Source of the DNA: a virus | Lineage: Duplodnaviria; Caudoviricetes | Virus record (IMG/VR): IMGVR_UViG_3300003316_000301 | Span: 91,980 to 155,979 of that record | Direction: 5' to 3' (one strand) | DNA length: 64,000 nucleotides | Part shown: piece by piece, positions 1-64,000 of the stretch | How positions within the stretch are numbered: the stretch's first letter is position 1 | Layout: every line of letters starts with the position of its first letter | Position numbers and translations under genes: made by a program | Notes under the pieces: generated by a model | Databases searched by the model: none | What the model saw: the letters and a program-made list of their open reading frames with translations, nothing else | Told to the model about the DNA's origin: nothing

Positions 1-363
1 GAGGGCGCCCAGGCCGTCCGTGGAGGACTCCCGGACGATGCGCCGGGCCTCGGCCTTGCGCTTGGCGGCCTGACGGGCCTTGACGAACTCGCGCTCGTAC
101 ACGGAGCCGTAGACGCCCTCGGGAAGCTCCTCGCGGAAGATGTGCGCCATGTCCGAGGAGATCATGCAGGCCATCTTCCAGGTCAGGCCCTCGATGTCCT
201 CGATCACCGGCTCCTCGCCCTGCTTGCCGTTGGCGTACCAGGAACGGAGATCCTCGATCGCGAGGAGCTGGGCCCGCGCGGCCTTCGTGTTCCCCATCGC
301 TGCTTCCAGCATCTCCTTGACGAAGTCGTGCCGGTCGCGCTCGCTGTGGGCGAAGTTCTTCAT
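1..363 (-). CDS. hypothetical protein, 3' end truncated by the window edge
   Basis: ATG at 363 behind a strong AGGAGG RBS and a promoter at 412-441; frame open to position 1 (MKNFAHSERDRHDF...). Confidence 0.75.
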   Translation of the reverse strand, partial: MKNFAHSERDRHDFVKEMLEAAMGNTKAARAQLLAIEDLRSWYANGKQGEEPVIEDIEGLTWKMACMISSDMAHIFREELPEGVYGSVYEREFVKARQAAKRKAEARRIVRESSTDGLGAL

Positions 364-411
364 GCGGGCCTCCTGAGGAGTCGGTTCCGGGGCTTCCCCC
401 TGACAACGTCA

Positions 412-441
412 AGGTTACTACGGGAATTCCTGGGGCGTCAA
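412..441 (-). promoter_or_regulatory. sigma70/HrdB-type phage promoter TTGACG-N18-TAACCT
   Basis: Near-consensus -35/-10; member of a repeated promoter family in this window. Confidence 0.75.
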
Positions 442-797
442 GCCCTCTCTTCGAACTCCTCGTGGAGCTGGGAGAGCTTCTCCGTGGGGATCCAGCAGTT
501 CGAGAACGGAGCCCGGCTCCAGTCGTCGGCGGCCAGGGTGCACAGGCCTTCAGCGGCCACACGGGCCTTCTCCACGGCGTTCGCACGCTTCTGGCTCAGA
601 CCCTCCAGGCCCGCGTCCGGAGTGCGCACGAGGACCTTGGGGTCGCCGTACCGCTGGTAGTGCAGTTCGGCCCGCAAGTAGCGGTTCTCCCTGCTGACGA
701 TGAAGAAGATCACCGGGCACTTCAGGTGCTCGGCCAGCCGTCGGCCGTTGGTGATCCCCTTGGCCTTCAGGGCCTCGCGCAGCTCCGCCCCGGTCAT
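438..797 (-). CDS. hypothetical protein
   Basis: ATG at 797 overlaps the upstream stop (ATGA); GC3-biased codons. Confidence 0.7.
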   Translation of the reverse strand: MTGAELREALKAKGITNGRRLAEHLKCPVIFFIVSRENRYLRAELHYQRYGDPKVLVRTPDAGLEGLSQKRANAVEKARVAAEGLCTLAADDWSRAPFSNCWIPTEKLSQLHEEFEERA

Positions 798-1282
798 CGC
801 TTGCTCCACTGGATGCCGATGTTCAGGGCGTTCTCCGTGACGAACTTCCACAGGGCGTGACCACGCATCCAGTGCGGCCCCTCCCACTCCGGCGTGGGAA
901 CGACGTGCGTCGCGCTGATCTTGCCCTCGCCTGAGCGGACGGTCAGCTCGAAGACGGCACCAACGCCCGGGAACATGGGGTCCCGGGTGAGCGGCGGCTC
1001 GGGGCTGTCCTCGCTCGGGACCTCAGCCTCCCAGATGAGCTGGTCGGTGGTCTCGAAGTTCAGCCCTCGGTAGGGGTCGTCCGCCGGGTTGGCGGAGATG
1101 TCGGAGTGCGAGGAGCCGTAGAGGTACGTACGGGCGTACCAGCGCTCCTCGCCCTCATCGCCCCACCAGACGTCCGAGACGTCTCTGCGGTCGCGGAGGT
1201 GCTCCTCCAGGACCGCCTGAGCGCTCCTCCAGTCGGTCCGGAAGCCCGGCTTGCCGTTGACGGTGAACAGGTAGATCTTCAT
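794..1282 (-). CDS. hypothetical protein
   Basis: Strong RBS; typical codon bias. Confidence 0.75.
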   Translation of the reverse strand: MKIYLFTVNGKPGFRTDWRSAQAVLEEHLRDRRDVSDVWWGDEGEERWYARTYLYGSSHSDISANPADDPYRGLNFETTDQLIWEAEVPSEDSPEPPLTRDPMFPGVGAVFELTVRSGEGKISATHVVPTPEWEGPHWMRGHALWKFVTENALNIGIQWSKR

Positions 1283-1339
1283 GAGTCCTCCTGGGGAGTC
1301 GGTGCTGACGGCCTCCTGGGTAACGTCCTGACACCGTCA

Positions 1340-1368
1340 AGGTTACCCCAGGAATCCTTGTAGCGAAA
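1340..1368 (-). promoter_or_regulatory. phage promoter (-10 TAACCT, spacer motif CCAGGAATCCTTG)
   Basis: Same architecture as the 412-441 and 5035-5064 sites; weaker -35. Confidence 0.65.
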
Positions 1369-1372
1369 CCCC

Positions 1373-1771
1373 CTAGCGGGGTCGGCCTCCGTGGAACCGC
1401 TGCTCATGGTCCATCATCGACGCCACGGCGTTGAGCATGTTGGCCCCCACGGCCAGGGCCTCGTTGTCCGGCAGCTCCTCGCTGACGCTCGACGTCGCCA
1501 CCAGCGTGCGGGGATCCACCAGACCGGCCTTGCCCTGGTAGCAGTCCTTGCAGGCCACGTACGCGTGGACCTTCCAGGGGCCGTCCTCGGACTCCAGACC
1601 GTGCTCCACGCCGAAGACGTACCGGTCCAGCCGCAGGTTGATCAGAGCAAGCCGGAACAGCTCGTTCTTGCGTCGCTTCTCCCGGGCCGCCCTGGCCTCC
1701 TGGTGGCGCCGGAGGTTGAACTCCGGCCAGCTCTCCCCCTCGCGGGGGCGGCTCTCGATGGCGGTGCTCAT
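1373..1771 (-). CDS. hypothetical protein with CxxC
   Basis: Start MSTAIESRP at 1771 coupled to the upstream stop; the longer ORF-track N-terminus is off-frame shadow. Confidence 0.7.
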   Translation of the reverse strand: MSTAIESRPREGESWPEFNLRRHQEARAAREKRRKNELFRLALINLRLDRYVFGVEHGLESEDGPWKVHAYVACKDCYQGKAGLVDPRTLVATSSVSEELPDNEALAVGANMLNAVASMMDHEQRFHGGRPR

Positions 1772-2253
1772 TCCGGCTCGCCGATCTTGACCGTGGTGAC
1801 CTCGTTGTCCTGGACCTTGATCTGCCAGGCCTCTCCCCCGCCCATGCCGGTCATGATGCCGTTGACCGTGTGGTCGAAGGTGAAGCCGTGCAGGAGGTCG
1901 TCCTCGGCGACGAGCTTGGCCTTCTCGGCGAAGATCCCGGCAGGCCTCAGGAAGTAGTCGATCACGTACCGGATCCAGGGCTCCAGGTCCCCGGCACCCT
2001 CCTGGCCGTCCCACTCCAGCAGGCCGGGCCCGTTCAGGCGCAGGCTGGCGTACAGGGTCGGCATGTCCTGGGCGGGCCGGTTCCAGTCGATCACGTCCGG
2101 GTGGGACGCGGTGAGGCTCTTGCGGATGTCCAGGGGTCCGTGCACGGTCGTCATGTGCCGGGCGTCCAGGAACAGGCGCAGGGCCTTGAACTCGGTCGGG
2201 TTCAGCGGCGGCTCGATGTGGAGCTGGCCCTTGTACTGTGCGTCGAATCCCAT
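1768..2253 (-). CDS. hypothetical protein
   Basis: Compact globular-looking ORF in an operon. Confidence 0.75.
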   Translation of the reverse strand: MGFDAQYKGQLHIEPPLNPTEFKALRLFLDARHMTTVHGPLDIRKSLTASHPDVIDWNRPAQDMPTLYASLRLNGPGLLEWDGQEGAGDLEPWIRYVIDYFLRPAGIFAEKAKLVAEDDLLHGFTFDHTVNGIMTGMGGGEAWQIKVQDNEVTTVKIGEPE

Positions 2254-2255
2254 GG

Positions 2256-2606
2256 TCAGATGTCCTTCTGGGGGAACTGGTCGAGCAGGATCTTGAGGTC
2301 GTCCAGCAGGAGCTTCTTGCCCGGCGGCCCCGCGAGGGCCTGGATGTCCTGCTCCATGTTGTCCGCGACACGGGCCACACGGCTGGCGGGGTCGTAGCCC
2401 TCGGCCTCGCGCACCTTGGCGATGTGCTCCACCTCGATGAGCACATCGGCCTCGTACGCCTTCACGAACGCGGTCACCCGGCGCCGGACGTCCTGGAGGA
2501 TCTCTGTGCGGTCCATGGCCTTGGCCACGCGCTCGATGATCTCCTCCCCGTTCTCACGGGCCTTCTGGACGTCCGTCTGCTGGTAGTCGTCGTAGGTCTT
2601 CGCCAT
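2256..2606 (-). CDS. hypothetical protein
   Basis: AGGAGG RBS; helical protein. Confidence 0.75.
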   Translation of the reverse strand: MAKTYDDYQQTDVQKARENGEEIIERVAKAMDRTEILQDVRRRVTAFVKAYEADVLIEVEHIAKVREAEGYDPASRVARVADNMEQDIQALAGPPGKKLLLDDLKILLDQFPQKDI

Positions 2607-2690
2607 AGCTCCTCCTGGGGAGTCTCGGGGGTCTGAACGGCCGTACAGGGGGCGCCTGGGGTGAAGGCCCAGGAGCCCGCAGAGCGGCCG

Positions 2691-3368
2691 TCAGCGGGGC
2701 AGCAGGACGCCCTGGGTCTGGAGCACGGTCGCGGCCACGTCCACCGCGTCCTCGGTCCCGCTCACCACGGCCACGAGGGCGAGGTAGTAGAGGTGGCCCT
2801 CCATGCGGCGGGCGGCCTCCGGGTCGGTCTTCGCGGTCTCCCGGATCGTCCGCACGTGCTCGTCGGCGTCCTCCGGCGTCACCAGCGGCACGAAGGGGAA
2901 CGCTCCGCGCTTCGGGTCGGTCTCGCCCGAGGGGGTCTCCACAGAGGCCTCCTCGGTCTCCTGCGGGGCCACCAGGTCCTCGCTCTCGGGAATGTCCGAC
3001 CGGCGCGCGGGAGCCCCGGAGACGGCCAGGAAGCTGTTGTCGGTCTTGCCGGTGTCCTCGTTCCAGCCCCACACGACGAAGTAGCCGACCGTCTTGAGGT
3101 CCTCCATCATGTCCGCCACGCGCTCCAGGCGGGCCTTCTCGCGCTCGGCCGCCTTGCGGGCCTGGACGCCCTTCAGCTCCCGGGAGACGCCCTCGTAGGA
3201 GACGCGGACGATCTTGCCGCCCTCGGTGTCGGACTGTCCCGGCCACTCGCGGACGATGTATCCCCCGTACCGGGTCTCGTGCGCGCCGTACGGGTTGTAG
3301 CCGAGTCGGCGGAGCTGTTTGGACACGGCGGATGCGTGGGTCCGCCCGGTGGTCTGGTGCTTGGCCAT
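2691..3368 (-). CDS. hypothetical protein
   Basis: RBS; codon bias. Confidence 0.75.
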   Translation of the reverse strand: MAKHQTTGRTHASAVSKQLRRLGYNPYGAHETRYGGYIVREWPGQSDTEGGKIVRVSYEGVSRELKGVQARKAAEREKARLERVADMMEDLKTVGYFVVWGWNEDTGKTDNSFLAVSGAPARRSDIPESEDLVAPQETEEASVETPSGETDPKRGAFPFVPLVTPEDADEHVRTIRETAKTDPEAARRMEGHLYYLALVAVVSGTEDAVDVAATVLQTQGVLLPR

Positions 3369-3397
3369 ACGGCCCTCCTGCTGGTCTCTGGCGGGAA

Positions 3398-3421
3398 GCC
3401 GGGGCCCGTGAGGACCCCGGC
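3398..3421 (-). terminator. GC-rich hairpin after the TerD gene
   Basis: GCCGGGG...CCCCGGC inverted repeat. Confidence 0.5.
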
Positions 3422-3438
3422 GGGTAGGTACTGCTGGA

Positions 3439-4023
3439 TCACATGCCGATCGCGGCGCGGAGCAGGGAACGGAAGTCTCCCTGGGTCAGGCGTCCCGCCG
3501 TGTTGATGACCTCCAGCGTCCAGGAGAGGCCCTGGCGCTCGGCCTTCGCGATGCCCATGAAGTTGCCGGTGGCCAGCAGGGACGGCTGGATCATGGCGAC
3601 CTTGTCAGAGCTGCCGCCGGTGGCGTCGTAGACCGAGACGCGCACGTTCTTGGCCTGGCCGAAGTCCGTGCCCTTCTTGAAGGCCACGAAGGCGAACAGG
3701 ATCGAGGTGATGTTGTTCGGGATCCGGGAGAAGTCGACGGTGATCACCTCGTCGTCACCGGCCTTCTTGCCCCGGTGCTCATCTCCCGAGTGCGTGATGG
3801 CGCCGGTCTCCGTCGGGTCCAGGTTGTCCAGACCCGCGTACATGACCGGGTCCTCGCCCTGCATCAGGACGGCGACGAGGTCCAGGTCCGTGCCGATGAA
3901 GTTCTTGATGGCTCCCAGGACACGACCGGAGCCGCCGGTGGACGTGTCCCAGGCCCCGCCGATCTGGAGCTTCTGGACACCGGTGAGGTCGTTGCGGCCG
4001 TCGTCCTTGGTGAGTACGTGCAT
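3439..4023 (-). CDS. TerD/TerZ-family stress protein
   Basis: Motifs GAWD, DLDLVAV, ITHSGD..G..GDDEVITVDFSRIP; ATG at 4023 with RBS. Confidence 0.85.
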   Translation of the reverse strand: MHVLTKDDGRNDLTGVQKLQIGGAWDTSTGGSGRVLGAIKNFIGTDLDLVAVLMQGEDPVMYAGLDNLDPTETGAITHSGDEHRGKKAGDDEVITVDFSRIPNNITSILFAFVAFKKGTDFGQAKNVRVSVYDATGGSSDKVAMIQPSLLATGNFMGIAKAERQGLSWTLEVINTAGRLTQGDFRSLLRAAIGM

Positions 4024-4058
4024 GAGTGCCTCCTGGGTGGTAAGTGTTCTCTGGCGGT

Positions 4059-4082
4059 GGCGGGGGCCGTGTGGCCCCCGCC
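4059..4082 (-). terminator. hairpin terminator
   Basis: GGCGGGGGCC-GTGT-GGCCCCCGCC perfect 10-bp stem just after the stop at 4092. Confidence 0.6.
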
Positions 4083-4091
4083 GGGTGGGGA

Positions 4092-4994
4092 CTAGCCCCA
4101 GGGGAGTCCGTACTTCTCGGCGCAGATCGGACCGTAGCCCGCCGCCTCCGACTCCTCCTTGGTGAGCTGCTTGGTGCAGAAGACGCAGCGGTGGTACAGC
4201 TCGCCGAACTTCGCGGCCTGCTCCGCCGTGGCCTTCTTGTCCTCGGTCAGCTTCCGGAAGGGGCTCTGGCCGACGTAGACCCACTTCTCGGTCTCGTCGT
4301 CCCACTCACGGGCCGTGGTGTTGCCGGTCCGCTCGGAGACGATGACCTTGAAGTACGTCCCGTCGACCACGTAGACGCCCTCGGCCGGGATGTAGCGGGC
4401 CGGGGTCTCCGCCTTGCGCTGCTTGTCCTTGTACGGGGCCGCCTTGAGGTCCGTGATGTGCTTGGACGCGGTCTCGAAGGGGAGGTCGGCCAGATTGGCC
4501 AGGTCCAGGGTGAGGTCGTGCTCCCGCTCGGCCAGCAGCTTCTTCAGGAAGCCGAGCTGAGCCGGAGTGATCATCCGGGTGCTGGAGGTCCCCCTGGGGG
4601 CGACCGACAGGTCCAGCAGGGACTTCATCGCGTCGATGGTCTCGGAGGCCTTCGACTTCTCGATCTCGTTCTGGGCCTGGGCCTGCTCGACGATCAGCCG
4701 GTGCTCCGGCGAGAGCAGGTGCAGCGGGATCCTGCGAGCGAGGGAGCAGACGTAGTTGGCCTGACGCGGACTGGCGGGGGTGAAGACCTCCTTGCCCTCC
4801 GCCCGGCCCTGCTTGCGGTCCGCGACGATGCGCTCGTGCTCGGCGACCTTGCGCTCGTAGGAGGCCGCGACCTGGCAGCAGAAGCCGGAGCCGTGCTCCT
4901 TCTTGCCGACAGCGGCGTGGTCCCGCAGGACGTCACGCATCATGGCGAGGGTGAAGGGGTCCAGCTTGCCGGTGCCGGGGAATTCGTAGGTCAC
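4092..4994 (-). CDS. protein with C-terminal DUF6011-like zinc finger
   Basis: CVFCTKQLTKEESEAAGYGPICA motif. Confidence 0.75.
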   Translation of the reverse strand: MTYEFPGTGKLDPFTLAMMRDVLRDHAAVGKKEHGSGFCCQVAASYERKVAEHERIVADRKQGRAEGKEVFTPASPRQANYVCSLARRIPLHLLSPEHRLIVEQAQAQNEIEKSKASETIDAMKSLLDLSVAPRGTSSTRMITPAQLGFLKKLLAEREHDLTLDLANLADLPFETASKHITDLKAAPYKDKQRKAETPARYIPAEGVYVVDGTYFKVIVSERTGNTTAREWDDETEKWVYVGQSPFRKLTEDKKATAEQAAKFGELYHRCVFCTKQLTKEESEAAGYGPICAEKYGLPWG

Positions 4995-5034
4995 GGGGGC
5001 CTCCTGAGGAGTCGGTGTCGCCTTGACGCTGTCA

Positions 5035-5064
5035 AGGTTACTCCAAGGATCATTGGAGAGGCAA
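5035..5064 (-). promoter_or_regulatory. phage promoter TTGCCT-N18-TAACCT with operator palindrome
   Basis: Consensus spacing; CCTTGAC-GCT-GTCAAGG palindrome at 5021-5037. Confidence 0.75.
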
Positions 5065-5096
5065 GCCCCTCCCTGGCGGGATTTTTAAAAACGGGT

Positions 5097-5579
5097 CTAG
5101 CGGTTGCCGAACGCCACGTCCATCAGCGCGGACAGGTCGTCCAGCGGCAGGGTGACGCTACGTCCGTCCTTGGACACGTCGTATCCGTCTCCCGGTGCCG
5201 GGGTGTAGCCGGGGTAGTTCCTCAGGTTCCGCCGGAGAAGGGTCAGCAGGCGCTGCGCGTGCAGCCGCTCCACCTCCTCCGAGGTCTCCTTGCGCTCGAA
5301 GTCGGCCCAGGGGCCGGAGAGCTTGCGGGGGTCCACGGCGACCCTCGTGAGGGACTCCTCGTCCTCCCCGGGACTGCTGACGATGTACGCCTTCAGGGAC
5401 AGGTTCGCCCTGTAGCGCGTCTCGCCCTTGCCGGGCATGTGGCGCGTGCGGGTGGTGGTGTCCTCCACCCACTCGCCGGAGCCGTTGATGCGCCATCCAG
5501 GGGACAGGTCCACGATCTCGTAGCACCTGTCCCCAGGACCGACGTACCGTCCGCCGACTTCCAGGTCACTGCGCTTCAT
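5097..5579 (-). CDS. hypothetical protein
   Basis: MKRSDLEVGGRY start with GGAGG RBS; promoter at 5609-5638. Confidence 0.75.
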   Translation of the reverse strand: MKRSDLEVGGRYVGPGDRCYEIVDLSPGWRINGSGEWVEDTTTRTRHMPGKGETRYRANLSLKAYIVSSPGEDEESLTRVAVDPRKLSGPWADFERKETSEEVERLHAQRLLTLLRRNLRNYPGYTPAPGDGYDVSKDGRSVTLPLDDLSALMDVAFGNR

Positions 5580-5608
5580 GCACTTCCTCCCGCTCTCCAC
5601 CGGTCTCC

Positions 5609-5638
5609 AGGTTACTCCTGGAATCCTTGGGGTCACAA
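5609..5638 (-). promoter_or_regulatory. phage promoter TTGTGA-N18-TAACCT
   Basis: Same spacer motif (CCTGGAATCCTTGG at 5617-5630). Confidence 0.65.
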
Positions 5639-5665
5639 CGGGAGAGGGGCTTCCCTCTCCCGTTG
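5636..5665 (-). terminator. hairpin terminator
   Basis: 13-bp perfect stem CAACGGGAGAGGG/CCCTCTCCCGTTG after the stop at 5676. Confidence 0.65.
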
Positions 5666-5675
5666 CTCACAGCGG

Positions 5676-6764
5676 TCAGCCCATGTAGGGCTTGATCAGC
5701 TCGTCGATGATGCCGACGGCCTTCACGGGCGCCTGGGTGTTCAGGGCCTCCTGGACCTTGTTCAGGAGCATCCGGAAGGACTTCATGATCTGTTCGGTCT
5801 CGACCATGTGAACCGCGTCCTTGCCGGACAGCTCCTTGGACAGGTCGTGGATCTTCTTCTTCGCCGCCTCGCTGGCCTTGTCGAACGCGGCCTTGGCGTC
5901 GGTGTACTGCTTGTCCGACAGGGAGAGGTCCCGCTCCGCCTCCCTGCGGACTTGGGCGATCTGGTCCTCCAGTTCGGCAACCTGCTTCTTCAGGCCGTCG
6001 ATCTCAGCCGTACCAGCCGACCCGGCGAAGTTCTCCCCGAGAACCGAGACGAGCAGTTCCAGCGCGTCATTGACGTCAGAGGGGAGGGCGGGGCTGTGCA
6101 CGGGGGAGGTCTCCTGGGTCTCGGGGGCGGAGAGGACGGTTTCCGGGTTGTAGACGCCATGGCGGAAGCCCCGGTGCATGGCGAGCCCCTGCGGGCGCTT
6201 GGAGGTGAACTTCTTGCCCTGCTCCCAGCACTCGATGCAGTAGTACGTCTCGACCCCGTGGAGGTTCACGAGGAAGAGGCTCGACTGCGTCTGGCCCAGG
6301 AGCGCCGGGTCGAAGACCGGGATCTCGGTCGGCAGGACGCGGACCTCCTTCACGGGCTCGGGCTCCGGCTGAGCGTCCACGAGTCCGCCCTGGGTCGCCT
6401 CTTCGGCCTTCTTCTTGGCCCGGTCCGCTTCGGCCTTCTTCTTGGCCTGAGCGGCCTCGAAGGCCTTGCGCTGTGCGTTGGCCGCCTGCGCCTTCTTCTC
6501 GCCCTCCGCCTCCAGCTCAGCGAGAAGAGCCTCGGTCTCTTCAGGCGTACGGGCCGGGCCCTCGCCGATGAGGTTGTACTGGCGGGCGTTCGAGCGGAAC
6601 ACCTTCATCGACTCGTCGTTGGGGTTCAGACCGATCGTGATCGCAACGCCGTCGGGCGCGCTGATCACGATCTTCTGGTTCCGGATCGAGACGTCCCAGT
6701 CCGCAGCCTTCGCGAGATCGATCGCGTTCTGCACCTCAGCGGGTACGCGCTTGTTACCAGCCAT
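5676..6764 (-). CDS. HicA-like N-domain, C2H2 zinc finger and coiled-coil protein
   Basis: DW.V......I.APDG..I.....PND pattern; CIEC...HRGFRH; heptad-rich C-terminus; RBS before ATG at 6764. Confidence 0.65.
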   Translation of the reverse strand: MAGNKRVPAEVQNAIDLAKAADWDVSIRNQKIVISAPDGVAITIGLNPNDESMKVFRSNARQYNLIGEGPARTPEETEALLAELEAEGEKKAQAANAQRKAFEAAQAKKKAEADRAKKKAEEATQGGLVDAQPEPEPVKEVRVLPTEIPVFDPALLGQTQSSLFLVNLHGVETYYCIECWEQGKKFTSKRPQGLAMHRGFRHGVYNPETVLSAPETQETSPVHSPALPSDVNDALELLVSVLGENFAGSAGTAEIDGLKKQVAELEDQIAQVRREAERDLSLSDKQYTDAKAAFDKASEAAKKKIHDLSKELSGKDAVHMVETEQIMKSFRMLLNKVQEALNTQAPVKAVGIIDELIKPYMG

Positions 6765-6801
6765 GTGGCCTCCTCGGGTCGGTTCTCTCTGGCAGGACAA
6801 G

Positions 6802-6830
6802 AACCTACTACCAAGGATTCCTGGAGTCAA
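6802..6830 (-). promoter_or_regulatory. phage promoter TTGACT-N17-TAGGTT
   Basis: Near-consensus; spacer CCAAGGATTCCTGG at 6811-6824. Confidence 0.75.
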
Positions 6831-9800
6831 GCTCCCAGCTTCACCGGCTCCCAGCTACCTCCGATGCAGAGCATGATCTCCTTGACGTCCCAGGTCGCAG
6901 GCTCGACCTTGGGCAGGAACCGCACGTGGCTGTTGTGGTACTTCAGCGTGATGTGCGGAGTCCATCCATGATCATTGCGGACCTTGTACCCGTGCTCCAC
7001 GAGGAGTTCGTTCAGGTCGTGCCGGATCGCCCCTCCCCCGGGGATGTCCACGGCGGCCCACAGGACATGGTTGCCCGGGTTGGTGAAGGTACCGGCTCCG
7101 CCGACGCTGGCCTTGAAGGGCTTCTGCGTACGGGCCCACGCACGCACGAGGGAGTCCAGCCCGGCCACCTGGTCCTTGGAGTGCTCCGTCTTGCTCCCGA
7201 GGTAGCACAGGGTCACGTGGAGGGCCTCCAGGGGCTCCCCGTCCTCCACCAGCAGTTTCCGGCCGATGCTCTTGGGCGGCACGATGGCGATCATGATGCC
7301 GTCGCCGTCTGTTCCCGAGGCCTGGGAGAACAGGCCGGACAAGGTCCTCCTCGCCGTCGTGGGGACCCAGGGGCTCGGTCCGGTGGGCGAGGAGTTCTTC
7401 CACTCCCGCAGGCGCTCCCAGGGCCGGTCAGGGTGCTGGTCGAGGTACTTCTCCACGACGTTCGAGAGATCGAAGAGCCCCTTGCCGTTACCAGTGAAGG
7501 CGTCCGAGCGGTGGGTGTGCAGCTCCTCCCAGAGGTTGGCCGCCATGCGCTGGCGCTCCTCCTCCGGCAGCCTGCCGATCGCCTCGATCTCGTGGAGCAG
7601 GGTCTCGGCATAGTCCCAGTAGGACTCCGGCAGGTGGGTGGCGCTCCAGTCCTTCGGGACCTCCAGGGGGTGCACGGCCCAGGTGTCGTCGGTGACGTCG
7701 TAAGCCGCGTACGGCTTGAGGTTCCTGATGTCCCAGGCCCGGGGGTTCACGAAGAACGTCCGGTCGAAGGGGCCCACCTTGCGGCCGTCGGCCAGCTCGA
7801 AAAAGTAATTGTCGACATTCGCCTTGGACCACAGGGCGTCCGTCATCTGCTGGGCGATCTCGGCATCGTCCAGCTCCTCGTGATCCGGATTCTGGTCGCG
7901 GAACTCGGTCCAGTCGATGCCGATCAGGACGTCGAAGTCCCCGTTGAAGGGCTGCCACTTGGCCGCCTCGGACCCGGCGAAGTACACCTTGGCCCAGGTC
8001 TCCCAGCCGTCGTACAGGTGCCCCAGGACGCGCCCTACGCGGTCCAGGATGTCCTGGCGGACCTCCGGGCGCAGGTGGTCGCCCTCGAAGATGCGCTGGT
8101 CGTTCTGGGCACTGTTGGGGCCCCAGTACCGGCCCTCGGGGAGCCAGGTGTGGGTGTGGGTGTAGACCGGGTGGTCCCCGATCGTGGTGTTGTCCTCGTG
8201 GCCGTGCGAGCCGTCGTCGTGAGCCCAGCCGTCCATGGTGGTCATCTGGACCCGGTGGCCCTCGTTGTCGGTCCCCATGGTTCCCGGCGGCGTGTAGGCG
8301 GCCGTCGTGGACGAGGAAGACCCCGAGTCTCCCCCGGCGTCTCCCGAGTCGTCAGAGCCGCCCTGAAGGGCTTCCGGGACCCCTCCCATCCACCGGTTCT
8401 GGGTGTGCTTGCGCTTCTCCTCGTCGGCCTCCATGGCCCCTTGATGCTGGGCGGGTGCCTGGAAGTGCTCGTCGAACGTTCTCAGGGCGTTGTGGTGACC
8501 GTAGTGGCCCAGCAGCCCCCGGAACGTGTCAACGAAGTCCTGACCATGGCCGCCCGAGGTGAGCAGGTGGGCCATCTCGTGCAGTACAGCGTGGTTGTGG
8601 AAGTGGTTCGAACCCAGGTGGAGGCGAAGCTGCTCGTCCGGCTCCCCCAGCTCGTCCTCTCGCACGACGTAGCTGTGGTTCGGACGCAAGGTCGGCCTGA
8701 CGGCCAGGTCGGCCGCCTGCGGATGCCCGTGGTCGTGCAGGATCTGCCGGGCGTGGTCCCCGGCCTCCTCCAGATCTCCGTAGCGCTGGAGATCGTGACC
8801 GCCCTCCGTCATGGCCTTCTGAGCCGCGTAGACGTTCGTGGTCCACGCATCCCTCGCCGCTGTCGAGCGCACCCCCTCCGGGTCGGAGAGATCCGGCCTG
8901 GTCAGACAGACGAACTGAGGGCTCTTCCGGGTGAACAGCCGCATCTGCCGGTGCGGGACCTCGGTCTCGGCCCGGTGGCGGACCTCCGGCCAGGACTCGG
9001 CGAAGCCGGGGTGCAGCTCGCCGGACTCGTGCATCTCGTCGATCTGGGGCGCGGTGAACCACCGGTGCCCGGCCGCCTCGTGGGAGTGCGAGCCGTCCTC
9101 GGAGGGTGTGAACTTCTCCGGGGTGTCGGCGATCACCGTGTGGTACGACCAGCCCCCGTGGTCGTTGGAGTGCGTGCCGATGTGGCCGAGCGGCGGCAGA
9201 CCTCCCAGCTCCTCGTCACCCTCTCGGGTACCAGCCTCGAAAGGGGTCTCACCCCTCTCGATCGCTCCGCCGGGGATGGACCAGGTACCCGGGTGGTCGA
9301 CGTGCCGCGAGCGCTGCTGGAGCAGGTAGTGGTGGGTCCCCTCCAGGTCCGTGTGGCGCACCAGGAGTCCAGCCGCTCCGCGCGCTCCCCAGTGGTCGTG
9401 TCCCTGGGCGCAGGTGACCTCGTCGGGGTCCTTCGCGGCGTGCACCCGGATGGGGTTGTCGAAGGTGTGGGTGACAGGCCCGCGTGCCGAGTGCCAGGTG
9501 ATCCCCCGCACGTTCATGGGGGCGTTGCGCTTGAGGGGCACCTCCCGTTCGGGGTCCATGTCCCAGTCCCGTACGGCCCGGTCCTCCAGCACGTACGAGT
9601 TGTCCTCGATGTGGTGACGCTCGGGAGTGTCGGCGTGCAGGACCACGGCTGTCTGCCCGGGGCTGAGCCGGTCGCCGTTGAGGTGGTGGTAGCCGGGATC
9701 GTCGGTCCAGTGCACGCCGACGTTGCCCTTGGTCAGGGTGTGCTGGAGGACGGCTCGGGCCCGCTCATCCACCGGGAGCTTCTCGTTGTGCGCCGGGTGG

Positions 9801-11092
9801 CTGCTGGGAAGGTCCAGGGCGAGGTGGCGGTACACCCGGGACTGGAGCTTGGGGTGCCACTGGTCCCACATACGCTTGTGGAAACCGTCGTCCTCCTCGT
9901 ACTGGCTCTCCCCGACCTGCCGGGGCAGGCCAAAGCTCACTCCCGCCGTACGGGGCTCCAGGGGCTTGGCGGAGAAGCCGATCTCGCTCGGCTTGATCTC
10001 CGAGGGGATGTGCTCGCCGGTGGCCTCCGCCGGATGCCGGGCGGGCGCCGGAGCACCCTTCCCCGCGAGGCCGAACATGTTCCGGCTCACCCGCACGGGG
10101 ACGTGATCCATCCCGAGGACCCTGGCCGCCCGCAGCCGGTGGTTGCCCTCACCGAGGTAGGCCTCCCCCGTCTTGGGGTGGTACTGGAGCATCAGGGGCT
10201 CCATGTAGCCCTTCTCGGCGAAGTGGGTCGCCACCTCCCGCGCGTGGTCCCCGTCGGTCTCCTGAGTGGCGTACGGAGCCAGCTCGTGTGTGGGCACCAT
10301 CTCCACGTTCGGATGACCGGCGGTGTGCACCCGCACCCGGATGCCGTGCTGGTTCAGAAACCGGGAGGGGATGTCCCCTCCGTCGTACCTCGCTTCCAGG
10401 TCGGCCTGCTTGCGCACGGGGCTGGAGAAGTCGTACCGGTTGAAGGGCGTTCCGGTGTGGAACTTCATGCCCTCCTCGGAATACTTCTGCCCCGAGGACC
10501 AGTGGTCATTGCCCTCTCTCCACGAGACCCCCGTGACCTTCATCGGGGCCCCGGGACGGACCGGCAGGCGCCAGGAGATCTCGGGGTCGTACTTCTCCCC
10601 GGGCCGCATGTTCTCGTGCCAGTGGTGCTTGTCCGGCGGGGTCTCGGCGTGCATGACGATGTGGGTCGTCGGGCATCCGCCGTGACCAGACTCCTCGTCG
10701 CCGCAGTTGTGTTTGCGCTCGTGGTCGTTGTACGTCCCCCAGCCGGTCTGGTTGGCGTACTCGGCGGCCTTGTGGGGGCTCGGGCTCCAGTAGTTGCCGA
10801 GGCCGCCGGTGGAGCCCTCCTCGCCCTCCGGGCCCTGGTTCTGGGCGTTCTGCTTGCGGACCTCGCTCAGCAGCAGGTGTGCCTTGGCCGCCGGGGGCTG
10901 GTTGGGGTCGTGGACGAACTTGTGGACCTCCGGCCGCAGGACCACGGACAGGCCACGGTGGACCCCCTGGTCCCGGGTGTAGCCGCTCTCGTCCGGCCGT
11001 CCCATGGGCTGCGCGTGGTACTGGCTCTCCTCGGCGGGCGCCGCCGTCTTGTGGGCCGCCGTGGTGAACAGCTCGGTCAGGGTCTGGGACAT
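6827..11092 (-). CDS. polyvalent multi-enzyme protein (ART-like, ParB-N, ART-like, Nudix, zincin peptidase, Pol-beta-type nucleotidyltransferase, 2H phosphoesterase)
   Basis: GEGNHRLRAA; YRHL..GVHWT..EREV; GGAIERGETPFEAGTREGDEELG; HEMAH..H; FAGS..DFDV; HVT..HIT. ATG 11092 has a GGAGG RBS; the frame stays open upstream to GTG 11311. Confidence 0.85.
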   Translation of the reverse strand: MSQTLTELFTTAAHKTAAPAEESQYHAQPMGRPDESGYTRDQGVHRGLSVVLRPEVHKFVHDPNQPPAAKAHLLLSEVRKQNAQNQGPEGEEGSTGGLGNYWSPSPHKAAEYANQTGWGTYNDHERKHNCGDEESGHGGCPTTHIVMHAETPPDKHHWHENMRPGEKYDPEISWRLPVRPGAPMKVTGVSWREGNDHWSSGQKYSEEGMKFHTGTPFNRYDFSSPVRKQADLEARYDGGDIPSRFLNQHGIRVRVHTAGHPNVEMVPTHELAPYATQETDGDHAREVATHFAEKGYMEPLMLQYHPKTGEAYLGEGNHRLRAARVLGMDHVPVRVSRNMFGLAGKGAPAPARHPAEATGEHIPSEIKPSEIGFSAKPLEPRTAGVSFGLPRQVGESQYEEDDGFHKRMWDQWHPKLQSRVYRHLALDLPSSHPAHNEKLPVDERARAVLQHTLTKGNVGVHWTDDPGYHHLNGDRLSPGQTAVVLHADTPERHHIEDNSYVLEDRAVRDWDMDPEREVPLKRNAPMNVRGITWHSARGPVTHTFDNPIRVHAAKDPDEVTCAQGHDHWGARGAAGLLVRHTDLEGTHHYLLQQRSRHVDHPGTWSIPGGAIERGETPFEAGTREGDEELGGLPPLGHIGTHSNDHGGWSYHTVIADTPEKFTPSEDGSHSHEAAGHRWFTAPQIDEMHESGELHPGFAESWPEVRHRAETEVPHRQMRLFTRKSPQFVCLTRPDLSDPEGVRSTAARDAWTTNVYAAQKAMTEGGHDLQRYGDLEEAGDHARQILHDHGHPQAADLAVRPTLRPNHSYVVREDELGEPDEQLRLHLGSNHFHNHAVLHEMAHLLTSGGHGQDFVDTFRGLLGHYGHHNALRTFDEHFQAPAQHQGAMEADEEKRKHTQNRWMGGVPEALQGGSDDSGDAGGDSGSSSSTTAAYTPPGTMGTDNEGHRVQMTTMDGWAHDDGSHGHEDNTTIGDHPVYTHTHTWLPEGRYWGPNSAQNDQRIFEGDHLRPEVRQDILDRVGRVLGHLYDGWETWAKVYFAGSEAAKWQPFNGDFDVLIGIDWTEFRDQNPDHEELDDAEIAQQMTDALWSKANVDNYFFELADGRKVGPFDRTFFVNPRAWDIRNLKPYAAYDVTDDTWAVHPLEVPKDWSATHLPESYWDYAETLLHEIEAIGRLPEEERQRMAANLWEELHTHRSDAFTGNGKGLFDLSNVVEKYLDQHPDRPWERLREWKNSSPTGPSPWVPTTARRTLSGLFSQASGTDGDGIMIAIVPPKSIGRKLLVEDGEPLEALHVTLCYLGSKTEHSKDQVAGLDSLVRAWARTQKPFKASVGGAGTFTNPGNHVLWAAVDIPGGGAIRHDLNELLVEHGYKVRNDHGWTPHITLKYHNSHVRFLPKVEPATWDVKEIMLCIGGSWEPVKLGA

Positions 11093-11101
11093 GGCCACCT
11101 C

Positions 11102-11138
11102 CACCCCTTCGGGCTTGTACTGCACCCAGAGACAGCAG
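11102..11138 (-). promoter_or_regulatory. candidate late promoter CTGCTGTC-N20-GAAGGGGTG
   Basis: Same bipartite motif and spacing at 48630-48666 and 56757-56793. Confidence 0.65.
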
Positions 11139-11307
11139 AAGGCCCCCGAGTGAACGGGGGCCTTCCAGCACAGTGAAGCGAGATCCCGCCAGAGATCCGA
11201 CTCAGGAGGCCGCTCGCCGAGGAGCAGACCAATCACTGCGTACGTGGCCGGGTGAAACGGCCGATATCGAAAGCATGCCATGATCGCAAGCTCTTCGGCA
11301 AGGTCGC

Positions 11308-13377
11308 TCACATGCGATTACGCCGACCACGGGAACGGGCGCTCTCGTGGAACATGTCCTGCCGGGCTCCCCGGGCCCGGCCGAATCCCCCGAGCTGACG
11401 GAAGACGTCCTGGTCAGTCCTGGGACCACCGGAGAACTCGTCTCCCCGGCTCATGCCCGGGAAGGGGTGGATACCGCTCTGCATGGCGCCCTGGGGCCGC
11501 ATGGCGCCCAGCTCGGAACGCAGGGAGATGATCTGGTCCCCGATCAGGGCCATGACGCACTCCATCATCGCGTCGGCGACGTCCTTCGTCTGGACCGGCC
11601 CGGAGTCCGGGTGGTCCACCACGCCGTTCTTCTCCTGGAGGAACCTCAGCTCCAGTTCGGCCTGCTCGTAGTAGGGCGCGTGGACCCAGCCCATGTTCAC
11701 GGCGGTCTTGAAGATCTCCGCCCGGGTCCAGTTGTGCTGGCGGGTCGCGGTCTTCTCGTAGACCTGGGTGACCTTGGGCAGACCGGACTGCCGGGACCTC
11801 TTGGCCAGACGCTGGATGACCTGGGCCGAGTTGAACTGGTCGAAGGTCATCTCGGTCGGCATGAACGGCGAGAGGATGTTGCCCCAGATCCACTCCTCCA
11901 CCTGGTCGTAGTCGACGATGTGATCCGTGAAGTCCTGCGGCCGGAAGTGGTGGATCCGGTCGAACACCACATGGAGCCGGTTGTCCGGGCCCGGCTCGGC
12001 GTGGGCGCAGGCCAGACCGAAGTTCGCGTTGGACTTCGAGGGGTCTCCGTGAGCCTTGTAATCCAGATCCATCCGGCCCCGGATCTGCATGCCCAGCTCC
12101 GGCTGGCCGTAGAACTCCTGACGGGCGTGCCAGGGATGGAAGATCTCCTTGACCTTCTGCTCGTTGAGGTAGGCGTCCAGAGCCACGGCGAAGTGGCTGC
12201 GGCGCTCGACCTTGAAGGTGTCGGGGTTGGCCTGCTCCTCGCGGGCCATCTGGTCGTCGTACGCCTGAATGGCTCCCCGCAGGGGCTGGAAGTAGAGGGT
12301 CGGCTTGCCCTCGTACTCCCCGAGGTCGCCGGTGTAGCCCTCGGGGAACACCGGGATCGTGTGCGCGATCTCCCAGTCCTTGTAGATGTCCCAGCTCGCG
12401 AGCTGGATCATCAGCATCTCGGGGTAGACCGGCTCCCCGTTCTCGTCCTCCATGATCGAGTTCTGGTAGTTCACGTAGAACTGCCCGAGCATCTGCCAGG
12501 GGCTGGACGGCTCGATGATGAACGCGTCCATGCCGAACTGGTCCAGGGACGGCTTGGCCGCCGCGTAGACCTCCTCGGCCGACCGGTTGGCGCCGGAGGC
12601 GACCACGTGGGCCATCTCGTCCCAGGCCTGGCAGAACGAGGTCGGACCTCGTCCGGCCATCAGCGTGGACTCCTTCGGGACCAGCTCGAAGGTGGCCATG
12701 TTGATGTCGTCAGGGTTCATGCCCTGCTCGGCCCGCTTCCTCATCCGCAGGAAGTCGTTCGGGGCGTAGATCGAGAGCTTCTCCGCCTGGAGGGGCGCAC
12801 GGATGTACGGGGCGAAGCAGGCAGAGCCGGTGATGTAGTTCACCGCGTCCTGCCACACCGTGGCCTTGGCCTGGTCCCGCTTTCCGGCGAACACCATGGC
12901 CACGAGCTTCTTGTCCCGGTCCACGCCGTAGTAGCGCTGCGGGTCGCCCTTGGCCATGTAGTTCCACAGCACGTAGGCCATGGACAGGCCGGAGATGTGG
13001 CCCTTACCGGCACGGCGGCCCATGACCAGGAGGGTCTCCCGGAACCACTTCCGGCCCTCCTTGCGGAGCTTGGCCATCCTGCGCCGGACACCGGGCACGA
13101 CTCCGTTGTTGCCGGTCTGCCGGAAGCTCTCCTCCCACTCGTCGATGACCGCGTGGTCGTACTCCGTCAGCAGGTCGAGCCGCAGGAAGATGACCTTCAG
13201 CAGTGTGGCCTGGCGCGGGTACATGTTCGGCCGGTCCAGGTAGTCCGCACTGAGCACGAAGGTGATCGGGTCGGGTACCGGAAGGCCGGTGAAGAGCTGG
13301 AAGAGCTTGTCCGGCCCGAAGGCGGGCGGCAGCGTGGAGACGCGCGGCTTGGACCGGACCACAGTCTGGGCGGCCAT
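11308..13377 (-). CDS. terL: terminase large subunit
   Basis: Walker A MGRRAGKG, Walker B AWDEMAH, coupling motif SSP, nuclease acidic motifs HGDPS, TFDQFNS, KDVADA. Confidence 0.9.
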   Translation of the reverse strand: MAAQTVVRSKPRVSTLPPAFGPDKLFQLFTGLPVPDPITFVLSADYLDRPNMYPRQATLLKVIFLRLDLLTEYDHAVIDEWEESFRQTGNNGVVPGVRRRMAKLRKEGRKWFRETLLVMGRRAGKGHISGLSMAYVLWNYMAKGDPQRYYGVDRDKKLVAMVFAGKRDQAKATVWQDAVNYITGSACFAPYIRAPLQAEKLSIYAPNDFLRMRKRAEQGMNPDDINMATFELVPKESTLMAGRGPTSFCQAWDEMAHVVASGANRSAEEVYAAAKPSLDQFGMDAFIIEPSSPWQMLGQFYVNYQNSIMEDENGEPVYPEMLMIQLASWDIYKDWEIAHTIPVFPEGYTGDLGEYEGKPTLYFQPLRGAIQAYDDQMAREEQANPDTFKVERRSHFAVALDAYLNEQKVKEIFHPWHARQEFYGQPELGMQIRGRMDLDYKAHGDPSKSNANFGLACAHAEPGPDNRLHVVFDRIHHFRPQDFTDHIVDYDQVEEWIWGNILSPFMPTEMTFDQFNSAQVIQRLAKRSRQSGLPKVTQVYEKTATRQHNWTRAEIFKTAVNMGWVHAPYYEQAELELRFLQEKNGVVDHPDSGPVQTKDVADAMMECVMALIGDQIISLRSELGAMRPQGAMQSGIHPFPGMSRGDEFSGGPRTDQDVFRQLGGFGRARGARQDMFHESARSRGRRNRM

Positions 13378-13386
13378 GGTGTGCTC

Positions 13387-13854
13387 CTAGTGGCCCCAGG
13401 CGCAGTGGAGGAGGCCCTTCTCACGGTCGAGAATGGTCCACCCGCGCAGTTGGGCCAGATCGATGGTGCTGAGGCTCTCAGAGGCGTCCTGCGGCCTCCA
13501 GAAGACGGACTTGCATCCGTCGTGCGAGCACTCCACGTGGTCGGGGATCCGCTCCTCGGGCACAGGGCCCTCCTTCACTCGCTCGAACCGGAGACGGACC
13601 TCTCCGTCCACCTCCACCGTGTCGAAGAAGTTCTCGGCCGGGCGGGCCCAGACCTTGCCGTCTTCGCCCCGGTAGATGATCAGCGCCTCACCGGTCTCGG
13701 TGTGCTTAGCGCCGTGCAGAACCTCGTAGAGGCTGCCCTTGTAGTGGCGCCACATGCCCTCAGGCTCTGCGATCTCGATCGTGATGCAGCAGATGGACGG
13801 CTGGTCCCCATGGACAGAGCAGCGGAAGACCGTCGGAAGACGGAAGTCCTCCAT
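13387..13854 (-). CDS. DUF1653-domain protein
   Basis: WRHYKG.LYEV...AKHTETGE.LIIYR....WARP..NF. Confidence 0.8.
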   Translation of the reverse strand: MEDFRLPTVFRCSVHGDQPSICCITIEIAEPEGMWRHYKGSLYEVLHGAKHTETGEALIIYRGEDGKVWARPAENFFDTVEVDGEVRLRFERVKEGPVPEERIPDHVECSHDGCKSVFWRPQDASESLSTIDLAQLRGWTILDREKGLLHCAWGH

Positions 13855-14306
13855 CAGTGACCGCATCCTTTGCCGTGCCGGTGGCCCTTCTGGACCTCCA
13901 GGATCTTGCGGGCGTCCTCGGCGGTGAGCTTGAGCTTGCCGCCGGTGCCGAGCTGGAGCAGGTCCGACTGGACCTCGTGGGACATCCGGTCGTGATCGAA
14001 CACGAAGCTCTTGGCGTCCGTGCGGCCGGTGATGACGATCTCGGGGATCAGGGTCCCCTCCACCTCGGTCATGGTGCCGTCGGGGTTCGCCACCCCGGCG
14101 GAGTACCAGCGCACGGAGACCGTGAGGCCCGCCTCCAGGAAGCGGTTCTTGGCTTCGTCGGTGAAGGCCTCGTAGCTCATGCGGGCCGTACGGGTCCGGC
14201 GCTCGTTGAGCTTGTCCAGGATCCCCTCGACCTTGATGATCTCGGAGTCGTAGAGGTTGATCGTGGAGCTGACGCCCCCGGCCTCTTCGGTCACTGCGGT
14301 GGTCAC
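13854..14306 (-). CDS. hypothetical protein
   Basis: Overlapping start/stop coupling in the operon. Confidence 0.75.
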   Translation of the reverse strand: MTTAVTEEAGGVSSTINLYDSEIIKVEGILDKLNERRTRTARMSYEAFTDEAKNRFLEAGLTVSVRWYSAGVANPDGTMTEVEGTLIPEIVITGRTDAKSFVFDHDRMSHEVQSDLLQLGTGGKLKLTAEDARKILEVQKGHRHGKGCGH

Positions 14307-14779
14307 GTCTGCTCCTCGGGGGTCTGCTCAGGGGCCTGGGCGGCCTCCTGGGGCTCTACTGCGGTCTCGATGGGCTCCGGGTCCGCCGGAGGCAGTGCGG
14401 GCGGCATGGTGCCGTCCTGGGCCCACTGAGGGGTCTCGGGATCGATGTCCCTCACTTCTTCCGGCGGGTACTGGGTGCCTCCGGACAGGTCCGGGGTCCC
14501 TCCGTAGAAGTATTCGTCGGCGACCATCCCGTACCCGGAGCCGTCGGTGTACGTGAACCAGACCCCCGCCGGTGCCGGGATGAACTGTCCGGCGGTGGTG
14601 AGGGCCTGGCCTGCCGAAGGGTTGCGGATCGCGTACATCGCGACCACGTTCTTCGGGAAGAACGTCTCGGGGTCGGGGAACCACACAGGCATTCCCCACT
14701 GGTCCAACGAAGGGACCGCTACGCCCTCCGGGACCTGCATGGCCCAGGTGACGTAGCGGTCGTAGCTGTTGTCGGGCAC
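14303..14779 (-). CDS. hypothetical protein
   Basis: GTG start with AGGAGG RBS; Pro/Glu-rich tail. Confidence 0.7.
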   Translation of the reverse strand: MPDNSYDRYVTWAMQVPEGVAVPSLDQWGMPVWFPDPETFFPKNVVAMYAIRNPSAGQALTTAGQFIPAPAGVWFTYTDGSGYGMVADEYFYGGTPDLSGGTQYPPEEVRDIDPETPQWAQDGTMPPALPPADPEPIETAVEPQEAAQAPEQTPEEQT

Positions 14780-14794
14780 AGCCCTCCTGTCGTG

Positions 14795-15811
14795 CTACAC
14801 GAGGCGGGAGTGGCACGTACCGCACCGCTCCGCGTGGTCGGTGACGACCCCGCCCCCGGCCCGCTGAAGGTTGCGGTGCGTGGAGCTGCGGACGTCGATC
14901 TCGGGGTTGTTCGCCTGGTTCGTCATCAGGTTCACCAGGTCGAACACCGTGGCCTGGGAGGGGTTGTCCCCGAGCGAGGGGATCAGGTCCTCCAGGTTGC
15001 CCACGGTGCGGTTCGGGAGACCCTGCTCCAGAGCGAAGCGCCGGAGGGTTCCGGTCGGGTCCTCGCCGAGGGTCTCGTTGCGCAGGGCGTAGTAGTGCTG
15101 GATCTCCTCCTCCAGGGAGTCCACGGCCCGGCGGATCTCGGCGTTGAAGAGGGCGTAGATCTCCTCCTCGGTCGCGCCGTTGGAGGAGACGCGCAGGGAC
15201 GGGTCGGCGATCTCCATGCCGTTGGTGCACACCAGGCGCCAGACGAGCTTCTCGATCTCCGGCGCGCGGTTGTTCTTGCGGTCCTGGACCACCCGGACAC
15301 CGCCCCGGGAGATGTCGCCGACGCCGGTGTCCCCCTGGGTGCCCAGCTCATGGTCCTCGGGGAAGATCACGTCGATGCGCAGCTCGTTCTGGTCGCTCCA
15401 GGAGTCGACGATCGGGGAATGCGCCGGGAAGACGGTCAGCAGGCCCTCCACGAGCTTGTGGGGACGCGTGCGAACCTCTCCGGCCCTGCGGATCTCCGAG
15501 ACGCCCACGGTGTCGTTGAAGCTCACCGTGACCTCCTTGTCGGCCCGCTCGACCTGCGTGCGCAGGAGATACTGCTGCTGATCGCGCTCCAGGCGAGCGA
15601 AGAACTTCGGCGGGATGTCGAAGAACGTCGCCATGGACGCCAGGCCGTCCTTGCCCGCGAAGACCTCGTGCTCGCCGAAGCGGATGTGCGGGGTGTCGGC
15701 CTCCAGCATGGGAGTGATCTGCTGGGACACGCCGCCCCAGGTGATCAGGCGCTGGTCGAACTGGTCGCCGAGGTCTTCCAGGGTGGTGCCGGGAAGGGAA
15801 CGAAGGTACAT
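14795..15811 (-). CDS. DUF932/DUF945-family protein
   Basis: RLVCTNGM signature. Confidence 0.75.
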   Translation of the reverse strand: MYLRSLPGTTLEDLGDQFDQRLITWGGVSQQITPMLEADTPHIRFGEHEVFAGKDGLASMATFFDIPPKFFARLERDQQQYLLRTQVERADKEVTVSFNDTVGVSEIRRAGEVRTRPHKLVEGLLTVFPAHSPIVDSWSDQNELRIDVIFPEDHELGTQGDTGVGDISRGGVRVVQDRKNNRAPEIEKLVWRLVCTNGMEIADPSLRVSSNGATEEEIYALFNAEIRRAVDSLEEEIQHYYALRNETLGEDPTGTLRRFALEQGLPNRTVGNLEDLIPSLGDNPSQATVFDLVNLMTNQANNPEIDVRSSTHRNLQRAGGGVVTDHAERCGTCHSRLV

Positions 15812-15868
15812 GGGGCCTCCAGGGCTCTCGTGGCGGGAACGGTTTTTAAAAACCGTGTACCAAGAATC

Positions 15869-16531
15869 CTAGGTGGGATCCTCTGCCGTTTCAAGTGCCT
15901 TGGGCTTTCCGCCTGACATCAGGGCCCGGAGCACCGGGTGCTGGGCCAGGGCCGCGCCGTACGCCTGGAGGTGCTCGATGGGGATGAACTGCTGAGCGAC
16001 CTCCATATACGCCACGAGGGCCTGCTGCCAGGCCGCCGAGTCGAGACCCTCCTCCGTGGAGGACTCGATCGCGTGCTGCATCCGGATCGCGGTCAGCAGC
16101 TCGGACATGGACGGCTTCAGCTCGCCCCGGGCGAGGCGCTCCATGCCCCGCTGGACGATCAGCTCGTTCACCGTGGCGTAGTTGGCCAGCGAGGTCGCGT
16201 GGTTCTCGATGTCGCGACCGATCTGCTTGGCCCGCTCCTCCACCAGCGCCCGTTCAGCCGTCGGGCCGATCGGCATGTGACCGTTGTTCACGTGGTCACG
16301 GATGGACTGGTACGAGGGGTTCGGCAGGCGCCCCGGCTCCCGGTCGGCCACCACGGCGGCGATCCGCGAGTACGAGTGCTGCTCCAGGATCGCCTGCTCG
16401 ATCTCCATGCGGTACGGGCTCATGCAGGTCCGGCACTGAGGCACCCGCTTCATCGGGTACTTCCGGCCGTTGACCTCCACCATGAGGACCGAGCCCGGAC
16501 GGCCCTCCGGCAGCGCCCTAGCTTCCGTCAT
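15869..16531 (-). CDS. Zn/HTH DNA-binding protein (possible terminase small subunit)
   Basis: CRTC...SYSRIA...SIRDHVNNGH; lies upstream of terL; function is inference. Confidence 0.55.
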   Translation of the reverse strand: MTEARALPEGRPGSVLMVEVNGRKYPMKRVPQCRTCMSPYRMEIEQAILEQHSYSRIAAVVADREPGRLPNPSYQSIRDHVNNGHMPIGPTAERALVEERAKQIGRDIENHATSLANYATVNELIVQRGMERLARGELKPSMSELLTAIRMQHAIESSTEEGLDSAAWQQALVAYMEVAQQFIPIEHLQAYGAALAQHPVLRALMSGGKPKALETAEDPT

Positions 16532-17015
16532 TGATCTTCACCACCTGGTAGTGGCCCTCGTCCGGGGCCTTGCTGAACACGGAACCACACCGGCAGGTGA
16601 CCTCCAGAGGCCTGCTGCTCATGTACTTCGAGCAGATGGGGCATTTGATGCGCATCTGACCGCCCCAGTAGATCCTCAGGTCGTAGACCTCTCCGGCCTC
16701 CACGAACTCATCATCGCGGTGAAAGCGCGGGTCGCCGCCAGTGCGGAGGTCGGCGGGTAGGGGCACCTTCCCGTCCACGCTGTTCAGGTGCGGGTGGGCT
16801 GAATTCCACGCCCGGTGGAACATGCCACGTCGCAACGCGCCATCCGGCACCCCCTCCGGCGTGTAGACCTCGCGGCGCTTGCGGTCCTGGTCTTTCCACG
16901 GCGTCAGGATGTCCGACTTCGCCGACATGGAGGTCACACCCTCCAGCGACTTCCGGATCATCTCCGTTGCTGCGTCGTCCAGTTGCTGATGAACGCCGGA
17001 ATGTAGCTGCCCCAT
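16518..17015 (-). CDS. hypothetical protein with C-terminal zinc ribbon
   Basis: CPIC...CRCG; start uncertain (17015 or 16928). Confidence 0.65.
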   Translation of the reverse strand: MGQLHSGVHQQLDDAATEMIRKSLEGVTSMSAKSDILTPWKDQDRKRREVYTPEGVPDGALRRGMFHRAWNSAHPHLNSVDGKVPLPADLRTGGDPRFHRDDEFVEAGEVYDLRIYWGGQMRIKCPICSKYMSSRPLEVTCRCGSVFSKAPDEGHYQVVKINDGS

Positions 17016-17364
17016 GCTCGTCTTCGCTTTCCGTCCGATAGCGAGGCAGTTTTCCGCTCGCGATCATCTCCAGGATCTTTTCGAGGCCGTGCGTGGCGTA
17101 CGACGCGACCGGGTTGGAGACGGAGACACCCATGCGCCGGGCGACGTCCTTCTCCCTGATGTTCTGCACCAGGAACAGTTCGATGGCCTGCTGCTGCCGG
17201 GGGCTCAGATGCACCCGGGCTTCGTAGAGGTATTCGATGTCGTGAAGGGAGTACATGACTCCGTCGGGGGCCGTGATCGTGTCGATCCCGTCCGACTCGT
17301 ACAGCGAACGAAAGGCCTCCAGGTTCTTCAGGAGAGACCGGAGCACGCTCACCGTCAGCGCCAA
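16711..17364 (-). CDS. sigma-70 region 4-like HTH transcription factor
   Basis: LSPRQQQAIELFLVQNIREKDVARRMGVS; C-terminal ~100 aa overlap the next gene and look non-coding. Confidence 0.7.
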   Translation of the reverse strand: MALTVSVLRSLLKNLEAFRSLYESDGIDTITAPDGVMYSLHDIEYLYEARVHLSPRQQQAIELFLVQNIREKDVARRMGVSVSNPVASYATHGLEKILEMIASGKLPRYRTESEDEHGAATFRRSSATGRRSNGDDPEVAGGCDLHVGEVGHPDAVERPGPQAPRGLHAGGGAGWRVATWHVPPGVEFSPPAPEQRGREGAPTRRPPHWRRPALSPR

Positions 17365-17470
17365 TTCCCCACGCGTTCCTCTCCCCGACCTGAAGCAACA
17401 GCCCCTGTAGTCGGGGCCGACGGAATATGCCGTCTACGACGCAGCGTAAGGGATCTACGCCTAACTGCCA

Positions 17471-17501
17471 ACAAACCCTGGGGCAGCACCCCAGGGTTTG
17501 T
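17471..17501. terminator. hairpin terminator
   Basis: 13-bp perfect stem ACAAACCCTGGGG/CCCCAGGGTTTGT. Confidence 0.6.
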
Positions 17502-17541
17502 GGCTGATCTGCAATTATCCGCTACGCGGCGTGACTCTTGA

Positions 17542-18222
17542 TCACACGGACAGGACGTCCTTGAGGCGCTGAGAGAGCAGATTCATGGACTTCACGAGAG
17601 CATCAGCTCTCCAGCTCAACGTAGTCTGAAAGATGCCCGCGAAGCGGTCCTCCCGGGCGTGCCTCCGGGCCGCCTGGGTACGGTCCTCCACCGTGCGCCC
17701 TCCCGGCGCCGAGCGGGCGTCCTGGTACCCCTGTGAGAGCGCCTGCTCCCAGATGGCCTTGGCGTACATGGCGTCACCCCTGATGGAGGCAGCCTCCTGC
17801 TCCCAGGCGAACAGCCGGACCGTGATGCGGAAGAGGAAGTCCCGCACGTGCGCCGAGGTGAGCCGGGAGTAGTCCTCGATGTACCCGCCAGTGTCGGTGC
17901 GGGCCCACATGGTGAAACCGTGCTCGTCCTCCTGGATCTCCTGGGTCACCGGATCCACCAGGGGCTCACGGACGATCTCGTACAGATCGTTGATGATCAC
18001 GTACGCATCGCCGAAGCGCTCCAGCATGATCCGGTCGGCGATCCCCCGCAGCCCGTCCACGGCGTCCTGGTCCTCCGGCCGCAGGTCGTGCCGCATGCGG
18101 CCCTCCCGGCGCGGGGTGAACTCCTGGGTGCGGTCGTCATGAGGCTCCACGGACATGGGCCGGTCGGCCTCCGCCGACTCGTCGCGGATGATCTGGTCCT
18201 CGGTCCGGTCGTCCTCAGACAC
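17542..18222 (-). CDS. hypothetical protein
   Basis: Long GC3-biased ORF in the recombination operon. Confidence 0.75.
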   Translation of the reverse strand: MSEDDRTEDQIIRDESAEADRPMSVEPHDDRTQEFTPRREGRMRHDLRPEDQDAVDGLRGIADRIMLERFGDAYVIINDLYEIVREPLVDPVTQEIQEDEHGFTMWARTDTGGYIEDYSRLTSAHVRDFLFRITVRLFAWEQEAASIRGDAMYAKAIWEQALSQGYQDARSAPGGRTVEDRTQAARRHAREDRFAGIFQTTLSWRADALVKSMNLLSQRLKDVLSV

Positions 18223-18832
18223 GGTGGATCGCCTTCAGGCCGACGAAGACCGCGTCCCGCACGTGCTCCGTCCACGCACCGGTGCCCTTCTCGTGCCAGG
18301 TCACCAGGGATTCCACGACGTCGCTGGAGACCTTCTTCGTGGCCCCCTTGTCCCCACAGAGGGCCGCAGCGGCCGAGGTGCGGGAGACGAACGTGGGCCA
18401 CGGCTTGCCGATCCGGTCCAGTTCGATACAGATCGTCACGGCGGCCACGAGAGAGGACTCCGTGCGGTACCCGGTGACCGACGGCAGTTCGATGACCACT
18501 TCGTCGTACGAGTACAGATGATCTCCGAGCAGCGTCCTGAGCCGCCGGGCCAGAACCACGGCCTTGGTGAAGGTCCCCTCGAAGCCCTTGGTGTCCACCT
18601 GGGGCGGCCGGATCGTGCCGGAGTGGGCCACGTGGATCTGGTTGCGGGTGCCCAGCAGGGCCCAGCCGCAGTTGTTCAGGGCCTGGTCAAAGCACAGGAC
18701 CTTGCGGTCCGGCTCGAAGTCGTCCGGCAACGGGGGGCGCCAGTCCTTGGCGGGCTGGACCTTCCGCGCTCTGGCGGCCTCTTCCTTGATCCGCCGGAGG
18801 ATCTCCTCCGGCAGCATGCTCGTCACGCTCAT
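18215..18832 (-). CDS. RuvC-like Holliday junction resolvase
   Basis: VLCFDQALNNCGWA, VVIELP, ATKK, HVRDAVFVG. Confidence 0.75.
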   Translation of the reverse strand: MSVTSMLPEEILRRIKEEAARARKVQPAKDWRPPLPDDFEPDRKVLCFDQALNNCGWALLGTRNQIHVAHSGTIRPPQVDTKGFEGTFTKAVVLARRLRTLLGDHLYSYDEVVIELPSVTGYRTESSLVAAVTICIELDRIGKPWPTFVSRTSAAAALCGDKGATKKVSSDVVESLVTWHEKGTGAWTEHVRDAVFVGLKAIHRV

Positions 18833-18849
18833 GGTCTCTCCTGGCGGGA

Positions 18850-19695
18850 TCAGATGGTTCGGATGGTGCAGCCCGTGGCGGCGCAGGAACCGGCCTCAGG
18901 GCTCCGTACGGCGCAGCAGGGCTCCGGCATGTAGCCGGTGTCGGCCCAGCTCCTCACGCGGCGGTACTTGGCCTCTAGGGCCAGCACGTACGCGGCGTCG
19001 TACTCGACGTGGATCTCCTTCATGACCCAGGGGAAGCCCATGCCGATGAACAGCATGATCATCATCCGGAGGCCGGAGAGGGCCATGTACTCCTGCATCT
19101 GGCCGTAGTAGTACGGGTGCTTGGTCTTCAGCCACTCCAGCGCCTTCTCGCTGGTCGGCCCGTCCGGGATCTTGGCGGCCGAGAAGTGGTTGATGGTCTT
19201 GATGTCCAGGCCGGTCATGCCGAGGGACGGGGTGAGCACCACGCCGTCCATGTGGCCCCGGCGCTTCAGTTCGTGGTCGACGACCCCCGGCTCCCCGCAC
19301 TGGCCCTCCTTGGGGCCGTACGGGCGCGAACAGGCCGGGCAGGTCCCCTGGGGGATCTGCCAGATCCGGAGGTCCCTGAGGGCCATCTGGACGATCTCGT
19401 GCTCCAGGGTGCCCACGGTGACCGACATGCGGCCCTCGTAGCTCCAGGGCTCCGGCTCCCACCGGTCCGGCTGGGTGAGGTACAGGTAGAGCTTGCGCTC
19501 CGGCATGGTCGGGTGGGTGGAGGGCCAGAACCAGTCGTTGGGCTCCCGGTCGGGATCCCCGCCCTCCAGCCGGATCATCGTGTTTCGGGGGAACCGGCCC
19601 TCGGCGATGTAGAGACGCACCAGCGGCGCGAGGACGTAGCCGCTTGCGGCGGCAGCCCCCTCGCGCCGCATAGCGGCTTCAGGATCGAAGCTCAT
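18850..19695 (-). CDS. Cas4-like PD-(D/E)XK exonuclease
   Basis: GHMDG, LDIKT, GQMQEYM, C-terminal Cys cluster. Confidence 0.75.
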   Translation of the reverse strand: MSFDPEAAMRREGAAAASGYVLAPLVRLYIAEGRFPRNTMIRLEGGDPDREPNDWFWPSTHPTMPERKLYLYLTQPDRWEPEPWSYEGRMSVTVGTLEHEIVQMALRDLRIWQIPQGTCPACSRPYGPKEGQCGEPGVVDHELKRRGHMDGVVLTPSLGMTGLDIKTINHFSAAKIPDGPTSEKALEWLKTKHPYYYGQMQEYMALSGLRMMIMLFIGMGFPWVMKEIHVEYDAAYVLALEAKYRRVRSWADTGYMPEPCCAVRSPEAGSCAATGCTIRTI

Positions 19696-20129
19696 CGGCA
19701 GCAGTCACAGCCCTGGGTCATCGTCAGCTCGATCTTCTTGCTGGCGATCCTCTCGCTCAACTCCTGCTGGGCCTGCCACTTCCGGGCGTCCGCGAGGACC
19801 TCGGCAAAGAACCGGGAGTCCACCACGGTCAGGTCGGTGTCGACCTTGCGGAGCGTCTCGTCCGCGTAGAAGCGCAGGTGCAGCGAGGGCTCCATGCCCT
19901 GGAAGGTCTGCTCCCTGGCCTTGGCCCACATGTCCCGGGTGATGCCGATGGACTTGCCCAGGGTGGACTTGCCGTCCCCGGCCATGGCGTACGGGACGGC
20001 CGGGTCGTTCACCACGTCCATCTGGTTGTGCCACTGGTTGCCGGAACCCTTCTGGACGCGGCCCTTCAGCCACTCGGCGATGTCCGCCTCATGCGCGTCG
20101 CCCATCTGCTGGTTCAACGTCCTCGGCAT
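19692..20129 (-). CDS. Hjc-like PD-(D/E)XK endonuclease/resolvase
   Basis: G..HE..IA...G....GSG......D......DGKST. Confidence 0.65.
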   Translation of the reverse strand: MPRTLNQQMGDAHEADIAEWLKGRVQKGSGNQWHNQMDVVNDPAVPYAMAGDGKSTLGKSIGITRDMWAKAREQTFQGMEPSLHLRFYADETLRKVDTDLTVVDSRFFAEVLADARKWQAQQELSERIASKKIELTMTQGCDCCR

Positions 20130-20496
20130 CCTGATCCTCCCACAGCTTGTTCTTGACGGTCTCGCAGTAGACCGCGATGTGCAGCAGCCCGGCCGGACCT
20201 GCCTCGGGCCAGATCAGTACGCGCTCGCCGGGGTGGATGACCCGGCCGTGGCAGATGCAGCGCTTGGAGATCTCGGGGATCTCCGGGTCGTAGTCCCGCC
20301 ACTCCGGCACGAGGCCCTCCCAGGCCCGCCGGGGGCGGTCCTTGCGCCAGTTATGACGCAGGACCTGTCGCCGGTAGAGCCTCCAGCCCCCGGCGACCAC
20401 CAGCGCGGCCATCAGGCCGGTGAGGACGCCGAAGAGGAAGGAGGTGACCTGGAAGAACCAGGTCAGGAAGTCGAGGAACGCGAAGAAGTCATCCAT
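20089..20496 (-). CDS. membrane protein
   Basis: N-terminal hydrophobic helix. Confidence 0.6.
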   Translation of the reverse strand: MDDFFAFLDFLTWFFQVTSFLFGVLTGLMAALVVAGGWRLYRRQVLRHNWRKDRPRRAWEGLVPEWRDYDPEIPEISKRCICHGRVIHPGERVLIWPEAGPAGLLHIAVYCETVKNKLWEDQDAEDVEPADGRRA

Positions 20497-20535
20497 GGGG
20501 ACCCCCGGGATTTGCTGTGGTGTGCATCACTCCTA

Positions 20536-21621
20536 TCACCCCCGCCGGAACTCGATGGAGGCCTCGGGGGTCAGCTCACCGGCGATCGACTCCAGGGACT
20601 TGGCCCGGACGGCCTCCAGGGCCTTGGGGTCGTCCCGCAGGCGCCTGATGGCTGCGGCCTTGCCGTTCTCCTTGGTGCCGTCGGGGAAGACCCAGTAGTG
20701 GCCGTTGCCCTTCACCAGAGCCTCGGTCTTCACGCCGACGTCGAAGGCCTCGGCGGCCACGTCGATGCCCGCCGGGTTGCCGTCGAACTCGACCTTGTTG
20801 AACCAGAACTTCGCGATCCCTCCGGCCGTACGGAGCTTGCTGCGCTCCACGCGGGCGGTGACCGTGTGGGCGACCTCGATCTCCTGGCCGTCGCTGTCCT
20901 TGATCTTGGTCGTGTCCTCGGCGCCGAAGCCTCGGCGCATGACCACGGAGTCCGTGGTGGTGTAGCCCATGATCATGGGACCGGCCGCCTTGTCCCCGCC
21001 CATGGCGAAGTCCGTGCGGTACTGGTTCACCAGGATCGTGCCGGTGTTGGAGTCGTTGCCGATCACCGCAACCTGCTTGCACAGGCGGGAGATGACCTGG
21101 GCGTTCTTGCCCATGTCGCTCTCCTCGGCGCCCTTCTCGTACATGGCCTCCGCGCGCTCCATGGAGCCGATGGAGTCCACGCCGACGAGGGAGAACAGCT
21201 CCGAGCGGAGCATGTCCCGCAGGATGTCCGAGACCTCCTCGGAGGACTGCGGCTTGACGTACAGCAGGCGCTTCTTGCTGACATCGATCCCCATGGCCTG
21301 CGCCCGCTCCCAGGTCCAGGTGCGCTCCATGTCGATGTAGCCGACCTGGAGGTCCGGGTACTCCTTCTGGGCGTTGGCGAGGCCGATCATCACCATGGCC
21401 GTCTTGCAGCAGCCCGGCTTGCCGATGACCTGGTGCATGCGTCCACGGGCCCAGCCACCTCCCAGAGCGACGTCCAGCCCCGCGACGCCCGTCGGGACGT
21501 ACAGGATCTCCTCGGCCGTCTCGTGGCGCTCCACGCGGTCTCCGTAGCGCTTCTCCATCTGGGCCCGGAAGGCATCCAGGGAGGACGGCGGAGAGTAGGC
21601 CTTCTTGGTCTTCGGGGGCAT
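20536..21621 (-). CDS. recA: RecA-like recombinase
   Basis: PTG..GLDVALGGGWARGR, Walker A GKPGCCKT, YIDME, VDSIG, LVNQYR. Confidence 0.9.
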   Translation of the reverse strand: MPPKTKKAYSPPSSLDAFRAQMEKRYGDRVERHETAEEILYVPTGVAGLDVALGGGWARGRMHQVIGKPGCCKTAMVMIGLANAQKEYPDLQVGYIDMERTWTWERAQAMGIDVSKKRLLYVKPQSSEEVSDILRDMLRSELFSLVGVDSIGSMERAEAMYEKGAEESDMGKNAQVISRLCKQVAVIGNDSNTGTILVNQYRTDFAMGGDKAAGPMIMGYTTTDSVVMRRGFGAEDTTKIKDSDGQEIEVAHTVTARVERSKLRTAGGIAKFWFNKVEFDGNPAGIDVAAEAFDVGVKTEALVKGNGHYWVFPDGTKENGKAAAIRRLRDDPKALEAVRAKSLESIAGELTPEASIEFRRG

Positions 21622-21629
21622 CGGATCTC

Positions 21630-22019
21630 CTACTGGTTCCGGGCGTTGCCGAGGGTCTGGCTGTTGCCGAACCTGGTGTCGTGACTGACCTGGGCCGGAC
21701 CCCGGTACTCCAGGGCGCTGGCCGTCTGCGTGGTCCCGGTGGGCTCGGCGTCGCCCAGGAACACCTGGACGTACTCCTCCGGGCTGCTCGCGATGTTCCT
21801 GCGCTGGCCGTCGATCTCCAGCGAGGTGGCGGACTGGACCCACTGCCCCCGGAAGAGCCGGTAGGTGCAGGTCATGCGGACACGGTCGTTCTCGTGCTCC
21901 AGCACGAGGTGGATCCCCCGGCGGACCACCGTGGGCTCCACCGAGGTGTGCTCGGTCAGGAAGTCCCGGAGGATCCGGATGAAGGGCGGGACGTGCTCTG
22001 GTCGCACGGGTGAGGACAT
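21630..22019 (-). CDS. hypothetical protein
   Basis: AAGGAG RBS; operon position. Confidence 0.7.
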   Translation of the reverse strand: MSSPVRPEHVPPFIRILRDFLTEHTSVEPTVVRRGIHLVLEHENDRVRMTCTYRLFRGQWVQSATSLEIDGQRRNIASSPEEYVQVFLGDAEPTGTTQTASALEYRGPAQVSHDTRFGNSQTLGNARNQ

Positions 22020-22031
22020 GGCGGGATCTCC

Positions 22032-25000
22032 TTACACAGGGAGGTATTCCTGCACGATGTAGCCCTTGTCGTCGGCCTGCTTCTCCAGGACGACCAGACA
22101 GAGCTGACCCTCGTGCATACCGGTCTTGATCTCGGCCCACTTCCGGGGGAAGCAGACGGCCTCCACGGTGGACAGCTCGGTGTCCAGGTTCAGGAAGGCC
22201 ATCTCGTCCCCGCTGGCGCGGGTCTTGGTCTTGCGGATGCCCATCAGGATCGCGGCGACCGTGTACATCCGACCCGCGTCCCCCTCAGGCATCTCCTCAG
22301 CGTCTCCCAGCAGGCGCTGCCGGTCGACCGGGTCGAGCCGGTCGAACGGGGTCGACGAGAGGAACACCCCGAGCAACTCGTGCTCGATCGCCCGGATCGT
22401 CTCGTCGTCGTACGGCTCCACGGAGCCCAGGTCCAGCGGGGGCCGGGGCGTGTACTGGCGGCAGGCCTTGGTGCAGCGCTTCGGCGGGGGCTTCCTGGGG
22501 AGGACCTTGAGGGTCCTCGGGTTGACCGGCGGCTCCTCGGTGCTCCAGTCGAACCCGCAGCCCGCCGGTGCGCCCTCGTGGCAGGTGCCGGAGCCGAGGT
22601 GGACGCACTTCGCGTCCTCCTTGCTCTTGCGCATCTCCAGCAGGCGCACCAAGCCCGCGCGATGGGGCTCCAGCGAGTCCATGGCGCCGACCTTGGCCAG
22701 CAGCATCTGGATGCCCGCGTTGGCACCGGAGCCCTTCTGGGTCACGTACTCGTCGAAGGCCTCCCAGGAGGCGTACGGCTGCCCGGCGATCAGGTAGTCG
22801 ACGGCGGCCTCGCCGATGCCGTTGATCGCGTCCAGCCCGTAGCGGACGGCCAGCGGCTCGGCCTGGAAGCCCTTGCGGGAGGCGTTGATGTCCGGCGGGA
22901 GCACGGTGTACCCGTTGCGGCGCACCTCCTTGATGAACTCCGGGATCCGCTTCTGGTCGATCGTGCTCAGGGCGGCCGTGAAGAACTCCACCGGGTAGTG
23001 GAACTTCAGCCAGGCCGTCCAGTACGCGAGGACTGCGTAGGCGTACGCGTGGGCCTTGCCGAACGAGTACTTGGCGAACTCGGCCATCTGGTCCCACAGA
23101 TGCTGGGCGGCCTCGCGCTCCATGCCGTTGGCCACGGCCCGGGTGACGAACTCCTGGCCTGCCGGACCGATCTTCTCGATCTTCTTCTTGCCGAGGATCT
23201 TGCGGACCTCGTCGGCCTCGTCGGAGGTGTAGCCGCCCAGGACGATGCAGGCGGACATGATCTGCTCCTGGTAGATCATGCAGCCCCAGGTGGGACCGAG
23301 GATCTCCTCCATGCGGGGGTCGGGGTAGCTCACCGGCTCCAGCCCGGCCCGCCGCTTCAGGTACAGCTCGGTCAGGCCGGAGCGCATGGGGCCCGGCCGC
23401 ACCAGGGTGATCATGTCGCACAGCTCGGCCAGCGTGAGCGGGCCCATGCGCTGGCACAGCCGGGTACCGGCGTGCGTCTCGATCTGGAAGATCCCGAGGG
23501 TCTTGGCCGCCGCGACCTCTTCCCAGACCTGCGGGTCCTGGTACTCCTCCTGCCAGTCGTAGACGTCCACCGAGACGTCCCGGATCTCCTTGACCAGGTC
23601 CACCGTCCATTGGACTGTGTCCAAAGTTCGAATGGTGAGGATGTCGAACTTCACCAGGCCCATGGACTCCAGCGCGTTCATGTCGAACTGGGTGACCATC
23701 CGGCCGTCCTCGCCGCCCATGAGCGGGAGCCAGCCGGTCAGGGCCCGGTCCGTGGAGATCACGACACCGGCCGCGTGCTTGCCGTAGCTCTTCAGGCGTC
23801 CCTGGAGCCGGTCCGCCATGGAGAACAGTTCGGGGTACTTCTCCCGGTAGGGCTGGAGGTCGTCACCGAACTGGGCCCACAGGTCCTCCCAGGCCATGCC
23901 GAGACCGGCCTTGTCCGACTCCGCCAGCTTCACAATGTCGGCGACCTTCGCCATGTCCTTGTGGACCTCTGCACGGCGCTCTGCGAGCCTCTCCCGGGCC
24001 CGGCCGATGGCGGAGTCCACCCCGGACTCCAGAGCCTCGTCCAGGGCCGCCTGCTCCTTGGCGACCATCACAGACATCATCGAGCGCGTGAGGTCCTTGA
24101 CGATGCCCTTGGACTTCAGGCGCAGGTGCGTGCCGATCTGGACCACGAAGTCGGCCCCGTAGGTGTCGGCCAGGTACCCGAGGATCTTCTCCTTCATGGA
24201 CGCCGGGAAGTCGACGTCGAAGTCCGGCAGGGAGGTCCGGCCCTCGGTCATGAAACGCTCGAAGGGAAGGTCTCCCTCCACCGGGTCGATCTCGGTGATC
24301 CCGCACAGGTACGCGACCAGGGAGCCGCCGCCGGAGCCGCGTCCCGGACCCACGAGGATGCCCTCCTCCTTGGCCCACCGGCAGTAGTCGGCGACCATCA
24401 GGAAGTACCCGCAGAAGTCCTTCTGCTTGAGCAGGGCGAACTCCCGCTCGAAGCGGGCCATGTAGTCCTCGGACCGGCCTTTGGTCTCTACCTTGGACCA
24501 GCTCGCCAGACAGACGTCCAGGAGACGTTCCGTGTCCCTCTTGTGGCCGCCCTTCTTAGAGAAGACCGGAGGTTCGGGTTTGCCCCCGATCCGCGCGTCC
24601 GTACGGGTGACAAGGTCGAGCGTGTTGCCGACCGCCTCTTCGACCGCTTCAGGACCGAGGTAGGCCAGCCCGCGCCGGACGTCCTCCTCTGTCTGCATGT
24701 AGAGATCAAGGTTGACTGCGAAGAGGTCTCCCTCGTCGGCGACGTCCTTGTCCGTCTGGACGGCGATCCAAGCCTGATGAGCATCATGGTCAGTCTGCTG
24801 GGGGTAGTGGGAGTCGACCGTGGCCATGAGGGGGACCCCGAACTCCTTCCCCAGACGGACCATCGCCTCATTGACCTTGCGCTGCTCTGCGAGCGCATTG
24901 GGCTGCACCTCCAGGTAGAAACGGTCCCCGAAGATGTCCAGGAGCTTGGCCAGGTTCGTCCGGGCCAGCCCCTCGTCGTCGTTGAGGACCGGGACGGCCA

Positions 25001-25826
25001 GGGGGCCACGGAGGCAGCCGGAGGCCGCCATGATGCCCGTGGAGTGCCTCCGGAGGGTGTCCCAGTCCATCCGGGGCTTCTTGTCGTACATGCCGTCGCG
25101 GAAGGACTCCGTGGACATGGCCCAGAGGTTGTGGAGCCCCTCGTCGTCCATGGCCCACAGAATCAGGTGGTGGTACCCGTACCGGATCTCCCTGTTCTGC
25201 TCGGGGGTGTTGTCCGGCGAAGAGCGGGCGAAGCGGTCGTCCTGGAAGTACGCCTCGATGCCGAAGACCGGCTTGATCCCGGCCTTGTCGCACTCGGCCT
25301 GAAGCTCGGGGTGGCCGGAGACTCGTCCGTGGTCGGTCAGGGCCAGGCCGGGCTGGCCGTCGGCCACCGCCTGGGCCACCAGTTCGGAGACGGTGCTCAG
25401 GCCGTCCAGGGAGGAGTACTCCGCGTGGGTGTGGCCGTGCACGAAGCCGGTACGGGCCAGGGTCTGCCGGGGGATCACCAGTCCCCCGCGCGGGGCCGCG
25501 TAGACCTCGGAGTAGTCGGGTACGTGGTCGAACAGGGACCACGAGGACCGGGGGATGACGTAGTTGGGCCGACGCTCCTCGCGGTCCTCCGCGAAGCGCT
25601 CGGCCGTCATCGCACGGATTTTAAAATCGGAAGGGGAGATGATCCCCACGGCACCGGCGGCACTCGCGCGGGCCCACAGGGGTCCGTAGACCTCGTCGGC
25701 CGAGTGGTGCAGCAGCCAGCGCATGCCGTCCTCGGTGCTCTCCACGAGGCAGACGGCAGGGTACGTACGGCCCTCCAGGACGATCGTGTCCTGGCGATCG
25801 GCCATGTACGACTCGATCAGTTGCAC
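22032..25826 (-). CDS. dnaE: DNA polymerase III alpha subunit
   Basis: PHP HTHAEYSSLDG and TDHG, GPGRGSGGGSL, PDFDVDF, KHAAGVV, KFDIL, YSFGKAH; GTG 25826 with AGGAGG RBS. Confidence 0.95.
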   Translation of the reverse strand: MQLIESYMADRQDTIVLEGRTYPAVCLVESTEDGMRWLLHHSADEVYGPLWARASAAGAVGIISPSDFKIRAMTAERFAEDREERRPNYVIPRSSWSLFDHVPDYSEVYAAPRGGLVIPRQTLARTGFVHGHTHAEYSSLDGLSTVSELVAQAVADGQPGLALTDHGRVSGHPELQAECDKAGIKPVFGIEAYFQDDRFARSSPDNTPEQNREIRYGYHHLILWAMDDEGLHNLWAMSTESFRDGMYDKKPRMDWDTLRRHSTGIMAASGCLRGPLAVPVLNDDEGLARTNLAKLLDIFGDRFYLEVQPNALAEQRKVNEAMVRLGKEFGVPLMATVDSHYPQQTDHDAHQAWIAVQTDKDVADEGDLFAVNLDLYMQTEEDVRRGLAYLGPEAVEEAVGNTLDLVTRTDARIGGKPEPPVFSKKGGHKRDTERLLDVCLASWSKVETKGRSEDYMARFEREFALLKQKDFCGYFLMVADYCRWAKEEGILVGPGRGSGGGSLVAYLCGITEIDPVEGDLPFERFMTEGRTSLPDFDVDFPASMKEKILGYLADTYGADFVVQIGTHLRLKSKGIVKDLTRSMMSVMVAKEQAALDEALESGVDSAIGRARERLAERRAEVHKDMAKVADIVKLAESDKAGLGMAWEDLWAQFGDDLQPYREKYPELFSMADRLQGRLKSYGKHAAGVVISTDRALTGWLPLMGGEDGRMVTQFDMNALESMGLVKFDILTIRTLDTVQWTVDLVKEIRDVSVDVYDWQEEYQDPQVWEEVAAAKTLGIFQIETHAGTRLCQRMGPLTLAELCDMITLVRPGPMRSGLTELYLKRRAGLEPVSYPDPRMEEILGPTWGCMIYQEQIMSACIVLGGYTSDEADEVRKILGKKKIEKIGPAGQEFVTRAVANGMEREAAQHLWDQMAEFAKYSFGKAHAYAYAVLAYWTAWLKFHYPVEFFTAALSTIDQKRIPEFIKEVRRNGYTVLPPDINASRKGFQAEPLAVRYGLDAINGIGEAAVDYLIAGQPYASWEAFDEYVTQKGSGANAGIQMLLAKVGAMDSLEPHRAGLVRLLEMRKSKEDAKCVHLGSGTCHEGAPAGCGFDWSTEEPPVNPRTLKVLPRKPPPKRCTKACRQYTPRPPLDLGSVEPYDDETIRAIEHELLGVFLSSTPFDRLDPVDRQRLLGDAEEMPEGDAGRMYTVAAILMGIRKTKTRASGDEMAFLNLDTELSTVEAVCFPRKWAEIKTGMHEGQLCLVVLEKQADDKGYIVQEYLPV

Positions 25827-25850
25827 AGGTCCTCCTGCTGGCGGGATCAA

Positions 25851-25905
25851 GACAGCCACCCGCGCCTCAACCGGGGCCCAAGGCAACCCGGCGCGGGTGG
25901 CTGTC
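25851..25905 (-). terminator. long hairpin between ssb and dnaE
   Basis: 16-bp perfect stem GACAGCCACCCGCGCC/GGCGCGGGTGGCTGTC. Confidence 0.6.
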
Positions 25906-25929
25906 GTTCAGTGGGTCGTGGTCAGAGAC

Positions 25930-26883
25930 CTACGACCGGGTGATCCGCGCCTTCATGGCGGCCAGGGCGTCCGCGTTGGGCGTCGCCGGGGCGCTGCCCG
26001 AGGGGGTGCCGCCGGAGCCGCCCGAGGACTTGCCCGAACCCTTCGCGGCCGGGACCAGCTCGCCGGTCTCGCGGCGGACGTCCACCGAGGCGAAGCCGTC
26101 CTCCTCCAGGAAGAACTTCTTGTAGTAGTCGTCGGTGGTCTTCGAGTAGATCATCGTCGCCAGCTTGATGCCGAACGCGTCCACCGCGAGCTGGTAGAAC
26201 TCCCAGTGGTCGGTGCCCGGGAGGATGTCGGGGTCCTTGTCCAGCGGGAAGACCTGGTAGATCGTGCCGGTGCCCGAGGGGTTCTTGACGCGCTTGATGC
26301 GGTAGTCCCGGTCCATCAGCGTGTCGTACGACTCGCCGCAGGACTTCAGCGAGTTCATGAGCATGTACATCGTGTTCGAGACGATCACGATGGACGGGAC
26401 GGAGACCTTCTCCTCGGTCGGCTTGCCGTCCTCGCCGAGGACCGGGATCTCGACCATCTTGTCCCGGTAGGCCTTGCGGCCGGTCGTCTCGTCCTTGTAC
26501 GCCTCGCGCTCGACCGCCAGGGTGTAGCGCAGGTCGTCGCCCTTGTTCTCCTTGCCGTACTTGTTCTTGTACCCGGACTGGCACAGCGGGCAGCCCTCGG
26601 GGTACAGGTGCGCGAACGCGGGCTCCTGGCGGCAGGTGGCGGGCATCGCCGACGGCCACTTGCCCTCGTAGTCGGCGGGCTCGGCCTTGGTCGGGAAGAA
26701 GCGGTGGGTGCGGGCGCGGTACCAGTCGGCGGACTCGCTCAGAAAGCGGAGGATCGCCTCCTCGCCCTCCTTGAGGTCCCAGTGCGGCTCCTTGCGGAAG
26801 CCGCCTCCGGCACCACGGTTCTCGTCCTCGTCGTCGCCACGGCGCAGTGCGGCCTCGGGGTCGAAGTCGGGCGCGATCGTCAT
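25930..26883 (-). CDS. gp32-like single-stranded DNA-binding protein
   Basis: AILRFL, H..F, C...CPLC zinc site, DY.IKR..G.GT.Y, flexible C-tail; sits in the replication cluster. Confidence 0.7.
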   Translation of the reverse strand: MTIAPDFDPEAALRRGDDEDENRGAGGGFRKEPHWDLKEGEEAILRFLSESADWYRARTHRFFPTKAEPADYEGKWPSAMPATCRQEPAFAHLYPEGCPLCQSGYKNKYGKENKGDDLRYTLAVEREAYKDETTGRKAYRDKMVEIPVLGEDGKPTEEKVSVPSIVIVSNTMYMLMNSLKSCGESYDTLMDRDYRIKRVKNPSGTGTIYQVFPLDKDPDILPGTDHWEFYQLAVDAFGIKLATMIYSKTTDDYYKKFFLEEDGFASVDVRRETGELVPAAKGSGKSSGGSGGTPSGSAPATPNADALAAMKARITRS

Positions 26884-26910
26884 GTGGTCTCCTCGTGAGA
26901 CAGGGAATGA

Positions 26911-27756
26911 TCAGGAACTGAGGGAACTGAGGAACTCGGTGAACGCCTGGCGGGCGATCTCCGAACTGGGCTCGATCTCCGTGGAGAAGAACAGCACCGG
27001 CCTCTCGCGGACGTAGTCCATCATGAACGGCTGGTCTGACACCGACGTCACGCCGATGCCCATCTCCGGGTACGAGCCCTGTCGTGCGGCTTCGACCGCC
27101 AGGAGGCTCTGCCACTGCCGGAGGGTGTCCTCGTCCTGGACGAAGCTCTTGGTCCTCCAGGCGTAGTAGCTGTAGTCCCAGCTCTCTGCCTTTCGACGCC
27201 TCTGATCTTGCCGGAAGGCCTTGACGCTGTCAACCTCTTCTTCGTCGAGACTGACGTACCCCCAGTCTTCCAGCACATCGTCCGAGGTCACGGGCTGTCC
27301 GAGGCGCTGAGAGCGCTCGGCGGCCTCCCGGTGAGCCCGGCGCTTGAGGTCCTCCTCGGTGTAGTCGTCGAGGAAGACCTCACCCTTCTTGGTGCGGTCG
27401 TACGCCTCCCGGGTGACCGGGTCCAGGAGCTGCTTGAAGACGTACGTGAGCCGGGTGGAGGACTGGCCGTCCAGGGCCACATAGGCCTCCCGCAGCTCCT
27501 TCTTGGTGGCCCGCCAGTCCACCCCCAGCTCCCGGTAGTAGCCGTTCACGTCGTGGCAGACGCGCTCGACCGGCACCAGGGACATGGAGGTAGACCAGCG
27601 GTCCGGACCCCAGCCCAGACGGGCGGGGCGCTCGTAGCAGAGCACCTCGCCCGCGTCCTGCCCCTTGCGCATGGCCTCCACGGTCTCGGCCGTCGGCAGC
27701 ACCTCGGCGTACTGGCCGAGGATGCCCGCCAGGTCCAGGTCGGGTCGGGCGCCCAT
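26911..27756 (-). CDS. DnaJ-like (J-domain) protein lacking HPD
   Basis: YYRELGV...AT.KELREAY ... L.DP..R.AYD. Confidence 0.7.
   Translation of the reverse strand: MGARPDLDLAGILGQYAEVLPTAETVEAMRKGQDAGEVLCYERPARLGWGPDRWSTSMSLVPVERVCHDVNGYYRELGVDWRATKKELREAYVALDGQSSTRLTYVFKQLLDPVTREAYDRTKKGEVFLDDYTEEDLKRRAHREAAERSQRLGQPVTSDDVLEDWGYVSLDEEEVDSVKAFRQDQRRRKAESWDYSYYAWRTKSFVQDEDTLRQWQSLLAVEAARQGSYPEMGIGVTSVSDQPFMMDYVRERPVLFFSTEIEPSSEIARQAFTEFLSSLSS
27205..27233 (-). promoter_or_regulatory. internal promoter TTGACA-N17-CAAGAT with TTGAC-N3-GTCAA palindrome, upstream of ssb
   Basis: TTGACGCTGTCAA at 27221-27233 is identical to 5023-5035. Confidence 0.55.
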
Positions 27757-27896
27757 CAGTCCTCCGTGGGTTCCTCGCCCTCCCGCTCGATGTCCCGGAC
27801 GTCCTGCCGGGTGAGCGGGGTGGCTGACGCGATCTTGCGGACGGTCTCGCCGTCCTCAGTGATGACCTGGCCGGTGCCGGTCTTCTGAAGGGCCAC
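27756..27896 (-). CDS. small acidic hypothetical protein (46 aa, not in ORF track)
   Basis: GTG with AGGAGG RBS, MALQKTGTGQVITEDG..., TGATG coupling to the next gene. Confidence 0.65.
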   Translation of the reverse strand: MALQKTGTGQVITEDGETVRKIASATPLTRQDVRDIEREGEEPTED

Positions 27897-27905
27897 AGGG
27901 GCCTC

Positions 27906-29069
27906 CTAGGGGTTGCAGGGGCCCTCATGGGCCCGGTTCTTGCACCGATAGCAGTACAGGGTCTCAGGGCGCCTCCAGATGCCCCAGGGGACCGCTGCGG
28001 CCTTCAGGGCCACCGCTTCCTCTGCGGGCAGCTCCTGAGCGTCCTGGGACCACGGTGAGTCCACGACGAGGACCTCGGTGTAGTGGGCGAGCTGCTCGGC
28101 CAGTCCCGGCTCCGCCTCACGGCCCTCAGGACGCTCCCTGGTCGGCCGCTCCTCGGGCCTGCCCTCCACGGCCTTCCATCCGGCGTCGTCGTTGTCCATC
28201 CACAGGATCACGCGCTCGTGCTTCACGAGACGGCGGACCTGCATCTCGGTGAACTTGGCCCCGAACAGGGCCTCCGAGTGGAAGTGTTCCTCGTGGGTGA
28301 TCGCCGACAGCATGGCCTCCATGACCACGGCCTCCGGGGCACGGGGGTCGTAGTTGAAGACCGTGGACTCCTTGGGGAAGTCCGCGCTGGAGAAGTACTT
28401 GGGCGACCTCGGGTTGCCGGAGTGGATGTCCACCGCCTCCTCCCCGTCCTTGCGGGGCGGCCGGGGAACCCACTCCTCGGAGCGCCACTCGGGCGGCAGC
28501 TTGCGGGACTGCCAGCCGACCAGGGTCCCCTGCCAGAAGTGCGGGATCACCACCCGGTCCCACATGGGATCCCAGCCGAGCTGGAAGCGGCGGTACAGCT
28601 CCGGGGAGATCCCCCGCTCCTCAATGAGGTACGGGTGGTCGAAGGCCCAGCTCTGGAGGATCCGCTCGGAGTACCGGGGGATCGGCTGGGTCTCCGCCTT
28701 GGCGTAGACGGCGTCCAGGAAGCGGAGCATGGCGTCCAGCTCCAGGACCTGGCCACCGAGCCCGGCGGTCTCCTCCAGCCACCCACGGGCCTCCTGGGAA
28801 GTCCCTCCCCGGCAGGTGGCGATGAACCACAGCAGACCGCCGGATGACCCACAACCCAGGCAATTGTAGGTGAGCTTCTTGTAGTTGAGCGACGCGGTGG
28901 GGTTCTTCTGCTGGTCCCGGTGCAGGCCAGGAGAGACCAGACAGGCGTGGACCATCTCGCCGGTCTTGTCGTTCACCCGGACGGAGGACACCCCGAACTC
29001 GGAGAGCAGCTCCTCGCACAGGGCCTTCTTCGAGGGGTCCGGCAGCATGGCGGCTTCGAAGTAGCTCAT
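27906..29069 (-). CDS. DNA primase (DnaG-like)
   Basis: Zn finger C...H...C..C, RVVIP, Toprim VMEA and WMDNDDAG. Confidence 0.85.
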   Translation of the reverse strand: MSYFEAAMLPDPSKKALCEELLSEFGVSSVRVNDKTGEMVHACLVSPGLHRDQQKNPTASLNYKKLTYNCLGCGSSGGLLWFIATCRGGTSQEARGWLEETAGLGGQVLELDAMLRFLDAVYAKAETQPIPRYSERILQSWAFDHPYLIEERGISPELYRRFQLGWDPMWDRVVIPHFWQGTLVGWQSRKLPPEWRSEEWVPRPPRKDGEEAVDIHSGNPRSPKYFSSADFPKESTVFNYDPRAPEAVVMEAMLSAITHEEHFHSEALFGAKFTEMQVRRLVKHERVILWMDNDDAGWKAVEGRPEERPTRERPEGREAEPGLAEQLAHYTEVLVVDSPWSQDAQELPAEEAVALKAAAVPWGIWRRPETLYCYRCKNRAHEGPCNP

Positions 29070-29485
29070 GCCGCGTCTGCCGTCTTCGTCGGGTAGCCGT
29101 AGCCGCAGCGCAAGCACCGCTGGCACAGGTGCTGGGTCGTGTGCTCGGAGAGGATCCCGGCCAGCACCCAGGCCCCGCAGGGGAAGTCCTGGCCCTCCCC
29201 CACGGTGATCACCACACGGGCGTGGTAGATCACCTGCATCTGGCTGAACCCGCACTTCGGGCAGGCCCGGTCCTCGTCGTGGAGGTCGTAGTCCCTCAGG
29301 CCCATGTCGGCCGGGGAGAGGATCTCCCCCTCCTGGGGCTCACCGGCGCACTCCTGCTCGGCCCGCTCGTCGTCCGAAGGGACTTCACAGCGGACGCAGC
29401 GCAGGTGGTCCACCTGGCCCTCGGGGCCCTGGCGCTCCTCGTCGGCCTCCCACTGGTGGCCGTACTCGTCCTGGTTGCTGGTCAT
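29066..29485 (-). CDS. zinc-ribbon hypothetical protein
   Basis: CVRC, CPKC, CLRC; ATGA coupling. Confidence 0.7.
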   Translation of the reverse strand: MTSNQDEYGHQWEADEERQGPEGQVDHLRCVRCEVPSDDERAEQECAGEPQEGEILSPADMGLRDYDLHDEDRACPKCGFSQMQVIYHARVVITVGEGQDFPCGAWVLAGILSEHTTQHLCQRCLRCGYGYPTKTADAA

Positions 29486-30795
29486 CCGCGCGGCTCCGTG
29501 ATCTCCTCCAGGGCGTCGATCTGGCCGAGGTAGGGCCTCCAGACACCGATGCGCCAGTTCTTGTTCTCCGACCCCCGGCGGGTGGCCATGGTCTGCCACT
29601 TCACCATCTGGGCCGCCCGCTCGTCGGGGCTCATGTACAGGCCGAAGGCCCAGTCACAGGTGCGCTCGACCTCGGAGCCCTCGGCGAGCATGTACATCTC
29701 CAGCCAGCCGTTCTTCTTGGCCTCGCGCATGCCCTCACGGTTGATCTGGTGAGCCAGCAGGCAGGGGATGGGGAGGTTCCCTCCGATGGCGTCCTTCAGG
29801 TCGTGCATGACGTCCTTGATCAGCTCCGGTCCCCGGAACCGCCGGTCGCTCGGCTCCATGAACGTGAGCTGATCGATCAGGAGAGACTCGGTCCCCACCG
29901 CGCGGGCGTGCCGGGTGATCCACTGGACCGTGCGCTCCCCGCGCTGCGGCTGGACGACCCGGATGTACTCCTTCAAGTCGTCACCGAACTCGTCCAGGAA
30001 CGCCCGGATGCGGGCCACCTCGTCCTCCATGCACTCGCCACGGCGGTAACGGTCGTGGTCGATGCCCAGGTGGATGCAGACGAGCCGGTCGTAGGTCATC
30101 TCGACCGAGTTCTCCAGGGTGTAGTACGTCGTGCGCCGACGCTTCCTCCACTCCTTGAGCAAGATGTACGCGAGCGTCACGGACTTGCCCGTCTTGGGCC
30201 CGGCCGCGAGGACGGCCAGCTCTCCCCCGTGAATGCCGTAGGTGTAGTCGTCGATCTCGGGGATCCCGAACGCCATGCCCTGGTGCTGCATGGCGGTCTC
30301 CGCGCGTCGCTCGTACAGGGCGAACGAGCGCTGGAAGCCCTCGATCCCCTCCACCTCCAGGGTCTTGTCCCGCAGGCCCAGGTACAGGGCGTTGATGGCC
30401 TGGATCTGCTCGCCCATGGTCACGAGCTTCTCGGCCGAGGAGACGGCCGACATGGCGGAGGCGGCCTCCTTCTGCCAGGTCTGGAAGAGGTAGTCAGCCC
30501 GGCGGGCCTTGAGGACTCCGATGGCCCAGGTGACGTCGTCCAGTTGGACGTCCGCCTCCTCGATCACCACCTCGGAGTCCTCGATCGTGTCGCGCCAGGT
30601 CTCCATCAGGGCGGCCCGCGAGGGCGCCTTGGTCATGCCGTTCTTGTCGAAGTAGTCGATGGCCCAGGCGACCACCTTGCGCATGGCCTGGGTGGGGATG
30701 CAGTCCTCCGGCAGGCCGACCCTGACGATCTGCTCCAGGGCCTCCGCGTCCGTGAGGGAGGAATAGACCACGTCCTCGGCGTGGGAGGTCGTCAT
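29482..30795 (-). CDS. dnaB: DnaB-like replicative helicase
   Basis: AAGPKTGKS, TLEN, LLIDQL, AHQINR, E...D. Confidence 0.88.
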   Translation of the reverse strand: MTTSHAEDVVYSSLTDAEALEQIVRVGLPEDCIPTQAMRKVVAWAIDYFDKNGMTKAPSRAALMETWRDTIEDSEVVIEEADVQLDDVTWAIGVLKARRADYLFQTWQKEAASAMSAVSSAEKLVTMGEQIQAINALYLGLRDKTLEVEGIEGFQRSFALYERRAETAMQHQGMAFGIPEIDDYTYGIHGGELAVLAAGPKTGKSVTLAYILLKEWRKRRRTTYYTLENSVEMTYDRLVCIHLGIDHDRYRRGECMEDEVARIRAFLDEFGDDLKEYIRVVQPQRGERTVQWITRHARAVGTESLLIDQLTFMEPSDRRFRGPELIKDVMHDLKDAIGGNLPIPCLLAHQINREGMREAKKNGWLEMYMLAEGSEVERTCDWAFGLYMSPDERAAQMVKWQTMATRRGSENKNWRIGVWRPYLGQIDALEEITEPRG

Positions 30796-31640
30796 GCGAT
30801 CACCAGGGGACGCATCAGCCGGTCGGCCATCTCCTGGTGCATGCGCTCCTGGGCCCGGGGGCGCCAGTCCACTCCGGAGGTCTCCACGAAGATCGCGGTC
30901 TCCGAGAGCAGGGACGCCACGTACTGGTTGTAGCCCCCGCGCACCTGGTCCGGCGTGAGGTTGGTGGTGATCAGGGTCGGCAGGCTCGCGGCCGTCCGGT
31001 GGCGGATAACGCGGTCCAGAAGCCGGTCGATGAAGTCGACGTGGTTCTGGCCGGTCTCCTTGCCGAGGTCGTCGATGCACAGCACGCCGCAGTTCATGAT
31101 CCGGCGCTCGAAGTAGTCCTTCTCGGCCTTCTCCCGCCACCCGGAGGTGTACAGCTCCACGATCGTGTTCATCTGGGCCACGAAGACGTCGTGACCCAGC
31201 TTCAGGAGCTTCTTGGCGGCCAGCATGAGCATCAGGGTCTTGCCGGTACCGGCGTCCGGGGAGTGCAGGATCAGGTTGACCCCGCGCTCCACGTACAGGT
31301 CGGCCGCGTCCAGGTAGCGCAGGATCTCCATCTGGGTCGCCTCCGGCACGTCGGAGGCGTCGGCCCAGCCCAGGCGCTGGTAGTTCTTGCCGATCCCGTG
31401 GATCAGCAGGAAACGGTGCAGGATCCACTGGGCGGTGCAGTTGCACTCCCAGGTGATGATCTCGGTGCGGTCATTGTTCCACCAGCGGAAGGTCTTCTCG
31501 CCGGTCTTGTGGAAGAGGCAGGTGATGCAGGACTTCTGGGGCGTGGCCCACAGGTCGGGGTACTGGTGGCGGAGCCGGTCCGAATCCGGCTCCTCCAGCA
31601 TCCAGGTCAGGGGCACGTGGGGCAATCGGGGCAAGGCCAC
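30792..31640 (-). CDS. DnaC/IstB-like helicase loader ATPase
   Basis: N-terminal Cys cluster, AGTGKT, IDDLGKE, ITTN; start approximate. Confidence 0.82.
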   Translation of the reverse strand: MALPRLPHVPLTWMLEEPDSDRLRHQYPDLWATPQKSCITCLFHKTGEKTFRWWNNDRTEIITWECNCTAQWILHRFLLIHGIGKNYQRLGWADASDVPEATQMEILRYLDAADLYVERGVNLILHSPDAGTGKTLMLMLAAKKLLKLGHDVFVAQMNTIVELYTSGWREKAEKDYFERRIMNCGVLCIDDLGKETGQNHVDFIDRLLDRVIRHRTAASLPTLITTNLTPDQVRGGYNQYVASLLSETAIFVETSGVDWRPRAQERMHQEMADRLMRPLVIA

Positions 31641-31681
31641 TCCTTGGGATCTCTTAGCGTCCGTGGCGGGTCGGACGGTGC

Positions 31682-32080
31682 TCAGGTGAGGCGGGCCTTG
31701 ATCGGGTCGGCGAAGTAGGGGTCCGAGGCCTTGCAGAAGCGGTTCGCCGCGATGGGGGCCCGCTGCCACATGCCGCGCTGGACCTCGAAGGCGAACCGGG
31801 CGATCTTGATGGCGTCCTCGCCGTGGCGGGCCAGGAAGGCCTTGAAGATCGAGGACTCCTTCATGGCGTTGCGGACCTGGGGTCCGTGGTACTGCTCGAT
31901 CTGCCCCATCACGTAGTCGCGCAGGTCCTCCCAGGTCCACTGGGAGTCCTCCTTCAGGAGGTATGAGGCCCCTGCGACGGCCGTGACGCTCACGCGCTCA
32001 GTGACCACGGGGACGGTCTCGGTCTGCGTGGTCTGGCGGGACAGAAGACGGCGGAAGGCCTCCTGCTGTGCGTTGCTCAT
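31682..32080 (-). CDS. hypothetical protein (replication cluster)
   Basis: ATGA coupling; codon bias. Confidence 0.7.
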   Translation of the reverse strand: MSNAQQEAFRRLLSRQTTQTETVPVVTERVSVTAVAGASYLLKEDSQWTWEDLRDYVMGQIEQYHGPQVRNAMKESSIFKAFLARHGEDAIKIARFAFEVQRGMWQRAPIAANRFCKASDPYFADPIKARLT

Positions 32081-32436
32081 GCTCGCTTCACTGCTCCCTC
32101 TTTGGACGGTCCGTAGAAGGTCTTCCCGCACCACTCCCAGAAGGACGAGCCGATGTCGGTGACCGCAGTGCGGTCCTCCTCGGTCTCGCCGCTCAGGAGG
32201 TCGGAGGTGAAGACCACCACAGGACAGCTCTTGTGCACCAGGGCCGTATAGACCCCGTGAACCGGGTGGATGGAGGCCACGAACCAGTGGAAGTCGTCGG
32301 ACCCGACGACGTACCCGGAAAGATCGAACACGCCGGTATGAAAAGCGATCTTGCGGCCGTCACACGCTGCCCGGCCGATCTGCTTGGTGGACATCGCAGC
32401 ACCCTGACGGGTTGGCTGCTTCTTGGCGTCGTCCAC
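32077..32436 (-). CDS. hypothetical protein
   Basis: ORF after the intergenic region; start 32436 or 32394. Confidence 0.65.
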   Translation of the reverse strand: MDDAKKQPTRQGAAMSTKQIGRAACDGRKIAFHTGVFDLSGYVVGSDDFHWFVASIHPVHGVYTALVHKSCPVVVFTSDLLSGETEEDRTAVTDIGSSFWEWCGKTFYGPSKEGAVKRA

Positions 32437-32597
32437 TGGGCCCCTCCCGATTTTAAAATCCCGCCCCCGGCCTGCGGTCGGAGCAGACGGGGGCGGGTCG
32501 CATTATGCGCCGCTCGCCTTCTCGTCTGGCGGACCGAGGAGGGGGTGGGACAGTTCCTGATCGTATCAAGCGGTGGTCAAGTAAAACAGGGTCCGGC

Positions 32598-33464
32598 CTA
32601 CTCCTGATCTTGCATCCACAGGGTGCCGGTGAGGGTCCTCGCCAGGAGCTGCTTCAGTTCGTAGCGCTCCAGGAACTCGATCAGCCCGTCGTAGGTGGAG
32701 CTGTCCCGGCTGGTCGGATGGAACCTCGGCGGGGGCGGTACCTCCAGTCCCGGCAGGGGGAGCCGGAGGTTCACCAGGACCCGGCTCAGACGGGCCTGAG
32801 GGAGGTTCTCCCGGACTTTCGGGTCCTCGATGGACTCCAGGTCCCCTCGGGCCTCCCGGACGAGCTGTGTGGCCTTCACAGGGCCGATGCCGGGGACGCC
32901 GGGGATGTTGTCCGACGTGTCGCCGACGAGGGCCATCCAGGTGGGCAGCCACTCCGGCGGGATCCCGTACTTGTCCTGGACGGTGAACCGGTTCCAGCGT
33001 TCGCCGGTGGAACGCAGGACCTCGCAGTCGTAGCCGTTGGGGTTCCACACGGCGAGCTGGAGGAAGTCCTTGTCCTCGGAGACGAGGACGATCTTCTCCT
33101 CGGCGTCGTGCCAGTACTTGGCGATCAGGTCGTCCGCCTCCACGCCGGGGCGCTCGGTGTGGAACACCCCGGCCAGCGAGAGGAACTCCTTCACGAGAAA
33201 CCGCTCCCGGCTGGAGCGCATGGAGGTGGCCGTCCGACGGTGGGCCTTGTAGGTCGGCAGGAGGTTCGAGCGGTAGTGCGACCCTCCCCCGTCCCAGCAG
33301 ACCGCGACCCGGTCCGGCTGCTCCTCGCGGATGTGCCGCAGCAGGATGTTCGTGAAGACCACCAGGGCCGCCGTGGACTCCCCGTCGGCCGTCATCGCCT
33401 CGGTGCGGGTGGCGTGCCACGCCCTCGCGAAGAGGTTGTTGGCGTCCACGAGGAGCAGGGTCAC
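32598..33464 (-). CDS. 5'-3' exonuclease / flap endonuclease (PolA N-terminal-like)
   Basis: LLVDANNL, EADDLIA, SEDKDF.QL, GDTSDNIPGVPGIG. Confidence 0.9.
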   Translation of the reverse strand: MTLLLVDANNLFARAWHATRTEAMTADGESTAALVVFTNILLRHIREEQPDRVAVCWDGGGSHYRSNLLPTYKAHRRTATSMRSSRERFLVKEFLSLAGVFHTERPGVEADDLIAKYWHDAEEKIVLVSEDKDFLQLAVWNPNGYDCEVLRSTGERWNRFTVQDKYGIPPEWLPTWMALVGDTSDNIPGVPGIGPVKATQLVREARGDLESIEDPKVRENLPQARLSRVLVNLRLPLPGLEVPPPPRFHPTSRDSSTYDGLIEFLERYELKQLLARTLTGTLWMQDQE

Positions 33465-34510
33465 TCTCCGGCCTCCAGGGCGAAGTCCCGCTCGATCGCG
33501 TCCGAGTAGCCCGAGAAGGTCTTGCCGGACCAGGTGAGGGTGAAGCCCTTGCCGGAGTACTCCTTGCCGTCCAGCTCCATGTCGAGGTCCTTGCCGACCT
33601 CCAGGACCGCGATCGAGGCCGTCTTCATACCGGTGCCGCCGGAGTGCCGGGAGGCCTCCGGGTCGCAGTCGAGCGCCTTCACGTACGTGCCGTTGGGCAG
33701 GTACTGGTCGTAGGGCCAGTGGAGGTGGCCGTGGCACAGGAGCTTGGGCTTCTTGGCGTCCACCACCTCCTGGATCGCCTCCTGGTTCGGCCAGCAGTCC
33801 ACGAGGTCCTTGCGGTTCCAGTCTGGCGAGGACAGGCGCGGCTTGTCGTGGGTGAGCAGGATGTCGACCTCGCCCTCCCGCAGCGCGTAGTCCAGCTCCT
33901 CCTGGGAGATCTCCTCCTGGGACCACCACTGGAGCTGGCCGGTGTGCAGGATGTAGCGGTCGTTTCGGCTGAGCGTGCGGCCCGCATCCTGGCGCATCTG
34001 GGCCTTCATGAGCAGCGCGCGGTCCTGGTGGACCCTCGGCGCCTTGTCGACGCTGTACGCGCCTCCCAGGGACATGAACCGGACCCCGTTCCAGGTCCAC
34101 CGGTGGCCCCTCGGGGAGTAGAACAGCCACGGCTTGACCTCGAAGAAGCCGTCGGCCGTACGGGGCTTCTCGGCCTCCCACTGGAACAGCAGGTCGTAGT
34201 TCTCGTGGTTGCCGGGCAGGAAGCACACCGGAACGTTCATGCGCTGGGCCCACTTCGAGACCCCGCTGGTGAAGGCGCCGTTGTCGAGGTGGTCCCAGAC
34301 GCCGAAGTCGCCGAGGACGAACACGGCGTCGCACCCGTTCTTCTTGGCGTGCTGGAGCAGCCACCGGACGTGGTTCTCGTCCCCATGCGTGTCACCGGAG
34401 AGCAAGATGCGCGAGGGCTCGAAGTCCTCGAAGAGCTTGTGCGCCTGGTCGGCGGCAGCGGCCTTGCGCGGGGGCTTGGCGTACTTCTGGATCCTGGCGG
34501 GATTCGTCAC
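33461..34510 (-). CDS. calcineurin-like metallophosphoesterase
   Basis: GDTHG, GDFG, GNHEN, LTHD, HGHLH. Confidence 0.88.
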   Translation of the reverse strand: MTNPARIQKYAKPPRKAAAADQAHKLFEDFEPSRILLSGDTHGDENHVRWLLQHAKKNGCDAVFVLGDFGVWDHLDNGAFTSGVSKWAQRMNVPVCFLPGNHENYDLLFQWEAEKPRTADGFFEVKPWLFYSPRGHRWTWNGVRFMSLGGAYSVDKAPRVHQDRALLMKAQMRQDAGRTLSRNDRYILHTGQLQWWSQEEISQEELDYALREGEVDILLTHDKPRLSSPDWNRKDLVDCWPNQEAIQEVVDAKKPKLLCHGHLHWPYDQYLPNGTYVKALDCDPEASRHSGGTGMKTASIAVLEVGKDLDMELDGKEYSGKGFTLTWSGKTFSGYSDAIERDFALEAGE

Positions 34511-34995
34511 GGAACGGGCTCCTCGATCACTCGGTGCAGGACAGCCTGGAGCAGGACGAGCTGGAGAACGATCGAGAACTTCGCCCCGTCGATCGCCCCG
34601 TTCTCCACGAGGGCGTGGGCCATGCGCTCGATGTCGGCCAGCGTGTAGTAGCGGTTGCCGGTCTCCGTGCGCTTGGGCTCCAGGACCACGTCGTCCAGGA
34701 CGAAGTAGCCCTGCGGGTAGTGGTTGGCCGGACGGTACCTCCAGCGGAGCCAGTCCGGCCCCTTGCCGAAGAACAGCTTGGCCGTCTCCTGGACGGTGTA
34801 CGCGGGCAGCGGCTGGCCGCTGTCGTTGAGGGTGAACATGTGGTCCCACATGAAGAACTCCCGGTCGCTCTCGGGGTCCTTGCGGGCCTGGATGTCGTAC
34901 TTCACGGTCAGCTCGGAGAACGGCACCACGGCGAGGCCCTCAGCGGCCTCGTGGACGTCCTCCGAGCCGCCGTGCGGGTCCTGGGTCTCTGTCAT
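34507..34995 (-). CDS. MerR-like HTH DNA-binding protein
   Basis: YTVQETAKLF....DWLRW...R...GNRYYTLADIERM. Confidence 0.75.
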   Translation of the reverse strand: MTETQDPHGGSEDVHEAAEGLAVVPFSELTVKYDIQARKDPESDREFFMWDHMFTLNDSGQPLPAYTVQETAKLFFGKGPDWLRWRYRPANHYPQGYFVLDDVVLEPKRTETGNRYYTLADIERMAHALVENGAIDGAKFSIVLQLVLLQAVLHRVIEEPVP

Positions 34996-35060
34996 GGGTT
35001 TCCTCCTACAGCGGGGCCGGGGAAGCCCGTGGAGGGCGTCCCCGGCCGGGGGTGTCCGGG

Positions 35061-35801
35061 TCAGCGCTTCTTCTTCAGAGCGCGCAGGTACAGGGCGGAG
35101 CCGTCGCGGCCCTTCTTGACGGTGCGGCTGAGCAGCTCCACGCGGCCGGTCTTCAAGACGAAGGCTCGGATCTTCTCGGCGGTCGGCACCCGGCGGACCT
35201 CCGTCATCGCGTAGTACTCCTCCTTGGTCAGCTCACCGGCCTCGTACATCTCGGTGATCGCGCCGAGGTTCTCGGAAGTGCGGCCCGAGCTGAACTGGGT
35301 GGAGAAGCGGAGCGTGGTGCCGGGAATCTCGGTGTCCACCGGCTCGCCCTTGGCCGCCAGGATGTAGTGGCCGTCCTTGTCGCGCGGGGTCGCCGGGGTG
35401 ACGACCTTGCCGCCACGGACGACGTCCTTCGGGACCGCGAGTCCCTGCTCCTCGGCGTCCACGTCCTGGTGCGTCTTGACGTACTCCTTGAGGATCTCCT
35501 CGCGCTCGGACAGGAGCTTGCCGACGGCCTTGATCGCCTCCATCTCGACGCCGATCGAGCCGATCTCCTCCGGGCGCATGGTGCGCCGGTCGGTGACCGT
35601 GACCTTGTTGAAGGTCGAGGACAGGACCTTGAGGGCCTGGCGGATCTCCGTGGTCGCAGTGAGCGGGGTCGGCAGGGTCGGGAAGTCCGAGCCCGCCTCC
35701 TCCTGCGGGATCTCCACGGAGAGTCCCTCGGCGATGTCCTTGAGGGACTTGTCCGCGAGCTGGAGCTTCTGAGCGCGGGAGATGGCAACGAGTTCGGTCA
35801 T
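35061..35801 (-). CDS. hypothetical protein
   Basis: ATG 35801 with AGGAGG; strongly biased codons. Confidence 0.75.
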   Translation of the reverse strand: MTELVAISRAQKLQLADKSLKDIAEGLSVEIPQEEAGSDFPTLPTPLTATTEIRQALKVLSSTFNKVTVTDRRTMRPEEIGSIGVEMEAIKAVGKLLSEREEILKEYVKTHQDVDAEEQGLAVPKDVVRGGKVVTPATPRDKDGHYILAAKGEPVDTEIPGTTLRFSTQFSSGRTSENLGAITEMYEAGELTKEEYYAMTEVRRVPTAEKIRAFVLKTGRVELLSRTVKKGRDGSALYLRALKKKR

Positions 35802-35843
35802 AGGGCGCCTCCTGGGGCGGTTGGTGTCTCTGGCGTTGGTCAA

Positions 35844-35872
35844 AGACTACAGGATTTCTTGGAGAAAGGGAA
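35844..35872 (-). promoter_or_regulatory. phage promoter TTCCCT-N17-TAGTCT
   Basis: Spacer motif CAGGATTTCTTGG; CGCCAGAGA at the predicted +1. Confidence 0.55.
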
Positions 35873-35907
35873 GAGGCCCCTCTGTCCGTGGCAGAGGGGC
35901 CTCTTCC
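35869..35907 (-). terminator. hairpin terminator
   Basis: 16-bp perfect stem GGAAGAGGCCCCTCTG/CAGAGGGGCCTCTTCC. Confidence 0.7.
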
Positions 35908-35909
35908 GC

Positions 35910-36197
35910 TCAGGGAGTGATGGTCCAGCTCCAAGGCCTGGGAGGGTCCGGATCGGGCCGGTCGGCGTTGAGCTGCCGCACGTACTCGACCTCCTCGTGC
36001 AGCTCCTCGGCGCGGCGATTCTCCTCCCAGAAGCTGCCGGTGACCTTGACCTCAATGGGCTGGTTCAGCCCCCGGAGCTTGGGCAGGTCGTCGAAGTAGA
36101 CCACCGACCGGATCTTCGGATCGTTCGGGCTGCACTCCCGCAACCGACACCAGTCGAGGAACTGGCGCCGGTTGGCCGAGAGGACGACGGTGATCAC
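35910..36197 (-). CDS. hypothetical protein
   Basis: GTGA coupling to the DinG stop (MITVVLSANRRQF...). Confidence 0.65.
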   Translation of the reverse strand: MITVVLSANRRQFLDWCRLRECSPNDPKIRSVVYFDDLPKLRGLNQPIEVKVTGSFWEENRRAEELHEEVEYVRQLNADRPDPDPPRPWSWTITP

Positions 36198-38206
36198 CGG
36201 CCGAAGCTCTTGCCCGCGTAGAACTCCCGGACGTCCGAGAGCTTCGTGGTGACGGGGAAGTCCGGCAGCGCGTGGACGATCGAGCGGCCGTACGGGGTGG
36301 AGCTGAGGCGGGAGTCCATGATCGCCACCACGCCCCGGTCCTCCCGGGTCCGGATGAGGCGGCCCACGCCCTGCTCCAGGGTGAGGGTCATCATCGGGAT
36401 CGAGAGGGTGGCGAAGGGGCGGCGCCCCGCGCGCTCCTCGGCCAGGGACCGGGCCGCGAAGATCGGGTCGGTCGGGACCGGGAAGGGCATCTTGTCGATG
36501 ATCACCAGGCGGCAGGCGTTGCCCGGGATGTCGACGCCGACGAAGAAGGACTTCAGGGCGAACAGGACCGAGTGCTCGTCCTCCTTGAAGACCCTCGCCA
36601 GCTCCTTGTTGGTGCGGCCGTCGCCCTGCATGAGGGTCGTCAGGCCCCGGTTCTCCAGGGACTCGGAGAGGTTCTCGTAGGACTCCTTCATCGCGGCCCG
36701 GGAGGTGAAGAGCAGCAGGGCCCCGCCCTCGGCCATGTCGATGAGCTGGAGGGTGTCCGCCATCGTGCGGGCCATCCAGGCCTGGCGGTCCTTGGGGTTG
36801 GGGACGTCCTTGCCCGGGACGTACATCAGGGCCTGCTTGCCGAAGTCGAACGGCGTACCGACGTCCACGGTGCGGGCGTCCCACAGGCCCAGCGTGCGCT
36901 GGATGTAGCTGAAGTCCTTCGAGCCGTCCTTGTTGACCCCGGCGGACAGGGTGGCCGACATGATCACGGCCTCCACGTAGGCCCAGAGGTTCGCCTGGAG
37001 CCAGGGGCCGACCTGGACCGGCGCGACCTTCATCCGCCAGCGCTCCTCGCCGCGCACCTCGTACTTCTCGACCCAGCGGACGCGGTCAGCGTCCTCGGAG
37101 ACGAGCAGCTCCTCCAGGGTGGACATGGCGTTCGACAGACGGGTGAGGAGGATCTTCCGGCGGGCGTTCTCCCGGTCGGCCTCGCTGCGGATCTCCAGGG
37201 ACTGGAGGTCCAGGCGCAGGAGAGTGAACAGCTCCAGGACCTCGGCGAAGGGCTCGTAGTTCTCGGCGAACCAGGCCAGGGTCACGGCCTCGCCGCCGAG
37301 GGGCAGCAGGAGGTCCGCGAGCTTGTCCGCGATCACGCCCATGGCCTCGCCCCGGTGGGAAAGGTCGGTGCCGTGCAGGGCCGCGAAGCTGATCACGTCG
37401 CGGACGGTCAGCGCCAGGCCGGTGCCGGTGATGTCGTTGCCGAGCGCGTTCATCGCGTACTCGGGCAGCTCGTGACCCTCGTCGAAGAGGACCATGCCGT
37501 AGTCGCCGAGCATGGCCACCGGGCCCTGCTCGCGGTCGCGGGTCTTCTCACGGATCGCGACATCCGTCATCAGCATGGCCTGGTTGGTGATCACCACGTC
37601 GACCTGCTGGCCGCGCTCCTTGACCGCCTCCGCGTAGCAGATGGCGCCGAAGGGGCACTCGGACTTGCCGGGGCACTCGTTGGAGCTGGAGGACATCTTC
37701 ATCCAGCTCATGTCGTCGATCTCGGTGGCGAAGTGCTCGCGGTCGCCGTCGTGGCCGGGGTCGGCCTCCAGCTCCTCGCGGACGGCGATGGCGACCTCGT
37801 GGCGCTCCAGGTCCTCACCGAGCAGCTTGGCCTGGCAGGCGTAGTTGGAGCGGCCCTTGACCAGCGCCCAGGTGAAGTCGATGCCGCTCTTCTCCTGGAG
37901 GAACGGCAGGTCCTTGTTCGCGTACTGCTCCTGGAGGGCCTTGGTGGCGGTGGCGACGACCACGCGGGTTCCCTGCGCGAGGGCCTGGAGGATCATCGGG
38001 ACCGTGCCGCCGATGGACTTGCCGGTGCCGCAGCCCGCCTGGGCCAGGAGGTGCGACCCGTCGGCCATGGCCTGCTCGATGGAGGTCGCGAGGACCTGCT
38101 GGGGGATGCGGGGCTCGTAGCCCGGCAGCTCCCTGGCGAGGTTGACCTCCACGTCCGCCCACGTACGCGGGGCTGCGGTGAAGGTCTCGGGGGCGATCGT
38201 GGTCAT
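36194..38206 (-). CDS. DinG/YoaA-family Fe-S helicase
   Basis: AGCGTGKS, ATATKALQEQ, KGRSNYAC, FDEGH, SATL, LFTS, GVDIPG, QGVGRLIR. Confidence 0.92.
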   Translation of the reverse strand: MTTIAPETFTAAPRTWADVEVNLARELPGYEPRIPQQVLATSIEQAMADGSHLLAQAGCGTGKSIGGTVPMILQALAQGTRVVVATATKALQEQYANKDLPFLQEKSGIDFTWALVKGRSNYACQAKLLGEDLERHEVAIAVREELEADPGHDGDREHFATEIDDMSWMKMSSSSNECPGKSECPFGAICYAEAVKERGQQVDVVITNQAMLMTDVAIREKTRDREQGPVAMLGDYGMVLFDEGHELPEYAMNALGNDITGTGLALTVRDVISFAALHGTDLSHRGEAMGVIADKLADLLLPLGGEAVTLAWFAENYEPFAEVLELFTLLRLDLQSLEIRSEADRENARRKILLTRLSNAMSTLEELLVSEDADRVRWVEKYEVRGEERWRMKVAPVQVGPWLQANLWAYVEAVIMSATLSAGVNKDGSKDFSYIQRTLGLWDARTVDVGTPFDFGKQALMYVPGKDVPNPKDRQAWMARTMADTLQLIDMAEGGALLLFTSRAAMKESYENLSESLENRGLTTLMQGDGRTNKELARVFKEDEHSVLFALKSFFVGVDIPGNACRLVIIDKMPFPVPTDPIFAARSLAEERAGRRPFATLSIPMMTLTLEQGVGRLIRTREDRGVVAIMDSRLSSTPYGRSIVHALPDFPVTTKLSDVREFYAGKSFGR

Positions 38207-38243
38207 GGGGCCTCCTGGCGGGATCGTCTCTCTGGCGTCTCCG

Positions 38244-38273
38244 ACGATACACCCAGGATTGTTGGAGGGGCAA
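38244..38273 (-). promoter_or_regulatory. phage promoter TTGCCC-N18-TATCGT
   Basis: Spacer motif CCCAGGATTGTTGG; CGCCAGAGA at the predicted +1. Confidence 0.65.
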
Positions 38274-38420
38274 CCCCTACTGTTTTTAAAAACGCGAAGC
38301 CCCAGGTTTCCCTGGGGCCTCTTCGCGATGCGCCCTTCGCGGGGGTACGATCGCTGCGTGCTCGATCGGGACTGGCATCCCATCGAGCAGACCCGCCCAA
38401 CGCGAGCAGAACGGGCCTAC

Positions 38421-39362
38421 ATGAAGATGTCCTCCAACGCTACCGCAGCGACTCCCCCATTGCACGTTGACCTTGACGACATCAGGTCCGTGTTGCTGAA
38501 CTCCCCTGACGCGATCGTGGAATGCCGCATCGCGTTCGCCCTGTACCTGAACCCCGACCAGCGCGGCATGCGTGCCCTGGAGCGCTCGGCCGGGGTCGCC
38601 TTCAACTCCGTTCTGGAGACCCTCTCCCCCACGCAGTGGGGCCACTCCGAGCACCGGCTGATCCAGACGATCGATCGCGGGAAGTCCTGGGACGCCGAGG
38701 GTCGCGAGATCTCGGTCTACCGGCTTGCCGAATCGGTGCGGGAACGAGTCACTAACTGCTCTATCTCTAAGAGCCCTTCAGACCCTGTAGGTCTGAAGGG
38801 CTGGAACTCTGCTGGAGATAGTGACTCACTCGCGCACCGATTGGCCGTCCTGGACCCGGCCCTGGACCTGTGGAGCCGCAAGAAGGACTCGCTGGGCCCG
38901 GAGGGCTGGAGGATCGCGGTCATCACGGGCATGGAGTCCATGGACCTGTCGGCCAAGGAGTGGGCCGAGCTGGCCGGAGGGAGCGACAGGGCCAAGCGGC
39001 TGGCCAAGAAGCTCACCGAGTACGGCTGGGGCCTGCTCACGCGCACGGGCAAGGCCAGGGCGACCCGGTACCGGCTGGACTGGACGATGCTCCTGGACGA
39101 GCGCTTCGGGGATCTGCTGATGGACCTGCGCGGCCGAGAGGGGCGTCTCCTGCTCCAGCACGCCGAGGAGCAGCGCCGGATCACCCAGCCCCAGCGGCCG
39201 AACCGGGGACCGGCCATGGCCGACGCTCTGCTGGCCGAGCTGGACGGAACGGAGACGGCAGAGCACCGGGAAGGGATCGAGCGGTTGGCCGAGCTGTGGC
39301 GTACGGCCACGGCCGAGGACTGGAGCAGGTGGTCCGAGGACCCTGTCAGTGTGAGGGCCTAG
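38421..39362 (+). CDS. putative replication initiator (tandem HTH/wHTH protein)
   Basis: HTH GMRALERSAGVAFNSV and wHTH LSAKEWAELAG...L..YG.GLLTRTG...TRYRL; one of only two + strand genes; internal cruciform; start uncertain. Confidence 0.5.
   Translation: MKMSSNATAATPPLHVDLDDIRSVLLNSPDAIVECRIAFALYLNPDQRGMRALERSAGVAFNSVLETLSPTQWGHSEHRLIQTIDRGKSWDAEGREISVYRLAESVRERVTNCSISKSPSDPVGLKGWNSAGDSDSLAHRLAVLDPALDLWSRKKDSLGPEGWRIAVITGMESMDLSAKEWAELAGGSDRAKRLAKKLTEYGWGLLTRTGKARATRYRLDWTMLLDERFGDLLMDLRGREGRLLLQHAEEQRRITQPQRPNRGPAMADALLAELDGTETAEHREGIERLAELWRTATAEDWSRWSEDPVSVRA
38746..38827. repeat. nested inverted repeat inside the rep-like gene (candidate origin)
   Basis: 13-bp perfect stem 38772-38784/38790-38802, flanked by GAGTCACTA/TAGTGACTC; locally AT-enriched. 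Confidence 0.7.
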
Positions 39363-39432
39363 GATCCCCACCAAAGACGAAGGCCCGACACAGGGCCGGG
39401 CCTCCATCTACTGCTGAGCACGAGGAGCGTAC

Positions 39433-40329
39433 ATGACCGACCTGACCAGATCGAGCACCTCCCCCTTCGACGCGATCCGCCGCGAGGATGAGAACGGGGA
39501 GTACTGGCTCGCCCGGGACCTCCAGCCGCTGCTGGGGTACGCCCAGTGGCGCCGGTTCAACGACACGATCAACCGGGCCCGGGTCTCCGTGGCCGCCGCA
39601 GGCGGAGACGTCCGGCACCACTTTTCGCAGGTCAGCCAGGTTGCCGATGCTGGCAACCTGGGGACTCAGACCCGCTCGGACTTCCGGATGACCCGCTATG
39701 GGTGCTACCTGGTGGCCATGAACGGCGACACCTCCAAGAGGGAGATCGCCGACGCCCAGCAGTACTTCGCCGTCCAGACCCGCAGGGCCGAGGTGGCCGA
39801 GGAGCGCCCGGCCCTGCCCGGGACCTACCTGGAGGCCCTGAGGGCCCTCGTGGCCGAGGTGGAGGCCAAGGAGCGGGCCGAACTCCTCGCGGCCGAGAAG
39901 ACGGCCGAGGCGGACATGCTGAGGCCTCCTGCCGAGGCCTGGGAGACCCTCGCCGACACCGGCCAGGACTACTCGGTGAGGGAGGCGGCCTACATCCTGA
40001 AGCGGGACGCGGCCATCGCCGACCGTGTGGGACCCCGGCGCCTGTTCGACTGGATCGTGAGCCACGGGATGGCCCAGAGGAAGCCCACGGGGGCGTACGT
40101 GCCCTACGCGGACCACAGTGACCACCTGCGCCTGAAGCCCCAGTCCCGGCCCGATCACGAGTCCGGCGGCCTGAAGGAGGCCCACGCCCAGCTCCGGGTG
40201 ACCGTCAAGGGCCTGTCCTGGATCCAGCAGCGGATGCGCGAGGAGCTGAAGCCCGAGCTGGTTTCCGAGGGTCCCCGGGCCGAGGTGATCGACTTCACCG
40301 CGATCAGGACCGCGCCCCTGCGCCGGTAA
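39433..40329 (+). CDS. phage antirepressor (DinD/Bro-N-like N-domain plus KilAC/ANT C-domain)
   Basis: EYWLARDLQPLLGY..W..F, TRYGCYLVAMNGD..K.EIA.AQ.YFA.QTR, YSVREAA.IL, VTVKG. Confidence 0.88.
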   Translation: MTDLTRSSTSPFDAIRREDENGEYWLARDLQPLLGYAQWRRFNDTINRARVSVAAAGGDVRHHFSQVSQVADAGNLGTQTRSDFRMTRYGCYLVAMNGDTSKREIADAQQYFAVQTRRAEVAEERPALPGTYLEALRALVAEVEAKERAELLAAEKTAEADMLRPPAEAWETLADTGQDYSVREAAYILKRDAAIADRVGPRRLFDWIVSHGMAQRKPTGAYVPYADHSDHLRLKPQSRPDHESGGLKEAHAQLRVTVKGLSWIQQRMREELKPELVSEGPRAEVIDFTAIRTAPLRR

Positions 40330-40348
40330 CGCCGTGAGGGTGTTACCG
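40324..40348 (+). terminator. hairpin at the antirepressor stop
   Basis: CGGTAACGCC/GGTGTTACCG stem. Confidence 0.5.
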
Positions 40349-40398
40349 TGAGGGCCATAACATCCACGCCCCTGTTCCCAGGCGCGGTGTTCTGTCAG

Positions 40399-41181
40399 GC
40401 GAGAGCCCCTCGGACGTCACCGAAGGGCTCTCGCTGTTGGGTACGATCTGCGCACCCCCGGGGCCTGGACACACCCCGGGGGCTCCAGTGGGGACTGGGG
40501 AATGCAGAAAGGCCCCTCCGGTGCAAAACCCGCTCTCCACGAGTCGAGCGGGCCGGAGGGGCCTTCTGCGCTTCATTTCGGGACCGGGCGAACGCTTCTC
40601 CCAGGTTGGACGCCTGAGTTCTGCCCTCAGTCCGGAGTCCACCGACCAGGCACAGCCGGTGTATCTCGACAGACCTCTTGAACTCAGGTGCTCCCTGCGA
40701 CCTTTTCCGGGGCTGCGGGAGGACGTAACCCACAAGCGAGCCGGTTGTGCCAACAACCGGATGCCCCTCCCGGCGAGTGGAGTTGCAGACTCGCGGGGAC
40801 CTTTATTGTGACCGCCCTTGGCACGGCGGGGGAGGCCCTCTGGAGTTCAGATAAAGCCGAGGGCGGTCACACGCACTCCCGTTGAGGAGCGCTAGTGCAG
40901 GACCGGAGATTCGCACTCCGAACGGTCAGCCGGATCAACAGGGCATTCGGCTGCCGCGCGGCCGTAGGGCGGGTTCCTGTGCACCCATCGGGCCGTCCTG
41001 CTCCTCGTGCAATTTTGAGCGTTCCTGGTCGCCAAGCGGAGTTGGGGCTCCGCGAGGGACCGTCGTACAGCCCGTCCGGCCGCAGAGGTAGCCATCGGGG
41101 CACGAGGAGTGGCGCTCGACCTGTCCTACGAGTTCTGACGCGGGTCCTCGTTCTTGCCGCCATCCCCGGAAGGGGTTGACG
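40399..41181 (-). ncRNA. candidate large structured non-coding RNA with a tRNA-like module
   Basis: Consensus promoter directly upstream, no credible ORF or RBS, more than 12 helices, many with G-U pairs that work on the - strand, terminator-like hairpins at 40504-40569 and 40399-40434. Confidence 0.65.
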
Positions 41182-41187
41182 TCGTCA

Positions 41188-41217
41188 AGGTTACTACAAC
41201 GAATCCCGGGGAGTCAA
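41188..41217 (-). promoter_or_regulatory. phage promoter TTGACT-N18-TAACCT
   Basis: Close match to the promoter family; TTGAC-GTC-GTCAA palindrome at 41176-41188. Confidence 0.8.
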
Positions 41218-41219
41218 TT

Positions 41220-41495
41220 TCAGATCCGGGAGTCCTTGCAGCAGCACCAGCCGTCCATCTGGACCCCGAACCCCTCCCTCAGCTCATCGTCGCAGGAGAA
41301 GCAGCAGGGACCGATGTGGTGCCGGGAGGTGCACCAGAACCCGGAGAGGTCCTGGGAGCGGCTCAGGGCGGGCCAGAAGCGCCTGAACCACCGGAGCTGG
41401 GACGCGGGAGCCCACTTGGCCACCACGTCCGGCACACGGCCGCGTACGGGCTTGTGGACGGGCTCGTAGGAGGGGTCCTCCAGGGGCGCGGTCAC
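41220..41495 (-). CDS. small Cys-rich hypothetical protein
   Basis: GTGA coupling; C..HH..CC.SC...CCC. Confidence 0.6.
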   Translation of the reverse strand: MTAPLEDPSYEPVHKPVRGRVPDVVAKWAPASQLRWFRRFWPALSRSQDLSGFWCTSRHHIGPCCFSCDDELREGFGVQMDGWCCCKDSRI

Positions 41496-43042
41496 CCCTC
41501 CATCCCCTCGGTGAGCATCTGCTTGCGCATGGCGGCCGTCATGTACTCCTCGCCGGTGACTCCCCGGCCGAGCAGCTCGTCCGATTGCACATTGCCCCGC
41601 AGCATCGAGTACATCAGGCCGACCTCCACCGTCCGGCGGGCCAGCATCGAGCGCACGGTCACCGAGGGGCCGCCGGATCCGATCCGGCTCACCCGGTTCA
41701 GGCGCTGGGTGCGGATGCCGTACGTGGTCGCCATGTCGTACTCGACGAGGTAGGAGGCCTCGGGGACGTTGATCCCCCGGGCCCCGGCGTCCGAGGAGAG
41801 CAGCACCGCTCCCCCGGGATGGGCCTTGAAGGAGTCCAGCTCGTGGAGCATGAACACCCGGATGCCCGCCTTCGTCAGGGCCTCCGCGAGCCACGGGATC
41901 ACCGAGGGGCCGAAGAAGGTGAAGACCATGGCCTTGTCCTCCTGGTCCAGCACCACCGGCTCCAGATAGGCCACGAGGGCCTCTGTCTTGGCGCTGGAGA
42001 GGTTCAGGAAGTACTCCAGGCCGAATTCCTCCACCAGGCCCTTGGCGAGCTTGGAGGAGCCCTCCTGGGCGCTGTGGACGACCGCTCTGGGGTGAGCGCA
42101 GATCTGCCGCAGGGCCTGGAGCTGTCCTCCCACCCCGTCGAGCTCCTTGACGAGGTCGTAGAGCTTGCGCTGGTCGGCGTCCAGCTCCACCCAGAGGGCC
42201 TCCTCGGTCATCCGGGGGAACTGATCGATCACGTCGGCGTCCGTCTTGGACTTCGAGAGCATCAGCGGCTGGCAGATCGCCGCGAACTCCTCGGTGCGGT
42301 GGTCCCAGTAGCGGGCCTTGCCGTAGATGTCCCGGCCCCGCACGAAGTAGCTCTCGAACTCCTTGACCAGCGGCATGGACTGCGGCCTGAGCAGCCGGAG
42401 CTGGTTGAAGGAGTTCTCGTAGTCCTTGCGGATCGAGGTGGCCGTCATCATGACCGTGGGCAGGTTTTTAAAAACGCGCCTCAGGGTCTTCAGGGTGTGG
42501 TCGTACGCCTTGTAGGTGGCCGAGGTCCGGTTCGAGAGCTTGTCGGCCTCGTCGAAGATCACCATGGGGTGCGTTTGCTGGACCCTCTCCAGCAGCTCTC
42601 CGGACTCCACGGCCTTGCGGCGGTTGCGCATGACCGTCTTCACGAGGTCGGCCTTGCCGGTCTCGTACGTCGTGATCAAGACATCCGGGAGCGCTTCCTT
42701 AGCGAGCTTGTTCTTGCGCCCGGGACCGTGGTGGATGCGGACCGTGAGCTTCGTGAACCTCTCGAAGTCGTCCTTCCACTCCCTCAGCTTGTTCTTCTCG
42801 CACACGAGCAGCACGAAGTCCACCGTGTGGTCCTCGAACGCCAGGGCAGCGAGCTGCATGGCCGCGTGGGACTTCCCGAGGCCGGTGTCCCAGGCAAACA
42901 TCCACTCCGCCTGGGAGCCGTTCAGCATCCCCAGGTAGGCCTGGGCGACGTGCTCCGTCTGGAAGGGGTACAGGCCCCTCGGGGAGTAGTAGAGAGCCCC
43001 CTCGGGCCAGGCCGAGGGGGCTTCCAGAGTCTGTGCGGTCAC
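41492..43042 (-). CDS. SNF2-family helicase/translocase
   Basis: WDTGLGKS, FDEAD, MTAT, LRQICAHP, SDAGARGIN, QR..RV.RIG. Confidence 0.88.
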   Translation of the reverse strand: MTAQTLEAPSAWPEGALYYSPRGLYPFQTEHVAQAYLGMLNGSQAEWMFAWDTGLGKSHAAMQLAALAFEDHTVDFVLLVCEKNKLREWKDDFERFTKLTVRIHHGPGRKNKLAKEALPDVLITTYETGKADLVKTVMRNRRKAVESGELLERVQQTHPMVIFDEADKLSNRTSATYKAYDHTLKTLRRVFKNLPTVMMTATSIRKDYENSFNQLRLLRPQSMPLVKEFESYFVRGRDIYGKARYWDHRTEEFAAICQPLMLSKSKTDADVIDQFPRMTEEALWVELDADQRKLYDLVKELDGVGGQLQALRQICAHPRAVVHSAQEGSSKLAKGLVEEFGLEYFLNLSSAKTEALVAYLEPVVLDQEDKAMVFTFFGPSVIPWLAEALTKAGIRVFMLHELDSFKAHPGGAVLLSSDAGARGINVPEASYLVEYDMATTYGIRTQRLNRVSRIGSGGPSVTVRSMLARRTVEVGLMYSMLRGNVQSDELLGRGVTGEEYMTAAMRKQMLTEGMEG

Positions 43043-43338
43043 GCCGTCACCGTCGCTTCGTTCACCTCGAAGGTCCAGGAGACCTGCGCCAGTCCCCCGA
43101 CGGGGTCCAGGAGCTTGACGGCCACCAGGTCCTCGCCGCACTTCAGCTCCGCCGCGATGGGACCGGAGCCCATCAGCGGCAGGATCGCGATGAAGGTGAC
43201 GTGGTCCTCTCCGACGACCTTTCTCGCCTCCCCCATGTAGGGACCGGCGGTGATCGTCCAGGGTCCGGGATCGTGCAGGGCCCGTTCGATCTGCCGGGCA
43301 CGCAAGACCATGCGAGCGGCCACGTGATCGAGGCTCAT
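43039..43338 (-). CDS. hypothetical protein
   Basis: GGAGG RBS; coupled to the SNF2 gene. Confidence 0.65.
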   Translation of the reverse strand: MSLDHVAARMVLRARQIERALHDPGPWTITAGPYMGEARKVVGEDHVTFIAILPLMGSGPIAAELKCGEDLVAVKLLDPVGGLAQVSWTFEVNEATVTA

Positions 43339-43418
43339 GTCCGTCCCTCCCGTCCTTCTCCAGGAATTGTTCCTAGCAGGAGTTTAGCCAGACGAACGGA
43401 AGGCCGTCTACCACAAGA

Positions 43419-45803
43419 TCAGAATCCGAAGGGGAGCACCAGGAAGTCGGAGACCTTCGTCGTCTCCGTAATGCGATACCCGAATTTCACGCGAGTGGTC
43501 CAGGTGGAGTCGGTGAAAGTGGAGATCTGGGTTCCGTTGGCCCGGATGACGACGGAGGTCCCGTTGCAGTCGGCCTGGAGAAGCTGGCCCGTGGCCACCG
43601 GAGCGGAATGGGTCGCCACGGTGCCGGTGATGGTGTTCCCCGACGTCGAGTACACGTACCGGCGCCCGACCAGATACCCCTTCAGGGTCGCGACGGGCTG
43701 ACCGCCCACGACGGACTTCTCGTGCAGGCACCTCAGCATCAGGCCGGTGGCGTCGTCGTGCGGGTGGTAACCGCCGGAGTCCACGTAGGGCTGGAGGGTC
43801 TGGGACCCCGTGGTGAGCATGGCCCCGTCGATGTGCATGATCGCGGTGTTCGGGACCACCACCGAGTCGTCGTTGCAGTAGCCGACGGAGACCGCCGCAT
43901 TGATGGCTCCGGCAGGAGCCGTGGCCCCGATGTTCAGCCGGGTCCAGGTGTTCAGGGTGGGCGCATTCACGATCGACTTGCTCGCCGAGATGAAGTCCCA
44001 GGTGTTCGTGAACCACTCGATGATCACGCCGACCTTATAGTTCTGCTGAGGCCGCACGTGGACCGACCAGTTCACATTCGTACCGGCGGTCGTGGTGAAC
44101 ACGAAGGCGGTCCGGTTGTACGTTCCCGTGCCGCTCGGGGTGAGCTTCAGCGAGTAGTTGCCGAACTTGGCGTAGGTGTTGTCCTGGAGAAGACCGAGCC
44201 CTCCGTCCCAGGCGCTCCAGCCGTTCGTGTCCGTCTCGAACTCGGAATTCCAGATGGCATTGGTGCCGGTGGGGTTGTAGACGAACTGGCCCTGCACGAT
44301 GACGTCCGAAAGGGCCGCCGAGTAGATGCCGGGAATCCCCATCGAGGGGAAGGGGCCGTTCGCCGAGTTCAGGACGATCTTCGAGGAAGCGATCGTGAGA
44401 TCGTTGGTCGCCCGGTAGTCCGGGCTCGTCGGAGGCAGCTTCCACTGGAGGGCCTGGCCGGTCTCGGCGAACTCGATCCGGGTCCCGTCCGCTCCGTGGC
44501 CGCCCTCGTACACCTGGGGGATGTCGTTGGTGTAGATCAGCCCGAGCCGGGACAGGGCCTGCATGGTCGACGTCAGAACCGGCCGCGAGTAGTCCCCGGA
44601 GTTGTAGGTGATCTTCTGCCGGGTGGTCCCCGTCTGGCCGAAGAAGCCCAGGGTGGTCGTGGCGTTCTGGTAGGTCCGCTGGCCGTTGACCACGACGTCG
44701 CCCTTGGCCCTCAGAGCCATCCGGGTGACCGCGTTGCCCTGGAGCAGCGTGAGAGACGGGGAGAAGCTCGTGGAGTTCGTCCCCATGGCCATGGGTCCGA
44801 TGCCGCAGAACACGTCATCGGCGCTCGCCTGGTCCGAGGGGTCTCCGGCCAGGGTGATGTTCTTGCCCAGGGCGATCGGGTTCTGGGCCGTGGCCCAGGG
44901 GAGGTTGTTGTTCTGGGCCGAGTTCGCGTTGCCGATCACCGTGTGGTTCGGCCCGGCGCCGGTGGTCGTGGTGTGGTTCGCGCCGATCTTGACGGTGCCG
45001 GAGGCCCCCACCGAGGAACCGGGTCCGATCAGGACCGAGGTGGCCGCGTTGGCCGTGGCCGTGGAGAAGCCGCCCAGGACGGTCATCTCCCGGCCCAGGG
45101 AGGTCATGTTGACGGGACCGGCCACCGTGGAGGAGTACGTGGCGTCTCCGTCCCCGGAGGAGAGCACCGTGGCCATGTCGCCGGAGACGCCGGTGGAGTG
45201 GGCCACGATCCCCGCGATGCCGAGCACCGTGGAGGAGGCGCCGTTCAGCTCCGCATGGGGACCGAGCGCGCTGGATCCCGCCGACGAGGAGGCAGTGTTC
45301 TCGCCCGCGTGGTAGCCGATCCAGGTCTGGTAGGGGTTGAAGTCCGTCGGGGGCTCCCCGGTCAGGACCATGGAGCCCTTGGAGTCGCCCTCGTGCTCGT
45401 GGGTGCCCACGGGGTCGGCCACCCGGAAGGCAGCATGGCCCGGCTCCGCCGACATGAGCACGGCCGTGGTGTCCACTCCGTCGGCGCCGGTGACCATCAG
45501 GCGCCCGGGGGTGCGCACGATGACGTCCGCCGGGGGCAGGATGTCGATCCCGAACAGGTACACCTTGGTGTTGTCGGAGACCTCGGCGACGATGTTGACC
45601 CGCATGGGCTCGTCGGTCCATAGGTCGATGACCGCCGGGTCCACGAAGAGCGGGAACGAGATGGGGTTGCCGCCGTCCGCCTGCACGAAGACGTCGTCGG
45701 CCAGCGGGCCGCCGCTCGTCGCGTCGGTGAGGGTGACCGAGGCGTACGGGAAGACGTTGCCCGCGCTGTCCGTGATCGGCAGGTGGATGTGGCAGCGGCT
45801 CAC
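43419..45803 (-). CDS. tail fibre / receptor-binding protein with carbohydrate-binding-like domain
   Basis: Shared fibre N-domain, G/T/S-rich repeats, N..FE....GW CBM-like start. Confidence 0.7.
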   Translation of the reverse strand: MSRCHIHLPITDSAGNVFPYASVTLTDATSGGPLADDVFVQADGGNPISFPLFVDPAVIDLWTDEPMRVNIVAEVSDNTKVYLFGIDILPPADVIVRTPGRLMVTGADGVDTTAVLMSAEPGHAAFRVADPVGTHEHEGDSKGSMVLTGEPPTDFNPYQTWIGYHAGENTASSSAGSSALGPHAELNGASSTVLGIAGIVAHSTGVSGDMATVLSSGDGDATYSSTVAGPVNMTSLGREMTVLGGFSTATANAATSVLIGPGSSVGASGTVKIGANHTTTTGAGPNHTVIGNANSAQNNNLPWATAQNPIALGKNITLAGDPSDQASADDVFCGIGPMAMGTNSTSFSPSLTLLQGNAVTRMALRAKGDVVVNGQRTYQNATTTLGFFGQTGTTRQKITYNSGDYSRPVLTSTMQALSRLGLIYTNDIPQVYEGGHGADGTRIEFAETGQALQWKLPPTSPDYRATNDLTIASSKIVLNSANGPFPSMGIPGIYSAALSDVIVQGQFVYNPTGTNAIWNSEFETDTNGWSAWDGGLGLLQDNTYAKFGNYSLKLTPSGTGTYNRTAFVFTTTAGTNVNWSVHVRPQQNYKVGVIIEWFTNTWDFISASKSIVNAPTLNTWTRLNIGATAPAGAINAAVSVGYCNDDSVVVPNTAIMHIDGAMLTTGSQTLQPYVDSGGYHPHDDATGLMLRCLHEKSVVGGQPVATLKGYLVGRRYVYSTSGNTITGTVATHSAPVATGQLLQADCNGTSVVIRANGTQISTFTDSTWTTRVKFGYRITETTKVSDFLVLPFGF

Positions 45804-48610
45804 TTGTAGAGCACCCCTCCGTTGATCTGGTCGTACGCCCAGAAGTACTGGAAGCCCGCCGTGCCGGTGCCCCGGATGCCCAGGCCGTAGCGGTTCGAGG
45901 CGAGCAGGGCGGCCGTGGTGTCGGTGGTGGAGCCGACCACGGTCCCGTTTTTAGAAACGGTGATCAGGCCGCTCTGATTGAAGGTGACCAGCATCTTGTC
46001 CCCGGCCGCGAAGTTCGACGACAGGGTGGCCAGGGTCGTCTGGGTGCCCGCGAGCACCCGGGTGATCTGCGAGTTGTTGATGAAGTAGTAGTTGTTCGCG
46101 TCCACGTACCGGCCGACCACTCCCATGCCGGTGGTCGGGGTGATGGAGGCGCTCCACTTCGTGTTGACCTGCTTGGCGCCCGAGGTCGCCCCGAGCAGGA
46201 CGTACGCCAGGGCGTAGCCGCCGGAGGCTCCGGTGAGCTGGAGGTTGCCCGCCACGCTGACCGTGGAGCCCGCGCCGGATCCCGACTGCACCGGCCACCA
46301 GGCCTCACCGGAGGCCGCGTTGCTCAGGGCACCCGTGGTCTTGAAGCCGTCGAAGCAGATCGGGCCCATGAAGATGATGTTGTTCAGCTTCGTGGTGGTC
46401 TGCGCGAGGTCGAAGCCCACGTAGGTGCCGGTGAGGTTCAGGGCCGCGCTGTTGAAGAACGCCGGGGTGCCGTTGACCGAGTCGACGTACATCACGTTCG
46501 CACCGGAGCAGGCCACGATGTGAGCGTGCGAAGTGTTGTTGAAGGGCAGCGATCCGAGCGAGGTCAGGGTGACCGAGTTGCCGCCCGCCACGGTGTAGAC
46601 GTTGGAGGCGTCTCCGGCGGCCTTGGTGGCCAGTGAGACGGTGTCCGCCGCCTGGTCGAGGATCACGTACCCCGCAGCCGCCGCAGAGCCTGTGGCGCCC
46701 GTGTGGCGGATCGCGAGCATCATCTTGTTCGTGGTCCCCGAGGGGAACGTGGCCGCGAAGTAGAAGTTCTGCCGGGGCTGGTAGAAGTTCTTCAGGATCC
46801 CCAGACCGCCCGCGTAGCCCTTGTAGGCGTTGTGGTCGGCGCCCACGTACCACTGGGGGCCGGACGGGTACGGCGACTGGTCGGAGAAGGCCAGCGGCCG
46901 GTAGGTGTACGGCTGGAAGTCGAAGTCGGCGATGCCCAGGGAGCCGTCGCCCGGATCCTGGTGGTAGAAGTAGTCGATGATCCCGACCGGGTTGGGGCTG
47001 GTGAACGGCTGCTCCACCGTGTTGTTGACGATCAGGCCGTAGCTGGCCAGCGCCTGCACCAGGGAGCGCACGGTGGCGTTGCCGTCGTCGGAGCCGCCCA
47101 CGGTCTGGAGCACGTTGCCCGCGACCCCGTAGAAGCCGATCCGGCTGTCCGAGGAGCCCAGGGACGCCAGGCCGTAGTTCTGGAGCGAGCCGGTGATCGT
47201 GGTGATCGAGCCGTCGTGGCCCAGCATCACCTGGTTGGCGCTCGTGGTCGCCGAGAAGGCCCCCAGCGCCACGGAGTTGTTGTGCGTGGTGTCCACGAGG
47301 GCGTTCTGGCCGATGGCCACACCGGAGGGTGCCAGGGCCTGGGCCCCCGAGCCGATGGCGACGCCGTACGTGCCCGAGGGGCCCACCGTGGCGCCCGAAC
47401 CCACTGCCGCTCCGTAGTCGGCCCCGGCCACCGCCGTCTTGCCGACGGCCACCGCCTCCAGCCCGTTGGCGTTGGCGTTGTACCCGATGGCGACCCAGCC
47501 CGTCTGGGTGGCTGATCCGGTCGCTCCGGCTCCGGCGGCCAGGGAGTTGTCCGTGGTGGCGCTGGCGTTCATACCGGCGGCCAGGGAGCTGGCGCCGGAG
47601 GCCGTGGCGTTGTACCCGAAGGCGCTCGCGCTGGTGCCCGTGGCATCCGCCGAGGCCCCTACGGCCGTCGCCTGGGTGGCCGTGGCCGTGGCACCAGTGC
47701 CGAGGGCCACCGAGTTCGTGCCGGTGCCGTTGTGGTTGTGTGGCGGGATGTTGCCGCCGTACTGGGAGACGTAGCCCGTCATCCAGACGTCGTGGGTTCC
47801 CGCGACGAAGGTCGTCTGGCCGGTGTACGTGAACAGCGGGGTCCAGGTACCGGCGGCCAGGTCGAAGGAGTAGAAGCCCCAGTCCTGGGTCTGCGAGACG
47901 GTGGCCAGGGTGGTCTGGACGGCCGAGGGGTTGACGACCTTCATGGTGAAGGTCTCCGTGGCCGACAGGGAGGACTTGACCCACAGGGACAGACGTCCGG
48001 CCTCCAGAAGGGTGAACGTCGGTCCGGTGAGGGCCACCGAGCCGCTGTTCGCGTTCTGGGTCATCTTCAGCGAGTAGCTGTAGTTCGTGTCCGGCGGGAT
48101 CGTCAGGGGGTCGTAGGAGTGGGTCGCTCCCCCGCTCTGCACGAACGACCAGTCCACCGGGTCGGATCCGGAGTTGAAGGACTGGGAGGAAACCACGACG
48201 ACCGGGGTGAGCCCGGTACCGGCCGGAGGGTTTCCCCACTGGGCCTGCCCGGCCGTCGCGGTGCTCAGGAGAACCTGGCCCGAGGTGGATGGCTGGTTGA
48301 CGATCTCCATCGGCACCGTGGAGGAGACGATCTCCTCCGGCGGGGGCGGAGCATCCAGGTAGACCAGGATGTCGTCCACCGACTCGTGCTCGACCAGGAT
48401 GGACATCCGCTGCGGGGTGTCCAGCCAGAAGTCGATCACACCGTTGGTGGCCGTGAAGGGATTCGCGAGCTGGTCGTCCCCCGTGGGCCCGGCATACAGC
48501 GGCTGCCCGATCGCGACCGAGTAGTTCACCTCGCGCACGGTCACCGCCGCGTTGTACAGCAGGTTGCCCTCGCGGTCGGTGATGGGGCGGAACAGGTGTG
48601 CACGGGCCAC
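45800..48610 (-). CDS. tail fibre with YadA-head-like repeats
   Basis: About ten 14-residue (S/A)xAxGxxAxA repeats; beta-rich C-terminus. Confidence 0.75.
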   Translation of the reverse strand: MARAHLFRPITDREGNLLYNAAVTVREVNYSVAIGQPLYAGPTGDDQLANPFTATNGVIDFWLDTPQRMSILVEHESVDDILVYLDAPPPPEEIVSSTVPMEIVNQPSTSGQVLLSTATAGQAQWGNPPAGTGLTPVVVVSSQSFNSGSDPVDWSFVQSGGATHSYDPLTIPPDTNYSYSLKMTQNANSGSVALTGPTFTLLEAGRLSLWVKSSLSATETFTMKVVNPSAVQTTLATVSQTQDWGFYSFDLAAGTWTPLFTYTGQTTFVAGTHDVWMTGYVSQYGGNIPPHNHNGTGTNSVALGTGATATATQATAVGASADATGTSASAFGYNATASGASSLAAGMNASATTDNSLAAGAGATGSATQTGWVAIGYNANANGLEAVAVGKTAVAGADYGAAVGSGATVGPSGTYGVAIGSGAQALAPSGVAIGQNALVDTTHNNSVALGAFSATTSANQVMLGHDGSITTITGSLQNYGLASLGSSDSRIGFYGVAGNVLQTVGGSDDGNATVRSLVQALASYGLIVNNTVEQPFTSPNPVGIIDYFYHQDPGDGSLGIADFDFQPYTYRPLAFSDQSPYPSGPQWYVGADHNAYKGYAGGLGILKNFYQPRQNFYFAATFPSGTTNKMMLAIRHTGATGSAAAAGYVILDQAADTVSLATKAAGDASNVYTVAGGNSVTLTSLGSLPFNNTSHAHIVACSGANVMYVDSVNGTPAFFNSAALNLTGTYVGFDLAQTTTKLNNIIFMGPICFDGFKTTGALSNAASGEAWWPVQSGSGAGSTVSVAGNLQLTGASGGYALAYVLLGATSGAKQVNTKWSASITPTTGMGVVGRYVDANNYYFINNSQITRVLAGTQTTLATLSSNFAAGDKMLVTFNQSGLITVSKNGTVVGSTTDTTAALLASNRYGLGIRGTGTAGFQYFWAYDQINGGVLYK

Positions 48611-48629
48611 AGGAATCCTCCTCGGTCTT

Positions 48630-48666
48630 CACCCCTTCACGGGACTGGATCAGGCCGGGACATCAG
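48630..48666 (-). promoter_or_regulatory. candidate late promoter CTGATGTC-N20-GAAGGGGTG
   Basis: Three-copy bipartite motif. Confidence 0.65.
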
Positions 48667-49439
48667 ATCGCGGCCGTGTTCAGGCTCCCGTCGTCGTTGA
48701 TCGTGATCAGCCACTCCTGGCCTCCCGGAGCCGTCATGACGATGCCGGACCCGGCGGGGATCACCGTGCGGTCGGCGGCCGTACCGATCACGATCCGGTT
48801 GTCCCCGTCCGCCACCGCGTCGGCACCGATGGCCGTCGAGTGGGCCCAGGCGGCCGTAGAGCCCTCTCCCAGGGCCGTGGAGGACGTCCCGGAGGCCGAG
48901 GCACCGTATCCCAGTGCCACGCCGGAATCGCCCGTCACAGAGGCGCTGCGGCCCACGGCGGTACCCGAGGCGTTCTGGACCGTGGCGGCCGGTCCCACCG
49001 TCGTGGAGAAGTCCCCGAGGCCGTTGGTGGTCGGGCCGACGGCCACCGCGTTGTTCCCGGCAGCCGAGGCGCTGTTGCCCAGGGCCACGGCGGAGTCCCC
49101 GGCGCTCGCCGCCCCGTTGCCGATGACGAGGGAGAAGGGGCCGGAGCCCGTGTGAGCCGAGTCGGACCCGGCCGCGAGGATGTCCACGTCCTCGTAGAAC
49201 TGCATCGGCAGGTTCCCCTGGACGATGCCGATGCGCACGCGGGTGGGCTGGTCCAGGTAGACGTCGATGATGCCCGTGGAGGAGACGTACGGGTTCGACA
49301 GCACATTGCTGCCGGTGTCCGTGGAGTACACCACCTGACTGATGAGCGTGGTGGTGGCCGGTTCGAACAGGGAGACCTGAACGTTCGGCAGCAGGTCTCC
49401 CTGCTCGTCGGTGACGGGCCGGGTGAAGTGGGCGCGCAC
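48663..49439 (-). CDS. short tail fibre with YadA-head-like repeats
   Basis: Shared N-domain plus SVALG/AVAVG repeats. Confidence 0.72.
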   Translation of the reverse strand: MRAHFTRPVTDEQGDLLPNVQVSLFEPATTTLISQVVYSTDTGSNVLSNPYVSSTGIIDVYLDQPTRVRIGIVQGNLPMQFYEDVDILAAGSDSAHTGSGPFSLVIGNGAASAGDSAVALGNSASAAGNNAVAVGPTTNGLGDFSTTVGPAATVQNASGTAVGRSASVTGDSGVALGYGASASGTSSTALGEGSTAAWAHSTAIGADAVADGDNRIVIGTAADRTVIPAGSGIVMTAPGGQEWLITINDDGSLNTAAI

Positions 49440-49448
49440 GGTCTCTCC

Positions 49449-52400
49449 TTACGAGCCGGTGTAGACGAACGAGGACGGCATGATCGAGGTGTCCGGAGCG
49501 GCCGGGGATCCCTCGTCCACGCCCTCGGGAACGGAGTCCGGCAGGAAGGACCGGGACGGGACCGGGGTCGGCGAGAGGTTCTGGCGGACCCACTGGCGGT
49601 AGATGTACCACCAGTCCTGCGGGATCGCCTGGTGCCAGGCCTTGAACATCGGGTCGTCGGTGACGTCCGGGTTCTGGTCCAGGGGCGTGAGGTTGGGTCC
49701 GCCCTTCTGGACCGTGTACTTGGTCGGCATCCCCATCATCACCGAGTCGAACCAGGGCCGGATCTGGAGGGCCGAGATGCTCAGGTCCGGCGCTGCGCCG
49801 GTGACCCTCCACACGATCGACGAGCCGCCGGTGGGTGCCTGCTGGTCGCCGTCCGGGAAGAGGAACACCCCATGGGGGTCGTTGCGGATGTCCCAGACGG
49901 GCCAGAAGGTCTGGCCGTTGTCCCGGGAGAACTCCCACATGATCGCGTCGTTGAAGACGGAGATGTTGTCGACGTACCAGACGTCGGCCGTGGCCTGGTC
50001 CTGGAAGAGCTGGACCTTCACGTCGTAGACGTCGCGGACCACCTCACCGGCGCCCACGTCGTTCCAGGTGCCGACCAGCTCCAGGCCGTCCCAGTCGGCC
50101 GCGAGGGCTTCCACCTCGGTCCAGGTGTTGGTGCCCGCCGGGACCCCGCCGGTGCCGATGTTGTACTCCACCGACCACTCCACCACCTGCCCGGCGGAGG
50201 CCGTGGCCGACTCCTGCGCGAGCACCGTGCCGTCTCCGTTGAGGAGCTGGAGCCGCACGGGGGCCGTGAGGGTCGCCGGGGCCAGGATGCGGGCCGCCGC
50301 GTAGAGCTTGCCGATAGGGCTCACAGCGAGGGGCTGGAAGGACTGGATACCCCCGGTGGACGCCGGGGAGATGTTGCCCTCCACGAACTCGTACGTGGGC
50401 TTGTACGGGTTCGGGTCCAGGTCCTCGATCTGGTTCCAGGTGCCGTTCTCCTCCATGGAGGACCAGGTGACCGGCTCACCGGCACGGGTGATCTTCACCA
50501 GGGATCCGACGTCGGTGTTGAAGTACGGGTCCGGCACGATCGTGGCGTCCCCGAGAGGCTGCCAGTACTGGAGCGAGGTGTCGTCGAAGTCGGGGTCGAT
50601 CAGGAGCTGCTTGGGCGGGGACTGCGTGGTGGCGAACTGGAGGCCCCGCACCACCCGGAAGCTGTTCAGGGGCCTGGAGGTCATGGTGACCGGTGCCCCG
50701 AGGGCGGAGTCCGTGTAGATGCCGTTCTCGCCCAGGGACCAGTTCGGGGTGCCCTCTACGTAGATCAGGTCCTTGTCGTCGTGGAACAGCTCCAGGTACT
50801 GGTCCTCGTCGTCGGCGATCTGCCGGTTCTGCCGGTACATGACGATCTTGGACAGGCCGACGAAGTACGCCACCCGCTTGTTCGTCTCGACCGTGACCGT
50901 CTCGTAGTAGTGGCGGCCGGAGCCCGACTGCCGGGGCATCGTCGGCTTGGGGTTCTGCTGGCTGAAGTTCCAGTACGGAGCCGTCTGGGCCATCAGCGAG
51001 GCGCCCTGGGGGTCCTTGACGTACTGAGCCTCGGTCGGCAGGAATGTCGTGGACGTGGTGGTCGTCGGAGAGGTCGCCGAGGAGCCGTTGGCCGTCAGCC
51101 GGTTCTGGTCCTGGAAGCGGTTGGTGACGGCCACGTTCTGGTTGACGACCACACCGGATCCGCCGGTGTTCGAGGAGGTGGCCGTGGCCTTCTCGATCGG
51201 AGAGGTGGTGGTCTGCCGGTGGGCGAACACCTTGGCCGTCAGGACCACCGGCTGGTCCGTCTCGTACGGCTCCGCGATGAGGTTCGAGAACTCCAGCTTG
51301 AAGAACTTCGCCTTGGTCGGGTCGAAGTCGTAGAAGCCCTTCTTGAGCTGGTAGTCCCGGCCGATCGGGGTCCAGTTCAGGTCCTCGTAGACCACCCCGG
51401 GACCGCCGAGGAAGCCGTAGGGGTTCAGGGAGTCGATCCCGTCCGTGCGCTGCGAGGGGTCGTAGCGCAGGATCGCGTTGTCCGTGGTCTGGGCCCCCAT
51501 GGGGTACTCCGGGGTCACCACGAAGCCTGAGGGGTCCTGCCAGAACTTCACGAAGTCGTTGATGTCGTCCGGGTTGCCGGTCTTGATGTACATCGACCGC
51601 ATCCGGGCATTGGCCGGGATCGCGTCCTCGGGCTCGGCCGTGAGGTTGCCGCCGATCCGGAGAGTCAGCGGGCGCGCGGTGTCATCCGGGATGTCTCCGG
51701 AGACGGACTCGATGGAGAGGAACCTCGGGGTGTCGTCGGGGACGCTGATCGTCTCCGTGGAGAACACGACCGAGCCGTCTTCGAGAGTCTCCTCTGTGGT
51801 CTGCGTGACGTCGTCCTGCTCCCCGGTTTCCGGTACGGGGGTGAACAGGGTCAGGGTCGTGCCGTCGTACTGGAGCACGAAGCGCAGGCGCGCGTTGAAG
51901 TCGAAGACCAGCTCGGGGTAGCTCAGCAGGATCGTCCCCAGGGAGACCTGGAAGACGCCGTCCGAGGTGGTGCCGGTCGGGTCCGGGCCGAAGAAGATCT
52001 TCAGGACCCCGTCGTCGTAGATCACCGAGTCCCCGGTGTCCGACGAGGGGAACTGCGGCTGGACCTGCATGCCGATCTGGAAGGGCTTGCGGGGGTCGAA
52101 CTGGACCGCCTTGTTGTCCAGGTCCAGGAAGGCCGTGGTGGTGGGGAACTCGATCCCGGAGTCCGTAGAGGCGGGCATGGTCGCGCCGAAGGGCCGCGTG
52201 GCTGGGAAGGCCAGCGGGGTGCTCGGGGCCTTGAAGCGCGTCGGGTCAGGCTCGTCCAGCGAGTAGTAGAGGTTCATGGTGGACCCGGTGTGGATCGGGT
52301 CCAGGAAGAACTTCTCGATCACCTGGGGGTTGCCGGAGGAGTCCCGGGAATCCACGTAGAGGTTGACCACCGCCGTGGCGAGCGGCTGGGGACCGGACTT

Positions 52401-53144
52401 CCACAGACCCCGTCCGGCGAGCAGGTCGTCCGCCCGGTTCGAGCGCACCACGTACTCCACCGAGGACCCCAGGATGTCCGTGGTGGAGGCGATGGGGGCC
52501 GACTCGGTGGCCACGTCGCCGGAGCGGTTGACCACCGGCACATCGGTGGGGCTCGTGGCCTCGTAACCGATCGAGAAGTCCTTCACGCCGAGGCAGTAGT
52601 CGACCTTCTGGCGCAGGGTGTTGATGGGCACGGCGTTCGCCGGGATACGCGCGAGCACTACCCGGATCCGGGTCGCGGTGACCGGCTCGACCTTGATCCG
52701 GTAGGGCACCCAGTGCCCGGCGCCGAAGTGCTGGTAGTGGACCTTCGAGCCGCTGTTGACGCCCGAGGAGATGACCAGCGGGACGGACTCCTGGACCGCG
52801 ACCTCCGCCATCAGGCCGGAGGACTGCTTCATGGTCTGCCAGATCCCGAAGGCGTCCATGTACTGGATCCAGGCCCGGTGAGGGAAGTGCGCCAGGGAGA
52901 GGGAGATGACGTTGATCCGCTGAGGGGAGTTCAGCGAGATCTCCATGACCTCCCGGGTCCGGTCGCTGTTGGGCCGGGGAGGCGTGGACCAGAACTGCTG
53001 CTCCTGAGCCTCCCGCAGCCGGGCGATCCAGGCCGCGTTGAGCTTCAGGATCGCGATCAGCTTCTCCAGCGGCATGCCGTCCACGTAGAGCTTGGACAGC
53101 ACCGGCAGCCCGAGATCCCCCGGGAGGGTCTGGACGCTAGTCAT
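49449..53144 (-). CDS. large baseplate/minor tail protein
   Basis: 1231 aa, beta-rich, in the baseplate operon. Confidence 0.65.
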   Translation of the reverse strand: MTSVQTLPGDLGLPVLSKLYVDGMPLEKLIAILKLNAAWIARLREAQEQQFWSTPPRPNSDRTREVMEISLNSPQRINVISLSLAHFPHRAWIQYMDAFGIWQTMKQSSGLMAEVAVQESVPLVISSGVNSGSKVHYQHFGAGHWVPYRIKVEPVTATRIRVVLARIPANAVPINTLRQKVDYCLGVKDFSIGYEATSPTDVPVVNRSGDVATESAPIASTTDILGSSVEYVVRSNRADDLLAGRGLWKSGPQPLATAVVNLYVDSRDSSGNPQVIEKFFLDPIHTGSTMNLYYSLDEPDPTRFKAPSTPLAFPATRPFGATMPASTDSGIEFPTTTAFLDLDNKAVQFDPRKPFQIGMQVQPQFPSSDTGDSVIYDDGVLKIFFGPDPTGTTSDGVFQVSLGTILLSYPELVFDFNARLRFVLQYDGTTLTLFTPVPETGEQDDVTQTTEETLEDGSVVFSTETISVPDDTPRFLSIESVSGDIPDDTARPLTLRIGGNLTAEPEDAIPANARMRSMYIKTGNPDDINDFVKFWQDPSGFVVTPEYPMGAQTTDNAILRYDPSQRTDGIDSLNPYGFLGGPGVVYEDLNWTPIGRDYQLKKGFYDFDPTKAKFFKLEFSNLIAEPYETDQPVVLTAKVFAHRQTTTSPIEKATATSSNTGGSGVVVNQNVAVTNRFQDQNRLTANGSSATSPTTTTSTTFLPTEAQYVKDPQGASLMAQTAPYWNFSQQNPKPTMPRQSGSGRHYYETVTVETNKRVAYFVGLSKIVMYRQNRQIADDEDQYLELFHDDKDLIYVEGTPNWSLGENGIYTDSALGAPVTMTSRPLNSFRVVRGLQFATTQSPPKQLLIDPDFDDTSLQYWQPLGDATIVPDPYFNTDVGSLVKITRAGEPVTWSSMEENGTWNQIEDLDPNPYKPTYEFVEGNISPASTGGIQSFQPLAVSPIGKLYAAARILAPATLTAPVRLQLLNGDGTVLAQESATASAGQVVEWSVEYNIGTGGVPAGTNTWTEVEALAADWDGLELVGTWNDVGAGEVVRDVYDVKVQLFQDQATADVWYVDNISVFNDAIMWEFSRDNGQTFWPVWDIRNDPHGVFLFPDGDQQAPTGGSSIVWRVTGAAPDLSISALQIRPWFDSVMMGMPTKYTVQKGGPNLTPLDQNPDVTDDPMFKAWHQAIPQDWWYIYRQWVRQNLSPTPVPSRSFLPDSVPEGVDEGSPAAPDTSIMPSSFVYTGS

Positions 53145-54486
53145 GGGTGAGGACCGCCTTCCGGTCACCGGTGTACGGGTGGGCCACCAGGGAGCCGTCC
53201 GCGACCGTCTGGGCTGCCAGGGCCTGCTGGGCGCTCAGGACGCCCTTGCGGGCCGTGTAGGTCACCTGGGTGCCGTCCCGGTACACCACGACCTGGTCGT
53301 CCCGGAACGCGCTCCCTGTGGCGTCCTGGGGATCCAGGATGTTGGCCGGGTCCGGCGGGGCGAAGGTGTACGAGGTGGTTGCCGAGATCGAGCTGTTGTA
53401 GGTCCAGGTGCGGCCCTGCGAGGAGGCCCAGGGCGGCCGGGGCAGCACCCGGCGGATGTCGGCGGGGGTGATGCCCCCGGCCGCCTGGATGGGCGAGAGA
53501 GGGTAGACCTCCGCCGTCCCGCCGACGATCGTCGACTTCGGCTCGACCTTGGGGACGATCTCCCAGAACTCCGAGTCCGCCTGGAGACCGGAAATGTCCG
53601 TGGCCACGTACGGATCACCCATGTCCGGATCCACGGTGACGATCGTCCCGGCGGGCCGGAGCTTCTGGAGGACGCGCACGAGGGCGTTCTCCTCGCGCGG
53701 GAAGTCGTAGATGTGCTCCGGCGTGGAGGCGTAGTCCTTGCGGGGCCGTACAACGATCTCGGAGCGCGTGAGGGTGTTCGTCCGGCCGACCTGGATCGTG
53801 CCCTCCACCTTGTTCCAGGTGGAGGTGGAGGAGAAGGAGTTCCAGGTGGGGTACAGGGTCTGGGTCTCGTCCCAGGTGTTCGGCGTGGCGCTCACAACGT
53901 CGCCGTACGCGTCCAGGAGCTGCCAGGACTCGTAGATGTCCACCGGAGCCTGCACGATGGCCTGAGCGGCCTGCTGGAGGCCCGGAATGGTGCCTCCCAT
54001 GGAGATGGCCTTGGCCAGGTCCGCGATCCGCTCGCGGTACGAGGCGTCGGCCGCCTTGATCGAGTCCCACTCGTCCGGCGTGGCGACGTCGTCCATGGGG
54101 TTGATCGGGAGAACTTCCTGCTGTGACCGCAGAGCACCGAAGATTGCTCCGTAGAAGCGGTCCAGATCGAAGAAGTTTGCGCCGTAGAGGGCCGACTCCA
54201 GCCGGGTCACCATGGTGCGCTTGCGGAGCTGTCCGGCGCCCGCGTCCCCGAGCAGCACCTTGAGCAGGCGCACGAGAGCCGAGGTCTCCCGCAGGTCGTA
54301 CAGGTCTTCCGGGAAGTTCCGGAGCTGCTGCATGGTCGGAGCGTCCGGCAGCAGCATGTTCGTGGCGCGCTCGACGCCGGTGACCTGGGGACCGGCCGGG
54401 TCCGACTGGAGCGGGATGATTCCGGTCGGGGTGACGGCCGAGGTGTCGAAGAAGCTCGTCGACTGCTCGAAGATCGGGGTCGTCAT
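53137..54486 (-). CDS. baseplate wedge protein
   Basis: Follows baseplate J; DLDRFYG..FG..R, D.SYR.RI, GGT..G, L..LRPAG motifs. Confidence 0.7.
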   Translation of the reverse strand: MTTPIFEQSTSFFDTSAVTPTGIIPLQSDPAGPQVTGVERATNMLLPDAPTMQQLRNFPEDLYDLRETSALVRLLKVLLGDAGAGQLRKRTMVTRLESALYGANFFDLDRFYGAIFGALRSQQEVLPINPMDDVATPDEWDSIKAADASYRERIADLAKAISMGGTIPGLQQAAQAIVQAPVDIYESWQLLDAYGDVVSATPNTWDETQTLYPTWNSFSSTSTWNKVEGTIQVGRTNTLTRSEIVVRPRKDYASTPEHIYDFPREENALVRVLQKLRPAGTIVTVDPDMGDPYVATDISGLQADSEFWEIVPKVEPKSTIVGGTAEVYPLSPIQAAGGITPADIRRVLPRPPWASSQGRTWTYNSSISATTSYTFAPPDPANILDPQDATGSAFRDDQVVVYRDGTQVTYTARKGVLSAQQALAAQTVADGSLVAHPYTGDRKAVLTHD

Positions 54487-56315
54487 CAGTAGCTCCCGAA
54501 GCTGTTCTGGGCCTTCTGGGCGTAGATACCGCCGCCGAACTGCGGGACCTCGGAGTCGGTGAAGTTGACGTCCTTCGGGCGCCCGGTGGCATCCACGTAC
54601 GACGTCTGCACGGTCCCGGCCGTGGTGAGGCGCTGGATGCCCACCGCGAAGTTGTTCGTGGTGGGGAAGGTCCAGGTCGGGTAGTCCGCGCCGTTGAGGA
54701 AGCGGACGTTGTCCACGCCGGGCACATTGTGGACCACCTGGAGGACGTCGGAGACCTGCACCACGGCCGACAGGCCCAGCGAGTTGAGCCAGCCGGACAG
54801 GGCCGAGTTGACCGCCTGGTTGACCTGCGGCGGGTAGGCGTTGCGGTCGTACATCATCGCGAAGGAGAAGCGCAGGAGCGCGCTGGTGGCCTGGTGGGCG
54901 CGTACGTCGGTACCGGCCAGGCGCCAGGAGTCCAGTTCCTTCTGTACGGCCGTGGGGACATCGTTGTAGGTGTACGCCCCGTCCACGCCGAGGGTGAAGA
55001 CCGAGTTGTTCGCCGGGAGGGTCCCGGCGTTCCACTCCAGCCCGAACTGGGACATGGGGGTCCAGCCGTTCGAGGTGTTGTCGTGGACGATCTGGTAGGC
55101 GTACGTGACGCCGCCGGAGACGGTACCCATGGGGTTGGCCGCCGTGGCGAGGCCGTACGTGGTGGAGGCGATCGTGATCGTCGGGGAGACGGTGAGGATC
55201 GGTCCGTACGCCAGCGGGATGAACACGTTGCTCAGCGTCGGGTTGGTGCCGTCCGGCCGCACGAAGTTCGTCCGGTTCATGGCGCCGGAGGACGTGAAGA
55301 CCTTGGTGTTGCGGAAGACCATGGACTGCTGGGCGGCCACAGCCCTGCTGCCTGCACACCAGACGTCGACCCGGTTCAGGATCCCGTTCGCCGGATCCGA
55401 GCGGGAGGCGATCGGGGTGTACTGGTACTCCAGGTCGGCGATCGTGCCGTCCGGGATCGCCGTGGTGCTCAGGATGGTCACCGTCGGCGGGGTGGTGGCC
55501 GTGAAGGTGTAGTCGTGGCCGTTCACGTAGACATCGCCGTTGTCGATGTCCTGGCCCAGGAACACCGGGGTGCCGAAGACGTACTTGGCGTCGTTCACGG
55601 TGGAGGTGGCCCCGCCGGAGACCACCTGGACCTGCTCGCGGATCGACTTGGTGGCCGTGACCACCTGGGCCGCGAAGCAGTCCTCGTCGTTCAGCGCGAC
55701 ACCGAGGAACATGTCCTCGGTACCGGCCATGTTCCGGAAGACCGTGGCCTTCCAGCGGGCCCGCAGCGCGGTGTCCGTCTCCTGGTCCACACCGCCGGTG
55801 GTGGCCGCCGTGTTCGTCACCGAGGCGATGCCCTGGATCGGCGAGGACATGTTGGTGATCAGGTTCGGGCCGATGTTGCCCTCGGGGCCCGCGTCCACCG
55901 CCTGGATCGGCACGGTGACCGAGAGGGTGCCGACGTTCATGGTGGCGCCGGTGACCGTCTGGAAGATGATCCCGGTGTCCGTGGACGAGGTGATCTGGAA
56001 GTTGATCGGGATGAACACGATCGCGTCCGTGTTCTCTGAGCCCCGGGTGAAGGTGACCGTGCCGGTGGCCCGCTTGGCCGGAAGCCTCGCGATGCCGAAG
56101 AGCTGGCAGAAGGCGTCCAGGTCCGCATCGATCTTGGAGTCGATGTCGTACGTGTACGTCAGGAGGCTGTTCTCCAGGTACGCGTCCGCGATCGATCCGG
56201 CCACCGCGTCCAGGATCTTGGCGGCCGGGGTCCCTACGGAGGTGTCCAGCTCCGGCATGGAGGCGGCCAGGGCCGACTTCATCTGGGAGGCGATGTCCGC
56301 CTGAGTGGTCGCCAT
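54486..56315 (-). CDS. baseplate J-like protein
   Basis: LD.....FGI.R.PA..ATG.VTF, G.EGN, GG.DQETD..LRAR, VPGVDNV. Confidence 0.88.
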   Translation of the reverse strand: MATTQADIASQMKSALAASMPELDTSVGTPAAKILDAVAGSIADAYLENSLLTYTYDIDSKIDADLDAFCQLFGIARLPAKRATGTVTFTRGSENTDAIVFIPINFQITSSTDTGIIFQTVTGATMNVGTLSVTVPIQAVDAGPEGNIGPNLITNMSSPIQGIASVTNTAATTGGVDQETDTALRARWKATVFRNMAGTEDMFLGVALNDEDCFAAQVVTATKSIREQVQVVSGGATSTVNDAKYVFGTPVFLGQDIDNGDVYVNGHDYTFTATTPPTVTILSTTAIPDGTIADLEYQYTPIASRSDPANGILNRVDVWCAGSRAVAAQQSMVFRNTKVFTSSGAMNRTNFVRPDGTNPTLSNVFIPLAYGPILTVSPTITIASTTYGLATAANPMGTVSGGVTYAYQIVHDNTSNGWTPMSQFGLEWNAGTLPANNSVFTLGVDGAYTYNDVPTAVQKELDSWRLAGTDVRAHQATSALLRFSFAMMYDRNAYPPQVNQAVNSALSGWLNSLGLSAVVQVSDVLQVVHNVPGVDNVRFLNGADYPTWTFPTTNNFAVGIQRLTTAGTVQTSYVDATGRPKDVNFTDSEVPQFGGGIYAQKAQNSFGSY

Positions 56316-56318
56316 GGA

Positions 56319-56744
56319 TCAGCTCACCGTCCTGGAGATCGTCATCGTCTGACCGGCCATCGTCGTGAGGTTGATCAAGACCGTCACAGTGTCGAACAGC
56401 ACCGTGACGTCCACCGAGTTGACCGTACGGATGATCTCGGACGTCGTGATGGTGTGCTGCTGGTTGTTCAGGGACGCCGCTTCGAGGCGCTGCTGCTGGT
56501 TGGTGATGTACTGCTGGAGGACCCGGTTCACCTCGGCCTGGATGAGCATCGGGGTGTCGCCGGTGATGGGGGTACCGACGTACTTCAGGAGCACCGAGCC
56601 CCAGCCGGAGTGGTAGGGGTCGAGTCCGTACTCCTCGCCCAGGCACAGCGCGATGTCCTGCCGGATCTTGGCGGGTCCTTCGAGCGTTTGGAGCCCGCCG
56701 GGGCCCAGGACCAGGTCTCCGCCGGACAGGGCCAGCGTCTTCAT
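56319..56744 (-). CDS. gp25-like baseplate wedge protein
   Basis: GDL......G..KIRQD....L....G.DPYH..WGS.L; immediately upstream of J. Confidence 0.75.
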   Translation of the reverse strand: MKTLALSGGDLVLGPGGLQTLEGPAKIRQDIALCLGEEYGLDPYHSGWGSVLLKYVGTPITGDTPMLIQAEVNRVLQQYITNQQQRLEAASLNNQQHTITTSEIIRTVNSVDVTVLFDTVTVLINLTTMAGQTMTISRTVS

Positions 56745-56756
56745 CGGCCACCTCCT

Positions 56757-56793
56757 CACCCCTTCAGCGGCGAGGAGGTGGGCCGGACATCAG
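56757..56793 (-). promoter_or_regulatory. candidate late promoter CTGATGTC-N20-GAAGGGGTG
   Basis: Three-copy bipartite motif. Confidence 0.65.
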
Positions 56794-57596
56794 CTCAGCT
56801 TCGAGTACCGGAAGTGGAAGAGCACGCGGGCGACGGTGTTCGATCCGAAGTCGAAGATCTTCAGAGTCCCGTCCGTGCCGACCGCCACGTTGCCCACCAC
56901 GCCATTGCCGATCATGGTGGTGAAGTACTTCGTCACCGGCGGGGCGAAGCCCGAGTCCATGGTGAACATCAGGTCGCCGGAGGCCACGGAGCCCGGCGGG
57001 ATCGCCCGTCCCTCGATCGTGACGGTGTTGTCGTAGTTCAGCTTGTAGCGGGGCCGTGTGCCGGTCGTCCAGGGCGTCCAGCCGGTCTCCAGGACCGCGT
57101 CGTGCCAGACCTCCGGGGTGACCGTGGCGGCCGTCGTCTGGTCGTCCAGGACCCCCCTGGCGTCCAGGATCGAGATGATCTGCTGGACCGCCGGGGTGAT
57201 CTGCGCCTTGGAGCCGGTGACCGCCGGGACGGTACCGGCGGTCGTGTCGTCCTGGATGAGCCCGAGGCCCTTCAGGAGGGTCGCAAGCCGCAGGAGGTCC
57301 GGGTCCATCGTGGAGAAGTTCCCGGTGAACTTGGGGGCCTCGGTGTCGGTCACCTTCGCCGACAGGGCCCAGTGCCCCAGTGAACGGTCGATGATCCAGC
57401 GGTCCCCCACCTGGGGCCACGCGGTCTCCCCGCGCTTGTTCAGGCCCAGCTCGTAGTAGCTGGAGTTCAGGTCGACGTCCCTGGCCACGCAGATGTTCTT
57501 GTCCGGGTGAACCTCCTTGATCTCCACCAGGACGAAGGCGAAGCCGGTTCCCGAGGATCCCGTCTGCTGCCGCTTGGCCATGACCGACTGGTACAC
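56790..57596 (-). CDS. baseplate spike-like / minor tail protein
   Basis: OB-fold-like N-terminus (P.VGDRW); position between hub and gp25-like gene; start 57596 or 57581. Confidence 0.55.
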   Translation of the reverse strand: MYQSVMAKRQQTGSSGTGFAFVLVEIKEVHPDKNICVARDVDLNSSYYELGLNKRGETAWPQVGDRWIIDRSLGHWALSAKVTDTEAPKFTGNFSTMDPDLLRLATLLKGLGLIQDDTTAGTVPAVTGSKAQITPAVQQIISILDARGVLDDQTTAATVTPEVWHDAVLETGWTPWTTGTRPRYKLNYDNTVTIEGRAIPPGSVASGDLMFTMDSGFAPPVTKYFTTMIGNGVVGNVAVGTDGTLKIFDFGSNTVARVLFHFRYSKLS

Positions 57597-57597
57597 G

Positions 57598-57894
57598 TCA
57601 GACCTCGATCCACTTGCCGTCACGAACGAAACCGTGCGTGCCGCAGCAGGGCCACAGGAGGCTCGGCTCCATGTGGAGGGGCTCCCGGGACACCAGCTCG
57701 TGCTCACGGGTTCCCTGAGCCATCCAGCGGCCCTGAGAGGGGCACCAGTGCCAGAACCAGGGGTTGGGGTCGTCCGGGTCGGCCACGAACCCATCGCCCG
57801 GCCACCCATAGGAGATGTCCGGTGTGAGGTCGTACAGCTCCATCCACCAGTGGCACCACTCGGTCGGTGGCGTGGAGTGGTCTTTCGCGCCCAT
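57598..57894 (-). CDS. DUF6527-like small Cys/His protein
   Basis: HWCP...L...PSL...CC.THGFVRDGKW. Confidence 0.6.
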   Translation of the reverse strand: MGAKDHSTPPTEWCHWWMELYDLTPDISYGWPGDGFVADPDDPNPWFWHWCPSQGRWMAQGTREHELVSREPLHMEPSLLWPCCGTHGFVRDGKWIEV

Positions 57895-57896
57895 GA

Positions 57897-60449
57897 TCAC
57901 CCTCCGATCAGACCGCCTGCGCGGGGCAGGCCGATCAGGACGTCCGCCGCGTTGCCGGTGTCCGAGAGCCGGGCCGGGGCGGAGATGTTCACGCTGGTGT
58001 TGAAGTAACCGTCGTCGCCGAACTGGAAGGAGTGGGTCACCGAGTTGACGTAGCCCTGGAAGCTGAAGGCCGGGATCTGGAGCAGCATGCCGGGGTACAG
58101 CTCCGGCATGAACGTCAGGGGCACGTCGGCGTTGTACTGGTAGGCCCACTGCCGCATGAAGTAGTAGATCGAGGCGAAGAACTGGGCCGAGGGTCCCACG
58201 AGGTTCGGGAGCTGCTGGAAGTCCGGCCGGGCCCCGAAGCGCTGGTAGATCCACTTGGCGAACTCGGCGGCCGAGGTCTCCGTGGCGTCGATTTTAAAAA
58301 GCGCGTACATCAGGGCCGGGATGTCGATCGAGGCGATACCCCGGGTGTAGCTGAGGTTCTGCGCGACGACGAGGGGGTCCAGCGCAGCGTTCACGAGGGA
58401 CGATACCTGGCCAGTGGCCAGATTCAGGCCGTTCTGGCCAGCACCGCCCTGAGGAGTGGTCGCGACGAACTGATGGGTCACGAAGAAGCTGTCGTCCCAG
58501 GTGACCGAGAAGTCCCTCACCTCGATCGGCTGGACGACCATCTTGGCCGCCGTCCCCCACAGGCCGTAATAGTCCGGGAACCAGGAGATCAGGTCCCCGT
58601 TCGGGGCCGAGCAGAACGAGCGCATGGTGGCGCTGAAGAGGTTCTTCAGGTACGGCAGCAGGGGCTGATCATTCAGCAGGCTCTTGATGCCGGTCAGGGA
58701 CTGGCTGAGGATGTAGCCGGTGTCGTTCTTCTGGCTCGCGACCGGCTGCCACGCGGTGTCCCCGAAGAGCTTGTCGAAGGGGTCGTTGGCGTTGTAGCCC
58801 GGCGTGGTGGAGTACGGGTCGGTGTAGATCACCGCGTCCGAGGCACCGGCGCCCGGGGTGTCGGTGACCGCTCCTCCCCCGGCGTCGCCGTCGCCCATGC
58901 CGAGCTTGCCGTAGTCGATCCGGGGCACCAGGGCACCCGTCGTCCAGTAACTGGCCGAGGTGGCCTGGATGGACGCGAAGGTGCCCGTACGGTGCGCTCC
59001 CACGGCGTGCTTGCCGTCACCGATGCTCATCTCGACGTGGTGGGGCGGCGAGCCCTTGAAGAGCAGGGCCCCCGGAGTCTTCATCGCCGTGGCGACATCG
59101 ATCTTCCGGCAGAACGGGAGCTGGGTCGTGGTGGTGCGCGGGAAGTTGTAGAGGCCGCCGAGGGTCCGCAGCACCACCGCCTGGATGAACGACGAGCAGT
59201 CCAGTCCCGGGGGCGGGTTCTTGCTGATGACCGCGAGCTGGGTCCCGCCGTACTTCTGGGTGTACGGGATGTTCGGGTAGGTGGTGACGAGATCCTTAGC
59301 CACCTGAATGAACTGCTTGTTCGTCGCGGTGCCGGTCGCCTTGGTGGAGGGCTTGCCGGAGGTCACGATGTCCGAGGTGCCGCCGGACTTGGCCATGTCG
59401 TTGACCATGGCCGTGGCAGCGGGCTCGTGCTTGGCGTACGCGTCCGGGTAGGCCGAGCGCTGGACGGCCTGGCAGGCCTTGGCCTTCGGCATCTTGTCGT
59501 GGTTGGGCACGTTGAAGAGCACCGAGAAGAACTTCTTGGCCGCGTACGTCGGGTCCATGCACTGGGACTTCGTGCCCCAGCCCTGGGAGGGGCGCTGCTG
59601 GAAGAGGCCGACGGAGTCCCGGTCGCCGTGGTCCAGGTTGACGAGGCCGGACTCCTGCATCGCGGTCATGATCGCGATGATCTGGTCGTTCTTCGTGGCT
59701 CCTACGGAGCGACCGGCGTTGTAGATCTTGACCGCGTTGGAGAGCTGCTCCTTGGAGTTGTAGCCCCCGTAGGTGCCCTTCAGGCCCGAGGTGTCGGCCA
59801 CCTCTCCCCCGGTCGTCCCGCCAACCGATCCAGCCCCTCCGAGGGACTGGAAGAACTGCTGGGCGAGGTCGTCGGACTCCTGGGCGGTCTTGTCCACCTG
59901 CTTGGCGATCTTGTAGGCGACCTTGAACCAGTCGTCCGGGATCTTGGCGATGTGGACCTTGGACTCCGGCCAGCCGACGACCTCCTTGAGCACGGTCAGG
60001 ACCACGTTGGTCATGCCGCCGTCGTTGGTCTTGCCGGTGCCGGATGCCGCCGCCAGGGCGTTCATGATCATCTGCTGGGTGTAGGCCGACTCCGGGTCCC
60101 AGTACCAGTACTGGAGCCGCTTCAGGGAGCACGAGGCCGTCAGGTCCACACTTCGGGGCCATGCCGTCAGCAGCGGGACCTGGTTGAGGTACCCGGTGAA
60201 CACCCGCAGCCAGGTCACCCGCTTCATGAGCACGGTGATCCGGTCGTTCGGAGTGAAGACCTGGTCGTACTTGCGCCGGGGATTGAGCAGGCTGAAGGAG
60301 AAGTCGGAGACGCCGTCCACACGCCGGGTGAGCTGCCCCTTGATCAGGTCGTCCGAGACGTCCAGGGTCTGCACCTTGCGGTTGCCCAGCGGGTTGCCGC
60401 CGGTCTCGATGTAGACCTTGATCTGCGGCGCGTAGATGAAGCTGCTCAC
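57897..60449 (-). CDS. baseplate hub with lysozyme-like and NlpC/P60 peptidoglycan hydrolase domains
   Basis: AMQESGL...DRDSVGLFQQRPSQGWG; GLDCSSF...HHVEM; hub-like N- and C-termini. Confidence 0.85.
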   Translation of the reverse strand: MSSFIYAPQIKVYIETGGNPLGNRKVQTLDVSDDLIKGQLTRRVDGVSDFSFSLLNPRRKYDQVFTPNDRITVLMKRVTWLRVFTGYLNQVPLLTAWPRSVDLTASCSLKRLQYWYWDPESAYTQQMIMNALAAASGTGKTNDGGMTNVVLTVLKEVVGWPESKVHIAKIPDDWFKVAYKIAKQVDKTAQESDDLAQQFFQSLGGAGSVGGTTGGEVADTSGLKGTYGGYNSKEQLSNAVKIYNAGRSVGATKNDQIIAIMTAMQESGLVNLDHGDRDSVGLFQQRPSQGWGTKSQCMDPTYAAKKFFSVLFNVPNHDKMPKAKACQAVQRSAYPDAYAKHEPAATAMVNDMAKSGGTSDIVTSGKPSTKATGTATNKQFIQVAKDLVTTYPNIPYTQKYGGTQLAVISKNPPPGLDCSSFIQAVVLRTLGGLYNFPRTTTTQLPFCRKIDVATAMKTPGALLFKGSPPHHVEMSIGDGKHAVGAHRTGTFASIQATSASYWTTGALVPRIDYGKLGMGDGDAGGGAVTDTPGAGASDAVIYTDPYSTTPGYNANDPFDKLFGDTAWQPVASQKNDTGYILSQSLTGIKSLLNDQPLLPYLKNLFSATMRSFCSAPNGDLISWFPDYYGLWGTAAKMVVQPIEVRDFSVTWDDSFFVTHQFVATTPQGGAGQNGLNLATGQVSSLVNAALDPLVVAQNLSYTRGIASIDIPALMYALFKIDATETSAAEFAKWIYQRFGARPDFQQLPNLVGPSAQFFASIYYFMRQWAYQYNADVPLTFMPELYPGMLLQIPAFSFQGYVNSVTHSFQFGDDGYFNTSVNISAPARLSDTGNAADVLIGLPRAGGLIGG

Positions 60450-60450
60450 G

Positions 60451-61170
60451 TCAGTTCCTCACCGGCCCCAGGGGCACGTTGGTGTTCGGGCCCTGGCCCG
60501 GCTTGTACGGGATGCCGCCCCAGTCGGAGTTGACGTCGCCCGCGTCGGAGCCGCCGCTCGTGCCGTTGTTGATGATGTCCTGGATGTCCTGGATCGAGGT
60601 CACCTTGTCGAAGGAGTCGTCGTCCGGCACCTGGGAGCCGGAGAGCTGGATCCCGCTCGGGTAGAAGTACGCGAGCTGCGGGGAGGTCTCCAGGGCACCC
60701 TGCTGGAAGACGAAGTAGGACACCCAGTCATACGAGCCCGGGGTGTCGCCGAGGGACTGGTCCACGTGGGTCTCGAAGACCACCCGGGGTGTCCAGACCA
60801 TCGAGCCGACGTGGTCTCCCCACTCGATCCCGGAGATCGGCACTCCCCAGCGCGTGAACCGGCGCACCGAGCAGATGACCTTCATCGTGGGGAACTTCGA
60901 GACGCTCAGGCCCGGGTCCTGGATGCGCTTGATGTAGTCCCCGAGGAAGTTCGAGAAGGCCGCGCGCTCGGCGTATCCCTTGATGATCGGGACGACCGAG
61001 AAGGGGATCGAGGAGACCTGGTGCGGGTAGTACGCCCGCCGGGTCCGCGCCTGGGCCTCGTCGGCGACCATGCGGGACCCGTAGGCGATCTCCTGCGCCC
61101 GTACGGAGAACGCGTAGGTCTTCCCCTGGTACGAGTAGCTCAGCGTGCAGTTCAGACCGGCTCGGGGCAT
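60451..61170 (-). CDS. tail assembly protein (hypothetical)
   Basis: Position in the tail operon. Confidence 0.6.
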   Translation of the reverse strand: MPRAGLNCTLSYSYQGKTYAFSVRAQEIAYGSRMVADEAQARTRRAYYPHQVSSIPFSVVPIIKGYAERAAFSNFLGDYIKRIQDPGLSVSKFPTMKVICSVRRFTRWGVPISGIEWGDHVGSMVWTPRVVFETHVDQSLGDTPGSYDWVSYFVFQQGALETSPQLAYFYPSGIQLSGSQVPDDDSFDKVTSIQDIQDIINNGTSGGSDAGDVNSDWGGIPYKPGQGPNTNVPLGPVRN

Positions 61171-61171
61171 C

Positions 61172-61390
61172 TCAGAGCCCCTCGTCGTAGCGGACGACCG
61201 GGTCCTCCGGGCGGTCCGGGGCGAAGGTGGGCACCGCGATCCGGGCGTGGTCGGCCACGGACAGGTCGAAGAACAGGCCCGTGGTGGTGAAGGCGAAGCC
61301 GTCCATCGGGACGATGGCCGGGTTGTCCTCGGTGAGGGGCTGCGGGAGGGAGATCGGGACGTCCGCTCCCCAGTGCACCGGCTCGCTCAT
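61172..61390 (-). CDS. small hypothetical tail-region protein
   Basis: Coupled start/stop. Confidence 0.6.
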   Translation of the reverse strand: MSEPVHWGADVPISLPQPLTEDNPAIVPMDGFAFTTTGLFFDLSVADHARIAVPTFAPDRPEDPVVRYDEGL

Positions 61391-62124
61391 GGTGCCGTCC
61401 CTTCAGTGCCGTTGTCGGTGCGGTCCAGGGTCTCGTTCGGGATCGCGTCCTCGTGGTCCTTGCGGAACTCCTTCTCCCACTGGGCGCTGGGGGTGGAACC
61501 GCCGTTGTAGGCGGTGAATTTCCAGCCGATGCCCTGCGAGATCCGGGAGATGTAGGCGTCGACAGCTTTTGCCTTCGCCTGGTCCAGCACGCCGTTGGAG
61601 GATCCCGCCTTGGTGAGACCCGTGGTGCCCTCCTGGACCGGGAAGAGCACCAGGACGTACTGGTAGTTCGATCTTGCCACGCGATGGACTACACCGGCAG
61701 ATCCGTCTCCCGCCGGATCGATGATCGCCTTGATGTAGCACTGGAAGCGCAGGCCCTTCGGGGAGTACACGAAGGTCGCGGGCTTCAGGAAGAAGTTCCC
61801 CTTCCCGGAGGACGAGCCGGGCACGTTCGAGCCCGCGCTCTGGAGCATCTGGAAGGCCTGGACGCGCTGGAAGAAGTCCACGGCCATCTTCCAGGACACA
61901 CCGTCGTGCTCGGCCCCGTTCCTGCCCTTGCCGAACCGGTGGGACTCGCCGATGGAGCCCCGGATCGTCACGTCCGAGATCGAGGACCCCAGGACCTGGA
62001 TCACACGGCCCCCGACCGTGTTGATCACCGAGGTGTGCACCTTGACGTTGTAGTCGATGGCCTCTGGATCGATCCGGAACGTCAGGCCGGGACCGTCTGC
62101 GAAGCCGAGGGTAGCCAGTCCCAT
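61387..62124 (-). CDS. tail tube initiator-like protein (hypothetical)
   Basis: F.IDP....Y.......NT.GG pattern; follows the tape measure gene. Confidence 0.55.
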   Translation of the reverse strand: MGLATLGFADGPGLTFRIDPEAIDYNVKVHTSVINTVGGRVIQVLGSSISDVTIRGSIGESHRFGKGRNGAEHDGVSWKMAVDFFQRVQAFQMLQSAGSNVPGSSSGKGNFFLKPATFVYSPKGLRFQCYIKAIIDPAGDGSAGVVHRVARSNYQYVLVLFPVQEGTTGLTKAGSSNGVLDQAKAKAVDAYISRISQGIGWKFTAYNGGSTPSAQWEKEFRKDHEDAIPNETLDRTDNGTEGTAP

Positions 62125-62128
62125 GCCG

Positions 62129-64000
62129 TCACCTGTTCGCGTTCCAGTTGTAGTAGTTCAGGGGCGGGGCGCCCTCTCCGTTCGCCCCTGCGATGCCGGT
62201 TGCCGAGGAGACCTTGAAAAGCTGCTTGGCCGCGTCGGAGAGGTCGATGACGACCTTGCCGTTCGCCCCCGTTCCGGTGCCCTTGGCCGTGTCGCTGGGG
62301 TGGTCCTTCAGCCAGCTCTTGAGGGACTCCCCGGACTTGTCCTTGGACTTGGAGGCCTCGCTGGTCCAGTTCGCGCCGGTGTTGACCGCTCCGGCGCCCA
62401 GGACGTCCGCGACCGTCTTGCCCTTCTTGTCGCCGGAGACGATCTTCGCAGAGCCGGAGGACAGCTCGTTGGGGTGGTTCTTGATCGCGTCTTCGAGGGA
62501 GACCACCCGCTCGCCCTGGGAGGTGTGGATGATGACCTTGGTGTCGCCGTTGTTCACCGAGGAGAGCAGGTTCTCCAGGACCGGGTTGCGCATCCCGCTC
62601 CTCTTGACCTGGTCCTTGTAGGTCTTCATGGCGTCGGAGTCGCCCTTGTCGGTGCCGACGTCGTCCACGATTCCGGCGGTGACCGTCTCCAGGATCGAGC
62701 CGCCGATCTTGGCCCCTATCGAGGAGCCTCCGTCGTGCTTGGTGGAGAAGTCCTTGATGAATCCGGAACGGTCGCCCTGCTTGGCCGCCTCCTTGGCCGA
62801 CAGGGGCTTGTTCTGCTTCGAGGTGTTCTGGGCGTTGGCCAGGTCCCCGTTGTTGCCCGCCATGAGGCTGAAGGCGTACGCCAGGGCCTTCTGGGGGTCG
62901 TCGGTCTGGATGATCCCGAAGGCCGCGAGCTGGCTCTGGATGACGGAGATGTTGTGGTTCGGGAAGGCCGTGAGGAACTCCGGCACGATGGACAGGGCCG
63001 CGTCGGAGTCGAGCGTCCCTCCCAGTGCCTGGGCCTTCTGCCGGACCCAGTTGACCTCGTCCTGGGTGAAGATCTGCGAGAGCACCGAGAGGTTCTGACC
63101 TGCTCGGGCCTGGGCCGCCGCGAGCGGGTTGGTGGTCTGCATCGCGGTGTACTGGTTGTAGGTCATCCCCATCTGCGAGGACGCCATGTAGGTGTACTGC
63201 TGGGACATCTGGCCGGACAGGTCGACATCCTGAAACGAGCGGCCCAGGGAGGTCTTGCCCATCTGGATGTTGGCGGCCGTGTTCACCGAACCGGCGCCGT
63301 AGCCCGCCTGGACTCCCTCGGTCACCAGGCCCATGAGCTGCTTGCGGGCCATCTGGGCGTTGACGCCCGCCTTCCCGGCGGTGTCCGAGACGTCCTTCAG
63401 AGCGCCCTGGAGCGTCTTCAGGCTCAGGGTGGAGTTCTTGGACACGACCTCCAGCTCCTGGAGGCTCTCGGCCACCGAGGCACCGTAGGAGGTCTTGCCG
63501 TGGTAGATGAAGTTCAGGGCGTCCTGGCGTCCTCCCTGGCGGGAGAACCGGTCGTCCACGATGCCGTTGTACCCGAGCCGGGTGACACCCTTGAAGGCCT
63601 GGCGGGCCTCCTGGTCGGAGAACATGGCGGAAGTGGAGGCGACGTACGCCTCCTCGTGGAAGCGCTCCGCGAAGCCGCCGAAGTTCGAGCCGCCGTTGAC
63701 GTTCTGGTAGTACTCGTTCTTGTTCCGCTGGCTCTTGACCTCGCCGAAGGCCTTGTCGATCAGGCCGACACCGGGAACGTTCTTGCGGATCCATCCGCCG
63801 ATACCGGAGTTCATGCCCCACAGGTGGCCCCCGCCGCCTCCGGCCGCGTGGTTCGCCCCGTGGTTCAGGCCTCCGCCGCCTCCACCGCCACCGGCAGCTC
63901 CGTAGGGGCCGTACGGGCCGTAGGGACCGTGCGGGGAGTTCGGGCCGCCGAAGTACAGCGGGTTCGGGGGCATACCGGCGGGACCCATGCCGTACGGGCC
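62129..64000 (-). CDS. tape measure protein, C-terminal part (5' truncated)
   Basis: Long Ala/Gly/Gln-rich helical ORF upstream of the baseplate genes; open to the window edge. Confidence 0.65.
   Translation of the reverse strand, partial: GPYGMGPAGMPPNPLYFGGPNSPHGPYGPYGPYGAAGGGGGGGGLNHGANHAAGGGGGHLWGMNSGIGGWIRKNVPGVGLIDKAFGEVKSQRNKNEYYQNVNGGSNFGGFAERFHEEAYVASTSAMFSDQEARQAFKGVTRLGYNGIVDDRFSRQGGRQDALNFIYHGKTSYGASVAESLQELEVVSKNSTLSLKTLQGALKDVSDTAGKAGVNAQMARKQLMGLVTEGVQAGYGAGSVNTAANIQMGKTSLGRSFQDVDLSGQMSQQYTYMASSQMGMTYNQYTAMQTTNPLAAAQARAGQNLSVLSQIFTQDEVNWVRQKAQALGGTLDSDAALSIVPEFLTAFPNHNISVIQSQLAAFGIIQTDDPQKALAYAFSLMAGNNGDLANAQNTSKQNKPLSAKEAAKQGDRSGFIKDFSTKHDGGSSIGAKIGGSILETVTAGIVDDVGTDKGDSDAMKTYKDQVKRSGMRNPVLENLLSSVNNGDTKVIIHTSQGERVVSLEDAIKNHPNELSSGSAKIVSGDKKGKTVADVLGAGAVNTGANWTSEASKSKDKSGESLKSWLKDHPSDTAKGTGTGANGKVVIDLSDAAKQLFKVSSATGIAGANGEGAPPLNYYNWNANR

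Follow-up and report, generated by a model that had tools for sequence, protein, structure and literature searches.

A seven-module polyvalent protein encoded directly after the large terminase gene of a phage distantly related to Bxz1 and E3

Why would a phage carry seven enzyme modules in one polypeptide directly behind its large terminase gene, and at which stage of infection would they act? The locus lies in a 64,000-nucleotide stretch of phage DNA (the window) that belongs to a high-GC myovirus of about 156 kb, a distant relative of Bxz1 and E3. Relatives of this phage sit in Streptomyces assemblies, and Streptomyces appear to be the hosts.

Seven modules in one reading frame

The gene occupies positions 6827–11092 on the minus strand and encodes 1421 amino acids, with the stop codon at 6827–6829, in a frame that is open along its full length (6827–11311). 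We found that the ATG at 11092 is the real start: a GGAGG Shine-Dalgarno sequence lies 6 nt upstream, and the homologs P0005, P0007, and P0009 share the same start methionine. Therefore, the coordinates given in a preliminary description of the window are right. The product consists of seven independently folding enzyme modules (M1 to M7, all given below by minus-strand coordinates) with disordered linkers between them. From the N to the C terminus, these are an ART-like domain lacking ExE, a ParB/Srx domain, an ART-like domain with R-T-ExE, a Nudix domain, a SprT-like zincin, a nucleotidyltransferase (NTase), and a 2H phosphoesterase. All seven had been proposed from sequence; the calls are supported by Pfam, predicted-structure matches, hhalign, and conservation. 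Across about 70 relatives, the catalytic residues are invariant, with the exception of those in the first ART copy.

The two ART folds are moderately supported, with Z scores of about 5 and matches that are nearly all ARTs. M1 (residues 30–235; 10388–11005), assigned by predicted fold and conservation, was modeled at a pLDDT of 85–93 and resembles pertussis toxin S1 (Z 5.2, 128 residues aligned), EcPltA (4.5), TreX (4.3), and Arr (3.6). It keeps R46 and G99..W102-S103 and carries S173/R175 where ExE is expected; this position is an invariant S-W-R across relatives, in line with the degenerate glutamate described earlier. Its insert contains invariant H124, H128, C130, and C140, together with E125 in 37 of 39 sequences. 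M3 (residues 386–560; 9413–9937) was assigned by predicted fold, conservation, and phmmer matches to M1, and its structural matches range from Z 5.0 to 3.5 (IcmQ 5.0, Scabin 4.7, LT-A 4.1, Tpt1 4.0, and DarT 3.9). Its R-[ST]-ExE set is complete (R422, T463, E515, and E517): R422 and both glutamates are present in 31/31 sequences, while position 463 is threonine in 30 and serine in 1. The two modules cross-match in phmmer at about 25% identity and are thus paralogous, as had been suggested. This ART-like family escapes all Pfam models and PDB sequence profiles, and M1 has Pfam matches in none of the family members.

M2 (residues 236–385; 9938–10387) adopts a ParB/sulfiredoxin fold containing GEGNHRLRAA. 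Foldseek matched it to both sulfiredoxin and ParB with a probability of 1.0, the predicted structure scored Z 7.6 against Osa and 7.2 against Srx, and PHROG returned a ParB-like match (6e-5), with Pfam ParB_N staying under its cut-off at 13.5 bits. GxGNHR is invariant in 14/14 sequences. M4 (residues 561–722; 8927–9412) is a Nudix hydrolase by Pfam (PF00293, E 4.3e-12, over the cut-off) and PHROG (1e-15); this stretch of the structure model is of low confidence. The Nudix box (G609–G630) is complete, and its residues are kept in 8/8 sequences.

M5 (residues 723–930; 8303–8926) is a zincin of the SprT-like type and is followed by a Ser/Gly-rich linker. Its HEMAH (838–842) and H849 form the pattern HExxH..HG..F, the invariant residues of which were seen in alignment A3. 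By hhalign, the module matches the SprT-like region of the relative P0060 (97.8%, E 1e-12), which itself scores 25.3 bits with Pfam SprT-like, just below the 25.6 cut-off; the predicted structure matches Jannalysin at Z 4.9.

M6 (residues 931–1245; 7358–8302) combines a Pol-beta-type NTase domain with a helical C-terminal subdomain. G1040-S1041 and the DxD aspartates D1052/D1054 are invariant, and the Atlas lead was an NTase (score 0.93), while a search of Pfam and PDB sequence profiles gave no match. Support for the fold is moderate: NTase matches reach Z 6.2–4.9, with minimal NTases at 6.2–5.3, and MNT, pol beta, cGLR, and CCA enzymes, all at Z 5–6, are not discriminated. M7 (residues 1246–1421; 6830–7357) is a 2H phosphoesterase of the LigT/ThpR type, as indicated by Pfam (PF13563, E 4.8e-12), Foldseek (1e-7), and Z scores of 17.6 with Deinococcus CPDase and 15.9 with LigT. 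Both HxT motifs (HVT 1292–1294 and HIT 1380–1382) are present in 42/42 sequences.

A fixed core with exchangeable cassettes

The M6–M7 pair forms the fixed C-terminal core in a family that numbers at least 70 proteins; the cassettes N-terminal to it are exchangeable. Among 71 proteins, we counted 29 different module orders around the constant pair, and the exact order of the 1421-aa protein occurs once, here only. GNAT, ART-PolyVal, and Arr or Arr-ms modules are further cassettes found in relatives. M5 is a rare cassette, with just 5 matches among 1.8 billion representatives; the closest relatives are without it, and the comparison with P0005 revealed a clean 207-residue indel. Elsewhere in phages, portal and MuF fusions with 2H domains of the M7 clade occur (P0068, P0071, and P0073), and in a phage of Streptomyces (Abt2graduatex2), one is attached to a capsid-protease/MuF fusion.

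Genomic setting and routes of action

The gene directly upstream (11308–13377, minus strand) is terL, as had been proposed: tblastn aligned it at 33–36% identity over 85–92% of its length with annotated terminases of Bxz1-like phages and of the Rhodococcus phages E3 and Finch, and PHROG assigned it to phrog_2 (5e-7). The polyvalent gene directly follows terL in all seven loci in which terL is visible, namely here and in 6/6 relatives. The portal, tail, and baseplate genes lie 40–65 kb away, those for portal and tail at a distance of at least 60 kb, and the genes downstream are small and non-structural. In relatives, TerD, DUF6011, and ribonucleotide reductase follow the polyvalent gene and RecA lies upstream; small non-structural genes also follow the terminase in Bxz1, Tonenili, and E3.

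Between terL and the start codon (11098–11166, minus strand), we found a cassette composed of a hairpin, CTGCTGTC, exactly 20 nt, GAAGGGGTGGAGG, and 5 nt before the ATG. The hairpin is perfect, GC-rich, and 12 bp long (−26 kcal/mol). The element TTGCTGTC-N20-GAAGGGGTGGAG has only four copies in the 156-kb genome. One precedes the polyvalent gene and one the gene for the tail sheath (phrog tail sheath, 7e-67); the other two stand before a 717-aa gene close to the portal and before a gene for a 916-aa protease-like/DUF7178 protein. The element is also kept before the ortholog in one relative (L012). A "late-type promoter" had been suggested for the polyvalent gene. A sigma-70-like site was sought upstream and none was found, but the element shared with the tail sheath, a certain late gene, gives the suggestion some substance. 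Alternatively, the shared element could mark strong expression instead of late timing. A linker motif, TL[TS]xLFxxA[AS], occurs twice in the polyvalent protein, at the N terminus and at the M6/M7 joint, and once in the protease-like protein (three proteome matches as compared to 0.47 expected); it is found again at the N termini and joints of relatives.

We favor, at a probability of roughly 60%, a polyvalent effector whose modules act on the host soon after DNA entry. We infer substrates, timing, packaging, and processing as follows. Late expression would be driven from the element shared with the tail-sheath gene; the protein would then be loaded into the capsid, possibly being cut at its (K/R)-x-A / TLTxLF joints, before it is ejected together with the DNA. 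This preferred route has, in our estimate, slightly better than even odds. Virion delivery is plausible: the element common with the tail sheath and the linker motif common with the protease-like protein count for it, while the non-structural neighbors and the missing head anchor count against it, as no known head-anchor domain, MuF and portal included, was found in a search with Pfam and PHROG. Inside the cell, the modules would work side by side, with host macromolecules and molecules derived from NAD or nucleotides as their targets. M3 would transfer ADP-ribose from NAD, the ParB/Srx module may act as an Osa-like NTP-dependent nickase or NTPase, the Nudix module would cut NDP-X compounds (ADPR, NAD, or caps, for example), and the zincin would cleave proteins. 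The targets of the NTase–2H pair may be RNA ends or 2'-5'/3'-5' (cyclic) oligonucleotides. The proposal that this domain set comprises potential writers and erasers of NAD and nucleotide signals is a reasonable one.

The same enzymes might instead never enter the virion, being made early or in the middle of infection at the head of the small-gene block after terL and acting in the cytoplasm. We regard this as possible but clearly less probable. It fits the strong hairpin between the two genes, the roughly 55 kb of downstream sequence with small, mostly unknown genes and nucleotide-metabolism genes, and the RecA, RNR, metallophosphatase, and RNA ligase genes near the locus in relatives. The non-structural genes behind the terminase of Tonenili and E3, together with the missing head-anchor domain, point the same way. 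It is at odds with an upstream element that, apart from the polyvalent gene, only the gene for the tail sheath and two genes of the virion region have, with the portal and MuF fusions of related 2H domains, and with the linker motif of the protease-like protein.

It is unlikely that the NTase–2H core, the Tpt1-like ART fold, and the Nudix module form chiefly an RNA-end repair machine. In such a machine, 2',3'-cyclic phosphate ends produced by anticodon or tRNA nucleases of the host would be opened by the 2H domain; restoring 3' ends would fall to the NTase, and the processing of NAD-derived by-products to the ART and Nudix modules. In polyvalent proteins, the 2H versions are not associated with RNA ligases (Iyer et al. 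2017, PMC5512222), the structural matches of the NTase fail to discriminate, and such a role would leave the GNAT, Arr, and ART cassettes, which are hypervariable, unexplained. What speaks for repair is that the 2H domain is nearest to RNA 2',3'-cyclic phosphodiesterases (TIGR02258, 6e-10; Z 16–18), that CCA-adding enzymes (Z 4.9–5.0) appear among the NTase matches, that the matches to M3 include a tRNA 2'-phosphotransferase (Z 4.0), that the phage encodes a tRNA-His guanylyltransferase-like gene, and that an Rnl1-type ligase and a metallophosphatase are encoded close to the locus in one relative. Still more doubtful is that the array inactivates chemical defenses of Streptomyces, shielding the incoming phage from aminoglycoside- or rifamycin-like host compounds. 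NTase, GNAT, and Arr-type domains are classic antibiotic-modifying folds (ANT, AAC, and Arr), and Streptomyces metabolites inhibit phages. Streptomyces as apparent hosts, the GNAT and Arr-ms modules at the same position in relatives, and an Arr-ms domain on a second large protein of this genome agree with such a role; the 1421-aa protein, however, carries neither a GNAT nor an Arr module, and no aminoglycoside NTase is among its top structural matches.

Comparison with known systems

Within the related Bxz1 lineage, which has a similar genome size, Foldseek aligned residues 1–722 with the orthologs of gp83 from Bigswole and Tonenili, annotated as "ParB-like nuclease domain protein" in cluster C (E 2e-15 to 6e-6). 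In Bxz1 gp83 itself, hhalign detected an M1/M3-type domain with G.HWT and E.EV (77%, E 2e-5). In contrast to the 1421-aa protein, gp83 has 769 residues and no detectable NTase, gives no Pfam match, 2H included, and does not adjoin the terminase. For M2, the best structural match is Osa, a plasmid fertility-inhibition ParB/Srx protein (PDB 4ovb; Z 7.6 over residues 231–384); the conserved GxxR arginine, shared with Osa and the DdrB-like ParB domains of polyvalent proteins, is present, while sequence identity is at most 11%.

M7 shares the fold and both HxT motifs with the LigT/ThpR-type enzymes Deinococcus CPDase and E. coli LigT, but here it forms the last module of a phage protein of 1421 aa and, at 39 bits with TIGR02258, lies below the NCBIfam equivalog cut-off of 65.7. 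The anti-CBASS 2H nuclease Acb1 of phages and the viral 2',5'-phosphodiesterases rotavirus VP3 and MHV ns2 likewise place a 2H fold in a viral setting and degrade nucleotide immune signals. The comparison with Acb1 made in the preliminary description is a loose one, as Acb1 scores Z 9.5 and VP3 and ns2 about 12, compared to 16–18 for the LigT/ThpR-type RNA 2',3'-cyclic phosphodiesterases.

The 1421-aa protein, a many-domain phage polypeptide, fits the description of polyvalent proteins given by Iyer et al. 2017 (PMC5512222), as had been proposed, and because that class is already described, it is not a new kind; PMC9503650 offers a further published framework. It shares with the class unrelated effector domains in a single polypeptide, the hub domains ART, ParB/Srx, zincin, and 2H as well as Nudix, an architecture that varies strongly among relatives, and a predicted early counter-defense role. 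It differs from the class in lacking any delivery or anchor domain such as MuF, portal, or ArdC, in ART-like and NTase families that escape all Pfam models, in a zincin that is SprT-like instead of Pfam MPTase-PolyVal, and in its fixed NTase–2H C-terminal core and fixed place after terL.

Gene, genome and probable host of the polyvalent protein

The virus record comprises 155,979 bp at 67% G+C and was judged complete; the window is its final 64 kb, in which the minus strand holds nearly all real genes. The polyvalent gene (6827-11092, -) lies directly after terL (11308-13377, -), in a frame that is open over 6827-11311 (-). We found a GGAGG 6 nt upstream of an ATG at 11092, and the N-terminal residues common to the protein and its close homologues run from this codon. 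The open frame, the Shine-Dalgarno sequence and the homologue N-termini thus agree with the 1421-residue product given in the preliminary description. A longer GTG start at 11311 was rejected on account of how the homologues begin, the Shine-Dalgarno sequence of the ATG at 11092 and a hairpin within the extra stretch. Nor is the gene regarded as an artefactual joining of separate genes, as the frame is open and four to six close homologues are collinear across the gene. A megablast search of 50,697 phage records with the gene gave no match, and tblastn matched known phages with the NTase and 2H parts only.

The terminase encoded immediately upstream shows 33-36% identity, across 85-92% of its length, to the terminases of Bxz1-like mycobacteriophages and of Rhodococcus phages E3 and Finch. 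The genome also carries genes for a portal, tail sheath, baseplate J protein, endolysin, DNA polymerase and primase, as well as for a tailspike with a pectate-lyase fold. Because of the terminase similarity and these genes, the phage is classed, from its sequence, as a myovirus of the broad actinobacterial group of Bxz1-like/E3 phages. The gene downstream of the polyvalent gene (5676-6830, -) is kept by close relatives, where its product has 362-363 aa; it encodes a CxxC...HxxxxH zinc-finger-like motif and long coiled coils. Elsewhere in the genome, a tRNA-His guanylyltransferase-like gene (L003:11594-12634, corresponding to 50093-51133 of the whole record G000, -; PHROG E 7e-72) has a dCTP deaminase gene nearby, and this pair points to phage functions in the handling of tRNA and nucleotides.

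In Streptomyces and Kitasatospora assemblies, contigs of 151-157 kb contain relatives of the NTase module and of a second large protein. The phage relatives in Streptomyces assemblies include four loci, L013-L016, the last of which (NZ_CP191269.1) was deposited as the complete plasmid pRLB1-9.1. Streptomyces or a near relative is the probable host. These phages seem to be present in Streptomyces isolates as extra replicons of roughly 150 kb, and a carrier state or phage-plasmid lifestyle of the relatives is suggested.

Seven modules and their exchange among relatives

Module boundaries were derived from BLAST and phmmer against 71 homologues and then from alignments, and residues 1-722 and 723-1421 were folded separately. 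Only Nudix (E 4e-12) and 2H (E 5e-12) scored above threshold in Pfam, with ParB_N weak; PHROGs agreed. All seven domain calls of the preliminary description stand, five of them firmly and two (ART and NTase) on motifs and middling fold scores.

The ART-like modules M1 and M3 are paralogues, as had been proposed, with approximately 25% identity and mutual phmmer matches. Structural matches to residues 37-227 and 390-549 of the 722-residue model were almost all ARTs (Z 3.5-5.2), comprising pertussis S1, PltA, LT, Scabin, pierisin, CARDS, DarT, Tpt1, Arr and IcmQ. M3 has a complete R-S-E set, in which R422 lies in strand 419-426, T463 ends strand 461-463 and E515/E517 are placed at strand 517-520; R422, E515 and E517 are kept in 31 of 31 sequences, and position 463 is threonine in 30 and serine in one. 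In M1, the glutamate previously described as degenerate corresponds to the replacement of ExE by an invariant S-W-R, with S173 and R175 at the ExE places in all 39 sequences; the arginine and G..W-S are retained. M1 also carries an insert (residues 124-140; window 10673-10723, -) with H124, H128, C130 and C140 invariant in 39/39 sequences and E125 in 37/39. Its HExxHxCGD..GGC pattern is a candidate zinc site.

Curated ART models (ART-PolyVal, Pertussis_S1, Enterotoxin_a, Arr-ms and others) gave no Pfam match in 57 M1/M3-type domain copies, and a profile search of the M1/M3-type alignment against PDB sequences returned chance matches only. An assignment of M1/M3 to ART-PolyVal was rejected, as hhalign to the ART-PolyVal domains of relatives gave 10% and 2%. 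No usable match to M3 came from the Atlas feature search, and a word-indexed search for stand-alone M3 relatives found none; the Atlas shape search returned viral clusters and ParB only.

The fold of M2 matched Srx with a Foldseek probability of 1.0 and a TM of 0.6, and its structural matches (Z 7.6-6.2) included Osa (Z 7.6) and sulfiredoxin (Z 7.2). The conserved GxxR arginine motif is present and GEGNHR is invariant, which places the module in the ParB/sulfiredoxin superfamily. Its Pfam ParB score was 13.5 bits against a gathering cut-off of 26.3, and PF02195 was found in relatives. A role in chromosome partition was rejected, given that there is no ParA partner and that Osa/Srx is the closest fold. 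M4 scored 46.6 bits against the Nudix cut-off of 21.1 and has a complete GX5EX7REUXEEXGU box (G609, E615, R623, E624, E627, E628 and G630); Pfam is the source of this call because the model is poor over the Nudix module (pLDDT ~30).

The zincin module M5 shows an HExxH with a third histidine in HG..F, and H838, E839, H842 and H849-G-x-x-F are invariant in seven sequences. The hhalign comparison identified it as homologous (97.8%) to a SprT-like stretch in the homologue P0060 that falls just under the PF10263 cut-off (25.3 versus 25.6). M5 did not match SprT-like PF10263 in Pfam, where its best match was YgjP-like (E 0.076), and its fold support is weak (jannalysin Z 4.9; pLDDT 70-80).

In M6, G1040 and D1052/D1054 are invariant in 51/51 sequences and S1041 is found in 48/51, in agreement with the hG[GS] and [DE]x[DE] motifs of NTases. 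For residues 999-1135, all structural matches with Z of at least 5 were NTases except 3gku: 1ylq (6.2), MNT (5.4), HI0073 (5.4), pol beta (5.3), cGLR (5.1) and CdnE (5.0), a set that does not separate MNT-type, CCA-adding and cGAS-like enzymes. A language-model search with M6 likewise pointed to NTases. The M6 alignment gave no relevant Pfam match in any member and chance matches only in a profile search of PDB sequences. M7 is a LigT/ThpR-like 2H domain (Z 17.6 and 15.9) with a PF13563 score of 46.6 bits against a cut-off of 27, and H1292/T1294 and H1380/T1382 are kept in 42/42 sequences.

The 71 homologues come from metagenomes or assemblies, many of them on contigs of 100-167 kb. M6 or M7 is common to all, and most have both as the C terminus, preceded by a shuffled N-terminal part that yields 29 module orders; the exact seven-module order described here was seen once. 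The nearest relatives (68-85% identity) are without M5, which forms a clean 207-residue insertion and has five relatives among 1.8 billion representative proteins. Other family members carry GNAT, ART-PolyVal and Arr-ms modules. The invariance of the catalytic residues in every module argues that the modules are working enzymes exchanged as cassettes. Strict active sites combined with an order that changes between close relatives further suggest that each working enzyme is under arms-race selection.

In one relative (L011:1-13540), an HNH_3 gene separates two pieces of the polyvalent gene, and the second piece begins inside the NTase module, residue 2 of its product P0055 aligning with residue 1007. 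In another (L009:7001-13086), the 2H module is a separate 194-aa gene overlapping the end of an 1834-aa polyvalent gene; the NTase-2H core pair can therefore be split. Stand-alone homologues of the NTase module (324 aa, 28-32% identity, G-S and DxD kept) occur on the chromosome of S. diastatochromogenes (L030:7001-7975). Such homologues lie in prophage-like regions of Streptomyces chromosomes, adjoining CHAP and SLT genes, and a stand-alone copy is also present in BRock-like Streptomyces phages.

Probable late expression, possible packaging and possible function

The polyvalent gene is preceded by a cassette (window 11098-11166, -) consisting of a 12-bp hairpin, CTGCTGTC, exactly 20 nt, GAAGGGGTGGAGG and the ATG. 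The bipartite element TTGCTGTC-N20-GAAGGGGTGGAG occurs with exact spacing in four copies in the 156-kb genome, mostly just after a strong GC hairpin. One copy precedes the polyvalent gene itself, and the other three lie before the tail-sheath gene, a 916-aa protease-like gene and, near the portal, a gene of 717 aa; the element is also found before the orthologue in one relative (coordinates outside the window: L002:3240-3277, L003:5972-6009, L004:3790-3827 and L012:2948-2985). The element is a candidate for a phage-specific promoter, perhaps a late one, or for a leader cassette. A scan for the sigma-70 consensus between terL and the polyvalent gene found no promoter-like site. The upstream element in common with the tail-sheath gene lends some weight to the late-type promoter proposed earlier. 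Late expression of the polyvalent gene is probable.

The position after terL, also proposed earlier, was confirmed in this genome and in six of six relatives with a visible terL, and this synteny holds even in members only ~38% identical. Distant 2H relatives are fused to portal and MuF (for example, P0068); in the polyvalent protein, neither a MuF nor a portal domain was detected by Pfam or PHROGs. The genes downstream are small and non-structural, and virion genes are 40-65 kb off. Among Bxz1-like phages and in E3, the late block ends with the terminase, and the genes that come next are non-structural. The motif TL[TS]xLFxxA[AS] is present at the N terminus, at the M6/M7 joint and in the 916-aa protein, so that the proteome has three matches where 0.47 would be expected; relatives of both protein families have it again at N termini and joints. 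We put the probability that the polyvalent protein is packaged in the virion at roughly 55%. The terL synteny, the 2H fusions of distant relatives, the upstream element, the TL[TS]xLFxxA[AS] motif and the (K/R)-x-A ends of the ART-like domains speak for packaging; the missing anchor domain, the small non-structural genes downstream, the distance to the virion genes and the gene order in Bxz1-like phages and E3 speak against it.

The ART-like domains end in (K/R)-x-A, and the protein may be cut at its joints. No major capsid protein was identified in the genome. The 916-aa protein (L002:528-3278, G000 19527-22277, -; DUF7178), encoded outside the window, has an N-terminal domain resembling jumbo-phage head-maturation proteases. 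Its family is modular, with relatives adding Nudix, GNAT, ParB and even Hint-type modules, and by sequence represents a second polyvalent-like family in the same phages. Also outside the window, a 1262-aa protein (L002:7340-11128, G000 26339-30127, -) carries Arr-ms (rifampin ADP-ribosyltransferase-like) at residues 808-902, and its gene adjoins the tailspike gene, inside the virion gene region.

In the current view, polyvalent proteins are the phage's first strike against host immunity; to our knowledge, hardly any has been characterized experimentally. This family offers a tractable case, as its active sites are strict, its cassette order is variable and Streptomyces isolates are apparently carriers. 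All substrates of the seven modules are putative. In the published view, polyvalent arrays act early in infection, modifying host macromolecules and clearing immune signals derived from NAD or nucleotides (PMC5512222, PMC9503650), and the fold set of the polyvalent protein would, by analogy, fit this view. The NTase-2H pair is the most interesting part, being constant across the family. Its 2H half is nearest to RNA 2',3'-cyclic phosphodiesterases, which makes RNA-end healing by the pair a serious alternative to signal degradation. Without a curated model for their families, the ART-like pair and the NTase are leads for new NAD- or nucleotide-using activities. If packaging and cutting were both true, the shared joints and the upstream element would provide a simple means of recognizing virion-delivered effectors across the lineage.

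A more far-reaching and rather unlikely reading is that a dedicated system of effector polyproteins operates in this lineage of ~150-160-kb Streptomyces phages. The post-terL gene would share its late element with the tail-sheath gene, and its product would be loaded into the prohead through a short TLTxLF-type signal. A head protease would then cut (K/R)-x-A joints, producing up to seven free enzymes that would enter the host along with the DNA. As a counter-defence unit of two enzymes, the invariant NTase-2H pair would be new to the literature, and M1/M3 and M6 would be new enzyme families invisible to current domain libraries.

Comparison with known polyvalent proteins

Polyvalent proteins are already known as a kind. 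We found no published description of the present variant, which is without MuF or portal and has a fixed NTase-2H core and a fixed post-terL place; nor did we find described its two module families outside Pfam or the SprT-like cassette unique to this member. The ART-like and ParB part of the polyvalent protein is shared by Bxz1 gp83 and its cluster C orthologues, and hhalign of the NTase profile to Bxz1 gp83 gave no match. Among the structural matches to M7, Acb1 ranks 19th (Z 9.5), behind the LigT/ThpR, Usb1, AKAP18 and viral 2',5'-PDE groups. In contrast to MuF-fused effectors and MuF polymorphic toxins, the protein has no N-terminal MuF or portal, and such fusions occur only in distant 2H relatives.

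As defined by Iyer et al. (2017, PMC5512222), polyvalent proteins are single chains encoded by phages or conjugative elements that combine between two and fifteen effector domains unrelated to one another, are linked by fusion or neighbourhood to a delivery apparatus (MuF, portal, virion genes or T4SS), and are physically packaged and transferred with DNA. Here, a possible delivery link would consist of terL adjacency and the element common to the tail sheath; MuF and portal are absent and the other neighbours are non-structural. Like the proteins described by Iyer et al., the one studied here, encoded in a 156-kb virus record, joins seven modules that belong to six fold types, and its cassettes are exchanged among relatives (PMC5512222).

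Follow-up and report, generated by a model that had tools for sequence, protein, structure and literature searches.

A probable new family of large structured noncoding RNAs, with an optional tRNA-like module, in a lineage of high-GC phages

To our knowledge, intricate RNAs of more than 500 nt are very rare in bacteria and phages once rRNA, RNase P RNA, and introns are set aside; they comprise GOLLD, ROOL, OLE, and few more. Each of these large RNAs has led to unexpected structural biology. ROOL is found mostly in Firmicutes-type genomes, and GOLLD is said, in the title of one report, to be widespread among Mycobacterium tRNA arrays. GOLLD is encoded by phages and is about 800 nt long; its 3′ region is conserved, its 5′ part varies, and its linker sometimes holds a nested tRNA. 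It assembles into an RNA-only cage, and RNA-only cages were reported in 2025 (PMC12286853). A tRNA-like domain, made of acceptor and T arms, is part of the YrlA and Y RNAs, which are present in mycobacteriophages (PMC4201824).

The locus described here lies in the final 64 kb (the window, whose positions are used below unless genome coordinates are indicated) of a 155,979-bp IMG/VR virus record that CheckV classes as complete. Judging from sequence comparison, it very probably encodes a large (~700–780 nt) structured noncoding RNA of a family not described before. The G+C content of the window is 67%. The RNA locus, at 132.4–133.2 kb of the genome, is flanked by genes for an SNF2 helicase and for a DinG-type helicase (PHROG DNA helicase; Helicase_C_2 in relatives). 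The genes closest to it are a small Cys-rich ORF (41220–41471, − strand), the SNF2 helicase (41492–43141, − strand), and a Bro-N/KilAC antirepressor gene (39433–40329, + strand), the last one convergent to the RNA; all three are GC3-biased. The top GenBank phage matches of the SNF2 helicase were Gordonia, Mycobacterium, and Rhodococcus phages, with only 24–26% identity. Considering that the best helicase matches are actinobacteriophages at this level of identity, the phage would represent an uncultured, large, high-GC lineage, probably actinobacterial, and its host is probably an actinobacterium. The single tRNA gene of the phage, detected by ARAGORN, is located 76 kb from the RNA locus. It was also possible to see a TROVE/Rsr gene in the same phage, at about 46.4–48.1 kb of the genome and 85 kb off the RNA locus, with two weak YrlA-like matches adjoining it.

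The initial annotation had proposed a leftward promoter at 41188–41217, and this element was found as described, on the − strand, with a −35 box TTGACT (41212–41217), an 18-nt conserved spacer, and a −10 box TAACCT (41188–41193). Half of the −10 box (3 of 6 bases) departs from the E. coli TATAAT, for which reason the promoter was not called by a strict E. coli-type sigma-70 scan; it does fit the actinobacterial TAnnnT form. We consider the promoter convincing despite the missed scan because the 45-mer at 41176–41220, which contains the whole promoter element, also heads three ordinary operons. These three further genome copies are all on the − strand, and each is followed, about 30 nt on, by GGAGG and then by ATG and a GC3-biased gene. 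The copy at the RNA locus heads about 800 nt with neither a ribosome-binding site nor an ORF. In the alignment, the −35 TTGnnn, the 18-nt spacer, and the −10 TAnnnT are kept in all 14 homologues, and the predicted start of the transcript should lie near 41180–41182.

The proposed absence of any codon-biased ORF led by a ribosome-binding site downstream of this promoter was likewise confirmed. The GC3 frame spread, 0.4–0.6 in the flanking genes, drops to 0.03–0.20 across 40330–41220, and none of the mechanically listed ORFs within this interval showed GC3 bias. The sole ATG-led ORF (40867–41163, 98 aa) is equally unbiased, and its ATG is absent in L005 and L183, the homologues checked. The same gap is left without a called gene in 12 related contigs by the gene callers of the source databases.

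By means of the flanking proteins, 13 further copies of the locus were found in IMG/VR, JGI metagenomes, one NCBI metagenome assembly, and Logan, giving 14 in all. The flanking proteins of the 13 homologues share 47–88% identity with those of the window, and the gene order is common to them: a YadA-head-like protein, a protein of 630–800 aa, a small ORF, the SNF2 helicase, zero to three small ORFs, the noncoding region, and the convergent antirepressor. According to the source gene calls, the noncoding gap measures 740–1100 nt in every homologue. There is one copy of the RNA per genome in the four records that were searched whole, one of them a 159.7-kb genome with terminal repeats. The clade consists of high-GC phages of ~150–160 kb, whose nearest cultured kin, by the helicase, are actinobacteriophages.

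Outside this group of 14, a model of the 3′ domain (model R1) found no match in helicase relatives at 30–60% identity (L196, L198, L199, and L330–L347), and, as far as seen within the relatives searched, the RNA family appears confined to one clade. In L199, whose helicase is 58% identical, the flanking genes are kept and the RNA is replaced by a 287-nt gap; L196 (60%) and L198 (54%) carry other noncoding DNA at the locus, with no model R1 match. Since one relative lacks the RNA and two carry unrelated noncoding DNA in its place, the RNA would be dispensable or replaceable. Metagenome and genome collections were scanned for the pattern GGTGGACTCC...CCCGAAATG, and this gave 159 loci, nearly all of them chance matches; nhmmer retained two, both copies of L006. 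Pattern scans of IMG/VR gave no new family member, and blastn found no DNA match among phage GenBank records.

The elements of the − strand form a putative transcription unit with the promoter, about 12 helices, and terminator-type hairpins at 40504–40569, 40455–40482, and 40399–40434. Its folding energy is far better than that of shuffled sequences, with z = −8.4 on the − strand (20 shuffles for each strand). The + strand folds nearly as well (z = −7.4), so that the energy does not settle the strand. The orientation was deduced from the base pairs themselves. It had been observed in the initial annotation that many stems depend on G-U pairs, and the covarying pairs of the tested helices, read on the − strand, contain 47 G-U/U-G against 5 A-C/C-A. 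This excess of G-U over A-C, together with the direction of the promoter, places the RNA on the − strand, and the same asymmetry disfavours a DNA-level cruciform or an RNA of the opposite strand. In the alignment of the homologues, invariant blocks alternate with stretches that differ in sequence and length, which is the pattern of a structured RNA. Taking these alignments as a whole, the locus is a conserved − strand element, with strong selection acting on the fold and on about six unpaired motifs that do not vary. The partners of blocks A, C, D, and E and of the T1 loop, which are described below, are invisible to covariation because these elements are invariant. Complements to the invariant loops were sought in the phage genome, where only the locus itself and a few codon-like 11–12-mers, judged to be chance, were found.

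The helices that had been singled out from the single sequence were not all equally sustained. Compensatory changes were present in the homologues for those at 40860–40871/40807–40818, 40873–40892, 40741–40760, 40613–40688, and 40504–40569. The 10-bp stem 41100–41109/41001–41010 did not hold as a full stem, and only its 4-bp core CUCC/GGAG is supported, in some homologues.

The 5′ part begins, in the MFE fold, with a terminal hairpin GUCAACCCC / GGGGAUGGC (41159–41180, − strand); a hairpin is present in this position also in homologues, and some of them have larger inserts instead. It is followed in the alignments by block A, GGACAGGUCGAGCGCCAC (41109–41126, − strand). In 12 of the 14 copies the first 12 nt of this block do not vary, the exceptions being L192 and L327, where they are diverged or unaligned. 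The segment GGUCGAGC of block A may pair with GCAAGAAC at 41150–41157; the 5′ pairing GGUCGAGC/GCAAGACC has no covariation support, as only one of its sides varies. A pairing between block A and the loop of junction arm 2, present in the MFE fold of the window, was not adopted, being lost in the L006/L022 subfamily. After a conserved ACGG comes the long hairpin H2 (41027–41061, − strand); of the 7 stem pairs that could be aligned, 5 show compensation over the whole family. The H2 sequences are wholly different between subfamilies and the pairing is retained. The middle region (40741–40892, − strand) contains hairpins at 40873–40892, 40764–40798, and 40741–40760 and the 12-bp stem 40860–40871/40807–40818. 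Among the five closest sequences only, 18 of its 35 predicted pairs are compensatory, and equivalents of its hairpins covary throughout the family.

Most copies have, after the 5′ part and ahead of the middle region, a cloverleaf-like, tRNA-like module of about 105 nt (40897–41001, − strand). It is closed by a 7-bp acceptor stem (40995–41001/40897–40903), which is 100% paired and has four covarying pairs. The T arm (40904–40920) ends in the 7-nt loop UGCGAAU, and its 5-bp stem is 95% paired, with covariation in all 5 pairs. The D and anticodon arms are replaced by two enlarged arms, whose loops form a kissing helix between ACAGG (40976–40980) and CCUGU (40938–40942), paired in 8 of 8 sequences and with 3 of 5 pairs compensatory. 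These loops change together from phage to phage, as ACAGG/CCUGU, ACGGGA/UCCCGU, GUGGGA/UCCCAC, GAGGGGA/UCCCCUC, and GUGGGG/CCCCGC. Considering that the two arm loops pair with each other, the mimic is a closed structure that leaves no anticodon free. Over the whole module, 88% of the cells are paired and 16 of 23 pairs are compensatory.

The module thus possesses the 7-bp acceptor stem and the 5-bp T stem with a 7-nt loop of a tRNA, with compensatory changes in both stems, and it has no canonical D arm, 7-nt anticodon loop, or T loop. U55 is universal in the T loops of tRNAs, and the loop UGCGAAU, found in most copies, departs from it. The 3′ side runs on as A-C-N, not as CCA, and the acceptor stem lacks a G3:U70 pair. 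ARAGORN called neither tRNA nor tmRNA in the window and no tRNA in L005, L006, or L022, and the Rfam models of tRNA, tmRNA, and YrlA gave no match to the module (40000–41600, E ≤ 10). The module varies within the family. In L187 it is reduced to a clean minihelix of 12 bp, made of acceptor and T stems, and in L189 to a similar, less regular one; in L005 and L188 the module is absent. At the corresponding site, L196, a relative outside the family, has a tRNA-like sequence closer to the canonical form. Since two members do without the mimic and two retain the minihelix only, it cannot be essential to the core function. RNase P, RNase Z, and the CCA-adding enzyme all recognise tRNAs by their acceptor-T minihelix. 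Mimicry in which two free arms are tied by a kissing helix matched no Rfam family and was not found in the literature searched.

A strongly conserved part of the fold is the 3′ domain, in which model R1 scored 126–185 bits in all 14 copies. Six helices with 34 pairs were evaluated on a plain MAFFT alignment of the 14 sequences. The structures had been derived from the same 14 related sequences and the shuffles ignore phylogeny, a limit to be kept in mind for the covariation score of 0.425 against 0.196 in the control, a value reached by none of 500 shuffles. The count of compensatory pairs and the control with slid partners are sturdier measures, and both are clear: 21 of the 34 pairs are compensatory against 12.6 ± 1.8 in shuffles, and 89.7% of the cells are paired against 76% in shuffles and 38–54% when the partners are slid by 1–3 columns. 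The covariation is unusually clear given so few sequences.

Along the − strand, the 3′ domain starts with the hairpin H1, UGUGGG / CCCGCA (40714–40734; GYGRG/CYYGC in the family), which is 95% paired and has 5 of 6 pairs compensatory, with G-C changed to A-U in five sequences. Block C, CCGGAAAAGG (40701–40710, − strand), is nearly invariant and apparently single-stranded. A three-way junction follows (40580–40695, − strand), closed by the helix GGGA (40692–40695) / UCCC (40580–40583), which is 100% paired and shows changes from A-U to G-C; the helices of both arms covary. Arm 1 (40613–40688, − strand) carries block D, GGUGGACUCCGG (40632–40643), and an internal loop that, judged by eye and with no covariation support, resembles a K-turn. 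Arm 2 is a covarying hairpin (40584–40604, − strand). Block E, UCCCGAAAUGA (40573–40583, − strand), has its first four bases in the closing helix, and the remainder is conserved and unpaired.

The junction is followed by the composite hairpin T1 (40504–40569, − strand), with an inner stem at 40529–40552, covarying throughout, and an outer stem GAAGG.../...CCUUU. The covariation is at its clearest in this hairpin. T1 is 94% paired and has 6 of 8 pairs compensatory, with up to four Watson-Crick pair types per position. Its loop GACUCGUGGA (40536–40545), 10–12 nt long and CAACUYGUGGAG in the family, is near-invariant in the 14 copies. RNAalifold had proposed a pairing AAGG/CCUU, which was rejected: in every copy CCUU pairs with GAAGG at the base of T1. 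The MFE fold places next the hairpin T2, CCCCCGGGG / CCCCGGGGG (40455–40482, − strand), with a conserved loop UGUGUCC. About 8 of the 14 copies have T2, which probably either belongs to the RNA or serves as a second terminator. A G+C-rich hairpin T3 (40399–40434, − strand) appears in the MFE folds of both strands of the window and is present also in L183, L184, L187, and L188. It marks the outermost possible 3′ end of the RNA and is probably the terminator of the convergent antirepressor gene as well.

Considering that the locus lies between an SNF2 and a DinG-type helicase, and that a promoter of its own heads a long untranslated RNA, the RNA could be taken for a replication element which primes or activates a phage origin, its folds serving primer formation. 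RNA-primed or RNA-activated origins are known in ColE1 (RNA II) and in phage T4 (R-loop origins), and the initial annotation had suggested such a tie on account of an adjacent gene described as rep-like. That suggestion was not upheld. The 406-aa product of the adjoining gene matched no Rep or other family in Pfam and PHROGs. There are no direct repeats or iterons in the region, the lowest G+C at the locus is 0.63 against 0.67 for the window, which is no marked dip, and the cumulative GC skew has no inflection there. Moreover, L199 keeps the flanking genes with no RNA between them, the transcription heads towards a convergent gene and into three hairpins, and a nested tRNA mimic and invariant loops are foreign to the known RNA primers. 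We consider a role in replication very unlikely. The antirepressor adjoins the RNA convergently in all 14 copies, and it is possible to think of the transcript as a regulator of that operon, acting by collision or by antisense reading, with folds that only tune termination. The three hairpins, however, stand before the 3′ end of the antirepressor gene, there is no overlap with its 5′ end, and about 700 nt of covarying structure with invariant loops exceed what termination control needs, which leaves this as the least probable of the readings we weighed.

A third possibility is that the locus holds no single functional RNA, and is instead the remnant of a decayed tRNA gene or array beside the stacked terminators of two convergent operons. 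The cloverleaf with its degenerate T loop, the more canonical sequence of L196 at the same place, and the bidirectional hairpins at the 3′ end would fit it. Nevertheless, invariant blocks of 10–18 nt and a dozen compensatory helices lie outside the tRNA-like part in loci whose proteins are only 47–88% identical, the locus has a conserved promoter of its own, and the tRNA-like part is dispensable and not the core; decay is in our opinion extremely unlikely. The RNA could also be a very divergent member of GOLLD, ROOL, or another described family, beyond the reach of the Rfam models. The title that places GOLLD widely among Mycobacterium tRNA arrays would agree with this reading. So would the layout, which is that of GOLLD (PMC12286853): the RNA is encoded by a phage, measures ~750 nt, has a tRNA-like insert, and is conserved in its 3′ part and variable in its 5′ part. 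The searches argue against it. None of the 4227 families of Rfam 15 (including GOLLD, ROOL, YrlA, tRNA, tmRNA, and RNase P) was found at the gathering threshold in the whole window, and at E ≤ 10 the 1.6 kb of 40000–41600 gave only chance microRNA and sRNA matches. The homologues were negative as well (L005, L006, and L022 at gathering; six related loci at E ≤ 0.01). The GOLLD model RF02032 had no match in the whole genome at E ≤ 10, and its gathering threshold of 150 bits was not reached in the window; the ROOL model RF03087 gave nothing against the whole genome at E ≤ 10, control genomes being silent too, and tmRNA was negative with ARAGORN and Rfam. The single tRNA gene is far away and no tRNA island lies nearby. 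Divergence from a known family is therefore highly unlikely, and by these comparisons the RNA falls outside GOLLD and every other described family, while being GOLLD-like in organisation.

We therefore return to a new large noncoding RNA, the central proposal of the initial annotation, which is sustained by the promoter, the absence of an ORF, 14 syntenic and covarying copies, the G-U bias of the − strand, and the negative Rfam searches. According to this proposal, a promoter of the class shared with three protein-coding operons would drive the RNA on the − strand, and the transcript would run into terminator-type hairpins that face the end of the convergent antirepressor gene. It would fold into a lineage-variable 5′ part (5′ hairpin, block A, and H2), the optional tRNA mimic, a run of hairpins, and the conserved 3′ domain, the latter composed of H1, the three-way junction, and T1, whose loop of 10–12 nt hardly varies. 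During infection the RNA may be a stable structural molecule that acts in trans, by itself or at the centre of a particle formed with proteins. Its invariant loops and its blocks without pairing could provide tertiary contacts or binding sites, and the tRNA mimic could be an accessory module on which tRNA-binding proteins dock. Alternatively, RNase P and RNase Z might excise the mimic and split the transcript. We regard any specific functional reading of the RNA as doubtful. One such reading, which we offer as a conjecture by analogy and think rather improbable, is that the RNA is an actinophage counterpart of GOLLD and ROOL, independently evolved and assembling into a higher-order particle, with the kissing-loop-locked mimic covalently attached, and that the particle or the mimic captures host tRNA-binding factors, among which tRNA-processing enzymes and tRNA-targeting defence nucleases would be candidates. 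The transcript is short enough for in vitro synthesis.

In comparison with known systems, the eukaryotic MALAT1/mascRNA has a similarly embedded tRNA-like fold, in a long noncoding transcript that RNase P and RNase Z can cut to create new RNA ends; it belongs to another domain of life, there is no homology, and cleavage in the phage RNA is hypothetical. YrlA (RF02553) shares the tRNA-like acceptor and T arms, and the phage also encodes TROVE/Rsr; it differs in that no YrlA match was obtained, the TROVE gene is 85 kb away, the RNA is seven times longer, and the module is optional. ROOL resembles the RNA in being large, ornate, phage-associated, and with no known protein partner (PMC12286853); it differs in its length of ~580 nt and its location near tRNA islands, and its model does not match here. 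The likeness to GOLLD is one of layout only, with a variable 5′ part, a tRNA-type insert, and a conserved 3′ part in both. No covariance-model match joins the two, and what is nested in the phage RNA is not a real tRNA but a closed mimic of one, with no tRNA island nearby. The locus would thus add a new family of large RNAs, from high-GC phages, unlike the others in sequence or model. If GOLLD and this family are unrelated, their common layout arose twice, which argues that the layout reflects function.

The promoter of the large structured RNA lies in a 45-nt element that occurs in four copies in the phage, one at 41176-41220 of the window and three in the whole phage record, G000:C1, at 74796-74840 (locus L003), 86256-86300 (L002) and 88632-88676 (L004). 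The element runs from TTGAC through a conserved spacer to TAACCT and then to the palindrome TTGACGACGTCAA, which is located at the transcript start. This palindrome looks like an operator common to all four units. Short palindromes were also found at the other end of the RNA, between the antirepressor stop codon and the G+C-rich hairpin T3; the window has CGGTAAC...GTTACCG there (40330-40398). The equivalent 3′ flanks of the RNA-bearing relatives L183, L184, L192 and L194 have the palindrome TGACTCTATCA or CCTGAC-N5-ATCAGG, and in L194 the palindrome is present a second time, upstream of the RNA promoter. These 3′-flank palindromes may be operator sites.

Between the SNF2 helicase gene and the RNA promoter there is a small Cys-rich ORF of 83 aa (41220-41471, - strand), the C-terminal part of which reads ...CCFSCDDE...WCCCKDSRI. 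It is 53-55% identical in the RNA-bearing relatives L006 and L022 and missing from L005, and nothing matching it was found in Pfam or PHROG.

The slot beside the helicase was also inspected in relatives. In L196, whose helicase is 60% identical, a noncoding gap of ~1 kb (5556-6545) occupies the same place with the same type of promoter. Nothing in this gap matches R1, the model of the conserved 3′ domain of the RNA. A tRNA-like sequence within it has long inserts but is closer to the canonical form, its T loop being UUCGAAU. The gap may thus hold a second RNA cassette, unrelated to the first, at this position. More distant relatives (L328, which is L198; L330, L336, L341, L342 and L343; helicases 30-54% identical) likewise have stretches of 0.5-1.2 kb free of GC3 frame bias within the 4 kb that flank their SNF2 helicases on the 3′ side. 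Some of these stretches start 0.6-1 kb beyond the helicase end, and none matched the 3′ domain model.

Inteins are present in several relatives (proteins P0017, P0034, P0040, P0041 and P0050; L199:8132-9452): one in the SNF2 helicase (~860 aa; LAGLIDADG_3 domain present) and a second in the adjoining DinG-type helicase (Intein_splicing).

Outside the window, the same phage genome encodes a TROVE/Ro60 (Rsr) protein of 572 aa (L349:619-2337, in G000:C1:45811-49011), whose Pfam match of 68.7 bits exceeds the cut-off. Directly upstream of this gene there are two YrlA (Y RNA-like) matches (L349:39-104 and L349:472-539), both sub-threshold at 36-38 bits versus a gathering score of 69. The locus is probably an Rsr and Y RNA module of the type known from mycobacteriophages.

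Follow-up and report, generated by a model that had tools for sequence, protein, structure and literature searches.

The non-coding unit and its genomic setting

The DNA analysed in this study, called the window here, is a stretch of 64,000 nucleotides that corresponds to bases 91980-155979 of a 155,979-bp virus record. The record is rated complete and belongs to an uncultured phage of ~156 kb. The G+C content of the window is 67%, and its minus strand carries nearly all of the genes. A gene-free stretch of ~890 nt separates a small Cys-rich ORF (41495-41220, minus strand) from a convergent antirepressor (Ant) gene (39433-40329, plus strand). In a frame-by-frame GC3 analysis, no coding-like frame was found in 40330-41219. 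The neighbours of this non-coding unit are an SNF2 helicase gene, the small Cys-rich ORF, and the convergent antirepressor gene, with no integrase domain among them. Elsewhere in the genome, the phage has its sole true tRNA gene (genome positions 56576-56502), in which CCA is not encoded and the acceptor is followed by A-CUU. Since this gene is without an encoded CCA, the phage depends on the host for 3' trimming and CCA addition.

The features of the unit are listed in Table 1. It is headed by a promoter-like repeat, a 42-nt motif (TTGACT...TAGTAACCTTGACGACGTCAA, 41217-41176) of which there are ~14 copies on the gene strand of the 156-kb genome. This number of copies makes it most likely that the repeat represents the phage's own promoter type, and it would function as a promoter here as well. 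The same promoter-like motif also heads the RNA in the homologous loci. A simple sigma-70 scanner did not call the repeat at 41217-41176, and a simple terminator scanner gave no call for the long hairpin at 40565-40504, which is likely to be the 3' end of the carrier RNA. With the promoter repeat at one end and the terminator hairpin at the other, the carrier unit would be a single transcript.

Table 1. Positions in the window of the carrier RNA, the tRNA-like module, and their parts
Feature	Positions	Strand	Sequence and remarks
Promoter-like repeat heading the non-coding unit	41176..41217	-	TTGACT ... TAGTAACC, then inverted repeat TTGACGACGTCAA
Carrier, structured non-coding RNA of ~680 nt, from promoter repeat to terminator hairpin	40504..41183	-	Both ends predicted
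Leader	41002..41029	-	ACCAGGAAC..GCACGAGGA, ending in conserved GA before G1; conserved in the window, L016, and L018
Acceptor-like stem, 5' strand	40995..41001	-	GCAGGAC; pairs with GUCCUGC 40903-40897
Arm 1	40960..40994	-	35 nt; closing pairs invariant GG..CC; loop segment ACAGG 40980-40976 pairs with arm 2 loop
Arm 2	40922..40957	-	36 nt; enlarged conserved loop AAUGCCCUGUUGAUC; segment CCUGU 40942-40938; kissing partner of arm 1
T arm	40904..40920	-	CGGAG-UGCGAAU-CUCCG; T loop 40915-40909; closing pair G53:C61; G replaces U55
Acceptor-like stem, 3' strand, with discriminator-like A	40896..40903	-	GUCCUGC 40903-40897 and unpaired A 40896; CUA next, 40895-40893
Trailing hairpin	40872..40892	-	GCGCUCC-UCAACG-GGAGUGC; moves with the module as one cassette
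Long terminator-like hairpin	40504..40565	-	Conserved loop CGACUCGUGGAG and U tract; stem covaries (A4 columns 687-747)

The carrier RNA is kept in 16 syntenic loci, where it is flanked by the SNF2 helicase on one side and the convergent Ant gene on the other. In alignment A4, which holds five full-length RNAs, its consensus fold contains 46 covarying pairs. Two pairings seen when the RNA of the window was folded by itself were rejected. A long-range closing helix between the 5' motif GGACAGGUCGAGCGCC and the 3' end, and a pairing of UCCUCGUGC with GCACGAGGA directly upstream of the module, occur in this fold and are not kept in the relatives.

Fold of the tRNA-like module and its conservation in related loci

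The tRNA-like module starts ~180 nt inside the ~680-nt unit, lies on the minus strand, and is 106 nt long to the discriminator. All of the coordinates and letters given for it in the original prediction were exact, base for base. Its acceptor-like stem stacks directly on the T arm, and the loop of arm 2, with 13-15 nt, pairs with the loop of arm 1. This loop-loop kiss between the arms had escaped the earlier reading of the sequence. The leader is unpaired in the consensus fold, and its final GA is found directly 5' of G1 in 7 of 7 full-form modules. When the isolated 109 nt was folded, the minimum free energy structure and the centroid were both the described four-way junction (-50.7 kcal/mol, z = -2.96), and 2 of 200 shuffles folded as well as the module. 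The junction was also present when the whole 661-nt region was folded.

We counted how often this arrangement occurs by chance. The window has 214 sites at which a 7-bp stem directly adjoins a 5-bp, 7-nt-loop stem, compared to ~205 in dinucleotide shuffles, so that the geometry alone is uninformative. When the T-loop sequence U[G/U]C[A/G]AAU was added to the geometry, the module was the one site left in the window, and none of 100 shuffles contained such a site.

Related loci were collected through the neighbouring helicase. Three IMG/VR contigs were found via the SNF2 helicase and the conserved RNA motif, and further loci came from twelve look-ups of helicase homologues with 54-88% identity. 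Helicase relatives in GenBank phages (Gordonia, Mycobacterium, and Rhodococcus phages, among others) reached only 22-26% identity, and blastn of the 891-nt region against GenBank phages gave no match. Motif scans of viral contigs yielded L008, L010, L012, and L013, which were discarded as chance matches in coding DNA. A metagenome scan matched only the known contig and an identical copy, and a first scan of bacterial genomes gave no match. The loose pattern GATTCGCA-N(18-32)-GGGRCAT was also run against two collections; among the matches listed, all candidates failed inspection and provided neither a new member nor a host. In the phage genome, covariance model R1, which was built from the seven full forms described below, had a single match, the module itself.

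The gene order is common to 16 of 16 loci and consists of tail-fibre-like genes, the helicase, 0-2 small ORFs, a gene-free stretch of 800-1100 nt, and the convergent antirepressor. The gene-free stretch is headed by the same promoter motif in every one of them. The module was found at the same relative place in 12 of these 16 loci. Seven loci (the window, L011, L016, L018, L022, L024, and L025) have the full four-way form of 103-108 nt, and the module of L006 is 70 nt long with a single arm. The distant relatives L027 and L028 retain a D arm of class-II type (GAGCGGCCAAA / GAGUGGCCGAA) together with a long variable arm and a UUCGAAU loop, which is canonical, but have no 7-nt anticodon loop. 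The D arm, the variable arm, and the UUCGAAU loop argue for descent of the module from a real tRNA. In L021 and L023, a bare 12-bp minihelix is all that is kept, followed by A-CC or A-CU, which points to the minihelix as the selected core. The loop of the L021 minihelix departs from the T-loop pattern, with the 12 bp and the A-CC tail retained.

The module is absent from L020 and L026, and other sequence stands in its place in L005 and L017. According to alignment A4, the leader, module, and trailing hairpin form a single block of ~155 nt that comes and goes as a whole; it is missing in L020 and replaced by other sequence in L017. The module is an optional cassette within the carrier, and the carrier can do without it.

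The original prediction depended in part on the conservation of the pairings in homologues. We found that the pairs are kept in the related loci, with compensatory changes and different stem sequences. The stem sequence differs from locus to locus across the 12 related loci and the stack is nevertheless kept. The acceptor-plus-T stack is 12 bp in 11 of 11 tabulated loci, divided as 7+5 or, in L024 and L025, as 8+4. Among the tabulated loci, G1 and C2:G71 are nearly invariant, A73 is unpaired in 10 of 11, and C74 is present in 11 of 11. The T loop, the G53:C61 closing pair, and the unpaired A73 are kept in most of the 12 loci. The description of the module as a tRNA mimic embedded in a large RNA was borne out by this conservation.

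Covariation was then quantified in the seven full forms. The proportion of paired cells was 93.5%, compared to 72.7% in shuffles, and 0 of 500 shuffles scored as high. When the partner strand was slid by 1-3 columns as a control, pairing was 43-57%. Two-sided changes were found in 17 of 24 pairs. The acceptor stem was paired at 7 of 7 positions in 7 of 7 full forms, with compensatory changes at four of the seven positions, and compensatory changes were found in 5 of 5 pairs of the T stem. Every helix showed such changes on both strands. The stems contain G·U pairs, which shows that the RNA is read from the minus strand. In every full form, the loop of arm 1 is complementary to that of arm 2, and the loop-loop helix covaries, with the variants GACGGGA/UCCCGUC, GGUGGGA/UCCCACC, GAGGGGA/UCCCCUC, and AACGGG/CCCGUU in the relatives and ACAGG/CCUGU in the window. 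Since compensating mutations preserve the fold in related phages, the module is selected and not due to chance. On the strength of this covariation, we take the module to be a real, selected tRNA look-alike, and the part under selection to be the acceptor/T stack.

The T loop is UGCGAAU or UGCAAAU, with G55, in 7 of 7 full forms, and position 55 is U in L006, L023, L027, and L028. This distribution suggests that position 55 answers to whatever replaced the D loop.

Comparison with tRNAs and other tRNA-like RNAs

The original prediction expected no canonical tRNA call, and neither ARAGORN at default settings nor the Rfam tRNA model gave one. At default settings, ARAGORN found no tRNA and no tmRNA in the window. 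With the Rfam tRNA model RF00005, the module was not among the matches at E <= 10, and the related forms were unmatched at E <= 1. When the settings of ARAGORN were relaxed, the module was called as an intron-bearing tRNA, with an anticodon that differs in each relative. Compared to tRNA (RF00005), the module shares the 7-bp acceptor stem on a 5-bp T stem, the 7-nt T loop, G53:C61, G1:C72, and the unpaired A73. Of the T-loop residues, U54, C56, G57, and A58 are present, and all seven full forms, the window included, have G at position 55. The module differs from tRNA in having no G18 G19 D loop and no 7-nt anticodon loop, and in having enlarged arms that kiss. We therefore rejected a working tRNA, as the module is without a D loop, an anticodon loop, and an Rfam tRNA or default ARAGORN call. 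In L027 and L028, the only loci that keep a D arm, this arm is of class-II type and is accompanied by a long variable arm, as in class II tRNA. The module shares with the phage's own tRNA that CCA is not encoded, and its A-CUA resembles the A-CUU of that tRNA. The tRNA-like domain of tmRNA, which is built from both ends of an RNA encoding a tag peptide, was also rejected, because the window has no tmRNA by ARAGORN and none from Rfam.

The carrier was compared with known large RNAs. At gathering thresholds, no Rfam family was found for the carrier or the module in the window and in 11 homologous loci. Nor did searches at E <= 10 on the module region and at E <= 1 on four more loci give a family for either of them; the matches seen were at chance level only (the nrdJ RNA at 23.6 bits, and microRNA models). 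Across the whole phage genome, neither the GOLLD (RF02032) nor the ROOL model had a match at E <= 10. GOLLD, a large RNA of phages and prophages, has a linker that sometimes contains tRNAs or a pseudo-tRNA (bioRxiv 10.1101/2024.12.08.627333; PMC6582537). Like GOLLD, the carrier is a large multi-domain, phage-borne non-coding RNA with a nested tRNA-type element, and in both this element has a variable internal position, with lower conservation on its 5' side than on its 3' side. GOLLD is found in Mycobacterium tRNA arrays as well. The carrier differs from it in having no GOLLD, ROOL, or other Rfam match, and its nested element is a remodelled four-way junction and no decodable tRNA.

tRNA-like elements that borrow the tRNA-processing machinery occur in plant mitochondria, in human long non-coding RNAs, and in some animal viruses. 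The t-elements of plant mitochondria are tRNA-like and direct RNase P and RNase Z cuts in longer RNAs (PMC1920247). The mascRNA of MALAT1 is a tRNA-like element that likewise directs such cuts and to which CCA is added (PMC8457004). The tRNA-like/miRNA units of gammaherpesvirus 68 have a tRNA-like fold within a longer transcript (PMC4337559). The borders of the element are cleaved in these systems by RNase P, RNase Z, or both. The module shares with all three an acceptor/T-arm tRNA-like fold inside a longer non-tRNA transcript. However, those systems are eukaryotic, organellar, or animal-viral, whereas the module is from a bacteriophage and its cleavage is predicted, and its kissing-arm architecture has no counterpart in them. 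In phage T4, the stable RNAs species 1 and species 2 (rnaC and rnaD) are anticodon-less with tRNA-like ends, are produced by the tRNA-processing machinery, and are encoded in a tRNA gene cluster. By description only, the module resembles them as a phage-encoded, anticodon-less RNA with tRNA-like ends; it differs from them in lying inside a 680-nt structured RNA and not in a tRNA gene cluster.

The YrlA RNA (RF02553) is likewise a bacterial and phage RNA with a domain that mimics the acceptor, T, and D part of tRNA. In YrlA, however, both ends of the chain are found at the anticodon-stem position, and a loop closes the acceptor-like stem, whereas both ends of the module are at its acceptor stem. 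The YrlA model had no match at E <= 10 in 40200-41600. A YrlA-type Y RNA was rejected on the lack of a model match and on the position of the chain ends at the acceptor stem. YrlA-like units are found elsewhere in the same phage genome, where they adjoin a Ro60 gene.

Putative processing of the module and alternative explanations

RNase P, RNase Z, and CCA-adding enzymes use the acceptor/T stack of a tRNA for recognition or as the point from which they measure (PMC4810234). We consider it most likely that the module recruits the host RNase P, RNase Z, and CCA-adding enzyme. The module is a tRNA-derived, anticodon-less, tRNA-shaped domain, with the 12-bp coaxial acceptor/T stack and its T-loop cap as the constant core. 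In the window's form, two accessory arms joined by the loop-loop kiss take the place of the D and anticodon arms. The cassette of leader, module, and trailing hairpin stands mid-carrier in the ~680-nt phage non-coding RNA, which would be transcribed from the repeat promoter, and the module would offer the 'top half' of a tRNA to the tRNA-maturation enzymes of the host. RNase P cleavage would fall between A41002 and G41001, the 3' end would be trimmed back to A40896 by RNase Z or exonucleases, and the CCA-adding enzyme would tail the product. As the outcome, a tRNA-shaped RNA of ~106 nt would be released, and the rest of the carrier would be left as two fragments, ~180 nt on the 5' side and ~390 nt on the 3' side. 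We favour such an excision at 41002|41001 and after 40896, at about even odds.

The processing reading fits the data because two relatives have a bare minihelix, the leader is single-stranded, and the phage tRNA is also without CCA. We also counted in its favour the 12-bp stack and unpaired A73 common to the tabulated forms (A73 in 10 of 11), and the precedents of the t-elements (PMC1920247) and mascRNA (PMC8457004). Since L020 and L026 have no cassette and L005 and L017 have other sequence in its place, cutting cannot be essential to the carrier's own function. Some features of the full forms point in another direction. The change of U55 to G in 7 of 7 kissing-arm forms and the missing D loop could weaken elbow recognition by RNase P and RNase Z. 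The stem may also continue as an internal helix in the full forms, with G(-2) pairing to C74 across an A·A mismatch. A role in architecture alone would likewise be compatible with how strictly the T loop and the kissing loops are conserved.

These features bear on an alternative that we regard as possible, if on balance improbable, namely that the module stays uncleaved in the large RNA and has an architectural or protein-binding role, in which the T loop and the kissing arms serve for tertiary or quaternary contacts or for a tRNA-binding protein. A module of this kind can be likened to the tRNAs tethered in the GOLLD RNA linker, and those linker tRNAs or pseudo-tRNA provide a parallel (bioRxiv 10.1101/2024.12.08.627333; PMC6582537). 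The module lies between conserved hairpin domains of a multi-domain RNA, its T loop is invariant and its stems vary, and a G(-2):C74 pair is possible beyond the A·A mismatch. In addition, G55 occurs only with kissing arms (7 of 7), as against U55 in L006, L023, L027, and L028, and this confinement suggests a module-internal or RNA-RNA contact. However, a fixed 12-bp stack and an unpaired A73 would be needless for an arbitrary structural arm. The L021 minihelix keeps the 12 bp and the A-CC tail with a loop off the T-loop pattern, and the carrier can do without the cassette. At the other extreme, the module could be a decaying tRNA pseudogene, a chance fold, or the core of a tRNA-derived attachment site, and have no function at the RNA level. 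Degenerate tRNA genes are frequently carried by phages, the relaxed ARAGORN calls of an intron-bearing tRNA have inconsistent anticodons between loci, and the geometry alone is frequent by chance. We consider this explanation highly improbable, because the compensatory changes on both strands of every helix, and in the tertiary kiss as well, would not persist without selection on the RNA. The aligned loci are also not recent copies of one another, with helicase identities of 54-88%. An attachment core reproduces just the 3' portion of a host tRNA and lies next to an integrase. Here, both acceptor strands are present and covary, the 5' strand included, and the nearby genes are the helicase, the small Cys-rich ORF, and the antirepressor, with no integrase domain, so that an attachment-site core from a host tRNA was rejected.

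Phages counter tRNA-targeting defences with their own tRNAs. The original prediction had proposed a tRNA decoy, for example against host anticodon nucleases, and a decoy or sponge, released or not, might in general be directed at a host factor that attacks tRNAs, either an anticodon nuclease or an acceptor-end toxin. A phage-borne module that copies the acceptor/T half of tRNA, the known use of phage tRNAs against such defences, and the other tRNA mimicry in the same phage (the YrlA-like RNAs adjoining the Ro60 gene) are consistent with this role, which we nevertheless rate as unlikely. The example of anticodon nucleases was not supported. There is no 7-nt anticodon-type loop in the module, and the arm at that place has a loop of 13-15 nt that pairs with the other arm in the kiss. 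Moreover, the arms are reduced or absent in several relatives, both being missing in L021 and L023 and one in L006. A decoy role is conceivable only for factors that read the acceptor half. For acceptor-end toxins the evidence leans neither way; the module is present in one copy per genome. A more far-reaching reading, which we hold to be doubtful, combines release with such a role. The 680-nt RNA would represent a new modular class of phage scaffold with exchangeable cassettes, a functional GOLLD analogue unrelated in sequence, from which the tRNA-shaped cassette is excised and CCA-tailed as a non-decoding tRNA surrogate. The surrogate might serve as a sponge for toxins that modify or cleave the acceptor ends of tRNAs, with the kissing arms turning it into a dead-end substrate.

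tRNA mimicry inside a larger viral RNA is already known as a theme. The fold of a minihelix with two kissing arms, the carrier RNA, and the graded series were absent from the libraries searched. The conserved carrier RNA is without a catalogued family and provides a family to work on. Its module forms a graded series from a near-tRNA through a four-way junction with a covarying kiss and a bare 12-bp minihelix to absence, and the series reveals the acceptor/T stack as the selected part and makes the proposed recruitment of tRNA-maturation enzymes open to in vitro tests with standard enzymes. The cleavage sites are predicted to the nucleotide. The presence of Ro60 and Y-RNA-like tRNA mimics in the same phage suggests that tRNA mimicry is used in more than one way by this phage group.

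Apparent exchangeable cassettes and the probable ends of the carrier RNA

The carrier RNA, a structured non-coding RNA of ~680 nt, appears to be made up of swappable cassettes. In L017, a syntenic locus of a related phage, an exchangeable hairpin, CCCCUGCGGGG-AAGCACGGUC, occupied the place of the tRNA-like cassette of the window. We also found a recurring motif of ~35 nt, GGCCCCG..CUGUGGCCG.AA.GGGGCACC, which was present in 1-2 copies per RNA in the 3' half of the unit at seven loci (L006, L011, L021, L023, L024, L026, and L027) and was not seen in the window. This motif has the look of a small module, either a hairpin or a pseudoknot.

The RNA unit was preceded by the promoter-like repeat in all related phages. 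This phage-specific repeat was found at ~13 further minus-strand sites in the full phage genome (G000), for example at genome positions 86297, 74837, 88673, 92420, and 70077, and in many cases a palindrome that may serve as an operator, TTGACnnnGTCA, came after it. At the other end of the RNA, the stem of the terminator-like hairpin covaried and its apical sequence, C(A/G)ACU(C/U)GUGGAG, was conserved; the conserved loop probably has a role beyond transcription termination. The two strong hairpins beyond the terminator were kept in L020 and L005, and the stretch that contains them showed a sub-threshold resemblance to nrdJ RNA (23.6 bits vs a gathering score of 40.3).

Features of the carrier RNA locus, its relatives, and the phage Ro60 region
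Feature	Position	Strand	Remarks
Promoter-like repeat cTTGACnCnCCnnnnATCCTTGTAGTAACC	window 41176-41217	-	heads the RNA unit
Small ORF, 91 codons	window 41220-41495	-	overlaps the helicase stop (GTGA)
Terminator-like hairpin	window 40504-40565	-	closes the large RNA; equivalent in all homologous loci
Further pair of strong hairpins: CCCCGGGGUGUGUCCAGGCCCCGGGG; GCGAGAGCCCUUCGG..CCGAGGGGCUCUCGC	window 40330-40500	-	between RNA terminator and convergent antirepressor gene
Long runs of irregular 8-9-nt repeat	L025:1-100; L026, L028		start of regions downstream of helicase
TROVE/Ro60 (Rsr-like) gene and tRNA-like array	G000:C1 ~45,700-48,250	+	outside window; locus L031:1200-2200 and L038

Variation in the neighbouring genes and intergenic regions

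The SNF2 helicase of the window (41495-43141) has 549 aa, whereas five homologues (P0017, P0034, P0040, P0041, and P0050) have 843-863 aa. The longer helicases of several related phages carried ~330 extra residues with a LAGLIDADG_3 domain (PF14528), most likely an intein inserted in the helicase. The small ORF is Cys-rich (..CCFSCDDE..DGWCCCKDSRI) and matched no Pfam or PHROG family. It was kept in L006 and L026; L005 and L017 lacked it, and there the RNA promoter came directly after the helicase. The irregular repeat, which reads ..GCCTTGCC ACGCCCTGCC GCGCCTTACC.. in runs that terminate in AAGACCTGACTCTATCAGG, was found at several intergenic sites in some relatives.

A phage Ro60 gene with tRNA-like units

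The phage also encodes a Ro60 (Rsr-like) protein (PF05731, E 3e-20) in an open frame of 605 aa, and the tRNA-like units of the array lie immediately upstream of this gene. For two of them, the YrlA model (Y RNA-like, RF02553) gave matches to its tRNA-like core that scored 36-38 bits (E ~1e-5) and did not reach the gathering score of 69. Weak matches to the T-arm of RF00005 indicated additional units in the array.
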